Source: Nanobdellota archaeon (GTDB taxonomy: Archaea; Nanobdellota; Nanobdellia; Pacearchaeales; GW2011-AR1). From it: a DNA stretch of 32,000 bases. Made by a program: the position numbers and the translations under genes. Positions 1-32,000 of this stretch are shown in pieces; positions within the stretch are counted from its first letter, which is position 1, and every line of letters starts with the position of its first letter. A model generated the notes under the pieces. The model made no database searches. It was not told the origin of the DNA and saw only the letters and a list, made by a program, of their open reading frames with translations. Where the stretch lies: positions 12,725 to 44,724 of the forward strand of contig JAHIHG010000039.1 of assembly GCA_018898425.1 (NCBI GenBank). The letters are read 5' to 3'.

Positions 1-2359
1 GATTATGTTGCTCAGCTAATTTCATTAAATCATGAAGATATCTATTTAATTTTTGTTGCCTGTCTGCTAACTGCCCTCTTCCGGCAAACTCTGCTCTAAA
101 ATGAGCTGTTAAAGAATCTATAATCAATAACTTAATTGGCTCTCCTTTTTTAACCATCTCTGTAATTTTTTCTAAAAGCAGCATTTGATGGTCTGAATTA
201 AAAGCTCTTGCAACAAAAATATTTTTTAAAACTTTTTCAGCATTTGCGCCCAATCCCTCTGCAATTTGTTTTATTCTTGCAGGTCTGAAAGTTCCTTCTG
301 TATCAATAAAAACACATTTTCCTCCTGCCCCTCCTTTTTCTACAGGAAGCTGCACATTTACAGCCAGGGTTGAACCTAATTGAGTATTATGCATCATAGT
401 AGGCATATTTCCCCCCACAAATGAATGCCCCTCAGGGACAACAAAATCATAAACATAATCATCATACTTAATTGCCTCAACACTCTCAACAACATCCCAT
501 CTAAATTGTCTTACTTTGAAAATTATTTCTAATGCAAGAGAAATCTTATTTAATCTATATTCTAATGCTTCAATAATTGCTTTTTTCAAAATACCTTTTT
601 TTCCATCAGGCAAATTTCTTAAAACATAATTCCTCATAGAAACTTTTGTAACTCCTAATCTCCCTGAAAGAGAATTAAATGCAAATGGAAGTTTGGGATA
701 AATTGAATGTAATAACTCATTAGATAAATTCTTTCCCTTAAGTTTTGTCACAATACTTCTAAAAATTACACCTTGCTTTAGGAAAATTAATTCAATCTCA
801 TCAAGAGTTTTTGAATTAATAACTTTTGTAAAAGAATTCCTAATTAAATGCCTATAAGCCATGTTATTTGTTGATTTACCTATTAACTTCTTCTGTCTTC
901 CGCGGTTACTTCCAATACTTTCCTTATAAAGCTCTCTTAAAAAACCAACAATATTAGAAGGATAACCATAAGCACTATTTCGAATTAGACAATCAAATTT
1001 TTTTAATTTAAATTTTATATTTTTAAGTTTTTCTCTATCTTCTCCAGACACCCTTACAATTTTAAAACTCTTTCCATTTACAATTTTTTCTTTAATACTT
1101 GCTGCAATCCCCAATCTTAAAAAAAGATAAGTCAACTGGCTTGCTAATTTTTGACTTTTTGTTGTTATAGAAATATCATTCATTCTTACTTCAGCATCTC
1201 CGTCAAAATACCCCCCTAAAAATGATGAAATAACATTTTCACTTGAGAGAAAAATTCCTTCTGGAATAAATTTTGTTCCAGCATTACACTTATCCAAACC
1301 ATCCATCAACACTCTTGTATTGCTTCTTAATAAAATAGTGTAAACAGGTTTTTCCCTTCTTTTATCCACTCTAATAGTAGGTAAATAGCCAAACTTTTTC
1401 TCCAGATAATCATAAATCCAATTTTTAATTTTTTCTGAACCAGTAGAAATAGAAAAAGGATTAGATGTTCCTTCAGCAACAAAAATCCCAAGAAAATATG
1501 CATCATCCTCGTCATAAACATTTTCTGTTTCTAGATTAATATTATTTGGGCAGGCAATTACATCTCCCTGCCTTAAAAATCTGCTCTGCTTCCAATTCAT
1601 TCCTTTATCAAAACTAAGCAATTGATGTTTACCTGTTATCTTGAGGATTCTCCCCCTTTTTGTTTTTACAATAAAAAGATTTTTCACTTTTTCCTTATAT
1701 AAATGACTAGCTTTTACAACTTTCAACTCATCGCCAACTAAAGATAAAACCTTGACAGTATTTACAGGAATTGCCTTGCCTTCTTCAAACTCAAACTCAT
1801 GTCTGTTGTGATATTTCTCATATGTCTGTTCTATTGTTTCCACATGCATTCGCACATCATTGAAATAACTAACAAGGGTGTCTTTGCTTACACATTTCCC
1901 ACTCCCATACCCCCCAAATGCTTCTGTAATAGCCTTGCTTTCAATCCCTTTTCCCCCAAGAAGTTCATCAAAACTTTTGCTTCCTGTTGTAATATGAAGA
2001 ATATTTTCTCTTTTTTTAGCATATTCTATTCCATCTGAAAAACCTAAATCAAGCATGTCTCTTGCAGCCTGAATTGCTTTTCTTGCAACTGCCGGGCTCA
2101 CCCCTGCAGCATCACTAAGCGCAGCAGAACTCATTACTGCCAGGGACATTAAATCATAAATACCAGCAGATTCAAGTTTTGCAGAAACAGCAGGTCCAAT
2201 GCCAGGTAAATCAGTTAATGCATAATCTTTTTTCACCTCTTTTTTTATCTCTTTTTTTTCCTCATTTTCCTCCTCAGAAGATTCCTTTAAATTTTCGCTC
2301 ATATTGGATGAACCAGAAATAGCTTTTTTAATCTCTTTAATATCTTTCTTCACAACCAT
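1..2359 (-). CDS. radA: DNA repair/recombination protein RadA; C-terminal end runs off the window; interrupted in-frame by an intein
   Basis: ATG at 2359-2357. N-terminal HhH region ([25 protein letters not shown]). Walker A GGYGSGK is followed directly by Cys at 1894-1892. The extein resumes at 385 with [14 protein letters not shown]...[13 protein letters not shown]...[13 protein letters not shown]. My by-eye translation found one continuous frame (codon tops = 1 mod 3). It is absent from the ORF track because there is no stop inside the window. Confidence 0.9.
386..1894 (-). mobile_element. RadA P-loop intein (503 codons) with LAGLIDADG homing-endonuclease domain
   Basis: Starts with Cys (CVSKDTLV) right after GSGK and ends ...PTMMHN, followed by extein Thr. 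Two LAGLIDADG-type motifs: LGIFVAEGT and [11 protein letters not shown]. Removing it restores the canonical GSGK-TQL Walker A. Confidence 0.85.
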
Positions 2360-2412
2360 AAAATTCTAAGAAAGAGTTTGTTTATAAAGATTATCCGGAT
2401 AACAAATATAGA

Positions 2413-2871
2413 TTAGAATATATCTACAAAAAACCTGAGAACAAGGAATAAATCAGCAATTAAAAAAACAACAAAAATCATTGTTTCTAATTTACCTCCT
2501 GTCCTTATAATCCCTCTTATTTTTCTTTTAAAAGGATAAAGAGGTTTTATCCCATTTTTTGTAAAACCATCAGCAATTAAATGCAATCCATAACCTAAAA
2601 CAAACCCAAAAGCAATTTTCTGATAAAATAAGATTAAAAACAAGCTAATTAAAAATAAAAAACTAAAACTGTGTAAAATTCCCCTATGCCTTACAAAAAA
2701 CTGCAAAATTCTTAAGATTTTTTTCTTGCCTAAAGTAGAAAATTTAGAATCAATATCAGGAAGAATACTGGAAATTAAAGCACTAATCAAAAAAACAATT
2801 TTATATTCAGCAAAAGGCATTAAAAGTAAGACAAAAAATAAAGTTATTGCAAGATGTGTGTAAATTAACAT
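2413..2871 (-). CDS. Membrane-bound metal-dependent hydrolase, YdjM/DUF457-like
   Basis: 152 aa, polytopic. Motifs THLAIT, DIDS, HRGILHS and HLIADGFT..G resemble the YdjM family. Confidence 0.45.
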   Translation of the reverse strand: MLIYTHLAITLFFVLLLMPFAEYKIVFLISALISSILPDIDSKFSTLGKKKILRILQFFVRHRGILHSFSFLFLISLFLILFYQKIAFGFVLGYGLHLIADGFTKNGIKPLYPFKRKIRGIIRTGGKLETMIFVVFLIADLFLVLRFFVDIF

Positions 2872-2895
2872 TATAAATTATTTCTTCTCTAAAAT

Positions 2896-3159
2896 TTATT
2901 TTACCATTCCACTTAAATAAGGCATTTCTTTTTCAATAAATTCAATAATTTCTTTTTTATATTTTGAATTTAAAGAAATTGCTCTATATTGTGGTTTGTC
3001 ATAAATAATTATCCAACCCTCCTTTGAAAGCTCTTTTATTATTTGTTTTAAATTGGAAAATTTTTTGAAGTGCTCTAGTCTATCATATTTTGCACCCCAG
3101 TTTCCTTTTCCTCTTGCAAGCTTAAACATTAATTGCGCTTTTTCTACATTTAATGACAT
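2896..3159 (-). CDS. Small hypothetical protein (possible DNA-binding)
   Basis: 87-aa ORF, basic, divergent from a wHTH regulator gene and sharing a symmetric intergenic region with it. Confidence 0.35.
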   Translation of the reverse strand: MSLNVEKAQLMFKLARGKGNWGAKYDRLEHFKKFSNLKQIIKELSKEGWIIIYDKPQYRAISLNSKYKKEIIEFIEKEMPYLSGMVK

Positions 3160-3180
3160 AAAAAATATAAAATTTTTAAA

Positions 3181-3236
3181 TATTTAAATGTTTCTATCTT
3201 TGATAGTTAATCTATTATTATAGAAACATTTAAATA
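3181..3236. promoter_or_regulatory. Perfect 17-bp inverted repeat (TATTTAAATGTTTCTAT / ATAGAAACATTTAAATA) with 22-bp spacer in a divergent promoter region
   Basis: Arms at 3181-3197 and 3220-3236 are exact reverse complements. Each arm contains a TTTAAATA TATA-like box facing one of the two divergent genes. Confidence 0.5.
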
Positions 3237-3283
3237 ATAAGATAAATAATAAACTTTATTATTAATAAATTAAAAAGTTCAAA

Positions 3284-3622
3284 ATGAAACAAAAAGAAAA
3301 TAAATCATTTTTTCTATTACAATTCGGTGATACCCCTCAATTAAGAGTTTTAGATTTTTTAATAGAAAATCATTTTTGGGATTTTCCAATAACTGAAATA
3401 GCAAAGGAAAGTAATGTCAGTTATAATTCTCTAAAAGTATTTTTTGAACAATTTCTTAATTCTGGAATTCTTATTAAAACAAGAAAATTAGGAAAATCCA
3501 ATTATTATAAATTAAATACAGAAAATCAATTTATAAAAAATTTAATAAAACTTGATTGGAGTTTAACAAAAAGAAATATTTTATCAGAAACAGAAAAACA
3601 AAAAATTCCGTCTTTGTACTAA
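3284..3622 (+). CDS. Winged helix-turn-helix transcriptional regulator
   Basis: LRVLDFLIEN....ITEIAKESNVSYNSLKVFFEQFLNSGILIKTRKLGKSNYYKLN is a typical ArsR/MarR-like wHTH layout. Confidence 0.55.
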   Translation: MKQKENKSFFLLQFGDTPQLRVLDFLIENHFWDFPITEIAKESNVSYNSLKVFFEQFLNSGILIKTRKLGKSNYYKLNTENQFIKNLIKLDWSLTKRNILSETEKQKIPSLY

Positions 3623-3623
3623 T

Positions 3624-4568
3624 TTATTTCTTCTCTAAATTAGTAATTAATTCATCTAAATTAACTTGTTCAACCTTATCAACAATAAATTCAGGATTAT
3701 TGAAAAACTTGTTCATCCTCACATTTCCAGAAAAAATCATTTCTTTGCCCAATAAATCTTCTTTTTGATTTAATAATCTCTCTGGATTGTCTAATTCAGT
3801 AAGCCCCAGCTCTCCAAGAGAATCATGAAATAAAACACCTCTGATTGATTCTGTGCCGTCATCTAAAACAATATTTATCAGGGCTCTTTTTTCAGGAATA
3901 ATTTTCCCGTGTTCATTGCATACAAAATCCTCTCCTTCTTGTCCAGGTTTTTTCTTGCACTCAGGACAAACATGAAAAAACCTTGGCTCAAAACTCTGAA
4001 CAACAAAAGCCCTTACACAGGCACTATCACCAACTTTAAAATCAATTATTTTTTTCTCTTTGACAATCTTCTCAATTTTAACATTTTCTAAAATTTCTTT
4101 GCTTGGTTTTAATTCAGAAAAACTTCCGAGATGTATTTCATTATCTTTTACAGTTGCGTTAAATATTTCAACCACACTTCCTATTTGAATCTGGTTTTTT
4201 TCAATTAATGCAATATGATTAGTGTCCCATAACACAACCTTGATATTAGAAGTTTCATCTGCACAAATAAAATTAGCTACCTTATTATCCTGGCCATTTC
4301 TTGTAAATCCTCTTACAGGAAACAAATTAATAATTTTTCCAACAGTATTAACCTTTCTCATTCCAGGCAATAATTCATCTATTTTTAACCTCTCATTATC
4401 AAAAGAAATGCCAAGCTCAGCAGCAATAATCTGCGCAGCACCTTCCTTGCTAATCAAGCCAGAAAGTTTTGCTCTTTTAGCTTCTATTTTTCTATCAATT
4501 TCCTCTTTATCAACTCCAGCAGATTTAGCAATCTTTTCCAGAATTTTCTCATAATTTCCTTCAACCAT
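3624..4568 (-). CDS. Replication protein A-like ssDNA-binding protein (OB folds plus zinc ribbon)
   Basis: OB-fold pattern VGKIINLFPVRGFTRNGQDNKVANFICADETSNIKVVLWD, a second OB-like segment, and a zinc motif CPECKKK...CNEHG. Confidence 0.7.
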   Translation of the reverse strand: MVEGNYEKILEKIAKSAGVDKEEIDRKIEAKRAKLSGLISKEGAAQIIAAELGISFDNERLKIDELLPGMRKVNTVGKIINLFPVRGFTRNGQDNKVANFICADETSNIKVVLWDTNHIALIEKNQIQIGSVVEIFNATVKDNEIHLGSFSELKPSKEILENVKIEKIVKEKKIIDFKVGDSACVRAFVVQSFEPRFFHVCPECKKKPGQEGEDFVCNEHGKIIPEKRALINIVLDDGTESIRGVLFHDSLGELGLTELDNPERLLNQKEDLLGKEMIFSGNVRMNKFFNNPEFIVDKVEQVNLDELITNLEKK

Positions 4569-4718
4569 TAATTAGAAAAATAACTCTCATTTTTAAGTAT
4601 TGTGATAGTAAAAAAGAGGATTTATCAAAGTTAAACAAGATTATTTCTAAAGATTATATTCAAATTATGCACATATCAGCACACAAATATTAATAATTAC
4701 TTTTATCTAAAATTAAAA

Positions 4719-5540
4719 ATGAATAATCCAAAAAAAAATATTATTGATTATACTTCTCAAATAAATAAAGGACTGAAATTTTTTGTAAAAAATAATTTAG
4801 GTAAGAAACTTGCATATATAATTTTGAGTAGTTCCTTATTGTTTAGCAATGCCAGTTGTATATCCAGGCATAACAATATGCTACACAATACAGAAAAAAA
4901 ACAAACCCTTGAAAATAAAGTAGATAAAAATTCTTTTGAACTCAAACCGTATATTGGAATAGGAACCTTATCTACTAAAGAAAAAGATCATCAAAAAGCC
5001 ACAGGCCATAAAGTCATGACAGTTGTTGGGGTTGATTTAACAAAAGGGGAGAAATTCAAAAAAGGTTTAACATTTGAATATGGGGCAATGGGAGAACCCA
5101 CAGATGATGACCAGGAAATGATACATGATTATCTTAAACTATTTTTAAAAGCTAAATATGATCGTTCTTTAGGAAAAAAAGGTTTTACAATCTCTCCCCT
5201 CATAGAATTTGGAGGAGAATTTTGGAGGAGAAACTCGCCAAAAGGTGATAAAGCAAATGATTTTTTTGGAGATCTTTTATTTCTTGAAGTTCGTCCAGGA
5301 ATTGAAATAAAAAACAAAAACAAATATTTAGAAGTAAAAGGCATTCTTCCAGTATGGTCATACACAGATACTGGGCACAAGCCAGATGGAGAAATAGGAT
5401 ATGCAGTAAATGCAGGCATTATTTTTAATAAAAAAGTTGATTTTAAACTATTTTATGATAGAACAAGGTTTGATGAAGATGGAACTCAAACCCCTTTTGA
5501 ATTGCAAAGATATGGATGCTTAATAGGATTTACATACTAA
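4719..5540 (+). CDS. Secreted or lipid-anchored beta-rich hypothetical protein with OMP-like C-terminus
   Basis: N-terminal hydrophobic signal (LAYIILSSSLLFSNASC). Alternating hydrophobic beta-strand pattern in the C-terminal third, ending ...LIGFTY (aromatic terminal residue). Confidence 0.45.
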   Translation: MNNPKKNIIDYTSQINKGLKFFVKNNLGKKLAYIILSSSLLFSNASCISRHNNMLHNTEKKQTLENKVDKNSFELKPYIGIGTLSTKEKDHQKATGHKVMTVVGVDLTKGEKFKKGLTFEYGAMGEPTDDDQEMIHDYLKLFLKAKYDRSLGKKGFTISPLIEFGGEFWRRNSPKGDKANDFFGDLLFLEVRPGIEIKNKNKYLEVKGILPVWSYTDTGHKPDGEIGYAVNAGIIFNKKVDFKLFYDRTRFDEDGTQTPFELQRYGCLIGFTY

Positions 5541-5612
5541 AAATTAATTTTAAAATATTTTTTAATTTTAAATTTCAGCAAAATTTATAAACCTCTTCTA
5601 ATAAAATAAATT

Positions 5613-5882
5613 ATGGGAATTTCAGCAATTAAAATAAAAATAATGCCTTCTTCACCAGAAATTAATCTAGAAGAATTACAATCAAAAATAAAATCTTTAG
5701 TAGAAAATCAAGGTGGAAAAAACAAAGAATATGTTGAAGAACCTATTGCATTTGGATTAAAAGCCATAATTGCATTTTTTGAATGGCCCGAGGAAAAAGA
5801 ACTTGAACAGCTTGAACAAAACCTGAAAAACATAGAAAATATTAGTTCTATTCAGGTTATTGAAATGAGAAAGGTTGCTTAA
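5613..5882 (+). CDS. Archaeal translation elongation factor 1-beta (aEF-1beta)
   Basis: 89 aa. IKIMPSSPEINLEEL...EEPIAFGLKAII...IQVIEMRKV matches the conserved aEF-1beta pattern (KVMPESP...EEPIAFGL...). Confidence 0.85.
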   Translation: MGISAIKIKIMPSSPEINLEELQSKIKSLVENQGGKNKEYVEEPIAFGLKAIIAFFEWPEEKELEQLEQNLKNIENISSIQVIEMRKVA

Positions 5883-6062
5883 AAACACTAAATTTTAATT
5901 GCCATTCATGTTTCTAAAAATAACTCTCTTTCATAAATAATTTACAAAAAGCTTATTTAAATAAATATCACTAAAACATTCTTTATCACATTCAACACAA
6001 ATTCTATAAACTATTATTTATATATTATAATAAGTGTAAATTAATTATAATAAATATCTAAA

Positions 6063-6689
6063 ATGGCCACACTAACCTCAGAACAATTACAGCAAGCAAA
6101 AGAACAAATCATCCAGCAAATACAATCAACTTTTCCAGAAGACAAAAAAGCTTCTGCAATAGCACAGCTAAATTCCATGGATGAAGAACAATTAATTGAA
6201 TTCCTAAAACAAAATAATTTAATTAAAGAAGGAGAGCCAGCACAACAAAAATGTATTTTTTGCTCAATTGTTGAGGGGCAAATTCCAAGCTACAAAATAG
6301 ATGAAAACAATTCATCAATAGCAATTCTTGAATTAAATCCTATTTCAAAAGCACACACAATAATTATTCCAAAACAGCATATTCCCAGCTCAAACAAGCT
6401 TCCAAAACAGGCATTTTCTTTAGCAGAAAAAATAGCTCAAAAAATTAAAACAAACCTTAAACCAAAAGAGGTTAAAATTGCCTCTTCAAACCTGTTTGGG
6501 CATGAAATACTGAATATCCTTCCTGTTTATGAAAAGGAGACACTTGAATCTCCAAGGCACAAAGAAGAAGAAACAGAATTATTAAAACTTCAAAAAAAAT
6601 TAGAAAAAAAATCAAAACCCAAATTAATTAAAAAACCTAAAATTAAAAAAATTAAAGAAAAACTTTGGCTTCCAAAAAGAATTCCTTAA
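6063..6689 (+). CDS. HIT-family protein with a degenerate histidine triad and Lys-rich tail
   Basis: The CIFCSIVEGQIPSYKIDENNSSIAILELNPISKAHTIIIPKQH core is HIT-like. Where HxHxHxx is expected the sequence reads GHEILNILP. The C-terminus is KKPKIKKIKEK-rich. Confidence 0.6.
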   Translation: MATLTSEQLQQAKEQIIQQIQSTFPEDKKASAIAQLNSMDEEQLIEFLKQNNLIKEGEPAQQKCIFCSIVEGQIPSYKIDENNSSIAILELNPISKAHTIIIPKQHIPSSNKLPKQAFSLAEKIAQKIKTNLKPKEVKIASSNLFGHEILNILPVYEKETLESPRHKEEETELLKLQKKLEKKSKPKLIKKPKIKKIKEKLWLPKRIP

Positions 6690-7528
6690 AACAAGTAAAA
6701 AACAAAATCAACAAAAAACCAGAGATAAATTAAAATTAAAAAACTAATTAAAAAAACAGGAACAAACGGAATTCCCTGCTTTATTTTAATTTGCTTGTAC
6801 TTCTTTTTTATTAACTGAATATCTTTTTGACTTAAGCCATCCCAGTTTGCCTTGATTAATCTTTTTCCAACCTTGATATTTTTATACAGCCAGTCACCTT
6901 CTGTTAATTTATTTACTCTTACTTCTTTAATCATGCAAACCTCTTCAATTGCTTTTGCATAAAAATAAAAATAAGGAAGTAAAAAAAACAACACCCCGAA
7001 AGCCATCAACAAAGGATTAATAAAACCAAAAATTACCAAACAAATTCCCAAGCATGAAAGCAGGTAAATAATTAATTTATTTTTTTTAAATTGCCTTGAA
7101 AATTCTTTTGTAAAATTTTTAAAATTTTTTATACTCAGGGCAAAACCCCAGAATAATCCATAAAAAGAACCTATAAACAAAAACACAATTAAAAATACAA
7201 TAAAAATTCTAAGATTAATTAAAAAATATCCAGAAAAAGGCAATATAGCTCCAAGAGCAATCATAAGTTTTGCATCTCCTCCTGCAAAAATTCTGCTATA
7301 ATAAAATAAATTGCCTAAAATAAAAAAAATCCCCAGCCCAATCAACCCTTGGTAAAAAAAATTAAAACTTGTTTCAGAAAACAAGCAATAAAAAAATCTA
7401 AAACCCAGTGCAAAAATTATAAGGGAAAAATTAACCCAGTTTGCAACCTCCCTTGATTTTAAATCCTGAATACTTGCAAACAAAATCCAGATAAATCCAA
7501 TCACCCATAAAAACATTATTTCATACAT
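6686..7528 (-). CDS. Prepilin/preflagellin (class III signal) peptidase, A24 family
   Basis: Polytopic, 280 aa. First Asp motif SIQDLKSREVANW and second Asp motif FAGGDAKLMIALG. Adjacent to the pilin-like gene array. Confidence 0.75.
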   Translation of the reverse strand: MYEIMFLWVIGFIWILFASIQDLKSREVANWVNFSLIIFALGFRFFYCLFSETSFNFFYQGLIGLGIFFILGNLFYYSRIFAGGDAKLMIALGAILPFSGYFLINLRIFIVFLIVFLFIGSFYGLFWGFALSIKNFKNFTKEFSRQFKKNKLIIYLLSCLGICLVIFGFINPLLMAFGVLFFLLPYFYFYAKAIEEVCMIKEVRVNKLTEGDWLYKNIKVGKRLIKANWDGLSQKDIQLIKKKYKQIKIKQGIPFVPVFLISFLILIYLWFFVDFVFYLF

Positions 7529-7705
7529 AAAAGAAAAATGTAAAAAGTGTTTATAAAATTTGCTTGCATTCTAAATTATAACACCCTGCAAGTTCTTCTA
7601 AAATTACTCTCACAAATGCTCTTAATATACAATCTATTAATAAAAAACTCTTAATAAGCTATTAACTATATCTTTCTCCTGCAAACCCCTTTAAGCTAAT
7701 TCAAT

Positions 7706-7828
7706 TTACTTTTTCTTTTGAGAAATCCCACTTATCCTGTATTTCCCACCTTTTTTATAAGGATGTTTTTTCTTTTCCTTTTTTTTATTCTTTCTTTTAT
7801 TTCTTTGTTCAGAATCTGCCATAGCCAT
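7706..7828 (-). CDS. Possible 40-aa highly basic small protein
   Basis: By-eye ORF MAMADSEQRNKRKNKKKEKKKHPYKKGGKYRISGISQKKK in an otherwise empty 340-bp gap. No family recognised. Confidence 0.2.
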   Translation of the reverse strand: MAMADSEQRNKRKNKKKEKKKHPYKKGGKYRISGISQKKK

Positions 7829-7867
7829 GTTTAAATTAAAGAATTAATGTTTAAAATAGTTTTGGAA

Positions 7868-8383
7868 TTATTCTGCAGAGCAAGTATGAGTTATTAGTGT
7901 GTTTTTTGTATCTAAATACTGAACAAGTTTTCCAGCAATAACTCTATTATTTTCTTTAGGACAAGCCGTTTTTGCATTATCTAAATTAATTTCATCTGAT
8001 AAAATTATATCGCAATCAATGGAACATTTTTCTATGCCATACTGAGATTTTTCCTCCGACAAATAATAACAAGTAACATTTTTCAAAGTTTCTGTCTTTT
8101 CTTCAGTGTTTAATTCTCTCTTAACCCTGCAATAATCATAAACATTATTTGTAGAACATGCAATACTACAAGCATCAACAATTGTTTTAACATTATTTGA
8201 AGGTTTTATCCAAGGGGCAATATTATCCCAGCCAGCTATAAAACCAAATACAAGCATCACCAAAACTATTACTCCTAAAATAATTAAAATAATAGCATTA
8301 GTGCTTAAACCCTGACCTCTCTGGTTTTTTGGAAAAAAACTTGAATGAGGGGAAATCCTTTTTACCTCTTTTTTATTATACAT
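7868..8383 (-). CDS. Pilin-like protein with class III signal peptide and 8-Cys globular domain
   Basis: N-terminus ...KNQRGQG/LSTNAIILIILGVIVLVMLVF. The C-terminal domain has 8 cysteines. Last gene of the pilin-like array. Confidence 0.55.
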   Translation of the reverse strand: MYNKKEVKRISPHSSFFPKNQRGQGLSTNAIILIILGVIVLVMLVFGFIAGWDNIAPWIKPSNNVKTIVDACSIACSTNNVYDYCRVKRELNTEEKTETLKNVTCYYLSEEKSQYGIEKCSIDCDIILSDEINLDNAKTACPKENNRVIAGKLVQYLDTKNTLITHTCSAE

Positions 8384-8429
8384 AATTAATTCACGGTTGT
8401 TTTATTTATAAATATTTCCTTTAATTTTT

Positions 8430-8711
8430 TTAATCAATAGAAAATTCAACTGAAAACAAAACCCTTTTTTCCCACCATTTTAAGGGATTTAATCCAAAAG
8501 AAAAACTTGTTTTTTCTTGTTCTGAATAACGAGAAGTAAGTGAATTTGTTTCTATCTGAGAATTCATTTTTTCAATTAATCCAGTCCCAATTAAAGAATA
8601 TTGTTTTATTGATATGCTTGAAGAATAAAAACTAAGCAAAGCTATACTGCAAACTGTGAAAACTCCTATCACAAAAATAATTACCGGAATATCAGCTCTC
8701 TTATTTTTCAT
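8430..8711 (-). CDS. Pilin-like small protein (class III signal peptide)
   Basis: MKNKRA/DIPVIIFVIGVFTVCSIALLSF. Confidence 0.5.
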   Translation of the reverse strand: MKNKRADIPVIIFVIGVFTVCSIALLSFYSSSISIKQYSLIGTGLIEKMNSQIETNSLTSRYSEQEKTSFSFGLNPLKWWEKRVLFSVEFSID

Positions 8712-8946
8712 TTTCTTTTTTTATCCATTCATCAATTGTTGCTTTATTATCTTCTTTAATAAGATAAGCCAAGGATGTTTTTGACTTAATCCAATCAACT
8801 TGTTTTTTTGACTCTTCATAATTTATCTTTGTTGTTTTTGCTAAAAGAGATGAGGTATATATAAAAATCATTAACATAACAATCACCACAATTGTAGCAA
8901 TTATCCAGGTCATTGTATTGCTTATTTGAGCTTTTTTATTTAACAT
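8701..8946 (-). CDS. Pilin-like small protein (class III signal peptide)
   Basis: MLNKKAQ/ISNTMTWIIATIVVIVMLMIF. Overlaps both neighbouring genes. Confidence 0.5.
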   Translation of the reverse strand: MLNKKAQISNTMTWIIATIVVIVMLMIFIYTSSLLAKTTKINYEESKKQVDWIKSKTSLAYLIKEDNKATIDEWIKKENEK

Positions 8947-9463
8947 TTTTTTCTGTTTTTCTTACAACTGACAAAATTTTAATTAAATACTGATTTTGAT
9001 TTTTATCCAAAGTGTAAAATCTTCTTTCAATGCATTTTGCTAATTTTTCATATTCATTATCTTCTTGGATTTCACAACTAGAAATTAAACCTGTATTTCC
9101 TGCAAACACTTCTTCTGAAATAAGCTGTTGCTGCACATTATAAAAACTAATTTGAATATAATACTGTTCCTTCTCTTTCCAATTATATTCATCCTCTACA
9201 TTAAAATTTAAATTGCACAATTTCAAAAAATTATCTTTATTTAATAAAATTTTTCCTTCATCATTAATTATTTTTTCCCTTAAAGAGCCCTTATAACTTA
9301 AGCAATTTGCAATATTATTTGCTAAAATATTTGCTTCTAATTCTCTTGAATCATAGGGATTGCTATAAAACGCATAAACCATTGCAAAAATACCGCCTGC
9401 TACAATAATTAAAATAGCAAACCAATACACTGAAATTATTTTATCTGTTGCCTTTTTATTCAT
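8936..9463 (-). CDS. Pilin-like protein (class III signal peptide)
   Basis: MNKKA/TDKIISVYWFAILIIVAGGIFAMVYAF. Confidence 0.5.
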   Translation of the reverse strand: MNKKATDKIISVYWFAILIIVAGGIFAMVYAFYSNPYDSRELEANILANNIANCLSYKGSLREKIINDEGKILLNKDNFLKLCNLNFNVEDEYNWKEKEQYYIQISFYNVQQQLISEEVFAGNTGLISSCEIQEDNEYEKLAKCIERRFYTLDKNQNQYLIKILSVVRKTEKNVK

Positions 9464-9851
9464 TTTGATTATAATTATTTATTGAAAAAATATAGTAAAC
9501 TTCTTCACTAACATAAGGAGGTGAAACATCAACATTATTAAAAAAAGAATAAGTATAACCACTATTTTTACTTAGCTTAATCTGTATAATATTATTTTTT
9601 ATTTGAACAACATCTTCAAAAGGAATTCCATTTTTTTCTGCCAGTTTTTTTGCTTTTTCCATATTTAATTTAAGCAACATAGAAGGTTGAGAAGAATCAA
9701 TTAACAAAGCAATTTGTTTTGCATAAGATTGCTCTAAAATAATTGCTCCTGCTCCTTGTTTAAAAACAAACAAAATAAGAATTGTGAAAAAAACCAAATT
9801 CAAGATAATAAAAATTATATTTTCTGTAAGAATATTTCCTCTTTTTTTCAT
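9456..9851 (-). CDS. Pilin-like protein (class III signal peptide)
   Basis: MKKRG/NILTENIIFIILNLVFFTILILFVF. Confidence 0.5.
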   Translation of the reverse strand: MKKRGNILTENIIFIILNLVFFTILILFVFKQGAGAIILEQSYAKQIALLIDSSQPSMLLKLNMEKAKKLAEKNGIPFEDVVQIKNNIIQIKLSKNSGYTYSFFNNVDVSPPYVSEEVYYIFSINNYNQNE

Positions 9852-9888
9852 AACTATAAAAGAAAAATCTAATTAATAAAATTATTGA

Positions 9889-10797
9889 TTATTGAAAAGT
9901 GAGTATTTCTTCGCATTTGAGTGATTTGAATACATCTGAATTAACTTCAATTATTGTTGGACGTAAATATTCATCTCCAGATAAGCCTTTTAAAGTAATT
10001 CCAACCAGTGTACTTGTGGCCCCTCCTGTAGTAATAAGACCTGCCCCCACTATAAAAGGAACAGAAGGAGCAAGAGGGGTAAAAGTTAATGCAAAAACTG
10101 CCAAACCCAATCCAGCCCCACTTACTGCCCAAGATAAAGTGCTAATTTTACTAGAAATTCCAATTATAATATAAAATTGGTTATTTACATCAAAATTATT
10201 AAATTCTTTCTCTATTTCATTTAAATATTTTTCAAATTCTTCTAAATCATTAAAACCATATAAATATTCTAAATAACTTATTTCATTTTTAGAAATTTTC
10301 TTATCAGCCAAATATTCATAAAAATCCTTTTGATTAATTTTTGCATTTTCAATCCCATATCTTTCTTCATCTTTTTTCAAACTATCATCAAAAGCAATTT
10401 GAGAACAAATAGAACAATAAAGTTTTTTTGTCATATCTGATTGAACATAATCTACTTTCCCTTCCCCAAACATCCACCAGCAATCAGCCATTTCATCTGC
10501 TAGAACCTTGTAAAGCTCTTCTTTATCTTTGACTTTTGCAATTTCAGGTTTTGTCATTTGCTCACAACTACCATCAGCAGTAATACACAAATATTTAGTA
10601 TGGCAATTCAAGGAAACAGCTTCTTGAGCAAGAGCAGAATTTCCTTTTAAAATAACAGAATTATGACATACTTCTTTACTAGTTGTTTCTCCTAAATTTA
10701 ATCTAAATAAAAGAAATAAGATAACAGCAAAACTAGTAATTAAAATAATTAAAAGCACTATTTGCTGTGTTGTTAATTCTGCTTTTTTCTTTTTCAT
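9889..10797 (-). CDS. Pilin-like protein with Cys-containing domain and Gly-rich C-terminal hydrophobic segments
   Basis: MKKKKA/ELTTQQIVLLIILITSFAVILFLLF. C-terminal region AVSGAGLGLAVFALTFTPLAPSVPFIVGAGLITTGGATSTLVG. Confidence 0.5.
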   Translation of the reverse strand: MKKKKAELTTQQIVLLIILITSFAVILFLLFRLNLGETTSKEVCHNSVILKGNSALAQEAVSLNCHTKYLCITADGSCEQMTKPEIAKVKDKEELYKVLADEMADCWWMFGEGKVDYVQSDMTKKLYCSICSQIAFDDSLKKDEERYGIENAKINQKDFYEYLADKKISKNEISYLEYLYGFNDLEEFEKYLNEIEKEFNNFDVNNQFYIIIGISSKISTLSWAVSGAGLGLAVFALTFTPLAPSVPFIVGAGLITTGGATSTLVGITLKGLSGDEYLRPTIIEVNSDVFKSLKCEEILTFQ

Positions 10798-10898
10798 TAC
10801 ATTACCCCCATTCTTTTAAGCATAAAATACAATGCAGTTAAAACTACTCCAAAAAATACAATCCAGATTAAATACTTTATCAAACTATCAAGATTCAT
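10797..10898 (-). CDS. Possible 33-aa single-TM micro-ORF
   Basis: By-eye ORF MNLDSLIKYLIWIVFFGVVLTALYFMLKRMGVM. Its ATG overlaps the upstream gene's TGA (ATGA) and its TAA overlaps the downstream ATG. Confidence 0.3.
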   Translation of the reverse strand: MNLDSLIKYLIWIVFFGVVLTALYFMLKRMGVM

Positions 10899-11377
10899 TT
10901 TTCTTTAATTATAATTTCATTGTTTAATTTATTAATTAACAAAAACTGCTTGTTAATTTCAATTTCTAATTTTTCCTCTTTCAAATCAGGCACTATTAGA
11001 CAAACTCCATTCACGCTACATTCTTTTAATTGCCTATTTAAAAATTCACCAATATCCCAAACATCATCACAAATACATAAACAATTTTTTCCTGCACAAG
11101 AATTAGGTTTTTCATCGATAAAACTAATTAAATTCCAACCCAAAGGATTTTGTAATGCGAATAAAACCTCTTGTTTTTTAGCAGATCTAACTTCTTCAAT
11201 AGCTGTTTCAAGGCTTCCTGTACTATTTTTTAAAGTAGCTGTAGCATATTTTAATTTCTCTTCTCCAACTTTTGCAAAATATAATGCAGTTAAAAAATAA
11301 ATTAAAAAAATAATGCAAATCACTGCAATAATTATTTTTAAAGTTTCTTCTGCCAATAAAAATCCTTGCTTATTCAT
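10895..11377 (-). CDS. Pilin-like protein (class III signal peptide), Cys-containing
   Basis: MNKQG/FLLAEETLKIIIAVICIIFLIYFLTALYF. Confidence 0.5.
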   Translation of the reverse strand: MNKQGFLLAEETLKIIIAVICIIFLIYFLTALYFAKVGEEKLKYATATLKNSTGSLETAIEEVRSAKKQEVLFALQNPLGWNLISFIDEKPNSCAGKNCLCICDDVWDIGEFLNRQLKECSVNGVCLIVPDLKEEKLEIEINKQFLLINKLNNEIIIKEK

Positions 11378-11538
11378 TTTAATAAAAATAAAACAAAACT
11401 TGTAATATTCCCCCCTAAAGTATTATTAAAAAAATCAATTACATAATTTTTAAAAAAGAAATATAAACTAATTACTACAATTACAACTACAAAAACTCCT
11501 ACAATTATTTTTATTAATTGTTCAATTGTTAATTCCAT
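11374..11538 (-). CDS. Possible 54-aa single-TM protein
   Basis: By-eye ORF MELTIEQLIKIIVGVFVVVIVVISLYFFFKNYVIDFFNNTLGGNITSFVLFLLK. ATGA overlap with the downstream gene. Confidence 0.35.
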   Translation of the reverse strand: MELTIEQLIKIIVGVFVVVIVVISLYFFFKNYVIDFFNNTLGGNITSFVLFLLK

Positions 11539-11684
11539 TATATCCTAAATAAATTTTTAATTTGATCTATTAAAGTAAATCCTTTTTCTTTAAGTAAAAA
11601 AATAGAAATTACAATGATGGTAAGAACAGCAATTGCTATTAATATCCATGGAAGATATTCTGAAATAACCCCTTTTTTTCTCAT
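11538..11684 (-). CDS. Possible 48-aa pilin-like protein (class III signal peptide)
   Basis: By-eye ORF MRKKG/VISEYLPWILIAIAVLTIIVISIFLLKEKGFTLIDQIKNLFRI. Its stop overlaps the next ATG by 1 nt. Confidence 0.4.
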   Translation of the reverse strand: MRKKGVISEYLPWILIAIAVLTIIVISIFLLKEKGFTLIDQIKNLFRI

Positions 11685-11718
11685 AAAATCAAAAAACAAA
11701 ACTAATTAATAAATCTTC

Positions 11719-13872
11719 CTAAACTAAACCACCCAATACCACTGAAGACAAAATAAACAATGCAAGAGTTGCAATCAATGCAGTGATAAAATAAAGCAAA
11801 ATTCCTCTTCTAAGATTTATTCCTGTTTTATTTGTTTTTTCAAGCTTGTCTTCTCCAGAATCAATAGTCACAAGAGTTGAAGTTAAAATAAAAATTATCT
11901 GCACAAGATAAATTCCAATAGAAATCTGAAGATAATAAGGAGGTATCATTTTTGTCAAGTCAAAAATCTGCAAAATAGTTCCAAGATTTCCAATCCCTCC
12001 TGCTCCTGCTTCGCCTAAAGCAGGCATATTAAGCTTGTTTAAAATAGAAGTAATCATTGAAGCCAGGCCCACAACAATTCCAGAAAGAAGAGGTGCCAGA
12101 AAAACCATATTACTTTTCATATCAGAAACAATCTCAGCAAGCATGTCCTGAAGCCTGCTTGTAATTTTATGAATATTCTTGACATATTCTGAAATACTCA
12201 TTAAACTTATTGCTGCAATATTTAATCCCTTTTTTGCAGACTCAATCAATACCCTCATGCTTGTTGCAATTAAATCAGAAGGATAATAGCTTATTGCCCC
12301 TCTTGTTGGATTAAAAATAGCTTTTTCAACACTCATCCCCATTCTTTGAATATTATAATTAACTCTTCTAAAAAAATCCTCTGTTTTCAACCCTCTTGAA
12401 GACTCGGCAACTCTTCCAAAAACAAGCTCAGCAGGCATGCCATTGCCCATCCTGTTTCCTAACTGAAACAAAGAATTATTAAATTCTTTTTCAAGCTGCC
12501 TTGTATTTTCTCTTTCCACAATTAAATCTTTTGTTCTTGCCTTAAATGAAATTGAAAAAAACAAGGCAAGTCCAAGAGGAACAAACATGCTCAAAAACAA
12601 AGCACCCACCCCAAAAGGCCCTGCAGATCCATTTCCAGTATCAACAAAATCAAAAATCTTTTCCTCTCCAATTATTTCCAAACCAAGCTGGGAAAAAGCG
12701 TAATCTTTTTGCAGTCCAAACGCCTCAGGCAGAGGAGTATACTGAAAAATTAATGGCAAAAAACCAATTATAAAAAAAGGCAGACAAATCAAAAACGTAG
12801 TAAAATAAGAAGATTTATCTTTATACTTATAATAAAGAGGGTTTCTTTCAAGCAAGCTGGTTTCCCCATATCCCCCTGGCCTTAGCATCATTATTTTATC
12901 AGTTAAATAAAAAACAAAAAAAGGAATAATCAAATTAAATAAAATAAAAACATGATGCCATTTTAAAATATCTCCAATCATTGCTGAAGCAAGAGGCAGC
13001 AAAGCCAATCCAAGTGTAGGTAAAACAACCCCCAGCATATAAACATTAGTTAAAGGGCTTTTTACTGTATGAGTAAATTTAAGCATTTTATCATAAACCC
13101 CGTCAAGAACAACCTGCAATGCCTTTTCCAGTGTTGTAATTCTTCGTTCATTGCTAGGTTCAAACAAACTGCTTTCAATTAAATGAAATGATTCAATAAA
13201 TTCTGTAGAGTAATCTTTCCATGTTTCAAGATAATTATCCAGACTTTCTTTTATTGTTGAAAATTTTCCAATAGAAACATTATAAAAAACTTTTTTAAAA
13301 TCAAATGCAAGAGGGGGCTGCATATGTTCTGAAGCAAAAGCAATTGCTTTTTCCAGATTAGGAGTATGCCTCATATAAATTACAATATACAAAATAGCAG
13401 GAACCATTTGCGAAGAAGCTTTAAGCCTCCACTTATTAGCAAGCCGGGAAGGATAACCATTTACAAAATAAAATAAAAATAAAGCTAAAACCACCATTAA
13501 AAAGAAAAACAAAAATGGAAAATTCCCAAGATTTCCCTTTATCAAAGCTACTGAAACAGAAATTATCAGCCCCAGCAAAAACACACTTAAAAAAACCATC
13601 ACACTTAATGCCATTGGTTTCCAGGGTTCAACATCTATATGTGCAATATCAAGATTTCTCTTAATTTTTTCCTGATCTTTTTCAGCAACTCTCAATTTCA
13701 GGATATTTCCCAGACTATTGCACCATCTTTCATAATGAGTCAGCTCACTAAACATCTCTCCCTTAAACCTAATATATTCCTGACTATAATCAGCATTCTT
13801 AATTTCAGAAGTTTTTATTTGCTTCTCAATGCGAGCCCCGTGTTTTCTCAAAATATCTTCTACATCAACCAT
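11719..13872 (-). CDS. Polytopic membrane platform protein of type IV pilus/archaellum-like systems (FlaJ/TadC/GspF-like)
   Basis: 717 aa with many TM segments alternating with cytoplasmic helical domains. First gene of the pilin-like operon, and a FlaI-type ATPase lies in the same locus. The family call rests on architecture and context, not a recognised motif. Confidence 0.55.
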   Translation of the reverse strand: MVDVEDILRKHGARIEKQIKTSEIKNADYSQEYIRFKGEMFSELTHYERWCNSLGNILKLRVAEKDQEKIKRNLDIAHIDVEPWKPMALSVMVFLSVFLLGLIISVSVALIKGNLGNFPFLFFFLMVVLALFLFYFVNGYPSRLANKWRLKASSQMVPAILYIVIYMRHTPNLEKAIAFASEHMQPPLAFDFKKVFYNVSIGKFSTIKESLDNYLETWKDYSTEFIESFHLIESSLFEPSNERRITTLEKALQVVLDGVYDKMLKFTHTVKSPLTNVYMLGVVLPTLGLALLPLASAMIGDILKWHHVFILFNLIIPFFVFYLTDKIMMLRPGGYGETSLLERNPLYYKYKDKSSYFTTFLICLPFFIIGFLPLIFQYTPLPEAFGLQKDYAFSQLGLEIIGEEKIFDFVDTGNGSAGPFGVGALFLSMFVPLGLALFFSISFKARTKDLIVERENTRQLEKEFNNSLFQLGNRMGNGMPAELVFGRVAESSRGLKTEDFFRRVNYNIQRMGMSVEKAIFNPTRGAISYYPSDLIATSMRVLIESAKKGLNIAAISLMSISEYVKNIHKITSRLQDMLAEIVSDMKSNMVFLAPLLSGIVVGLASMITSILNKLNMPALGEAGAGGIGNLGTILQIFDLTKMIPPYYLQISIGIYLVQIIFILTSTLVTIDSGEDKLEKTNKTGINLRRGILLYFITALIATLALFILSSVVLGGLV

Positions 13873-13922
13873 CTTTTATCAATAATAAGTAATGAAAATT
13901 AATTAATAAATGTTTAGAAAAT
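13864..13922. repeat. Direct repeat copy 1 (59 bp, identical to 14809-14867)
   Basis: ATCAACCATCTTTTATCAATAATAAGTAATGAAAATTAATTAATAAATGTTTAGAAAAT. Contains the platform gene's ATG GTT GAT (13872-13864) and its upstream AT-rich promoter region. Confidence 0.95.
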
Positions 13923-13953
13923 TAAATTATTTTTTGAACTCAATAATATTTTA

Positions 13954-14739
13954 TTAAAAATCATATCTAATTCCAATAATCCCGCCTAAAGCATTAACAC
14001 CTGAGTTCTTTTTTGCTATACCAGCATTTGAAGTATGCCCTAATTTACCCTCTACAAAAGATGACCATTTTTTTTCTTTATCAATATACTTACGAACACC
14101 TGCACCGGCTTGAAAGGTAAATTGCAATGATTGCCCAATAGGATTATTTTCTGTAGGTTTGTTTGCATCTGTATAAACAACACCTGCACCAACCTGAATA
14201 TATGGTTCTAAATCCCAACCATCTGGAGTTATATTATAGCGAATTAAACCATTAAGACTAGTCATAAAATTACCAAATCCTTTGTAAATAAGTGAATTAG
14301 AAAACTCGCCCAATAATTCAAAATTACCTTTAGGCAAAATCAAATATTCTTTTGTATCACTTTTCAAAAATGACCCACGTATATTTATCTGAGCATAATG
14401 AAAATCAGGGATATCTGGACCAATACCTGAAGGTGCAAATAAGGCCCCACCCCCTACTTCAACAGCTTTTAAAATCTTGTCCTCTAATTCATTAGACAAT
14501 TTCTCAATAGAATTATTCTTCTCTTTTTTACTAAATTCAACACCATTAGATCTATTTTTTAAATCAAATGCTAATTCAAAATTATAAGGTAAATAATCAT
14601 TCAAAAGCAACTCTGAATTACGAGGATTCTTAAATTCATTTGAAGATTTAAACTTCCAATCTGAAGCCATTGCAACATTATTTTTTAAAAAAAATAATAA
14701 AGAAGTGGCTATAAATAATTTCTTAATAGTTTTTTTCAT
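13954..14739 (-). CDS. PagL-like lipid A deacylase / acyloxyacyl hydrolase family beta-barrel protein with signal peptide
   Basis: Signal peptide MKKTIKKLFIATSLLFFLKNNVAMA/SD. The C-terminal part EPYIQVGAGV...IGQSLQFTFQAGAGVRKY...GHTSNAGIAKKNSGVNALGGIIGIRYDF aligns by eye, from my memory of the sequence, with Pseudomonas PagL (PFIEAGIGV...LGSSLNFEDRIGAGLKF...HYSNAGLKQPNDGIESYSLFYKIPI). The catalytic His-x-Ser is kept and the terminal residue is aromatic. Confidence 0.6.
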   Translation of the reverse strand: MKKTIKKLFIATSLLFFLKNNVAMASDWKFKSSNEFKNPRNSELLLNDYLPYNFELAFDLKNRSNGVEFSKKEKNNSIEKLSNELEDKILKAVEVGGGALFAPSGIGPDIPDFHYAQINIRGSFLKSDTKEYLILPKGNFELLGEFSNSLIYKGFGNFMTSLNGLIRYNITPDGWDLEPYIQVGAGVVYTDANKPTENNPIGQSLQFTFQAGAGVRKYIDKEKKWSSFVEGKLGHTSNAGIAKKNSGVNALGGIIGIRYDF

Positions 14740-14808
14740 AATTTACTCAAAAATATTTTAATTTATAAGTTTTTATATCCCAAAATATAGATAATTAAAG
14801 AATTAAAA

Positions 14809-14867
14809 ATCAACCATCTTTTATCAATAATAAGTAATGAAAATTAATTAATAAATGTTTAGAAAAT
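14809..14867. repeat. Direct repeat copy 2 (59 bp, identical to 13864-13922)
   Basis: Offset is exactly 945 bp at both ends. Here the duplicated ATG GTT GAT runs into TTT TAA, giving a 4-codon remnant. Confidence 0.95.
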
Positions 14868-15069
14868 GTTAAATCAATTTATAACTCTGTATTATTTCTT
14901 AAAATTACACTCGCACATACTCGAAACATATGAGATTATTAATGAAAAGATTATGTTTATCTCAATGCTTATATTAACTATTTTCTACTAATTGAACAAA
15001 AAAAGTAATTTTAAATCAATATAAGTTTATTATAAAATGCTGCATTAAATAATTTATCTTTTGGAGAAT

Positions 15070-15252
15070 TTACTTTTTCTTCAACCTCTCTTTTTCCTCT
15101 TCAATCTCTGCTTCAAAAGCCCTTATTTCTTTTTCCCAATACTCTTGCAATGCATAATTTTTCCCTTGATAAGTTTTTATTTTTTCTATATGTTCTTCTT
15201 TCTTTTTTTCTAAACTATTTATTTTCTTTAATTTTTTCTTTCTGCTACCCAT
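15070..15252 (-). CDS. Small charged coiled-coil protein, hypothetical
   Basis: 60 aa, K/E-rich. Overlaps the 3' end of the upstream AbrB-nucleotidyltransferase gene by 25 nt, so the true start may be internal. Confidence 0.3.
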   Translation of the reverse strand: MGSRKKKLKKINSLEKKKEEHIEKIKTYQGKNYALQEYWEKEIRAFEAEIEEEKERLKKK

Positions 15253-16004
15253 TTTACTTGTTCTTCTATTTTTTTTATAATATAACCATAAATCTTGGTT
15301 GCATCTTCAAAAGAAGTAACTCTTTCAACCCTCTCATCATTTTTTAATCTGATATATGCCCCATAAGAACTAATGGAATTTGTAATCTTTTTAACTAATT
15401 TAAGAAATTCCGTGGTACTTGATTTTTTATTATGCATCAAACAATCCACAATATATAATTCGCGCAATCTTAAAATTAAAGAATAAATAATATTATCTGA
15501 AATCATTTTTCCTCCAATCTCCAGCACAGCCTTATTCATTTTCATAGCAGATTTTGTTGTTTCAAAATGCCATCTTAAATTTTTTTTAGTTAAAAGAGTT
15601 TTTTTATAACCTAAAATTAAACTTTCATTTAACAAAACTTTTGCTTCCCTTAACATTGGAAGAATAGGAAGAATATTATTTTTCAAAGAATTTTCCATTT
15701 CTTTTTTAGAAATCAAAAGGAGGTTATATTTTCCTTGTTTAAGTTGCTTATTAGTTTTATTTGTTATCACCAAGATATCAATATCACTTTTTTCTGTCTG
15801 CTCTTTCCGAGCATAGCTTCCGACTAAATAAATTCCCTGAATATCATACAAATATTGCTGAAGAATCTCCAGTGTTTCTTTTTGTATATTAAAGGGTTTT
15901 TCAACAAGCTCTATTCTTGCTTTTCCACCATACCATTCTTTTGGCAAAACAACTCCTGCACTATTTCCTAATCTAATAACAGGCTTGATTAATTCTTGTT
16001 TCAT
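15228..16004 (-). CDS. AbrB/SpoVT-like domain fused to a minimal nucleotidyltransferase (MNT-type) domain
   Basis: N-terminus VIRLGNSAGVVLPKEW (swapped-hairpin AbrB/MazE-like). Then GIYLVGSYARKEQTEKSDIDILVIT (the GS...DxD motif of Pol-beta-superfamily nucleotidyltransferases). C-terminal helical region of unknown type. Confidence 0.6.
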   Translation of the reverse strand: MKQELIKPVIRLGNSAGVVLPKEWYGGKARIELVEKPFNIQKETLEILQQYLYDIQGIYLVGSYARKEQTEKSDIDILVITNKTNKQLKQGKYNLLLISKKEMENSLKNNILPILPMLREAKVLLNESLILGYKKTLLTKKNLRWHFETTKSAMKMNKAVLEIGGKMISDNIIYSLILRLRELYIVDCLMHNKKSSTTEFLKLVKKITNSISSYGAYIRLKNDERVERVTSFEDATKIYGYIIKKIEEQVKWVAERKN

Positions 16005-16135
16005 TTGTTATAACAATGTTATAACTCTTTATAAAATTTATGGTAATGAAATATTTTGAAAAGTTTAACCTCCTCCAAACAATCTCTTAAAACAAATCAA
16101 CTAGGTAAGTCTATAAGAAAATTTCCTTTCGTCCG

Positions 16136-17371
16136 CTAAAATATCGAACGAAACCAATTAAGAATCTTTTTAATCAATCCTTCACTAATACACTCTCCAG
16201 AAACACAAACATTGCTTTTACACTCAAAGTTATTTTCGCAAGACATTTCTTTATCTAACTGCTCTAAAAATTCATAATTATCAGAACAATAATTCTCACT
16301 TTTCCTATAACCAAATGGATAACACTTATTGTCTAATTCACAACCTGAACAAATGTAATCCATTTTACCATCATTTCCTAAAATTTCAGTGTAGATATTC
16401 TCTTCACCACCAGTAACTATTTCGATATCAAGACAAACTCCTTTTTCACATCCATTTAAACATTTAATAGGAATTCCCATAATACCATAATCATCTTTAC
16501 AAACCCACTCAATTAAAGTATCTTTTTCACAAGAATCTTCTCCTTGAATTAGTTGCCAAGTGCCATCAGGTTCAGGGTATTTTTCAATATCTATACCAGT
16601 AGTTATCCCTTTTATTGAATAATTTAAACCACTATCAGAATCAATACAAGAAGGTTCTGGTAAACAAACCCCAAATGCACACCCTCTTGGACAGACATAA
16701 TTTTCTTCATTTGCATAATCTAAAGTATCACAATAATGTTCATGGAGGGTATTTTTATCAAAACAATAGTCTGATAATTCTCTAAAGACCCCTGTATGAT
16801 CTATCCCAGAAACAATCCCATTTCCATAATAATTTTTTCCACCATCTGAATCTAAACATCTTGGAGATTTTGGAGCAACATATTTTGTAACATATTGCCT
16901 TTCAACAGGAAGATAATTTTCTCCATCAAAAATAGCACAAGTACAATTAGTATTATTTGTAGCAGTGCAATCCCCATTGCAAACATCATAACTTCCAGAA
17001 TATTGATGTATAGAAAATTTACAATCACAAACATCGCAATTCAAAAGAGAGCCGGTTATTTCATCATAAGAAACGCAACTAAGAGGTTGCATTATTTCTC
17101 CTATACAAGCACCATCTTGACAGCCTGAAAGGCATTCTATTCTCTGTACCCGTATCAACCCATCATCTCCACAGTAATACTCATCAATAAATAAATTATT
17201 CTGACAAACATCAACCTCGCTGTGAAAATTTTCATTCCAAAGAGAAATACCTTCTATAATACCCCTTTTATAAATATTAATTCCTCCGTCACTATCTTCA
17301 CAAGTCTCGGCACTCACAAAACTAATCCCCAATAAAAAAATTAAACCAATTAACAAAGTAAATTTTTTCAT
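16136..17371 (-). CDS. Secreted cysteine-rich protein with three C-x-DSD(G/S)G-x-N modules
   Basis: Signal peptide MKKFTLLIGLIFLLGISFVSA. Repeated modules CEDSDGGINIYKRGIIEG..., CLDSDGGKNYYGNGIVSG... and CIDSDSGLNYSIKGITTG..., each ending C..GC..G.C. Confidence 0.6.
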   Translation of the reverse strand: MKKFTLLIGLIFLLGISFVSAETCEDSDGGINIYKRGIIEGISLWNENFHSEVDVCQNNLFIDEYYCGDDGLIRVQRIECLSGCQDGACIGEIMQPLSCVSYDEITGSLLNCDVCDCKFSIHQYSGSYDVCNGDCTATNNTNCTCAIFDGENYLPVERQYVTKYVAPKSPRCLDSDGGKNYYGNGIVSGIDHTGVFRELSDYCFDKNTLHEHYCDTLDYANEENYVCPRGCAFGVCLPEPSCIDSDSGLNYSIKGITTGIDIEKYPEPDGTWQLIQGEDSCEKDTLIEWVCKDDYGIMGIPIKCLNGCEKGVCLDIEIVTGGEENIYTEILGNDGKMDYICSGCELDNKCYPFGYRKSENYCSDNYEFLEQLDKEMSCENNFECKSNVCVSGECISEGLIKKILNWFRSIF

Positions 17372-17511
17372 AATTATAACATGAATAAAGTTATTTTTAA
17401 ATGTTTTGGGAATTTAATTTTTTCTCAAATTCTCTTCTTCCTAATCTCCTGATTCAACCATTTACGCCTCGCTTAATTTCTTCTCAATTAAATAGGGGGG
17501 GTGATGCTGGC

Positions 17512-19800
17512 TCAAATCTTCCTCTTCTTAACTTCAGTATTCAACCATTTCTGCCATTCTGGAAAAACTCTTTTAGACAAAGGTAATCCAATTTCTTTAA
17601 TTATTTTTTCAGAAATTTTATGAAACTCATAATTTGCTAATGAATTAAAACCAGCCTCTAAAAGATTATTATCCCCAGTTAAATTAGACACATTAACAAG
17701 CTCTTTTTTTATCATTGCTCTTAAAAGAATATTATCATAAACCGCATCCCAGTTTCCTGCCCACCCCTTTACATTAGAAGCAATATCTTTTATTATCTCG
17801 CTATCTCCATTAATTAAATCATCACTTGGTTCTAATTCATCTTTTTCCACATTATATCTCATTAAATCCACAAAACCTTTTTCTTCAAGAGGATCTTTTT
17901 TCCAGTGCTTTCTTACCTCAGCTAATTGCAGCATTCTTCTCCATGAATGAAGCCCGTCAGGAGATTTTATTGGATTGCAAACAGTAATTATATCTGTTGC
18001 CTTAAAACTAGTAGCAGGCACTTCTAAATCATTTACAACCCTGTCAAAAACACCATAAGGTGAAGCTCCGTGAATTGTTCCTGCAACAACATTAGCCAGT
18101 GCTCCAACCCTCATTGCCTCATACAAAGCCTTGGCTTCAACACTTCTTACTTCCCCTAAAATTAAACAACTATCTCCTAATCTTAAACTTGTTCTTATTC
18201 CATCATCTGCTGAAACTTCTGAAGTAGTTTTTAACAAGGCAGAACGAACCTTCATCCTTAAAATATCATAATTAAGTTTTCTTAAGGCATTAACAGGAAG
18301 TTCCAAAGTATCCTCTATAACAATAATTCTAAATTTAGGAATAATTTCCAACATTAAGCTTCCAAGAAGAGATGTTTTACCAGAACTTCTTGTTCCAGAA
18401 ACAAGCAAGGTTCTTGAGCCACTTATTAAAAAACTCAATAAACCAGCAGCAAAAGGATTAATCATTTTATTTTTTATAAACAAAGGTAGGGTCCATGGCT
18501 CTTCTCTGTGTCTTCTAATAGCATAAGCCAACCCATCAGGAGAAAGAGGTCTTTGAATTATTGCAATTCTTGCTCTTATATTTCCTATTGATAATTGGGT
18601 ATCTAAAATAGGATTTGCTTCATCAAGAGGTCTTCCAGAAATCATTCTAAACTTTGCTGCCCAGGAATCTACATCTTCCTGGCTTGGAATAATATTTGTC
18701 AGACATTCATCATAATCCTGATGTCTTGCAAAAACCTGAGTCAATGGAATAGGGGCATTTAAAGCAATATCCTGAAGTTTTTTATCTTGAAGAAGAACTT
18801 CAATAAGTCCAAAACCAATTGTATTTCTCACAAGAATAGTCGCAAGTTTATTTAAATCAGAATAATTTATCTTAATTGCTTTTGTTTGAGCTAAATCCTG
18901 TATCAAATCCTTGGACACATTAAAAAAAACCTGCCTTGTTCTTTCAGTATCTATAAATTCTTCTGCTTTTGGTTGGTGTTCAATTAAAACATTTCTTGCC
19001 AGATTTAAAAGCATGCTATGATCCTCACTCAAAGAATTTTCTGGAGGATTTAAATGATAAATAAATTTTGATTCATTTTGCTTTTTCAAGATAGTCACCC
19101 AAGATTCATCAGAATCCATTCCTGAAATTTTATACTGGTCAATAATTTCTGCATCTTCTGGCAAATCCAAAACAAGCCTAGTAAAAGTAAAATTAGGAAT
19201 TACATCTGGTTTGAAAATACGATTATAAATCTCCCTGTCTCTTTTTTCATAATCTCTCATAAAAGATAAAGAAGTTTGAATCAGTTTTGTATTCTCAATT
19301 AACTTAAAAATCCTCTCTAAAAAATTTATATAGTTTTTTTGATCTGTTTTAAACTGAGTATCTATTTTTTCTAAAAAAATTTTTTCTTCAATAACAAGTT
19401 TTTTCATATCAGAATAAGCAGAAATAGGATCTCTTTTTAATAAAAAAAGAAAAGAAAAAATATCATTGTATCTTTTAGAAAAAAATTGCTCAACATTAGT
19501 AATTAATTTTTCCTGGGACAAAATCTTTTCCTGCCTGATTAAAAAAACATAAAGCTGAGCAATTTCCAAAAGCAAAAAGGTTTCATTAGAATCATAATTA
19601 TAATTTTTTTGCTGAACAAGAACAATTCTTGAAACATTTGGATTTTCAACTAAGGCATCAATTGTCCTTTCCATAATTTCGGGATAATCAGAAATACTTG
19701 GCACATAAGGAGCCCCAAGATAATTAATATAAAGAATATCTTCTTCCCCCTCTCTTTGCACCTCGTAAGAATACAAGGGTTTTTCTTTTTTAAATTGCAT
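17512..19800 (-). CDS. Type II/IV secretion-family ATPase (FlaI/GspE/VirB11-like) with long N-terminal extension
   Basis: Walker A in the segment LVSGTRSSGKTSLLGSLM, Asp box/Walker B RIIVIEDTLEL, and downstream LILGEVRSVEA and GTIHGASP motifs typical of this family. Confidence 0.85.
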   Translation of the reverse strand: MQFKKEKPLYSYEVQREGEEDILYINYLGAPYVPSISDYPEIMERTIDALVENPNVSRIVLVQQKNYNYDSNETFLLLEIAQLYVFLIRQEKILSQEKLITNVEQFFSKRYNDIFSFLFLLKRDPISAYSDMKKLVIEEKIFLEKIDTQFKTDQKNYINFLERIFKLIENTKLIQTSLSFMRDYEKRDREIYNRIFKPDVIPNFTFTRLVLDLPEDAEIIDQYKISGMDSDESWVTILKKQNESKFIYHLNPPENSLSEDHSMLLNLARNVLIEHQPKAEEFIDTERTRQVFFNVSKDLIQDLAQTKAIKINYSDLNKLATILVRNTIGFGLIEVLLQDKKLQDIALNAPIPLTQVFARHQDYDECLTNIIPSQEDVDSWAAKFRMISGRPLDEANPILDTQLSIGNIRARIAIIQRPLSPDGLAYAIRRHREEPWTLPLFIKNKMINPFAAGLLSFLISGSRTLLVSGTRSSGKTSLLGSLMLEIIPKFRIIVIEDTLELPVNALRKLNYDILRMKVRSALLKTTSEVSADDGIRTSLRLGDSCLILGEVRSVEAKALYEAMRVGALANVVAGTIHGASPYGVFDRVVNDLEVPATSFKATDIITVCNPIKSPDGLHSWRRMLQLAEVRKHWKKDPLEEKGFVDLMRYNVEKDELEPSDDLINGDSEIIKDIASNVKGWAGNWDAVYDNILLRAMIKKELVNVSNLTGDNNLLEAGFNSLANYEFHKISEKIIKEIGLPLSKRVFPEWQKWLNTEVKKRKI

Positions 19801-19965
19801 TACCTAACAAAACAAAATGTGTTTTTATATTTATCACAAAACAAGCACCACTTTTCAGTTTTAAATTAAAATCAAATATTTTATGAAACTTTTAAGTTTG
19901 CAAAACAGATAATTTGAAAATGTAAAAAAAATATTTGCTCTCTAAAATTATTTAAATAGAAAAAA

Positions 19966-20481
19966 TTATTCCTCAATATATTCTATTTGCTGTTTTAAGA
20001 TTGCTTCTTGGATATTTCCCGGCTTATCAATAACCCAATACTTCCAATATGGTTTATTCCACCAAGAATGAAATTTAAGGTTAACTCTTCCCTTAAAGAA
20101 TATCTCCATTAAATGATTGTCTAAAACAGTTCTTAAATATGATCTGCTTGGTTCTGGAAGATTCTCATTATAAGGCTCATCAGCTATTCCGCCAGGAATA
20201 TGCATTCTTCCATCTTCAAAAAATCTTTCATATGCTAGACTAAATCCTTTTTGATAATCTTTTAAAGGAAAATGAAAAACTTCATTAGAATCAATGAATA
20301 AATGCAATCCAGAAGAAACCTTCTTGAAATCAAGTGTTCTATTTTCAAGATTTTCATTAACCTTCACTGTGCCTCCCATTGAACCCACAAGCCTTATGTA
20401 AAGAAAATCTGTTTCATAGTTATCTAAACACACGCTAAGATTTTCAAAATCCAATTCTTTAGGCATCCAATATTGTTCCAT
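19966..20481 (-). CDS. Hypothetical protein
   Basis: 171-aa ORF with no recognised motif. Confidence 0.35.
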   Translation of the reverse strand: MEQYWMPKELDFENLSVCLDNYETDFLYIRLVGSMGGTVKVNENLENRTLDFKKVSSGLHLFIDSNEVFHFPLKDYQKGFSLAYERFFEDGRMHIPGGIADEPYNENLPEPSRSYLRTVLDNHLMEIFFKGRVNLKFHSWWNKPYWKYWVIDKPGNIQEAILKQQIEYIEE

Positions 20482-20671
20482 AAATTATGAATAATCTACA
20501 AACTATATAAATTTTTTTAAAAACTTTCCTCTCGTTTCACTACTTAATTAAATTATACTAAAAATTAGCCCTGTATAAAAAGCAAAATAATAAATAATAC
20601 ATTCAATCAAATTTATCTCAACACAACAAATCAATCACAACAAATTTAAACCCTTTTAACTTTAAATTTTT

Positions 20672-21007
20672 ATGGAAGAGGGAACAGATTATTCTAATCA
20701 AATATTGGAAAATACAAATATAAAACTAAGAGATTTGGAAGAAAAACAAAGAATATTAAAAGACAGGCTTCTTTTAATAGGACAAAATCTTATAGAAATA
20801 AAAGAAAAAAATAATGAAGAAATACTGGAAATAAAAAAAAATATGGAAATGCTGAAGAGAAATACAGAAAGATTATTATCTTTTTTAGAAACCGCCTCAA
20901 CTGAATTTTCAAAATTTGCAAAAAAAGAAGATTTAGAAATATTATCAAAACAAGCTAAAATGTTTCAGCCTTTGGACTTTGTAAGAAAATCTGAATTAAA
21001 TAAATAA
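20672..21007 (+). CDS. Hypothetical coiled-coil protein
   Basis: 111 aa with heptad-like K/E/L composition. Followed 1 nt later by the next coiled-coil gene. Confidence 0.4.
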   Translation: MEEGTDYSNQILENTNIKLRDLEEKQRILKDRLLLIGQNLIEIKEKNNEEILEIKKNMEMLKRNTERLLSFLETASTEFSKFAKKEDLEILSKQAKMFQPLDFVRKSELNK

Positions 21008-21008
21008 A

Positions 21009-21632
21009 ATGGCCCTAATAGAAGAAATAATGCAAATGAAAAATAATGGAATGCAAAACAGAGAAATTGCCATGTCACTCCAAGAAAAAGGAATTTCTCC
21101 TAGAGAAATAAACGATGCTCTTAGCCAGGCACAAATAAAAAGTGCTGTTTCAGACCAAAATGGAGAAGATGCATATAATATTGAAACTCCTATGCCTAAT
21201 TCTCAAGAAATATATTCCCCTCAAACAATGGAAATACCTGAAGAAACATATGCACCCCAACAAGAATATGCTCCCCAAGATTCCTATAATGAATATTCTG
21301 CTCAACCAGCAAATGACACAGAATTAATAGTAGATATTGCTGAACAAGTTTTTTCTGAAAAAATGAAAAAAATAGAAGAACAAGTCAATCAAGTAAACCA
21401 ATTTAAAACAATTGCCCAACTACAAATACAAAATAATTTAGAAAGAATAAAAAGAATTGAAGCAATAATAGATAAATTACAAATTTCAATACTTGAAAAA
21501 ATAAGCTCATATGGTACAAACATTGAAGGAATTAAAAAAGAGATGTCTATGATGCAGGATTCTTTTGGAAAAGTTATAAATCCTTTATTATCAAGCAAAC
21601 ATACTATTCATAAAAAAATTTCTAAAAAATAA
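21009..21632 (+). CDS. Hypothetical protein: small N-terminal helical domain, P/Q/Y-rich linker, C-terminal coiled coil
   Basis: 207 aa. Linker YAPQQEYAPQDSYNEYSAQP. Coiled-coil C-terminal half. Confidence 0.4.
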   Translation: MALIEEIMQMKNNGMQNREIAMSLQEKGISPREINDALSQAQIKSAVSDQNGEDAYNIETPMPNSQEIYSPQTMEIPEETYAPQQEYAPQDSYNEYSAQPANDTELIVDIAEQVFSEKMKKIEEQVNQVNQFKTIAQLQIQNNLERIKRIEAIIDKLQISILEKISSYGTNIEGIKKEMSMMQDSFGKVINPLLSSKHTIHKKISKK

Positions 21633-21684
21633 ATCTATTAAAATTTAATCCTTTCCTCTCAGAGCTCGTGCTTAATATGAAGAT

Positions 21685-22266
21685 TTACTCTGTTGAGGAT
21701 AAGGCTCCTCTAAGAGCTTGGGCAAAAGTAGATTTATTTCCCTCGGTTTTTTTTGTATTTGCACTTCCAACAATAATTCCGATTACAAGTAAGATTGTCA
21801 CAGCAACTGCAACAGTTCTCCAGTTGTCATACCACCAATAACCAGCACTCCAACCTAAACTGCCTGCAGTATTAATTAAAACTATTATAGCAATAATAAC
21901 CCCAATACCCATTAAAGTATACATTGTTGCATTACTATCTGGATCAGCAAACATTCCTGCAAAAATCAATAACAAAAGAAGCACAACCAACCCAACACCC
22001 ATTCTTGGAAAAATTTCAGAAAAAAAGATTGGAACAAAATCAAACTGCAAAGCCATTAAACCCACAACAAGTGCTATAATTCCATTAATAGATTTGTTTT
22101 CTTTAAAAAGTCTTATTTGATTTAAAATTCCAAACACAAGTGCAAATATCAATAAAAAAGGTAAAACATAACTAAAAAAACCAGCATTATTCATTTCATT
22201 AAGAAAATCTCCTATACCCCCTCCTTCAAAATAAGAATACGAAGCAAGCATTAAACTCTTTAACAT
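21685..22266 (-). CDS. Polytopic membrane protein, paralog of 22479..22979
   Basis: Shared N-terminal pattern PFLLIF..VF.(I/L)L....LF.E.K..N..I..V.GL with the neighbouring gene. Confidence 0.45.
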   Translation of the reverse strand: MLKSLMLASYSYFEGGGIGDFLNEMNNAGFFSYVLPFLLIFALVFGILNQIRLFKENKSINGIIALVVGLMALQFDFVPIFFSEIFPRMGVGLVVLLLLLIFAGMFADPDSNATMYTLMGIGVIIAIIVLINTAGSLGWSAGYWWYDNWRTVAVAVTILLVIGIIVGSANTKKTEGNKSTFAQALRGALSSTE

Positions 22267-22478
22267 ATAATAACTTAAGATATATTATTTAAATATGTTT
22301 CTAAAAAGTTGAGTGCATTTTATTTCCTACTATTTCTTAAAAACTAAATTCTGCAAGGTAAAAAATTTTATCTCTAACTAAACTTTAAAACTTGCTTATT
22401 TAATAACCCTTTATATTAATAATAACTCCCATCAAATTTCTAATTTAAAAATTAATTTATTTGATAATTAAATTCTAA

Positions 22479-22979
22479 TTAATCAGAATTTTTTAAAACA
22501 ACTGCCAAAGCAACTGCAATTACAACCACAAATAAAAGATTTGTCCACAAAGCACTACTCCAGGTTTGATTGAATAACAAATCTAAAATACCCCCATGAA
22601 TTCCTGTTGCCCACAAAAGAGCCATAATAACAGCAATAACAAGAACTATTCCTACTGTCCATTTAACACCTTTATTCTTTAAAAAATTTTCTTTTAAACT
22701 TTCTCCAGATACAAATCCCCATAACATCAAACCTACAAACATCACAATTAAAGCCACAGTTAAGAATAAAATGAGATTGCCAACAACTTCTGTAGGATAT
22801 AATACACTCACAAAAATCAATCCAATCACAAAAGAAATTAAAGCATTCAATTGTTTTTTGCCCTCTCCAAAAAGTTCTGTTTTTTCAAGAAGTGCAAATA
22901 CTATAAAAAAGATTAATAAAAACGGAAAGGCAAACCTAGTAAGAATAGGATGTTGTAAAATTGTTTCTTGTACAGCCAT
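22479..22979 (-). CDS. Polytopic membrane protein, paralog of 21685..22266
   Basis: FPFLLIFFIVFALLEKTELFGEGKKQLNALISFVIGLIFV versus LPFLLIFALVFGILNQIRLFKENKSINGIIALVVGLMAL. Confidence 0.45.
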   Translation of the reverse strand: MAVQETILQHPILTRFAFPFLLIFFIVFALLEKTELFGEGKKQLNALISFVIGLIFVSVLYPTEVVGNLILFLTVALIVMFVGLMLWGFVSGESLKENFLKNKGVKWTVGIVLVIAVIMALLWATGIHGGILDLLFNQTWSSALWTNLLFVVVIAVALAVVLKNSD

Positions 22980-23406
22980 ATTAAAATAAATAAAGATTAA
23001 CTAGTTTTTAAATATTTCCGAAGTTTCAGTCCTATACAAATAAAAAATATTTCTGCTCGACAGAGAATTGTAATTAATAAAAGAGGCAGAAGACAATTAA
23101 TAATTAAATTAATATTACTAATCTGAATGATTTCACAGGGGTTTTGCCTTAATTACAATTTCTAATTGATAAAGGTATTTTTAATTTAACTTTAAAGATA
23201 TTGGAATTAGAGCTTCTAAAATCATTTAATTACTGATATTGGTGATTTATATTAATAATTTATGCACCTTATTTTATGTATAACAAAAGAGCTGTCATTT
23301 AATTGAAAGTGTACTTAATGATTAAAGATAAATGAACGAGTTTTTAGTTTCCCATCATTTGTACTAATTATGTAAAAATCATTCCAAAAAATATGAACTA
23401 TTTATT

Positions 23407-24093
23407 TTAATTCTTGCAGCAAACAATAACATTCATATAAGGTGGCCAAGAAGATGTGCTGCTTGTTGCTCCTGTGCCTGATGCGCTTGTTGCTCCATGA
23501 CTATGAGCAGTTCCACTACCAGCGGAACCTGTGTTGACTGATAATGGCTTTGCACCAGTGCCTGAGTCTGGAATAAGCCAGTACGAATAGCCAGGGGTAC
23601 CGCTCCCAGCTAAAGTAGTATATGAATGTGTATGTGCCGCCAAATTCGCTGCAGTCAAAGCATAACTTCCACCTGTATGTGTATGACTCACGCCCGTATG
23701 AGTATGACTCTCACTTCCATCTATTCCTCCAGGAGTTGCTGCACCTCTTATTGTTCTGCTATCAAATCCAGAATCTCTTGTCCACCCAGCAGGACAACCT
23801 GTCTGAGTTCTTGAAAAAACACAAAAACCAGAAGAAATACCTTCAGCAGGCCAGCTTGTTCTTGGAACTCCGCCTAAATTAATTGAACCAGCTTCAAGGG
23901 TATCTGCTTTTAAACTAGGTATTGATTTACTCCAGTCCATTTCTCCAATACTATGCCCGAAAACAGAAGGTTCATTTGTATTAAAAGCATTAACAACAAA
24001 AGTTCCAATTCCAATTAATATAAAAATTCCCAATAAAATAAGAGTATAAATCAATCTGTTTGTTGAATCACTTCTTTTTTCCATTTTATACAC
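23407..24093 (-). CDS. Membrane-anchored extracellular protein resembling a phage tail-collar (MdpB-like) domain
   Basis: N-terminal TM LIYTLILLGIFILIGIGTFVV. Then CPAGWTRDSGFDSRTIRGA, repeated SHTHTG/VSHTHTG/AHTHS/AHSHG, a G/S/T-rich stretch, and C-terminal WPPYMNVIVCCKN, as in tail-collar proteins (PxGW...R.R...G...HTHT...PPY...). Confidence 0.45.
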   Translation of the reverse strand: MYKMEKRSDSTNRLIYTLILLGIFILIGIGTFVVNAFNTNEPSVFGHSIGEMDWSKSIPSLKADTLEAGSINLGGVPRTSWPAEGISSGFCVFSRTQTGCPAGWTRDSGFDSRTIRGAATPGGIDGSESHTHTGVSHTHTGGSYALTAANLAAHTHSYTTLAGSGTPGYSYWLIPDSGTGAKPLSVNTGSAGSGTAHSHGATSASGTGATSSTSSWPPYMNVIVCCKN

Positions 24094-24283
24094 TTGCTAA
24101 ATTTTTGGGGTTTTTATAATTTTGTATTTAAATAAATTCTCAAAAAATTATCTTCTCTATTAAAATTGCGCTCCCCCATGCTCATGATATAAAAAACTAT
24201 TAATAACAAAATTCCTTTCCAGAAATACACATATCCTCTTTTAAATAACTCCCTCAAACAAGATAAAAAACACTTTTAAAAAT

Positions 24284-24607
24284 CTAAATCAAATCCTCTG
24301 GAATTTCTTCAATCTCAGAATCCTGGCTTGGCAAAGCAGCCTTATTGATTATAAAAATATCACTAATAGCCCTCACAAACTGGTGAGGAATTATCACTCC
24401 TTTTGCTCCTCCAATTAAAGATAAAACACTCCCGCTAACCCTAATTCTCCAAGCCTCTACTTTATTCTCATATAAATTAGCCTCTTCAATTTCTCCAAAA
24501 TAATCTCCAGAGTCTGTATAAACTTTGGTTCCAATAACATCACTAATTTTCTTAATACGCATATTAAAAATTAAGATATATTCTTTAAATAGTTTTCCAT
24601 TATCCAT
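24284..24607 (-). CDS. PRC-barrel domain protein
   Basis: KISDVIGTKVYTDSGDYFGEIEEANLYENKVEAWRI is PRC-barrel-like. The likely true start is the internal MRIKKISD (ATG at 24562). Confidence 0.55.
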   Translation of the reverse strand: MDNGKLFKEYILIFNMRIKKISDVIGTKVYTDSGDYFGEIEEANLYENKVEAWRIRVSGSVLSLIGGAKGVIIPHQFVRAISDIFIINKAALPSQDSEIEEIPEDLI

Positions 24608-24670
24608 CAGGTATTTTGCAACAACACAAAATATGAGAACATTTATAAAAATTAATTAACAATTAAAGAT

Positions 24671-25297
24671 ATGATAGATAAAAAGGAATTTGCTTCAATA
24701 ATTGTGATTTCTATTATTCTTGCATTTACACTTAGCTTAGTTCAAACATGGAAAATCTTCCTCTATACTCTTCTGTCAATTTTTCTCATTATTTTAATCA
24801 ACATTCTTGCAAAAAAAATAACCAGTTATTATCTGGATTCTGAAATAAAAATAAAAATTTGGGAAATTAAAAGATTTGGATTCAAAGCACACTACCATCT
24901 TAAAAGAGCTTTTCCAGCAGGAGCTTTTTTCCCAGTTATTTTTACTGCTTTTTCATCTGGATATTTTAACTGGATGGCTTGTCTGATTTTTGATGTAAAA
25001 ACAAGAATTTACAAAGCAGCAAAAAGACACGGACTTTATTCTTTTTCAGAAATTCCTGAGTATCATATTGGATTAATTGCAGCTTCAGGAATCGGGATAA
25101 ATTTATTTTGTGCAATTATAGCTTATTTAATTGGTTTTCAGGAATTTGCAAAATTAAGTATATATTATGCATTTTTTAACATACTTCCATTATCAGATTT
25201 AGATGGAAATAAAATCTTTTTCGGAAGCCTTGTAATGTGGAGTTTCTTAGCATCATTAACTCTTATTGGAGTTATCTTTGCATTATTTGTTATATAA
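24671..25297 (+). CDS. Site-2-protease (M50)-like membrane protein lacking the HExxH motif
   Basis: C-terminal FNILPLSDLDGNKIF matches the M50 NxxPxxxLDG motif. Where HExxH is expected the sequence reads NILAKK. Confidence 0.4.
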   Translation: MIDKKEFASIIVISIILAFTLSLVQTWKIFLYTLLSIFLIILINILAKKITSYYLDSEIKIKIWEIKRFGFKAHYHLKRAFPAGAFFPVIFTAFSSGYFNWMACLIFDVKTRIYKAAKRHGLYSFSEIPEYHIGLIAASGIGINLFCAIIAYLIGFQEFAKLSIYYAFFNILPLSDLDGNKIFFGSLVMWSFLASLTLIGVIFALFVI

Positions 25298-25346
25298 TTA
25301 ATAAATTAACATAAAACTATTTATATCTCTTATAATTTCATGAAAT

Positions 25347-28300
25347 ATGCCAGAAAAATTTCTACAAAATATAATCCCAAGGGAATATCAAAACAAAATA
25401 TTCAAAACATGTTCAGAAAAAAATTGTTTGGTTGTATTGCCCACTGGATTAGGAAAAACCCTAATTGCATTAATGCTTACAATAAGAAGAATGAGGGAGT
25501 TTCCTGGAGAAAAAATATTATTTCTTGCCCCTACAAAACCACTTATTCAACAGCACTTAATTTCTTTTAAAAAATATCTTCCAGAATTATTTGGAGACAT
25601 GCAATTATTTACTGGTATGGTAAAAGCAGAACAAAGAAAAAAAATATGGCAGACAGCGGATATAATTTTTTCAACCCCCCAATGTGTAGACGGAAGCTCA
25701 ATAATATTTACAAAAGATGGTCCTATTAAAATAAAAGAATTTCTCAATAAATTTAAATTTAAAAAACAGATATATGGAAAGAAAAAAGCCTTTGTTGCAG
25801 ATATAAAAGAAAAAGTGTTGGGCTTTGATGGGGAAAAAATTAGATTTGTGCATGCGAAAAAAGCATGGAAATTGCCTGCAGAAAAATTAATCTCTTTTAA
25901 AACTGAATTGGGGAACCATTTAACATGCACTCCAGAACACCCCCTCCTTACAATTAATGGTAATGGGGACTTAAACTGGATAAACGCAGAAGATTTAAAA
26001 CAAGGGGATTATATAGCTTCGATAAATAAAATTTCAATAAATAAAAATGAAAATCATCTTTATCTTTTATTAAAGAATTCGAAATTAAAGATAGCAGATA
26101 AAAATCTAACATTACAATTATTGAAGAAGATAAAACAAAATAAGAAATTCTATAAAAATATAAGAAAATTTTCAAAATTTAGATATAACTTTATGCCTTT
26201 AAAACAATTCTTAAATCTATCCAAAAAATTAAATTTTGAACTTCCAAATGAGATAACTGTAACCGATTGGACTGGAAAAAGCACTCCAATAAAAATACCT
26301 AAATTCGTAAACAGAAAAATAAGTTATATCTTGGGGGCAATGTTAGGGGATGGCCACTTGGGAAATAGAAAAGGACATGGCGGTGAAGTAGTATTCTCAG
26401 ATTTAGGATCAGAAAAAAGAATGGAATATTTTAGGAAAGAAATCTCTAAAGTTTTTGGGATAAAAATGAAAAAAGATCAAAGAAAAGGATTAATTAGTTA
26501 TAACAATGCATTATCTGAAGTTCTTTCAAATTTGGGAGTTCCAAAAGGTAATAAAGCAAAAAAAATAAGAATCCCAAAATTTATTTTTTTCAGCTCCAAC
26601 AAATGTATAACTAGTTTTATTAAAGGAATTTTTGATACAGATGGAAGTGCGAGTAAACATTCTATAAGCATATTTAGTGCAAGTAAAAAATTTATAAATG
26701 ATATGAAGTGGCTTTTTCTAAAAATAGGTATAAAAGGCAATATTGAAGAAAGAAAAAATTTCGGGAATATAAGGGGGAGAAAAATTAAAGAAAGCGTCAT
26801 ATACACTTTTAGATTTTCAGGGAGAAAACAAATTGAAGAATTTTTAAAAACATGTGATCCTGAACAAAGCAAATGTGAAAAATTGATAAATATGCTTAAT
26901 AATACAAAAAAACCTTACACAAGATCTAAAAAAATCATCCCCGTACCAGAATTATTAAAAAAAATATACAAATTAAATAAAAATAAATTCCCTTATTATT
27001 TAACTTCATGTTTTTCTGTTGATAATCTAAAAAAAATAACTACTTTATGTAAATGTGAAAAAACAAATAAACTCAAAGAAATATTAAACCTTCCAATAAG
27101 ATGGACAAAAATTAAAAAAATAGAAACTAAAAAAGAAAAAACCTTAACTTATGATTTAACTGTTGAAAAAGAACATAATTTCATCACAAATTTCATAATA
27201 AGTCACAATACTATAGCTAATGATTTAAGAGCAGGAAGATATAATTTAAAAGATGTGAGCCTTTTAATTGAAGATGAAGCGCACAGATGCATTAAAAATT
27301 ATGATTACAATTATGTTGCTCAGCAATATAAAAAACAGGCAAACAACCAGAGAATTCTTGGTTTAACAGCATCTCCTGGAAATGACTTATCCAAAATAAA
27401 AGATATTTGTAAAAACCTCTCAATACAAGAAGTTGAACTAAGAACAAGAGATAGTGGAGATGTTAAAAAATACCTGCAAAAACTAGAATTTGAAAAAATA
27501 ATCCTGGATTTCCCTCCTGAACTTGAAGAAATAAGACATATATTGTTAAAATTATATAACCAATATGTGGATGAATTAAAATCCAGAAGAGTCTTATTCA
27601 AGCCGGCATCAAAAATAAACCTGATAAATCTTCAAAAAGAATTAATGGCTAGTTTGGCTAGAGGAAATAAAAATTATAATTATTTATTGGGTGTAAGTGC
27701 CTGTGCGCAGGCAGTAAAAATCCAGCATGCATTAGAACTTTTAGAAACCCAAACTCTTGAAAGTTTTAATAAATATTTAAAAAAATTATTTAGCCAGGCA
27801 GCAAAAAAACAAAGCAAAGGTGTTGTAAAACTAGTAGCAAGGCAGGAATTTAATTTTATTTATATGCAATCAAATGAGTTATTAGCAAAAAATTTTGAAC
27901 ATCCAAAACTGGAAAAAATAATTGAAATAATAAAAAAAGAACAAAGCAAAAATGAAAAATTGAGAATTATTGTATTTACTCAATTCAGAGACACTGCAAC
28001 TATAATTTCTAAGAAATTAAACAAACTCAAGGGCATAAAAGCAAAAGTTTTTATTGGACAAGCAAAAAAAGAAGGAATTGGCTTGAATCAAAAACAGCAA
28101 AAAAAAATAATACAGGAATTCTCTGATGGAGAAATAAATATTTTATGTGCAACATGCATCGCGGAAGAAGGTTTGGATATATGTGAAACAAGCCATGTTA
28201 TATTTTATGAAAGTATTCCGTCAGCTATCAGAGTCATCCAACGGCGTGGACGTACTGCAAGGATGAATAAAGGAAAATTAATAATGTTAATAACAAAAGG

Positions 28301-28424
28301 AACACGGGATGAAGCATTTTATTATATTTCCAAATCTAGAGAAAAGAAAATGCACACTTCAATAGAACAAATAAATCAAGAATTTAAAAACAATAAAATA
28401 GAATTTCAAAAGAAGTTAGAATGA
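25347..28424 (+). CDS. hef: Hef-type (FANCM-like) superfamily 2 helicase, interrupted in-frame by an intein; helicase part only
   Basis: Motif I LPTGLGKT. FSTPQ is followed by Cys at 25683. The extein resumes with TIANDLRAGRYNLKDVSLLIEDEAHRC (motif II DEAH), and motif VI is QRRGRTAR. The spliced junction ...STPQ-TIANDL... matches the canonical Hef ATPQTIENDL. Confidence 0.85.
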   Translation: MPEKFLQNIIPREYQNKIFKTCSEKNCLVVLPTGLGKTLIALMLTIRRMREFPGEKILFLAPTKPLIQQHLISFKKYLPELFGDMQLFTGMVKAEQRKKIWQTADIIFSTPQCVDGSSIIFTKDGPIKIKEFLNKFKFKKQIYGKKKAFVADIKEKVLGFDGEKIRFVHAKKAWKLPAEKLISFKTELGNHLTCTPEHPLLTINGNGDLNWINAEDLKQGDYIASINKISINKNENHLYLLLKNSKLKIADKNLTLQLLKKIKQNKKFYKNIRKFSKFRYNFMPLKQFLNLSKKLNFELPNEITVTDWTGKSTPIKIPKFVNRKISYILGAMLGDGHLGNRKGHGGEVVFSDLGSEKRMEYFRKEISKVFGIKMKKDQRKGLISYNNALSEVLSNLGVPKGNKAKKIRIPKFIFFSSNKCITSFIKGIFDTDGSASKHSISIFSASKKFINDMKWLFLKIGIKGNIEERKNFGNIRGRKIKESVIYTFRFSGRKQIEEFLKTCDPEQSKCEKLINMLNNTKKPYTRSKKIIPVPELLKKIYKLNKNKFPYYLTSCFSVDNLKKITTLCKCEKTNKLKEILNLPIRWTKIKKIETKKEKTLTYDLTVEKEHNFITNFIISHNTIANDLRAGRYNLKDVSLLIEDEAHRCIKNYDYNYVAQQYKKQANNQRILGLTASPGNDLSKIKDICKNLSIQEVELRTRDSGDVKKYLQKLEFEKIILDFPPELEEIRHILLKLYNQYVDELKSRRVLFKPASKINLINLQKELMASLARGNKNYNYLLGVSACAQAVKIQHALELLETQTLESFNKYLKKLFSQAAKKQSKGVVKLVARQEFNFIYMQSNELLAKNFEHPKLEKIIEIIKKEQSKNEKLRIIVFTQFRDTATIISKKLNKLKGIKAKVFIGQAKKEGIGLNQKQQKKIIQEFSDGEINILCATCIAEEGLDICETSHVIFYESIPSAIRVIQRRGRTARMNKGKLIMLITKGTRDEAFYYISKSREKKMHTSIEQINQEFKNNKIEFQKKLE
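25683..27209 (+). mobile_element. Hef intein (509 codons) with LAGLIDADG homing-endonuclease domain
   Basis: Starts CVDGSSIIF and ends ...NFIISHN, followed by Thr. LAGLIDADG-type motifs ILGAMLGDGHLG and FIKGIFDTDGSAS. Confidence 0.85.
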
Positions 28425-29194
28425 TTGTAAAAGAAATAGAAAATATATTTGTAAAAAAAGTTTCCAAAAACAAAAAACAATTTCCAAAACCAAAAATAAC
28501 CATAGATTACAGGGAAAAAAATTCATTAGTGATATCTAAACTAATTAAGCTTGGTTTTGAGACAGAAATCAAAGAACTCAAAATTGGAGATTATATTGTA
28601 AAAAATACAATAATAGAGAGAAAAACTGTTTCAGATTTTATTTCTTCAATGATAAACCAAAGATTGCATCAACAAATTAAAGACTTGCAACAATGTGAAA
28701 ACAAACTTTTAATTATTGAAGGAATTGAAGAACAAGAATTATATAATGATTATGATGAATCTTTTCACAACTATGCGATTTCACAAGAGGCAATTAGAAA
28801 TCGCCCTGCAGAGTTTCGAGGAAAGTTGAAGAAAACCAAGGGGTTGTCTTCAAATGCAATAAGGGGTTTTTTACTCTCTATAACTCTCAAACATAAAATA
28901 CCAATAATTTTTACAAAAAATCCAGAAGATACTGCTAAATTTATTTCAGTATTATCAAACAAGAAATCAACAGAAATATCCCTGAATTTTAACAAAAAAC
29001 CAAAAACCAAAAAAGAACAACTGCAGTTTATTCTAGAAGGTTTTCCTGGAATAGGCCCAAAAACATCAAAAAAACTTTTAAGTGAATTTAAATCAGTTAA
29101 AAATATAATTAATGCATCTGAAAAAGAGCTTAAAAAAATACTTGGAAAAAAAGCAGAAATTGTAAAAAAAATTATAGAAGAAAAATATGATTAA
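28421..29194 (+). CDS. xpf: XPF/ERCC4-family structure-specific nuclease with C-terminal (HhH)2
   Basis: IDYREKNS...GDYIVKNTIIERKTVSDF (the GDxnERKxxxD nuclease motif). C-terminal FILEGFPGIGPKTSKKLLSEFKSVKNIINASEKEL. Its ATG overlaps the hef stop (ATGA at 28421-28424). Confidence 0.8.
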   Translation: MIVKEIENIFVKKVSKNKKQFPKPKITIDYREKNSLVISKLIKLGFETEIKELKIGDYIVKNTIIERKTVSDFISSMINQRLHQQIKDLQQCENKLLIIEGIEEQELYNDYDESFHNYAISQEAIRNRPAEFRGKLKKTKGLSSNAIRGFLLSITLKHKIPIIFTKNPEDTAKFISVLSNKKSTEISLNFNKKPKTKKEQLQFILEGFPGIGPKTSKKLLSEFKSVKNIINASEKELKKILGKKAEIVKKIIEEKYD

Positions 29195-29508
29195 ATTAAA
29201 ACTGTATCAAAATTAATATAAACTGCTCGGGGGTTGTTCCCCATGTCATAAGCCCCTATTTTTTCATTACTATCTAAAACAAATGCATTCACTTCAAGAG
29301 GCAAATTCTTATTTATTTTATCAATAAAAACTTCTCGATGAAATGGATTTCCACCATACACTAAAATGTATTCTTTTCCTAAAGGATTTCTAAAAGTTCT
29401 ATAATTTTCAGAAAATTCTTTTGCAATACTTTTTGCATGTTCTTCTAAAAGATTATTTATCTTTGGATTTAATTTTTTATACAAATTTACCATAAAATAA
29501 AATCTCAA
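29191..29508 (-). CDS. Hypothetical protein, last gene of the DGR-proximal same-strand cluster
   Basis: 105-aa ORF (likely start MVNLYKK at 29493). No recognised motif. Confidence 0.35.
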   Translation of the reverse strand: MRFYFMVNLYKKLNPKINNLLEEHAKSIAKEFSENYRTFRNPLGKEYILVYGGNPFHREVFIDKINKNLPLEVNAFVLDSNEKIGAYDMGNNPRAVYINFDTVLI

Positions 29509-29596
29509 AAAATACTTTTAAAAACATCGGCAATTCAAAATATTTGTTGCAATACAAAAGTTATATAAAACAATCAAAACTTTTTAATTTATATTT

Positions 29597-30118
29597 TTAA
29601 TTTAAAGAATAATTTTCAAGAGCTTCATAAAAAGGCTTATCAGAAGTCAGGATAGATTTTTTTAATTTAAAGCACTCAATAGCAAAATTTATTTTTTTAA
29701 TTTTTATTTTCTTTAATTCTTCTAAAAATCTTTTCTTATCTTCAATCTTCTTAACCCTTGCAATTGTAATATGACTCATGAATCTTTTTTCAGGTTGAAA
29801 AAAATCCTTTAATTTATTATCAATTTCTTTTTGTAATTCTTCACAATTAGTTAAATGCAACCAAATAATACGAATAAAATTTTTTGAAAAAACCCCAATC
29901 TCATCAATTTCTGCCCGGAATTTTTTAAACTTAATTTCTCTTAATTTATCCTTAATCAATCCAGTTTTTTTCTCATCTATTTCTCCTAAAAATTTCAAAG
30001 TCAGGTGTAAATTTTCCAATTCAGTTTTTTTACCTATAAAAAAAGGTAATTTATTCTGAATTTTTTCAATCTCTATTAAAATCTCTTTTGGAAAATCTAT
30101 TGAAATAAATGTTCTCAT
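29597..30118 (-). CDS. thpR: 2H-phosphoesterase: RNA 2',3'-cyclic phosphodiesterase / 2'-5' RNA ligase family (ThpR/LigT)
   Basis: Two H-x-T-x motifs (LHLTLKFLGE and SHITIARV). A start at MRTFISIDFP (ATG 30118-30116) matches the usual family N-terminus and overlaps the RT stop TGA (30117-30115). Confidence 0.8.
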   Translation of the reverse strand: MRTFISIDFPKEILIEIEKIQNKLPFFIGKKTELENLHLTLKFLGEIDEKKTGLIKDKLREIKFKKFRAEIDEIGVFSKNFIRIIWLHLTNCEELQKEIDNKLKDFFQPEKRFMSHITIARVKKIEDKKRFLEELKKIKIKKINFAIECFKLKKSILTSDKPFYEALENYSLN

Positions 30119-31140
30119 ATAATTAAAAAACAACTAAGATTTTTAATAATTTTGTTTGTTAAATTGTGGCTATTCGCCCATTTAGCATAAGCTTGCCAAC
30201 CTTGAAAAATCTCTAAAAATTTACAAGAATCTATTTTACATTCATTAAACAATTTTATTTTTCTTTCCATATTTCGAACATTTCTCTTTCTTAATAATTT
30301 ATAATAGTAAAAATTTCTAAAACCGACAAAATCAATGCCCATTGAAAGATTAATCACTCTAGACTTCTCAGGATGAAGCACAAGTTTCAATTCCTTTATT
30401 AAAAAATCCTGAATTTGCCCTCTCCAAATCTTGAGTTGCTCTTTAGATTTAGAAAGAATAACAAAATCATCAACATAACGTATATAATATTTAATTTTCA
30501 GTTTATGCTTCACAAATTGATCAAGTTTGTTAAGATATACATTAGCAAAAAATTGGCTTGTTAAATTTCCAAGAGGCATACCCTTTCCATTACTAAATTG
30601 TGATTCTCTTTCAATTATACATTTAATCAACCAAATAACTTTTTTATCTTTAATCTTTCTTTGAATAATATTTAATAAAATATCATGATTAATTTCTTGA
30701 AAATAATGTTTTATATCTGCTTTGAAACAATAAGCTTCTGAGGTTAGGTTGTTAGTTATTTTTTTCTGAAACTTTGCAAATCTTTTAATTGCAAACAAAC
30801 TTCCTTTATTTTTTCTGTTTGCACAATTATCTTCTATAAAAGTTTTATCAAATATAAATTCAAGAATATTGATGATAGTATGATGAATAACTCTGTCTCT
30901 AAAATCAGCTTTTGAAATTTTGCGAGTCTTTGGGTCTCTTAAAATAAATGTCTTTAAGACACCTGGATTATAAGTTTGATTCTTTAATTCTTTATAAAGC
31001 TGAAATAAATTCTCCATAAGATTTTGTTCAAATTCAAGAACATAATTTTTTTTAGTTTTTCCTTTTCTTGCTTTTCTCCATGCTAAAGTAAGATTTTCTA
31101 AAGAAATTATATTAGGATAAATATTTTTATAACTTTTCAT
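30115..31140 (-). CDS. Diversity-generating retroelement (DGR) reverse transcriptase
   Basis: 341 aa. Motifs ILRDPKTRKISKADFRDRVIHH, ADIKHYFQEINH, the DGR-typical GMPLGNLTSQFFANVYL and YIRYVDDFVILS. No maturase or endonuclease domain. The TR lies 34 nt upstream. Confidence 0.9.
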   Translation of the reverse strand: MKSYKNIYPNIISLENLTLAWRKARKGKTKKNYVLEFEQNLMENLFQLYKELKNQTYNPGVLKTFILRDPKTRKISKADFRDRVIHHTIINILEFIFDKTFIEDNCANRKNKGSLFAIKRFAKFQKKITNNLTSEAYCFKADIKHYFQEINHDILLNIIQRKIKDKKVIWLIKCIIERESQFSNGKGMPLGNLTSQFFANVYLNKLDQFVKHKLKIKYYIRYVDDFVILSKSKEQLKIWRGQIQDFLIKELKLVLHPEKSRVINLSMGIDFVGFRNFYYYKLLRKRNVRNMERKIKLFNECKIDSCKFLEIFQGWQAYAKWANSHNLTNKIIKNLSCFLII

Positions 31141-31173
31141 TTTGCGTTTGGAAAATAAAGTCCTGGATGAAAA

Positions 31174-31259
31174 CTATTCCGAGACTAGAATTCCTGTTAG
31201 AAGAATTCCTGTTGCAATTGAGGTTAGCCCTGTCAGAGTCAGCATTAAACCTCGCGACC
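31174..31259 (-). repeat. DGR template repeat (TR), 86 nt
   Basis: Aligns without gaps to 31510-31595 (offset 336). Read in the VR frame it encodes VARFNADSDRANLNCNRNSSNRNSSLGI, rich in AAC/AAT codons. Confidence 0.9.
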
Positions 31260-31463
31260 AGTATAGCCAATTTACCAATTACCACCACAATTTCAATTTT
31301 CACAAAAGCTACTAATTGTTATTATTGAATTTTATGACTTAAAATAAACCTTAATAATGTGCTAATAAACTGACGTGTAGTCCTCTTTTGCTTTTCTTGC
31401 TCAAGAAAAAACAAAATCTCCAGGACAGAACATAGAATAAAATTTTGTTTAAAAAGTTTCAGT

Positions 31464-32000
31464 TTATTTCATTTCTCCAGCGAGCAAAACCTTGCTCGTG
31501 CCTACGGCACGTACCCCGAGACCAGAACCCCTGCCAGAAGAATACCTGTCGCAATAGAGGTAAGCCCTAGCAGAGCCAGCATAAAACCTCGCGACCCTTT
31601 CATCTAATTTATTTGGCTTTGAATTTAATCTCCAGACATAACAATCAGTTTTATTAATAAACTGAAAAACATTATTTATTTTTCCGGCATCTTTTTCTCC
31701 AAGCAATAATTCTAAATATGATTTTGGAGAAACATCTTTAATAAATCCATCTTCCCCAACAACATCTCCTTTTAAAGAATATTCATCTGACATCTTATAA
31801 TTATGAATAACTTCATCTTTTGCTTTTGGAAAATATTTTATTCTTGTTAGGGTGTTTAACCAATTCTTTCTTAATTTTTCCTGAATAAAATCCCTGACAT
31901 CTGTATTCCCTGAATCTTGGACAGCACTTAGAATTGAATAAAATAATCTTGAATCAGGACAATAAAATCCTCCTTTTTCTTTTGACTCTTTTGAAAGTGC
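31464..32000 (-). CDS. DGR target protein carrying the C-terminal variable repeat; 5' end beyond the window
   Basis: The track lists a 109-aa ORF (31464..31793). By-eye translation shows the same frame stays open with no stop from 32000 to 31794 (ALSKESKEKGGFYCPDSRLFYSILSAVQDSGNTDVRDF...HNYK-MSDEY). The C-terminus RVARFYAGSARAYLYCDRYSSGRGSGLGVRAV resembles the variable region of C-type-lectin/FGE-fold DGR targets. Confidence 0.75.
   Translation of the reverse strand, partial: ALSKESKEKGGFYCPDSRLFYSILSAVQDSGNTDVRDFIQEKLRKNWLNTLTRIKYFPKAKDEVIHNYKMSDEYSLKGDVVGEDGFIKDVSPKSYLELLLGEKDAGKINNVFQFINKTDCYVWRLNSKPNKLDERVARFYAGSARAYLYCDRYSSGRGSGLGVRAVGTSKVLLAGEMK
31480..31510 (-). promoter_or_regulatory. 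Two adjacent GC-rich hairpins immediately 3' of VR (candidate IMH/cruciform region)
   Basis: CGAGCAA-aacc-TTGCTCG (31480-31497, 7-bp stem, 4-nt loop) and CGTGCC-tac-GGCACG (31496-31510, 6-bp stem). Both are absent from the TR side. Confidence 0.5.
31510..31595 (-). repeat. DGR variable repeat (VR), 86 nt
   Basis: There are 14 substitutions relative to TR, all at coding-strand TR adenines (14 of 24 A positions). In addition there is one internal non-A mismatch (31232 vs 31568) and one terminal mismatch. Confidence 0.9.

Follow-up and report, generated by a model that had tools for sequence, protein, structure and literature searches.

A PagL-family beta-barrel gene inserted into a type IV pilus operon of Pacearchaeota

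The archaeal DNA described here, a stretch of 32 kb referred to below as the window, carries within a type IV pilus operon an intact gene whose product is, as judged from its sequence, a beta-barrel of the PagL family (PF09411) and a putative serine esterase. Outer-membrane-type transmembrane beta-barrels are regarded as a hallmark of diderm bacteria and of the organelles descended from them, and lipid A as the signature lipid of these bacteria; here we have a selectively maintained PagL-family barrel in an archaeon, where neither its usual membrane nor its usual substrate is expected. The overall reading that we favour, and to which we give about an even chance of being correct, is that the gene is functional, was acquired horizontally and encodes an exported PagL-type esterase, the probable target of which is the outer membrane of a Gram-negative partner. 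The gene and the parts of its product are as follows.

13954..14739, minus strand: PagL-family gene, 261 aa plus stop codon (ORF listing; Pfam PF09411; 91 %-identical protein copies in assemblies L001 and L035)
14662..14739, minus strand: Sec-type signal peptide, aa 1-26, with predicted A-x-A cleavage after AMA (sequence reading; helix at residues 2-26 of the model)
14467..14661, minus strand: Lys/Glu/Asn-rich linker, aa 27-91 (predicted disorder, pLDDT below 50-60; fast-evolving)
13957..14466, minus strand: eight-stranded beta-barrel domain, aa 92-261, with a hydrophobic outer face (AlphaFold, Foldseek and hydropathy alternation)
13993..14037, minus strand: putative catalytic segment H235-T-S237-N238-A-G ... 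N249 (profile alignment to 2erv)

The ORF begins with ATG, and both the coordinates and the 261 aa product given in an earlier sequence-only reading of the window agree exactly with the ORF listing. By inspection, the N terminus (MKKTIKK-LFIATSLLFFL-KNNVAMA/SD) is laid out in n, h and c regions like a Sec signal peptide and contains an A-x-A site, and residues 2-26 form a helix in the AlphaFold model; of the cleavable signal peptide proposed earlier the layout and the site are therefore present in the sequence, while its cleavage is a prediction. The linker that follows is confined to the copies in the window, L001 and L035. The protein ends in ...GIRYDF, with the terminal aromatic residue that had been pointed out before and an intact G-x-x-Y-x-F motif resembling a beta-signal.

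A search of Pfam, which had been proposed as a check on the PagL assignment and in which a missing match would count against it, aligned residues 117-257 with positions 4-135 of the 136-position PF09411 profile at 56.2 bits (E=5.4e-15), well above the gathering score of 23 bits. The same family is the precomputed database annotation on all close homologues, some of which bear the names ‘lipid A 3-O-deacylase’ or ‘acyloxyacyl hydrolase’ through automatic annotation. The 261 aa protein has no match in NCBIfam, and a single-sequence search of the PDB sequences gave no meaningful match; a profile built from an alignment of 32 homologues reached the sequence of the PagL crystal structure, 2erv. The predicted structure has eight strands, with pLDDT values of 90-98 across most of the barrel, and its best Foldseek match is again 2erv (TM 0.71 normalised to the target), followed by the eight-stranded barrels OmpA, OmpX, NspA and Ail. 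Hydropathy alternates along the strands, the lipid-facing positions having a mean of +1.37 and the lumen-facing positions one of -0.71, a difference that was reached in 32 of 2000 shuffles. The window protein thus resembles PagL of Pseudomonas aeruginosa (PA4661, PDB 2erv) and of Salmonella in its above-threshold PF09411 match, in the size and strand number of its barrel, in a His-x-Ser pair with a following Asn on the same strand, and in having the third triad position at Ser+12 on the next strand. It differs from them in its low identity (about 17 % to 2erv), in an Asn at the position of Glu140, in the additional 65 aa linker, and in its host, an archaeon of a group not known for lipid A, an outer membrane or BAM.

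The putative active site can be followed residue by residue. The triad of P. aeruginosa PagL, which we take to be His126/Ser128/Glu140 (in part after a review, PMC4402001), is aligned by the 2erv profile with H235, S237 and N249, and N238 falls on the Asn that follows the serine. Both the pairing of GHTSNAG with HYSNAG and the presence of Asn rather than Glu at Ser+12, originally read by eye, are thus borne out. The review attributes the PagL oxyanion hole to ‘the conserved Asn’, with its number not stated (PMC4402001), and we infer from the alignment that N238 would be this residue. Across the subfamily the His is present in 118 of 122 sequences, the Ser in 121, N238 in 116 and N249 in 115, with Asp at the Glu140 position in a further four; all four residues are kept in every archaeal copy, and conservation of this extent (115-121 of 122 relatives) is the signature of a maintained active site. 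The idea that Asn249 reflects degeneration in the archaeal lineage was rejected, since Asn is near-invariant throughout the subfamily (115/122), bacterial members included. A large PagL subfamily is accordingly predicted to carry a Ser-His-Asn triad.

A comparable constellation is found in OMPLA (PldA), a 12-stranded barrel that is activated by calcium-dependent dimerisation. Its residues His142-Ser144-Asn156 lie on the barrel exterior (PMC5043575) with the same His-x-Ser-x11-Asn spacing as in the window protein, and because OMPLA is an active phospholipase with Asn156 in this role, a lipid esterase can be active with an Asn as its third triad residue. The likeness is one of spacing: the window protein has no Pfam match to the OMPLA family at E-values up to 10, and its model has eight strands.

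An exhaustive profile search found 845 relatives at E-values up to 0.001, compared with two in a word-indexed single-sequence search. The closest named relatives are from Desulfobacteraceae, Thermodesulfobacteriota, Verrucomicrobiota and Gemmatales, and it is this PF09411 subfamily of Desulfobacterota, Verrucomicrobiota and Planctomycetota that contains the true nearest relatives of the window protein, with 35-46 % identity over the barrel and a common signature (GxGVVYTDAYKD...EFTPQ...HHISNAG...N.G.NA.GG) that includes the Asn at Ser+12. The bacterial members occur in diderm hosts, in genes of 45-61 % GC and among housekeeping neighbours, whereas the archaeal gene is located in a pilus operon, is AT-rich and encodes an N-terminal region of another kind. 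The bacterial neighbourhoods (TrpA-, RuvX-, TruA- and TrmL-like genes, recognized by N-terminal motifs, and HAD hydrolases) gave no functional clue. Since the subfamily is otherwise found in diderm bacteria, the gene therefore reached the archaeal lineage by horizontal transfer; this origin, already suggested by the sequence-only reading, also accords with syntenic operons that lack the gene and with the repeat that brackets it (see below). Its composition became host-like after the transfer, the GC content of the gene being 0.30 against 0.285 for the window and its GC3 of 0.18 being similar to that of its neighbours, which implies long residence in the archaeal lineage.

The search for homologues in other DPANN genomes that had been recommended did yield further Pacearchaeota relatives, at a second, syntenic locus where the gene lies beside a diphthamide-synthase fragment and a DsbD-like gene (L015, which is a named Pacearchaeota MAG, L029 and L107). 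Such genes are rare, with three AT-rich loci among 80 matches in JGI metagenomes and one archaeal locus among 22 matches in species-representative genomes. Two long loci of lower GC, L108 and L112, were entertained as archaeal candidates and set aside as bacterial, as they carry FtsE/FtsX- and Rfb-like genes by N-terminal motifs; the neighbours on the short contigs of P0007, P0013, P0276 and P0277 indicated neither an archaeal nor a bacterial origin. A neighbour-joining topology suggested one clade of all AT-rich, putatively archaeal copies, and hence a single transfer, but this clade appeared in only 3 of 300 bootstraps and we do not accept it. Moderate support was obtained for the query with P0001 and P0013 (192/300) and for the group that includes P0007 and the named Pacearchaeota MAG (247/300); the phylogeny that had been suggested as a way of naming the donor lineage thus resolves neither the donor nor a single transfer.

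The surroundings of the gene are those of a pilus operon on what, from its gene content, is a Pacearchaeota (DPANN) chromosome, with archaeal markers in the window that include aEF-1beta, Hef with an intein and ERCC4, DUF2240, an A24 peptidase and a FlaI-like ATPase. The features that bear on the insertion are listed here.

6686..7528, minus strand: A24 prepilin peptidase (Pfam Peptidase_A24, 47 bits; weak match to the archaeal A24 C-terminal domain)
7868..11699, minus strand: run of small genes with pilin-like N-termini, a short charged start followed by a hydrophobic helix (translations)
11719..13872, minus strand: polytopic membrane protein of 717 aa, likely pilus platform, the conserved downstream neighbour (position; TadB label on some JGI homologues)
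13864..13922, unstranded: direct repeat copy B, promoter region and start of the 717 aa pilus membrane gene
14809..14867, unstranded: direct repeat copy A, upstream of the PagL-like gene, duplicated promoter region and first three codons (ATGGTTGAT) of the 717 aa gene
15070..17371, minus strand: accessory genes in the slot between ATPase and platform genes, encoding a 411 aa secreted Cys-rich repeat protein, an MNT/HalB-like nucleotidyltransferase and a 60 aa Lys/Glu-rich ORF
17512..19800, minus strand: FlaI/TadA-like type IV pilus ATPase of 762 aa, upstream (Pfam T2SSE; partial NCBIfam matches to FlaI and TadA)

A FlaI/TadA-type ATPase, a polytopic protein, pilin-like genes and an A24 peptidase are found together here, in the same order as in L025 and L026, two related Pacearchaeota whose pilin-like genes are also syntenic with those of the window. 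The 717 aa protein has no match in Pfam or NCBIfam and more than 100 homologues with 72-81 % identity, the few with a named source being mostly from Pacearchaeota or Nanoarchaeota, with one from Woesearchaeota and one partial Paceibacterota record; its position and the TadB label that JGI gives to homologues make a pilus platform its likely role. The archaeal-type flanks of similar AT-rich composition that had been described are therefore present, with the ATPase upstream and pilus genes downstream. Likewise upheld, by the Pfam score, the fold search, the 2erv alignment and archaeal synteny, is the central proposal of the sequence-only reading, that a PagL-family barrel gene of bacterial outer-membrane type is located in an archaeal type IV pilus locus. 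The content of the ATPase-platform slot is variable, with just a 62 aa ORF in L025 and a nucleotidyltransferase and a 133 aa gene in L026, and because it also gathers unrelated accessory genes such as these nucleotidyltransferase modules, the position of the PagL-like gene in the pilus operon may be incidental. We note that the same operon in the sister strains L001 and L035 encodes a membrane-anchored SLT lytic transglycosylase.

The PagL-like gene is absent from the syntenic pilus operons of L025 and L026. In the window it makes up, as the only gene, a cassette of about 0.9 kb that adjoins the platform gene of this conserved Pacearchaeota operon on its upstream side. It is bracketed by copies A and B, a perfect 59 nt direct repeat with a spacing of 945 nt; the repeated element is also present upstream of the orthologous 717 aa gene in L025 and is thus a conserved one, so that the insertion left a 59 nt duplicate of the platform gene's promoter region upstream of the cassette. 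The L035 sequence departs from that of the window exactly at the inner end of copy A. A chimeric assembly, in which a bacterial fragment has been fused to an archaeal contig, had been raised as an explanation, and in its favour are the otherwise bacterial distribution of the family and the closeness of the gene to a contig end in both L001 and L035 (150-200 nt on its upstream side). We regard it as effectively refuted: the GC3 of 0.18 is host-like and far from the 45-61 % GC of the bacterial homologues, L001 and L035, which come from other assemblies, have a junction of the PagL-like gene with the 717 aa gene identical to that in the window, the gene is enclosed by a duplicate of its archaeal neighbour's own promoter region and start codon, and its nearest relatives lie on other AT-rich contigs, of which one is from a named Pacearchaeota MAG.

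The pattern of substitutions differs between the barrel and the linker. The barrel is under purifying selection, with a dN/dS of 0.16 and a dS (0.18) nearly equal to that of the neighbouring gene (0.19); comparison of the linker with that of L001 shows 13 non-synonymous and two synonymous changes, a dN/dS of about 1.4 on small counts. If the gene had landed by chance in a slot prone to recombination and were now on course to decay as a neutral passenger, the variability of the ATPase-platform slot between strains and species, the restriction of the gene at the pilus site to a narrow lineage and the linker ratio would all be accounted for. The ORF is intact in three assemblies, however, the constraint on the barrel is seen at a dS comparable with that of an essential pilus neighbour, the fully host-like composition speaks for long residence, and relatives are maintained at the second, syntenic locus in other Pacearchaeota, and we consider such a passenger decidedly improbable. 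Nor do we give much credence to a barrel that is not a catalyst at all and serves as an adhesin or anchor plugged into a partner membrane, or as a small pore, with the PagL chemistry irrelevant. The long flexible linker would suit a tether and the next-best fold matches are the structural or adhesin barrels OmpA, OmpX, NspA and Ail, but H235, S237, N238 and N249 are kept by every archaeal copy and by 115-121 of 122 relatives, which argues against it.

An esterase that acts at home has also to be weighed. Here the exported protein would remain attached to the archaeal envelope, the window protein through a signal anchor that is not cleaved and the copies containing the sequence FFAGC possibly through a lipid anchor. 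The barrel would sit in the outer leaflet of the archaeal membrane, or in vesicles that the cell releases, and would remodel ester lipids scavenged by a lipid-auxotrophic cell. DPANN archaea commonly lack lipid synthesis and take their lipids from partners, all archaeal copies have an N-terminal hydrophobic segment followed by a linker and then the barrel, L015 and L029 contain the lipobox-like FFAGC, and purifying selection on the barrel would be expected whatever the target. Against this, the Cys of FFAGC is not conserved, being S or Y in the nearest relatives, the A-x-A motif of the window protein makes a good signal-peptidase site, a beta-barrel membrane protein in an archaeal cytoplasmic membrane is not known, and archaeal core lipids are ethers that an esterase would not cleave; we think a role in the own envelope unlikely. 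Far less likely still is that Pacearchaeota have an outer membrane of their own in which the barrel is housed. The beta-signal-like motif is intact, the barrel has a hydrophobic belt, and we know of no imaging of a Pacearchaeota envelope; but no outer-membrane biogenesis or LPS gene, BamA, Lpt and Lpx included, was found in the 32 kb window or in the archaeal loci examined, and the gene occurs rarely and patchily in the lineage, as would not be expected of a core component of the envelope.

Action on a Gram-negative partner, whose envelope is probably the target, would proceed as follows. The gene would be transcribed together with the pilus genes and its product exported, and the barrel would then insert itself into a foreign membrane, namely the outer membrane of a Gram-negative bacterium held by the pilus; insertion into a foreign membrane is the most likely course because Pacearchaeota have no known lipid A, bacterial-type outer membrane or BAM. 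Once in the partner outer membrane, the barrel could hydrolyse acyl chains held by ester bonds in lipid A or in phospholipids, and the partner envelope might be loosened or vesiculated, or its lipids harvested. To our knowledge no bacterial host of Pacearchaeota has been described, and we know of no precedent for the delivery of a hydrophobic barrel through an archaeal S-layer into the membrane of another cell. The most specific form of the proposal, a cross-domain effector in which a Sec-exported barrel esterase inserts without BAM after pilus contact and removes the acyl chains of lipid A or phospholipids, with a partner possibly among the Desulfobacterota and the lytic transglycosylase working alongside it in the sister strains, is put forward tentatively. 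Individual steps have parallels elsewhere: BAM is not needed for outer-membrane enzymes to fold into liposomes in vitro (PMC7617971), and deacylation by PagL sets off the formation of outer-membrane vesicles in Salmonella (PMC4958258).

The closest archaeal analogues are the lytic transglycosylases of Woese- and Pacearchaeota and other archaeal peptidoglycan hydrolases, which are proposed or shown to target bacteria (PMC8204110, PMC9723730, PMC12352652). Like the PagL-like protein, these are transferred enzymes of bacterial type, prominent in Nanoarchaeota and DPANN, whose only obvious substrate is the bacterial envelope; they are, however, soluble or anchored glycosidases and peptidases, whereas the window protein is a barrel of the integral-membrane type with a putative target among outer-membrane lipids. 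Our literature search brought up no description of a DPANN archaeon with PagL or another outer-membrane barrel, nor of an archaeal barrel enzyme of the integral-membrane type that acts on outer-membrane lipids.

That a tiny archaeon with no known bacterial-type outer membrane keeps a bacteria-derived gene of this kind under selection hints at work on the envelope of Gram-negative neighbours. As regards the hosts of Pacearchaeota and Woesearchaeota, the published hints that some target bacteria rest on peptidoglycan hydrolases. To these the PagL-like gene adds a putative enzyme directed at the outer membrane, and it suggests that the donor or partner belongs to a guild from the same kinds of anoxic habitats. 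Should the effector reading be correct, it would provide a molecular handle on the bacterial hosts or prey of DPANN archaea; an archaeon that deploys a transmembrane beta-barrel enzyme would, as far as we know, be without precedent. The protein is small and can be expressed, refolded and assayed, which makes the idea directly testable. We note also that the substrate of the Ser-His-Asn-type PagL subfamily deserves study in bacteria as well.

The PagL-like gene is flanked by two copies of a direct repeat and lies directly upstream of a likely pilus platform gene, arranged in the window as follows:

11719-13872 (-), 717-aa membrane protein, likely the pilus platform gene
13864-13922, first copy of a perfect 59-nt direct repeat
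13954-14739 (-), PagL-like gene, 261-aa product
14809-14867, second copy of the repeat (copy A), 945 nt from the first
17512-19800 (-), ATPase

The ORF listing gives the PagL-like gene exactly the extent and length assigned to it by the sequence-only reading, with an ATG start. Charged, hydrophobic and A-x-A parts follow one another at the N-terminus of the product (MKKTIKK, LFIATSLLFFL, KNNVAMA/SD), the layout of a predicted Sec signal peptide, and the protein is predicted to be of the exported type. The HMM search which that reading had proposed found a significant match to Pfam PagL (PF09411; E=5.4e-15, 56.2 bits against a gathering score of 23), with residues 117-257 aligned to nearly the full length of the profile (positions 4-135 of 136); no NCBIfam model matched. 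An eight-stranded barrel was already predicted by AlphaFold from three sequences, and with 32 homologs the barrel spans residues 92-260 (pLDDT 90-98 across most), preceded by a helix at residues 2-26 and a low-confidence stretch at 27-90. The best PDB match for both models is 2erv, the Pseudomonas aeruginosa PagL crystal structure (TM 0.71, normalised to target), followed by NspA, OmpW, OmpA and OmpX, also eight-stranded outer-membrane barrels. Strand hydropathy alternates: one face averages +1.37 and the other -0.71, a difference reached by just 32 of 2000 within-strand shuffles. The hydrophobic face of the model holds H235, S237 and N249, as would be expected of a barrel that sits in a membrane and has its active site on the outside, and the C-terminal G-I-R-Y-D-F agrees with the usual end motif of outer-membrane proteins.

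Alignment to the 2erv sequence, made with a profile of the 32 homologs (E=1.4e-05), pairs H235, S237 and N249 with His126, Ser128 and Glu140 (numbered as in Rutten et al. 2006) and N238 with the Asn after Ser128; the alignment originally made by eye, including Asn at Ser+12, was thus correct. When the query was aligned with the 100 best cluster representatives and 21 genome-derived homologs, His was found at position 235 in 118 of the 122 sequences, Ser at 237 in 121, Asn at 238 in 116 and Asn at 249 in 115, with Asp in four at this last position. Since Asn is so general among these relatives, Asn249 is not a lesion of the archaeal copy. A review describes PagL as a barrel of eight strands in which the triad is Ser-His-Glu and a conserved Asn forms part of the oxyanion hole (PMC4402001), and OMPLA has a His142-Ser144-Asn156 triad on the barrel exterior (PMC5043575). 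The His-x-Ser-x11-Asn spacing is the same in OMPLA and the PagL-like protein, so that the constellation is compatible with an active lipid esterase. The protein resembles the PagL family in sequence, predicted fold and His-x-Ser, and its N238 may correspond to the oxyanion-hole Asn, but it lacks the acidic triad residue and does not come from a diderm that produces LPS. We therefore prefer to call it a variant that would work like a PagL/OMPLA-type barrel esterase; it belongs to an uncharacterised Ser-His-Asn subfamily. The setting here is an archaeon, with a long linker and a position inside a pilus operon.

In an exhaustive profile search, 845 cluster representatives reached an E of 0.001 or better, 72 of them 1e-30 or better. 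The names that homologs carry in their sources are 'acyloxyacyl hydrolase' or 'lipid A 3-O-deacylase'. Among species-representative genomes there are 22 confirmed loci, 21 of them in diderm bacteria: Desulfobacteraceae, Thermodesulfobacteriota and Candidatus Desulfacyla; Verrucomicrobiota; MAGs labelled Blastochloris; Gemmatales; and one unclassified Deltaproteobacteria MAG. This distribution bears out the horizontal acquisition proposed earlier, and an origin from diderm bacteria is clear. The proposed phylogeny fixes neither the donor lineage nor the number of transfers: a neighbour-joining tree places all AT-rich sequences together within a Desulfobacterota-rich region, and this clade is not supported (3/300 bootstrap replicates). 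Support is moderate for the query with P0001 and P0013 (192/300) and for the P0007 group, which includes the named Pacearchaeota MAG (247/300). Some bacterial members of the subfamily, such as P0005 and P0290 (474 aa), have the barrel fused to a C-terminal extension; for P0290 the database lists PF11741, the AMIN domain.

The search of other DPANN genomes suggested by the sequence-only reading was productive, as the 22nd locus (L015) is from Pacearchaeota MAG Meg19_1012_Bin_451. Its GC content is 0.28, and its neighbours include, by eye, ribosomal protein S10-like and MGMT-like genes and, by Pfam, a diphthamide-synthase fragment (43 bits) that is present also in L029. In L029 and L107, as in L015, the PagL-like gene and a DsbD-like membrane gene are on opposite strands, and this makes a second, syntenic archaeal locus type; its copies have a lipobox-like FFAGC, whose Cys is not kept in the nearest relatives. 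The diphthamide-synthase matches directly upstream of the PagL-like gene (L015:2023-2310 and L029:629-964, 95-111 aa) cover only the first ~59 of 302 profile positions, and this gene thus appears to be truncated or split. AT-rich loci were only 3/80 in a JGI metagenome scan. Two lower-GC long loci considered as archaeal candidates proved bacterial.

Several features of the window are archaeal. It encodes aEF-1beta, DUF2240/OB-fold and PRC-barrel proteins, a FlaI/TadA-like ATPase, and an A24 prepilin peptidase for which the archaeal C-terminal domain gave a weak match; it also has a Hef-type helicase that contains an intein, with an ERCC4 nuclease coming next. For the 717-aa protein, over 100 homologs share 72-81% identity with it. 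Most carry no source name; among the few named, Candidatus Pacearchaeota or Nanoarchaeota predominate, and there is a single record each for Woesearchaeota and (partial) Paceibacterota. Gene order is much the same in L025 (assembly GCA_030611805.1), an operon that has no PagL-like gene: helicase ... PRC ... ATPase, platform gene, pilin-like genes, A24 peptidase, HIT, EF-1beta and RPA-like. These markers, homologs and synteny place the window on a Pacearchaeota (DPANN) chromosome, and the cluster around the PagL-like gene is a conserved type IV pilus operon.

The sequence-only reading had also allowed for a chimeric assembly, an explanation that the bacterial affinities of the gene might invite. 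The homologous genes of bacterial genomes have 45-61% GC, and the PagL-like gene has GC 0.30 and GC3 0.18, like its neighbours (GC3 0.16-0.25); the flanks are of archaeal type and of the same AT-rich composition, as first described. Two sister-strain assemblies, L001 (ENA ERZ27247113) and L035 (JGI Ga0180015), carry copies with 91% protein identity, and there, as in the window, the 81-nt spacer and the 717-aa gene come next. The bracketing 59-nt repeat consists of an AT-rich element upstream of the 717-aa gene, conserved upstream of the L025 orthologue, and the first three codons of the 717-aa gene, ATGGTTGAT; the upstream copy terminates in a vestigial ATG GTT GAT TTT TAA. Similarity between L035 and the window sets in precisely at GGTTGAT, where copy A has its inner end (L035 position 123, window position 14815), so that close strains differ in what lies to the left of the cassette. 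The DNA beyond it (L035:1-123, compared with window 14809-14940) is unrelated to the window and resembles the 3′ end of a different gene. Between the ATPase and platform genes, L025 has a 62-aa ORF and L026, also without the PagL-like gene, a nucleotidyltransferase pair; only one cluster exceeds 50% identity to the PagL-like protein, against the many close homologs of the platform gene. Taken together, composition, shared junctions, repeat, L035 boundary and absence from L025 and L026 show that a single-gene cassette of ~0.9 kb went in at the 5′ end of the platform gene, duplicating its promoter region, in a narrow lineage only, and misassembly is excluded for practical purposes. L025 has, after the conserved promoter-like element and ahead of its 716-aa gene, ~45 nt that the window lacks (L025:7945-8000), with, by eye, an apparent inverted repeat (CTTCG...CGAAG).

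Nei-Gojobori estimates, window against L001 (counts are small)
Region; non-synonymous; synonymous; dN/dS; dS
Barrel; 11; 18; 0.16; 0.18
Signal peptide and linker; 13; 2; about 1.4; 0.04
717-aa gene (control); 17.5; 78.5; 0.055; 0.19

The similar dS of barrel and control suggests that the common ancestor of the two strains already had the cassette. On these small counts purifying selection acts on the barrel, which speaks against the view that the gene is a neutral passenger, and the linker evolves freely or is diversifying. That a real, transferred and maintained PagL-family esterase gene is present in a Pacearchaeota genome we hold to be very probable. Its presence is solid and would surprise a specialist; we infer its mechanism. 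Acquisition of bacterial genes by DPANN archaea is common in itself, and a literature search of limited coverage found no report of PagL or any outer-membrane-type barrel in these archaea.

The gene is probably co-transcribed with the archaeal pilus operon that encodes it, and its product keeps a conserved esterase site intact, which the model places on the side of an outer-membrane-type barrel that faces the lipid; a non-catalytic anchor would share the barrel and the linker, and the conserved site is the feature to weigh against it. A role in the cell's own envelope, or an outer membrane belonging to the archaeon itself, would keep the barrel at home. We know of no Pacearchaeota that make LPS or have BAM, and the loci examined contain no genes for either, so the most economical model would have the barrel act on a foreign membrane. 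This model gains plausibility from the self-folding of outer-membrane enzymes into liposomes in vitro (PMC7617971), from the promotion of outer-membrane vesiculation by PagL-type deacylation in Salmonella (PMC4958258) and from a sister-strain protein whose only evident substrate is the bacterial wall. The latter, a 261-aa pilus-operon product of L001 (3374-4159), combines an SLT lytic transglycosylase domain (34.7 bits, cut-off 21.3) with a transmembrane segment at the N-terminus, and ORF size and position indicate a counterpart at L035:3421-4206; no SLT domain was found anywhere in the window, which has two small ORFs (11374-11699) at that place. Lytic transglycosylases of Woese-/Pacearchaeota have been proposed to serve in attachment to or attack on bacteria (PMC8204110, PMC9723730), and archaeal peptidoglycan hydrolases, of which Nanoarchaeota are prominent carriers, kill bacteria (PMC12352652). 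The outer membrane of a Gram-negative partner has, in our estimate, an even or slightly less than even chance of being the target, and the whole explanation, maintained esterase gene and Gram-negative target together, we put at about even. With the PagL-like gene, the 'bacterial host or prey' idea can be put to the test.

The slot between the ATPase and platform genes is variable. It holds in the window a gene (16136-17371) for a 411-aa secreted protein with repeated Cys-rich modules (C.DSDGG.N.Y..G...G ... C..GC..G.C) that matched nothing in Pfam or NCBIfam, and, at 15070-16004, a nucleotidyltransferase that resembles MntA antitoxin and Hailong HalB at sub-threshold scores, together with a Lys/Glu-rich ORF of 60 aa that follows and overlaps it. 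The pair in the L026 slot is a nucleotidyltransferase and a 133-aa gene, and these modules suggest that the slot gathers toxin-antitoxin or defence-like genes. The intein in the DEAD/Helicase_C helicase (25347-28424) has a LAGLIDADG homing-endonuclease domain; the L025 orthologue is called at only 517 aa and is presumably without intein. A diversity-generating retroelement occupies 30115-31793:

30115-31140 (-), reverse transcriptase
31179-31274, template repeat, 96 nt
31258-31416 (-), Rfam RT-16 RNA, 99.9 bits
31516-31611, variable repeat, 80% identical to the template repeat

The RNA shares with the template repeat the last 17 nt of that repeat and stops before the variable repeat, which sits in the 3′ part of an ORF at 31464-31793 (-). 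By eye, most mismatches between the repeats are at plus-strand T, that is, A on the coding strand.

Follow-up and report, generated by a model that had tools for sequence, protein, structure and literature searches.

A probable diversity-generating retroelement in the chromosome of a DPANN archaeon, with a tandem target array and an RT-16 RNA adjoining its template repeat

The DNA analysed here, a stretch of 32,000 nucleotides that we call the window, very probably carries a chromosomal diversity-generating retroelement (DGR) of a DPANN (Nanoarchaeota) archaeon, in which tandem targets with a lectin fold would be rewritten by adenine-mutagenic homing from one RNA unit with the help of one reverse transcriptase (RT). 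The observed element is an ordinary addition to the DGR clade already known from DPANN archaea, and as a DGR it adds little: such elements are known to abound in DPANN and CPR organisms, and relatives of its RT at 60-70% identity number in the thousands. DGRs of the Nanoarchaeota and other DPANN archaea were reportedly described by Paul and colleagues in 2015 and 2017. The locus is nevertheless a clean example of the anatomy of this clade: a single template repeat (TR) serves a tandem array of two predicted lectin-fold scaffolds, a fixed two-base difference between the TR and the variable repeats (VRs) marks donor versus recipient, and a structured RNA domain, RT-16, is tied physically to the TR regardless of where the RT gene lies. 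The initial annotation of the window had correctly recognised the DGR class, the order target (VR)-TR-RT and the AAY-codon design.

The repeats align on the minus strand, which is the coding strand, with the TR at 31175-31259 and the VR at 31512-31596, over 85 nt without gaps and at an offset of 337. At this offset 83 of 131 positions are identical as against 33 of 131 at an offset of 336, and the VR coordinates given earlier were hence one base off; a repeat search of the window returned the pair as 31179-31274 and 31516-31611. The substitution counts of the initial annotation are reproduced exactly: 14 of the 15 mismatches fall on the 24 TR adenines (9 A>G, 4 A>T and 1 A>C), the last being a C>T (31232/31569). 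The adenine bias is, as claimed, far beyond chance (Fisher exact test, p = 6.7e-9), and the peptides read from the two repeats likewise stand as given. When the test is restricted to an 81-nt core (TR 31179-31259, reading VARFNADSDRANLNCNRNSSNRNSSL, with each A at codon position 1 or 2; VR 31516-31596, with TR homology extending to 31512), 12 of 21 adenines are changed along with the one C>T and the enrichment persists (p = 4.8e-8). A search of the 32-kb window with the TR pattern, allowing any base at every A, matched just the TR and VR sites, with 0 matches expected by chance and no additional VRs in this span.

The two repeats differ in their 3' ends. The VR ends in an IMH-like G+C-rich segment (31514-31522, minus strand; GTCTCGGGG) with GG at 31514-31515 where the TR has AA, whereas the IMH*-like TR end (31174-31185, minus strand; GTCTCGGAATAG) has a GGAAT(A/G)G motif kept across the family. 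The bases at 31514-31515 (TR counterpart 31177-31178) are non-A in 10 of 10 VR copies, although 31515 is synonymous, and the GGAAT (TR)/GGGGT (VR) contrast recurs throughout the related DGR family; one VR of the strain represented by contig L005 has T, not G, at the first of the two positions. We accordingly rejected 31177-31178 as mutagenised adenines: these two 3'-most A>G changes are best read as a difference fixed between IMH and IMH*, and the mutagenised core is delimited as 31179-31259. The 14 substituted adenines of the initial annotation are therefore correctly counted, though two of them represent this fixed TR/VR difference rather than mutagenesis. Directly 3' of the VR and inside the target coding sequence is a G+C-rich hairpin (CGTGCC-GTA-GGCACG, 31497-31511, minus strand) with no counterpart after the TR. 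Most related loci have an equivalent hairpin after the VR and not the TR, its loop being of the G(A/T)A type and its stems differing in sequence. We read it as a putative target-recognition hairpin or cruciform, by analogy with the post-VR hairpins known from archaeal DGRs (PMC5006420) and from the Bordetella phage BPP-1 (PMC3240598). Thus, as far as sequence goes, both directionality features of DGRs, namely the unlike VR and TR ends and the hairpin restricted to the VR, are present here. The same features, a G+C-rich IMH-like VR end unlike the TR end and a hairpin just 3' of the VR, accompany adenine-specific TR-to-VR transfer in the prototypical BPP-1 DGR (mtd-VR/avd/TR/brt).

The VR lies in a target gene of which the window holds the last 178 codons and the stop (31464-32000, minus strand), the frame being open from 32000 to the stop codon at 31464-31466. 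The encoded protein, which we term a "type A" variable protein, is cut by the window end, and a fragment identical to it occurs in a Nanoarchaeota MAG protein (MBU4069745.1). A JGI contig (L002), identical to the window over 605 of 605 nt, contains the complete gene (L002:1986-2786, 266 aa) in an array of four tandem target genes that each have a VR of their own; three of these genes lie beyond the window end. The element had been described as complete within the window; instead, the array comprises at least four target genes, one of type B and three of type A, and only the 3' part of the last one is included. The VR codes for residues ~222-250 of the 266-aa protein and is thus situated in the 3' part of the target, with the TR outside the target and near the RT, which is the layout of DGRs. 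The type A and type B scaffolds share a ~40-aa N-terminal leader and the C-terminal VR module. The target protein has no match in Pfam or NCBIfam, and a profile search with its sequence against the solved structures of the PDB gave chance-level matches only. However, when an AlphaFold2 model (pLDDT 87) was compared with the PDB using Foldseek, the top matches were all C-type lectin domains (probability 0.99, E = 4.9e-3), with a modest TM score of 0.51 normalised to lectin length. This moderate similarity suggests that the target VR is displayed on a C-type lectin fold.

These targets resemble those of previously known systems to differing degrees. In BPP-1 the VR likewise occupies the 3' end of a target with a C-type lectin fold; there, however, the target is one phage tail-fibre gene, whereas we find at least four tandem cellular targets in a chromosomal element of an archaeal host. 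As in other Nanoarchaeota/DPANN DGRs, the VR is close to the C-terminus without reaching it, the hairpin falls within the coding sequence and the targets are without recognisable domains; the lectin fold nearest to mammalian CLEC-type domains is also common to both, being known there from AvpA (Handa et al., 2016, PMC5006420). Nevertheless, the present target is unlike AvpA by sequence, with the PDB profile search returning no match and the AvpA motifs being absent, and this species differs from those systems in having two target scaffolds, types A and B. The TR directly upstream of the RT, the several upstream targets and the absence of an avd, HRDC, MSL or CH1 gene correspond to the DGR Architecture A1 (Wu et al., 2018, PMC5758913). 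In the L005 and L010 contigs a different target adjoins the TR, and collapse or chimerism may affect some of the assembled arrays. Five Logan contigs all end 30 nt short of the target stop codon; as this is exactly k-1, it fits a repeat branch arising from a target 3' end that is repeated in the tandem genes, and we rejected VR heterogeneity as the cause of the break, which is 20 nt from the VR.

Comparison of ten VR copies from five contigs with the single TR yielded 115 mismatches, of which 109 are at A; three of the other six are accounted for by the edge of homology in the type B genes. The TR sequence does not vary among the 8 assemblies of the species in which it is contained, whereas at least 14 distinct VR peptides occur on 90-100% identical scaffolds, a within-population variation that we derive from assemblies and protein clusters of several samples and not from sequencing reads. 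The peptide variation is confined to codons whose TR counterpart has A as its first or second base, and the VR is hypervariable across assemblies while its flanks are identical. For instance, 31 of 11886 nt distinguish L005 from the window, and 14 of these differences fall inside the 85-nt VR, which amounts to ~0.1% divergence elsewhere against 16% in the VR, solely at A sites. The initial annotation had proposed that its reading stand or fall with the adenine bias of independent assemblies, and these vary only at positions of TR adenines. As at least 14 VR peptide variants stand against an invariant TR in independent assemblies, the DGR is apparently active at present. One might alternatively view it as a fossil, whose targets were diversified once and whose VR/TR differences are merely historical. 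Such an inactive element could have acquired the C>T at TR position 28, a non-adenine change common to two VRs, by ordinary mutation since homing stopped, and would sit well with the two MAG proteins that carry exactly the VR of the window; moreover, the case for activity is built on assemblies rather than reads. Yet a fossil is hard to reconcile with an invariant TR beside so many VR peptides on near-identical scaffolds, with the strain whose excess divergence is limited to the A sites of the VR, or with an RT reading frame that is intact and keeps its catalytic and fidelity-related residues, and we consider it unlikely.

The RT (341 aa; 30115-31140, minus strand; Pfam RVT_1, E = 2e-21) bears the motifs LGNLTSQ and YVDD, precisely as had been stated. 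DGR RTs are distinguished by [LIV]GxxxSQ, where the group II and retron RTs have QGxxxSP, together with YxDD. The closest solved structure, 8ub7_A, which we assign to the Bordetella RT (bRT) through its residue numbering, matches over the full length with 161 bits, whereas no group II RT exceeds 74 bits. The bRT residues K29, F66, R74, I76, G182, Q187, D215 and D216 are conserved in the window RT, and I181 is replaced by a leucine that fits [LIV]GxxxSQ. The BPP-1 enzyme is thus a full-length homologue that shares the [LIV]GxxxSQ and YxDD motifs as well as fingertip and palm residues, and, judged by its motifs and best structure match, the RT of the window belongs to the DGR type. Among 80 relatives of this RT from DPANN genomes, 63 have adenine-biased TR/VR pairs at their loci, mostly in the order VR-TR-RT and in many cases with several VRs. 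The initial annotation had named a group II intron or retron affinity as the finding that would overturn it, and by structure match the nearest RT is that of the Bordetella DGR. An origin of the RT from a group II intron, retron or defence system, with the repeat being a chance occurrence or a duplication remnant, is hence scarcely credible. It might draw on the best NCBIfam match, which is the group II intron RT/maturase TIGR04416 with no DGR-RT family returned by that search, and on several database sources that call the homologues "retron-type reverse transcriptase". However, the NCBIfam score of 147 bits is far under the cutoff of 300, the Bordetella DGR RT leads the solved structures more than twofold in bits, and no intron RNA family is detected by Rfam in the window, where RT-16 is the sole match. 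Neither chance nor duplication agrees with the adenine bias (p ~1e-8) or with the same TR/VR arrangement at those 63 of 80 homologues.

A second alternative concerns the gene that follows the RT, which codes for a LigT/ThpR 2H-phosphoesterase and overlaps the RT stop on the same strand (30115-30133; the gene calls of the contigs give an overlap of 4 nt). Co-transcription of the two is likely, their adjacency is kept in 8 of 8 contigs of the species, and cDNA synthesis by the Bordetella DGR needs the 2'-OH of a spacer adenosine, suggesting a branched product (bioRxiv 10.1101/2023.10.23.563531). It could hence be imagined that LigT is a lineage-specific accessory factor that replaces Avd, for example by processing 2'-5'-branched RNA-cDNA. 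On the other hand, a tblastn search (E <= 0.01) of 80 related DGR loci recovered no LigT homologue at a distance of up to 8 kb from the RT, the genes adjoining the RT in related loci are unrelated housekeeping genes, and the protein itself passes the housekeeping equivalog model for the RNA 2',3'-cyclic phosphodiesterase (TIGR02258) with 126 bits against a cutoff of 65.7. We thus rejected LigT as a DGR accessory gene and, because it is missing from all 80 related loci, regard it as a mere neighbour; the accessory role is very improbable.

No Avd-type family was found when the ORFs of the window from 90 aa upwards were examined, in which respect the locus differs from BPP-1, and the 150 small ORFs compared from related loci, each lying no more than 3 kb from the RT, include no recurrent family. 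A 105-aa ORF (29191-29508) was tried as an Avd candidate and rejected, having no family match and homologues in this species only; a divergent or distant Avd may nevertheless exist. Avd is required in the Bordetella DGR system, from which function without it can be envisaged here only by analogy. Still, because ~29% of the catalogued DGRs have just the TR-RT core without an accessory gene (Wu et al., 2018, PMC5758913), its absence does not exclude membership among the DGRs. Given this proportion and the restriction of LigT to the present species among the related loci, the "compact, unusual accessory-gene layout" of the initial annotation does not hold up.

What that layout had missed is a non-protein component. 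The apparent "spacer" between the VR and the TR is a structured RNA domain, the RT-16 RNA motif (Rfam RF03019; 31258-31416, minus strand), directly 5' of the TR. The whole covariance model (1-158 of 158) is matched with 99.9 bits, twice the gathering score of 50. RT-16 occupies this position in 29 of 30 related loci, among them 9 whose TR is kilobases away from the RT or on the opposite strand. Beyond the Rfam model, a helix appears to close the unit: its 5' strand (GUCCUGGAGA; 31417-31426, minus strand) is predicted to pair with its 3' strand (31160-31170, minus strand) at -15.9 kcal/mol, and the MFE and centroid folds alike contain the helix. The alternative for the 3' strand is a small local hairpin (GUUUU-CAUCC-AGGAC). 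Across 39 loci, the cognate strands pair with a mean of -14.8 kcal/mol compared to -10.35 +/- 0.43 for permuted strands, and 0 of 20000 permutations match the observed mean. The helix also occurs in loci whose TR is distant from the RT. Taken together, these sequence comparisons indicate a covarying long-range helix, absent from the Rfam model, that encloses RT-16 and the TR. As the single-sequence fold of the DGR RNA is no stabler than that of shuffled sequences (z = -1.05), support for the structure comes from Rfam and covariation instead.

[quoted passage not shown] The Nanoarchaeota SCGC AAA011-G17 locus, with an RT ~52% identical to ours, displays the same order of VR, RT-16, TR and RT. 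Weinberg et al. (2017; PMC5737381) list RT-1 to RT-19 simply as motifs near RT genes with unknown roles, of which RT-10 alone is assigned to a DGR. An RNA domain attached to the TR is undescribed in the survey of Architecture A1 (PMC5758913), whereas here RT-16 constantly accompanies the TR, adjoining its 5' end in 30 of 31 DGRs examined. We found no mention of RT-16 as a DGR component in the DGR literature within our reach, where the architecture of RT-16, TR and closing helix is likewise uncharacterised.

Based on these observations we propose that the minus strand is organised as a target array, with each VR followed by a G+C-rich hairpin, then a non-coding RNA unit and finally the RT gene, the RNA unit itself being ordered as the 5' helix strand, the RT-16 domain, the 81-nt TR, GGAAUAG and the 3' helix strand. 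The TR unit would be transcribed and fold such that the long-range helix encloses RT-16 and the TR. The RT would then bind the TR RNA and copy it into cDNA, probably primed in cis as in the Bordetella phage DGR, while misincorporating at template adenines, and the cDNA would replace the VR in one or another of the target genes. Direction would be set by the fixed GGGG (VR)/GGAA (TR) difference along with the VR-proximal hairpin, and within the target proteins only the binding surface of the lectin fold would be rewritten. The roles given to the RNA fold and to the hairpin and IMH are modelled on the same phage system. More tentatively, RT-16 and the closing helix could have taken over, in this large Avd-less DPANN clade, the scaffolding role that Avd and the 3' spacer RNA have in the Bordetella DGR, a possibility to which we give somewhat less than even weight. 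If so, the RT and an RNA of ~270 nt (31160-31426) would form a minimal two-component machine for targeted hypermutation, and the orphan Rfam family RT-16 would gain a function. Should RT and RNA indeed suffice without Avd, they would represent an unusually small programmable mutagenesis module that could usefully be set beside the ribonucleoprotein structures of the Bordetella system.

Two additional pairings within the RNA unit are conceivable. The TR 3' end could pair locally with the downstream AGGAC motif, and the invariant GCUA of RT-16 could pair with the U(A/G)G(C/U) at the TR end; in each instance both sides are invariant.

The element at the end of the window is a new member of an abundant clade of diversity-generating retroelements (DGRs) from DPANN genomes, and the initial annotation had its class right. 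Three of its features are worth keeping: an array of four target genes on one template repeat (TR), a fixed GG/AA mark of directionality, and an RNA unit made up of the RT-16 motif and a closing helix. The reverse transcriptase (RT; 341 aa, 30115-31140, minus strand) matches Pfam RVT_1. The NCBIfam search returned no DGR-RT family for it, the best match being a group II RT/maturase model at 147 bits against a cutoff of 300. Among solved structures, however, 8ub7_A is by far the best match (161 bits, full length), whereas group II intron RTs reach at most 74 bits. We take 8ub7_A to be bRT, the RT of the Bordetella phage DGR, because its residue numbering (K29, F66, R74, I76, I181, G182, Q187, D215 and D216) coincides with that of the bRT residues named in bioRxiv 10.1101/2023.10.23.563531. 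The window RT retains all of these but I181, in whose place it has Leu (the L of LGNLTSQ), and they are mostly invariant in its family. That family is large, with more than 7,800 proteins at E <= 1e-20; the best show 62-70% identity, and the named relatives belong to Pacearchaeota, Nanoarchaeota, Woesearchaeota and some CPR bacteria. With each GTDB species represented by one genome, a scan yielded 80 DPANN loci with a homologous RT, and a custom TR/VR finder detected an adenine-biased pair of TR and variable repeat (VR) in 63 of them; in the remainder the RT mostly lies near a contig end. Most often the order is VR, 220-500 nt, TR, 25-40 nt and RT; 13 loci have two to four VRs. Taken together, the structural match and the TR/VR pairs of the family argue against a placement of this RT with those of group II introns or retrons.

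The TR (31175-31259) and the VR (31512-31596), both on the minus strand, align without gaps over 85 nt at an offset of 337; a repeat search of the window returned the pair 31179-31274/31516-31611. The repeat of the initial annotation is thus real, but its VR coordinates were one base off, as an offset of 336 fails to align. The substitution counts were reproduced exactly: the alignment contains 24 TR adenines, of which nine read G, four T and one C in the VR, and a single C>T (31232/31569) brings the mismatches to 15. These are enriched at adenines (p = 6.7e-9, Fisher's exact test, 85 nt). The TR and VR peptides and the RT motifs LGNLTSQ and YVDD likewise proved correct. When N is allowed at each adenine, the TR pattern occurs at only two sites in the 32-kb window, namely the TR and VR themselves, with none expected by chance.

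Comparison with other assemblies of the same species indicates that this well-formed DGR is very probably active. The TR is identical in all eight assemblies containing it, while ten VR copies on five contigs show 115 differences from this single TR, 109 of them at TR adenines; at the assembly level, variation is thus concentrated at adenines as had been anticipated. The six exceptions comprise three at the first repeat base in genes of one target scaffold (type B), which represent a homology boundary, two C>T changes at TR position 28 and one at position 40. Between the window and the near-identical strain represented by contig L005, 11,886 aligned bases hold 31 differences, 14 of which, all at adenine sites, fall in the 85-nt VR. 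At least 14 distinct VR peptides are carried by scaffolds that are 90-100% identical, with the variation limited to TR codons having A at position 1 or 2 (AAY, GAC, AGG and AGT). The C>T at position 28 (31232/31569; L002:1082), adjacent to the A>C, is common to the window VR and that of the first type A gene on contig L002, and these two VRs differ from each other at other adenine sites. It might have arisen by gene conversion between paralogues, partial-length retrohoming or recurrent RT error.

A different pattern is seen at the end of the repeat. At TR positions 82-83 (31178-31177) the TR has AA, whereas none of the ten VRs has an A (nine have GG, one TG), although position 82 is a third codon position at which the change is synonymous. 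Related DPANN loci show this contrast again, with GGAAT(A/G)G at the end of the TR and GGGGT(A/G) at that of the VR. Hence, these two apparent A>G changes are best read as a hard-wired difference between donor and recipient, equivalent to the IMH* (TR-end) and IMH (VR-end) elements of Bordetella BPP-1; the fixed contrast rules them out as mutagenised adenines. Accordingly, the 14 altered adenines of the initial annotation were counted correctly, but two of them do not reflect mutagenesis, and the mutagenised core is 31179-31259, with 21 adenines, 12 of which are changed in the window VR. Directly 3' of the VR and within the target coding sequence is a G+C-rich hairpin, CGTGCC-GTA-GGCACG (31497-31511, minus strand), which has no counterpart 3' of the TR. 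Equivalent hairpins in related loci have different stem sequences with a G(A/T)A-type loop. A hairpin/cruciform of this kind is known to act in target recognition in BPP-1 (PMC3240598), and such a hairpin has also been noted in archaeal DGRs (PMC5006420).

Although the element had been described as complete, its target frame is open from base 32000 down to a stop at 31464 on the minus strand and runs off the window. A search with the 178-aa fragment, which is identical to NCBI protein MBU4069745.1 (a 178-aa partial protein from a Nanoarchaeota MAG), recovered full-length relatives of 263-266 aa. Among these is a protein coded on the JGI contig L002. This contig, whose last 605 nt are identical to window 32000-31396, extends the locus to four tandem genes, each with its own terminal VR: a partial type B gene followed by three of type A, the last being the window's target gene. 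Type A (263-266 aa) and type B (267-275 aa) proteins have a common N-terminal leader of ~40 aa and a C-terminal VR module but unrelated middles (L002:23-2786; L003:678-2307), which suggests that the VR cassette might be modularly exchanged between target genes. Five Logan contigs from different runs (L001, L006, L007, L008 and L011) all begin at window position 31492. This start lies exactly 30 nt (k-1) ahead of the target stop codon, where a break would be expected for a target gene whose 3' end is repeated in the genome; in L005 and L010 a different target copy is placed next to the TR. By these signs, the array is evidently collapsed or rearranged in short-read assemblies. Directly upstream of the array, two assemblies (L005:7461-8870; L003:54-671) have a gene for a 469-aa protein that shows a Walker-A-like GDTRTGKS motif and lacks a significant Pfam match.

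The target, as fragment or at full length, has no match in Pfam, and the fragment has none in NCBIfam, in line with archaeal DGR targets without recognised domains (Roux et al., 2021). Its family has 684 representatives at E <= 0.001 in a library of 50%-identity clusters. A confident AlphaFold2 model built on a 79-sequence alignment (mean pLDDT 87; ~98 over residues 50-255) retrieved with Foldseek top PDB matches that are all C-type lectin domains, namely MCL, BDCA2, Dectin-2, rhodocetin, Mincle and DEC205 (best match: probability 0.99, E = 4.9e-3, TM 0.51 normalised to the lectin). The closest resemblance of AvpA, a solved archaeal target, is likewise to a mammalian C-type lectin, CLEC5A (PMC5006420). 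By sequence, the window target is not AvpA-like.

The spacer between VR and TR is a structured RNA: RT-16 (RF03019), the sole Rfam match in the window, covers 31258-31416 on the minus strand over the full model (99.9 bits against a gathering score of 50) and ends at the first bases of the TR. In each of 20 related loci of standard layout that were scanned, RT-16 likewise stops a few bases at most from the TR start. Ten further loci have a TR on the opposite strand or kilobases away from the RT; in nine of these RT-16 is again immediately 5' of the TR, which indicates that it is linked to the TR rather than to the gene for the RT. For RT-1 to RT-19, Weinberg et al. (PMC5737381) describe no more than a location near RT genes, with RT-10 alone assigned to a DGR, as the TR-RT spacer of BPP-1. 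The strand GUCCUGGAGA (31417-31426), just 5' of RT-16, is predicted to pair with UCAUCCAGGAC (31160-31170), just 3' of the TR, both on the minus strand, at -15.9 kcal/mol; this closing helix is present in both the MFE and centroid folds. Its strands vary among loci with complementarity kept (CUGG/CCAG, UUAG/CUAA, CCCAGC/GCUGGG, CCUCGC/GCGAGG and CUUAGAGC/GCUCUAAG), and loci with a TR distant from the RT have the helix too. For cognate upstream/downstream strands the mean is -14.8 kcal/mol, versus -10.35 +/- 0.43 for shuffled pairings, and none of 20,000 permutations reached the observed mean. Local pairing is an alternative in many loci: the 5' strand can form stem P1 of the Rfam model, and the 3' strand can fold into a small hairpin after GGAAUAG; thus, it is conceivable that the RNA adopts two conformations. 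In the window, the 3' strand of P1 (31380-31385, …AGGAC before CUACACG) is identical in sequence to the strand that follows the TR (31160-31165, …AGGAC), and the two are similar in many related loci as well. Hence, the 5' strand can pair with either AGGAC copy, which makes a conformational switch possible.

In the Bordetella RNP, RNA upstream and downstream of the TR also pairs, as predicted for bacterial DGRs too (bioRxiv 10.1101/2023.10.23.563531). [quoted passage not shown] We found no family of the Avd type (the Bordetella accessory variability determinant) among window ORFs of at least 90 aa, and the 150 small ORFs lying up to 3 kb from the RT in related loci include no recurrent family; the RT neighbours there are assorted housekeeping genes. 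RT-16 and the closing helix suggest that RNA-based scaffolding may stand in for Avd. The bare TR-RT core with several targets corresponds to Architecture A1, within Architecture A, which accounts for ~29% of DGRs (Wu et al., 2018).

The accessory layout had been considered unusual, which is not borne out. A gene for a LigT/ThpR 2H-phosphoesterase (29597-30133, minus strand) has the same orientation as the RT gene and overlaps its stop codon. The LigT/ThpR protein passes TIGR02258 (RNA 2',3'-cyclic phosphodiesterase equivalog) with 126 bits against a cutoff of 65.7, and the adjacency of its gene to the RT is kept in all eight contigs of the species. However, a homologue is near the RT in none of the 80 related loci, which rules it out as a conserved part of the DGR and leaves it as a neighbour. 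Farther away, a Hef-like DEAD/ResIII helicase gene (25347-28424, plus strand), split by an intein with a LAGLIDADG homing-endonuclease domain, is followed with a 4-nt overlap by a separate ERCC4/XPF nuclease gene with HhH motifs (28421-29194, plus strand); Hef thus appears to be divided between two genes, one for the helicase and one for the nuclease. The window additionally codes for a 762-aa protein with a type II/IV secretion ATPase (T2SSE) domain (17512-19800, minus strand) and, elsewhere, a prepilin-peptidase-type (Peptidase_A24) ORF. Taken together, the two suggest that a surface apparatus of a pilus or archaellum-like type is coded in this region, alongside the variable lectin-fold proteins.
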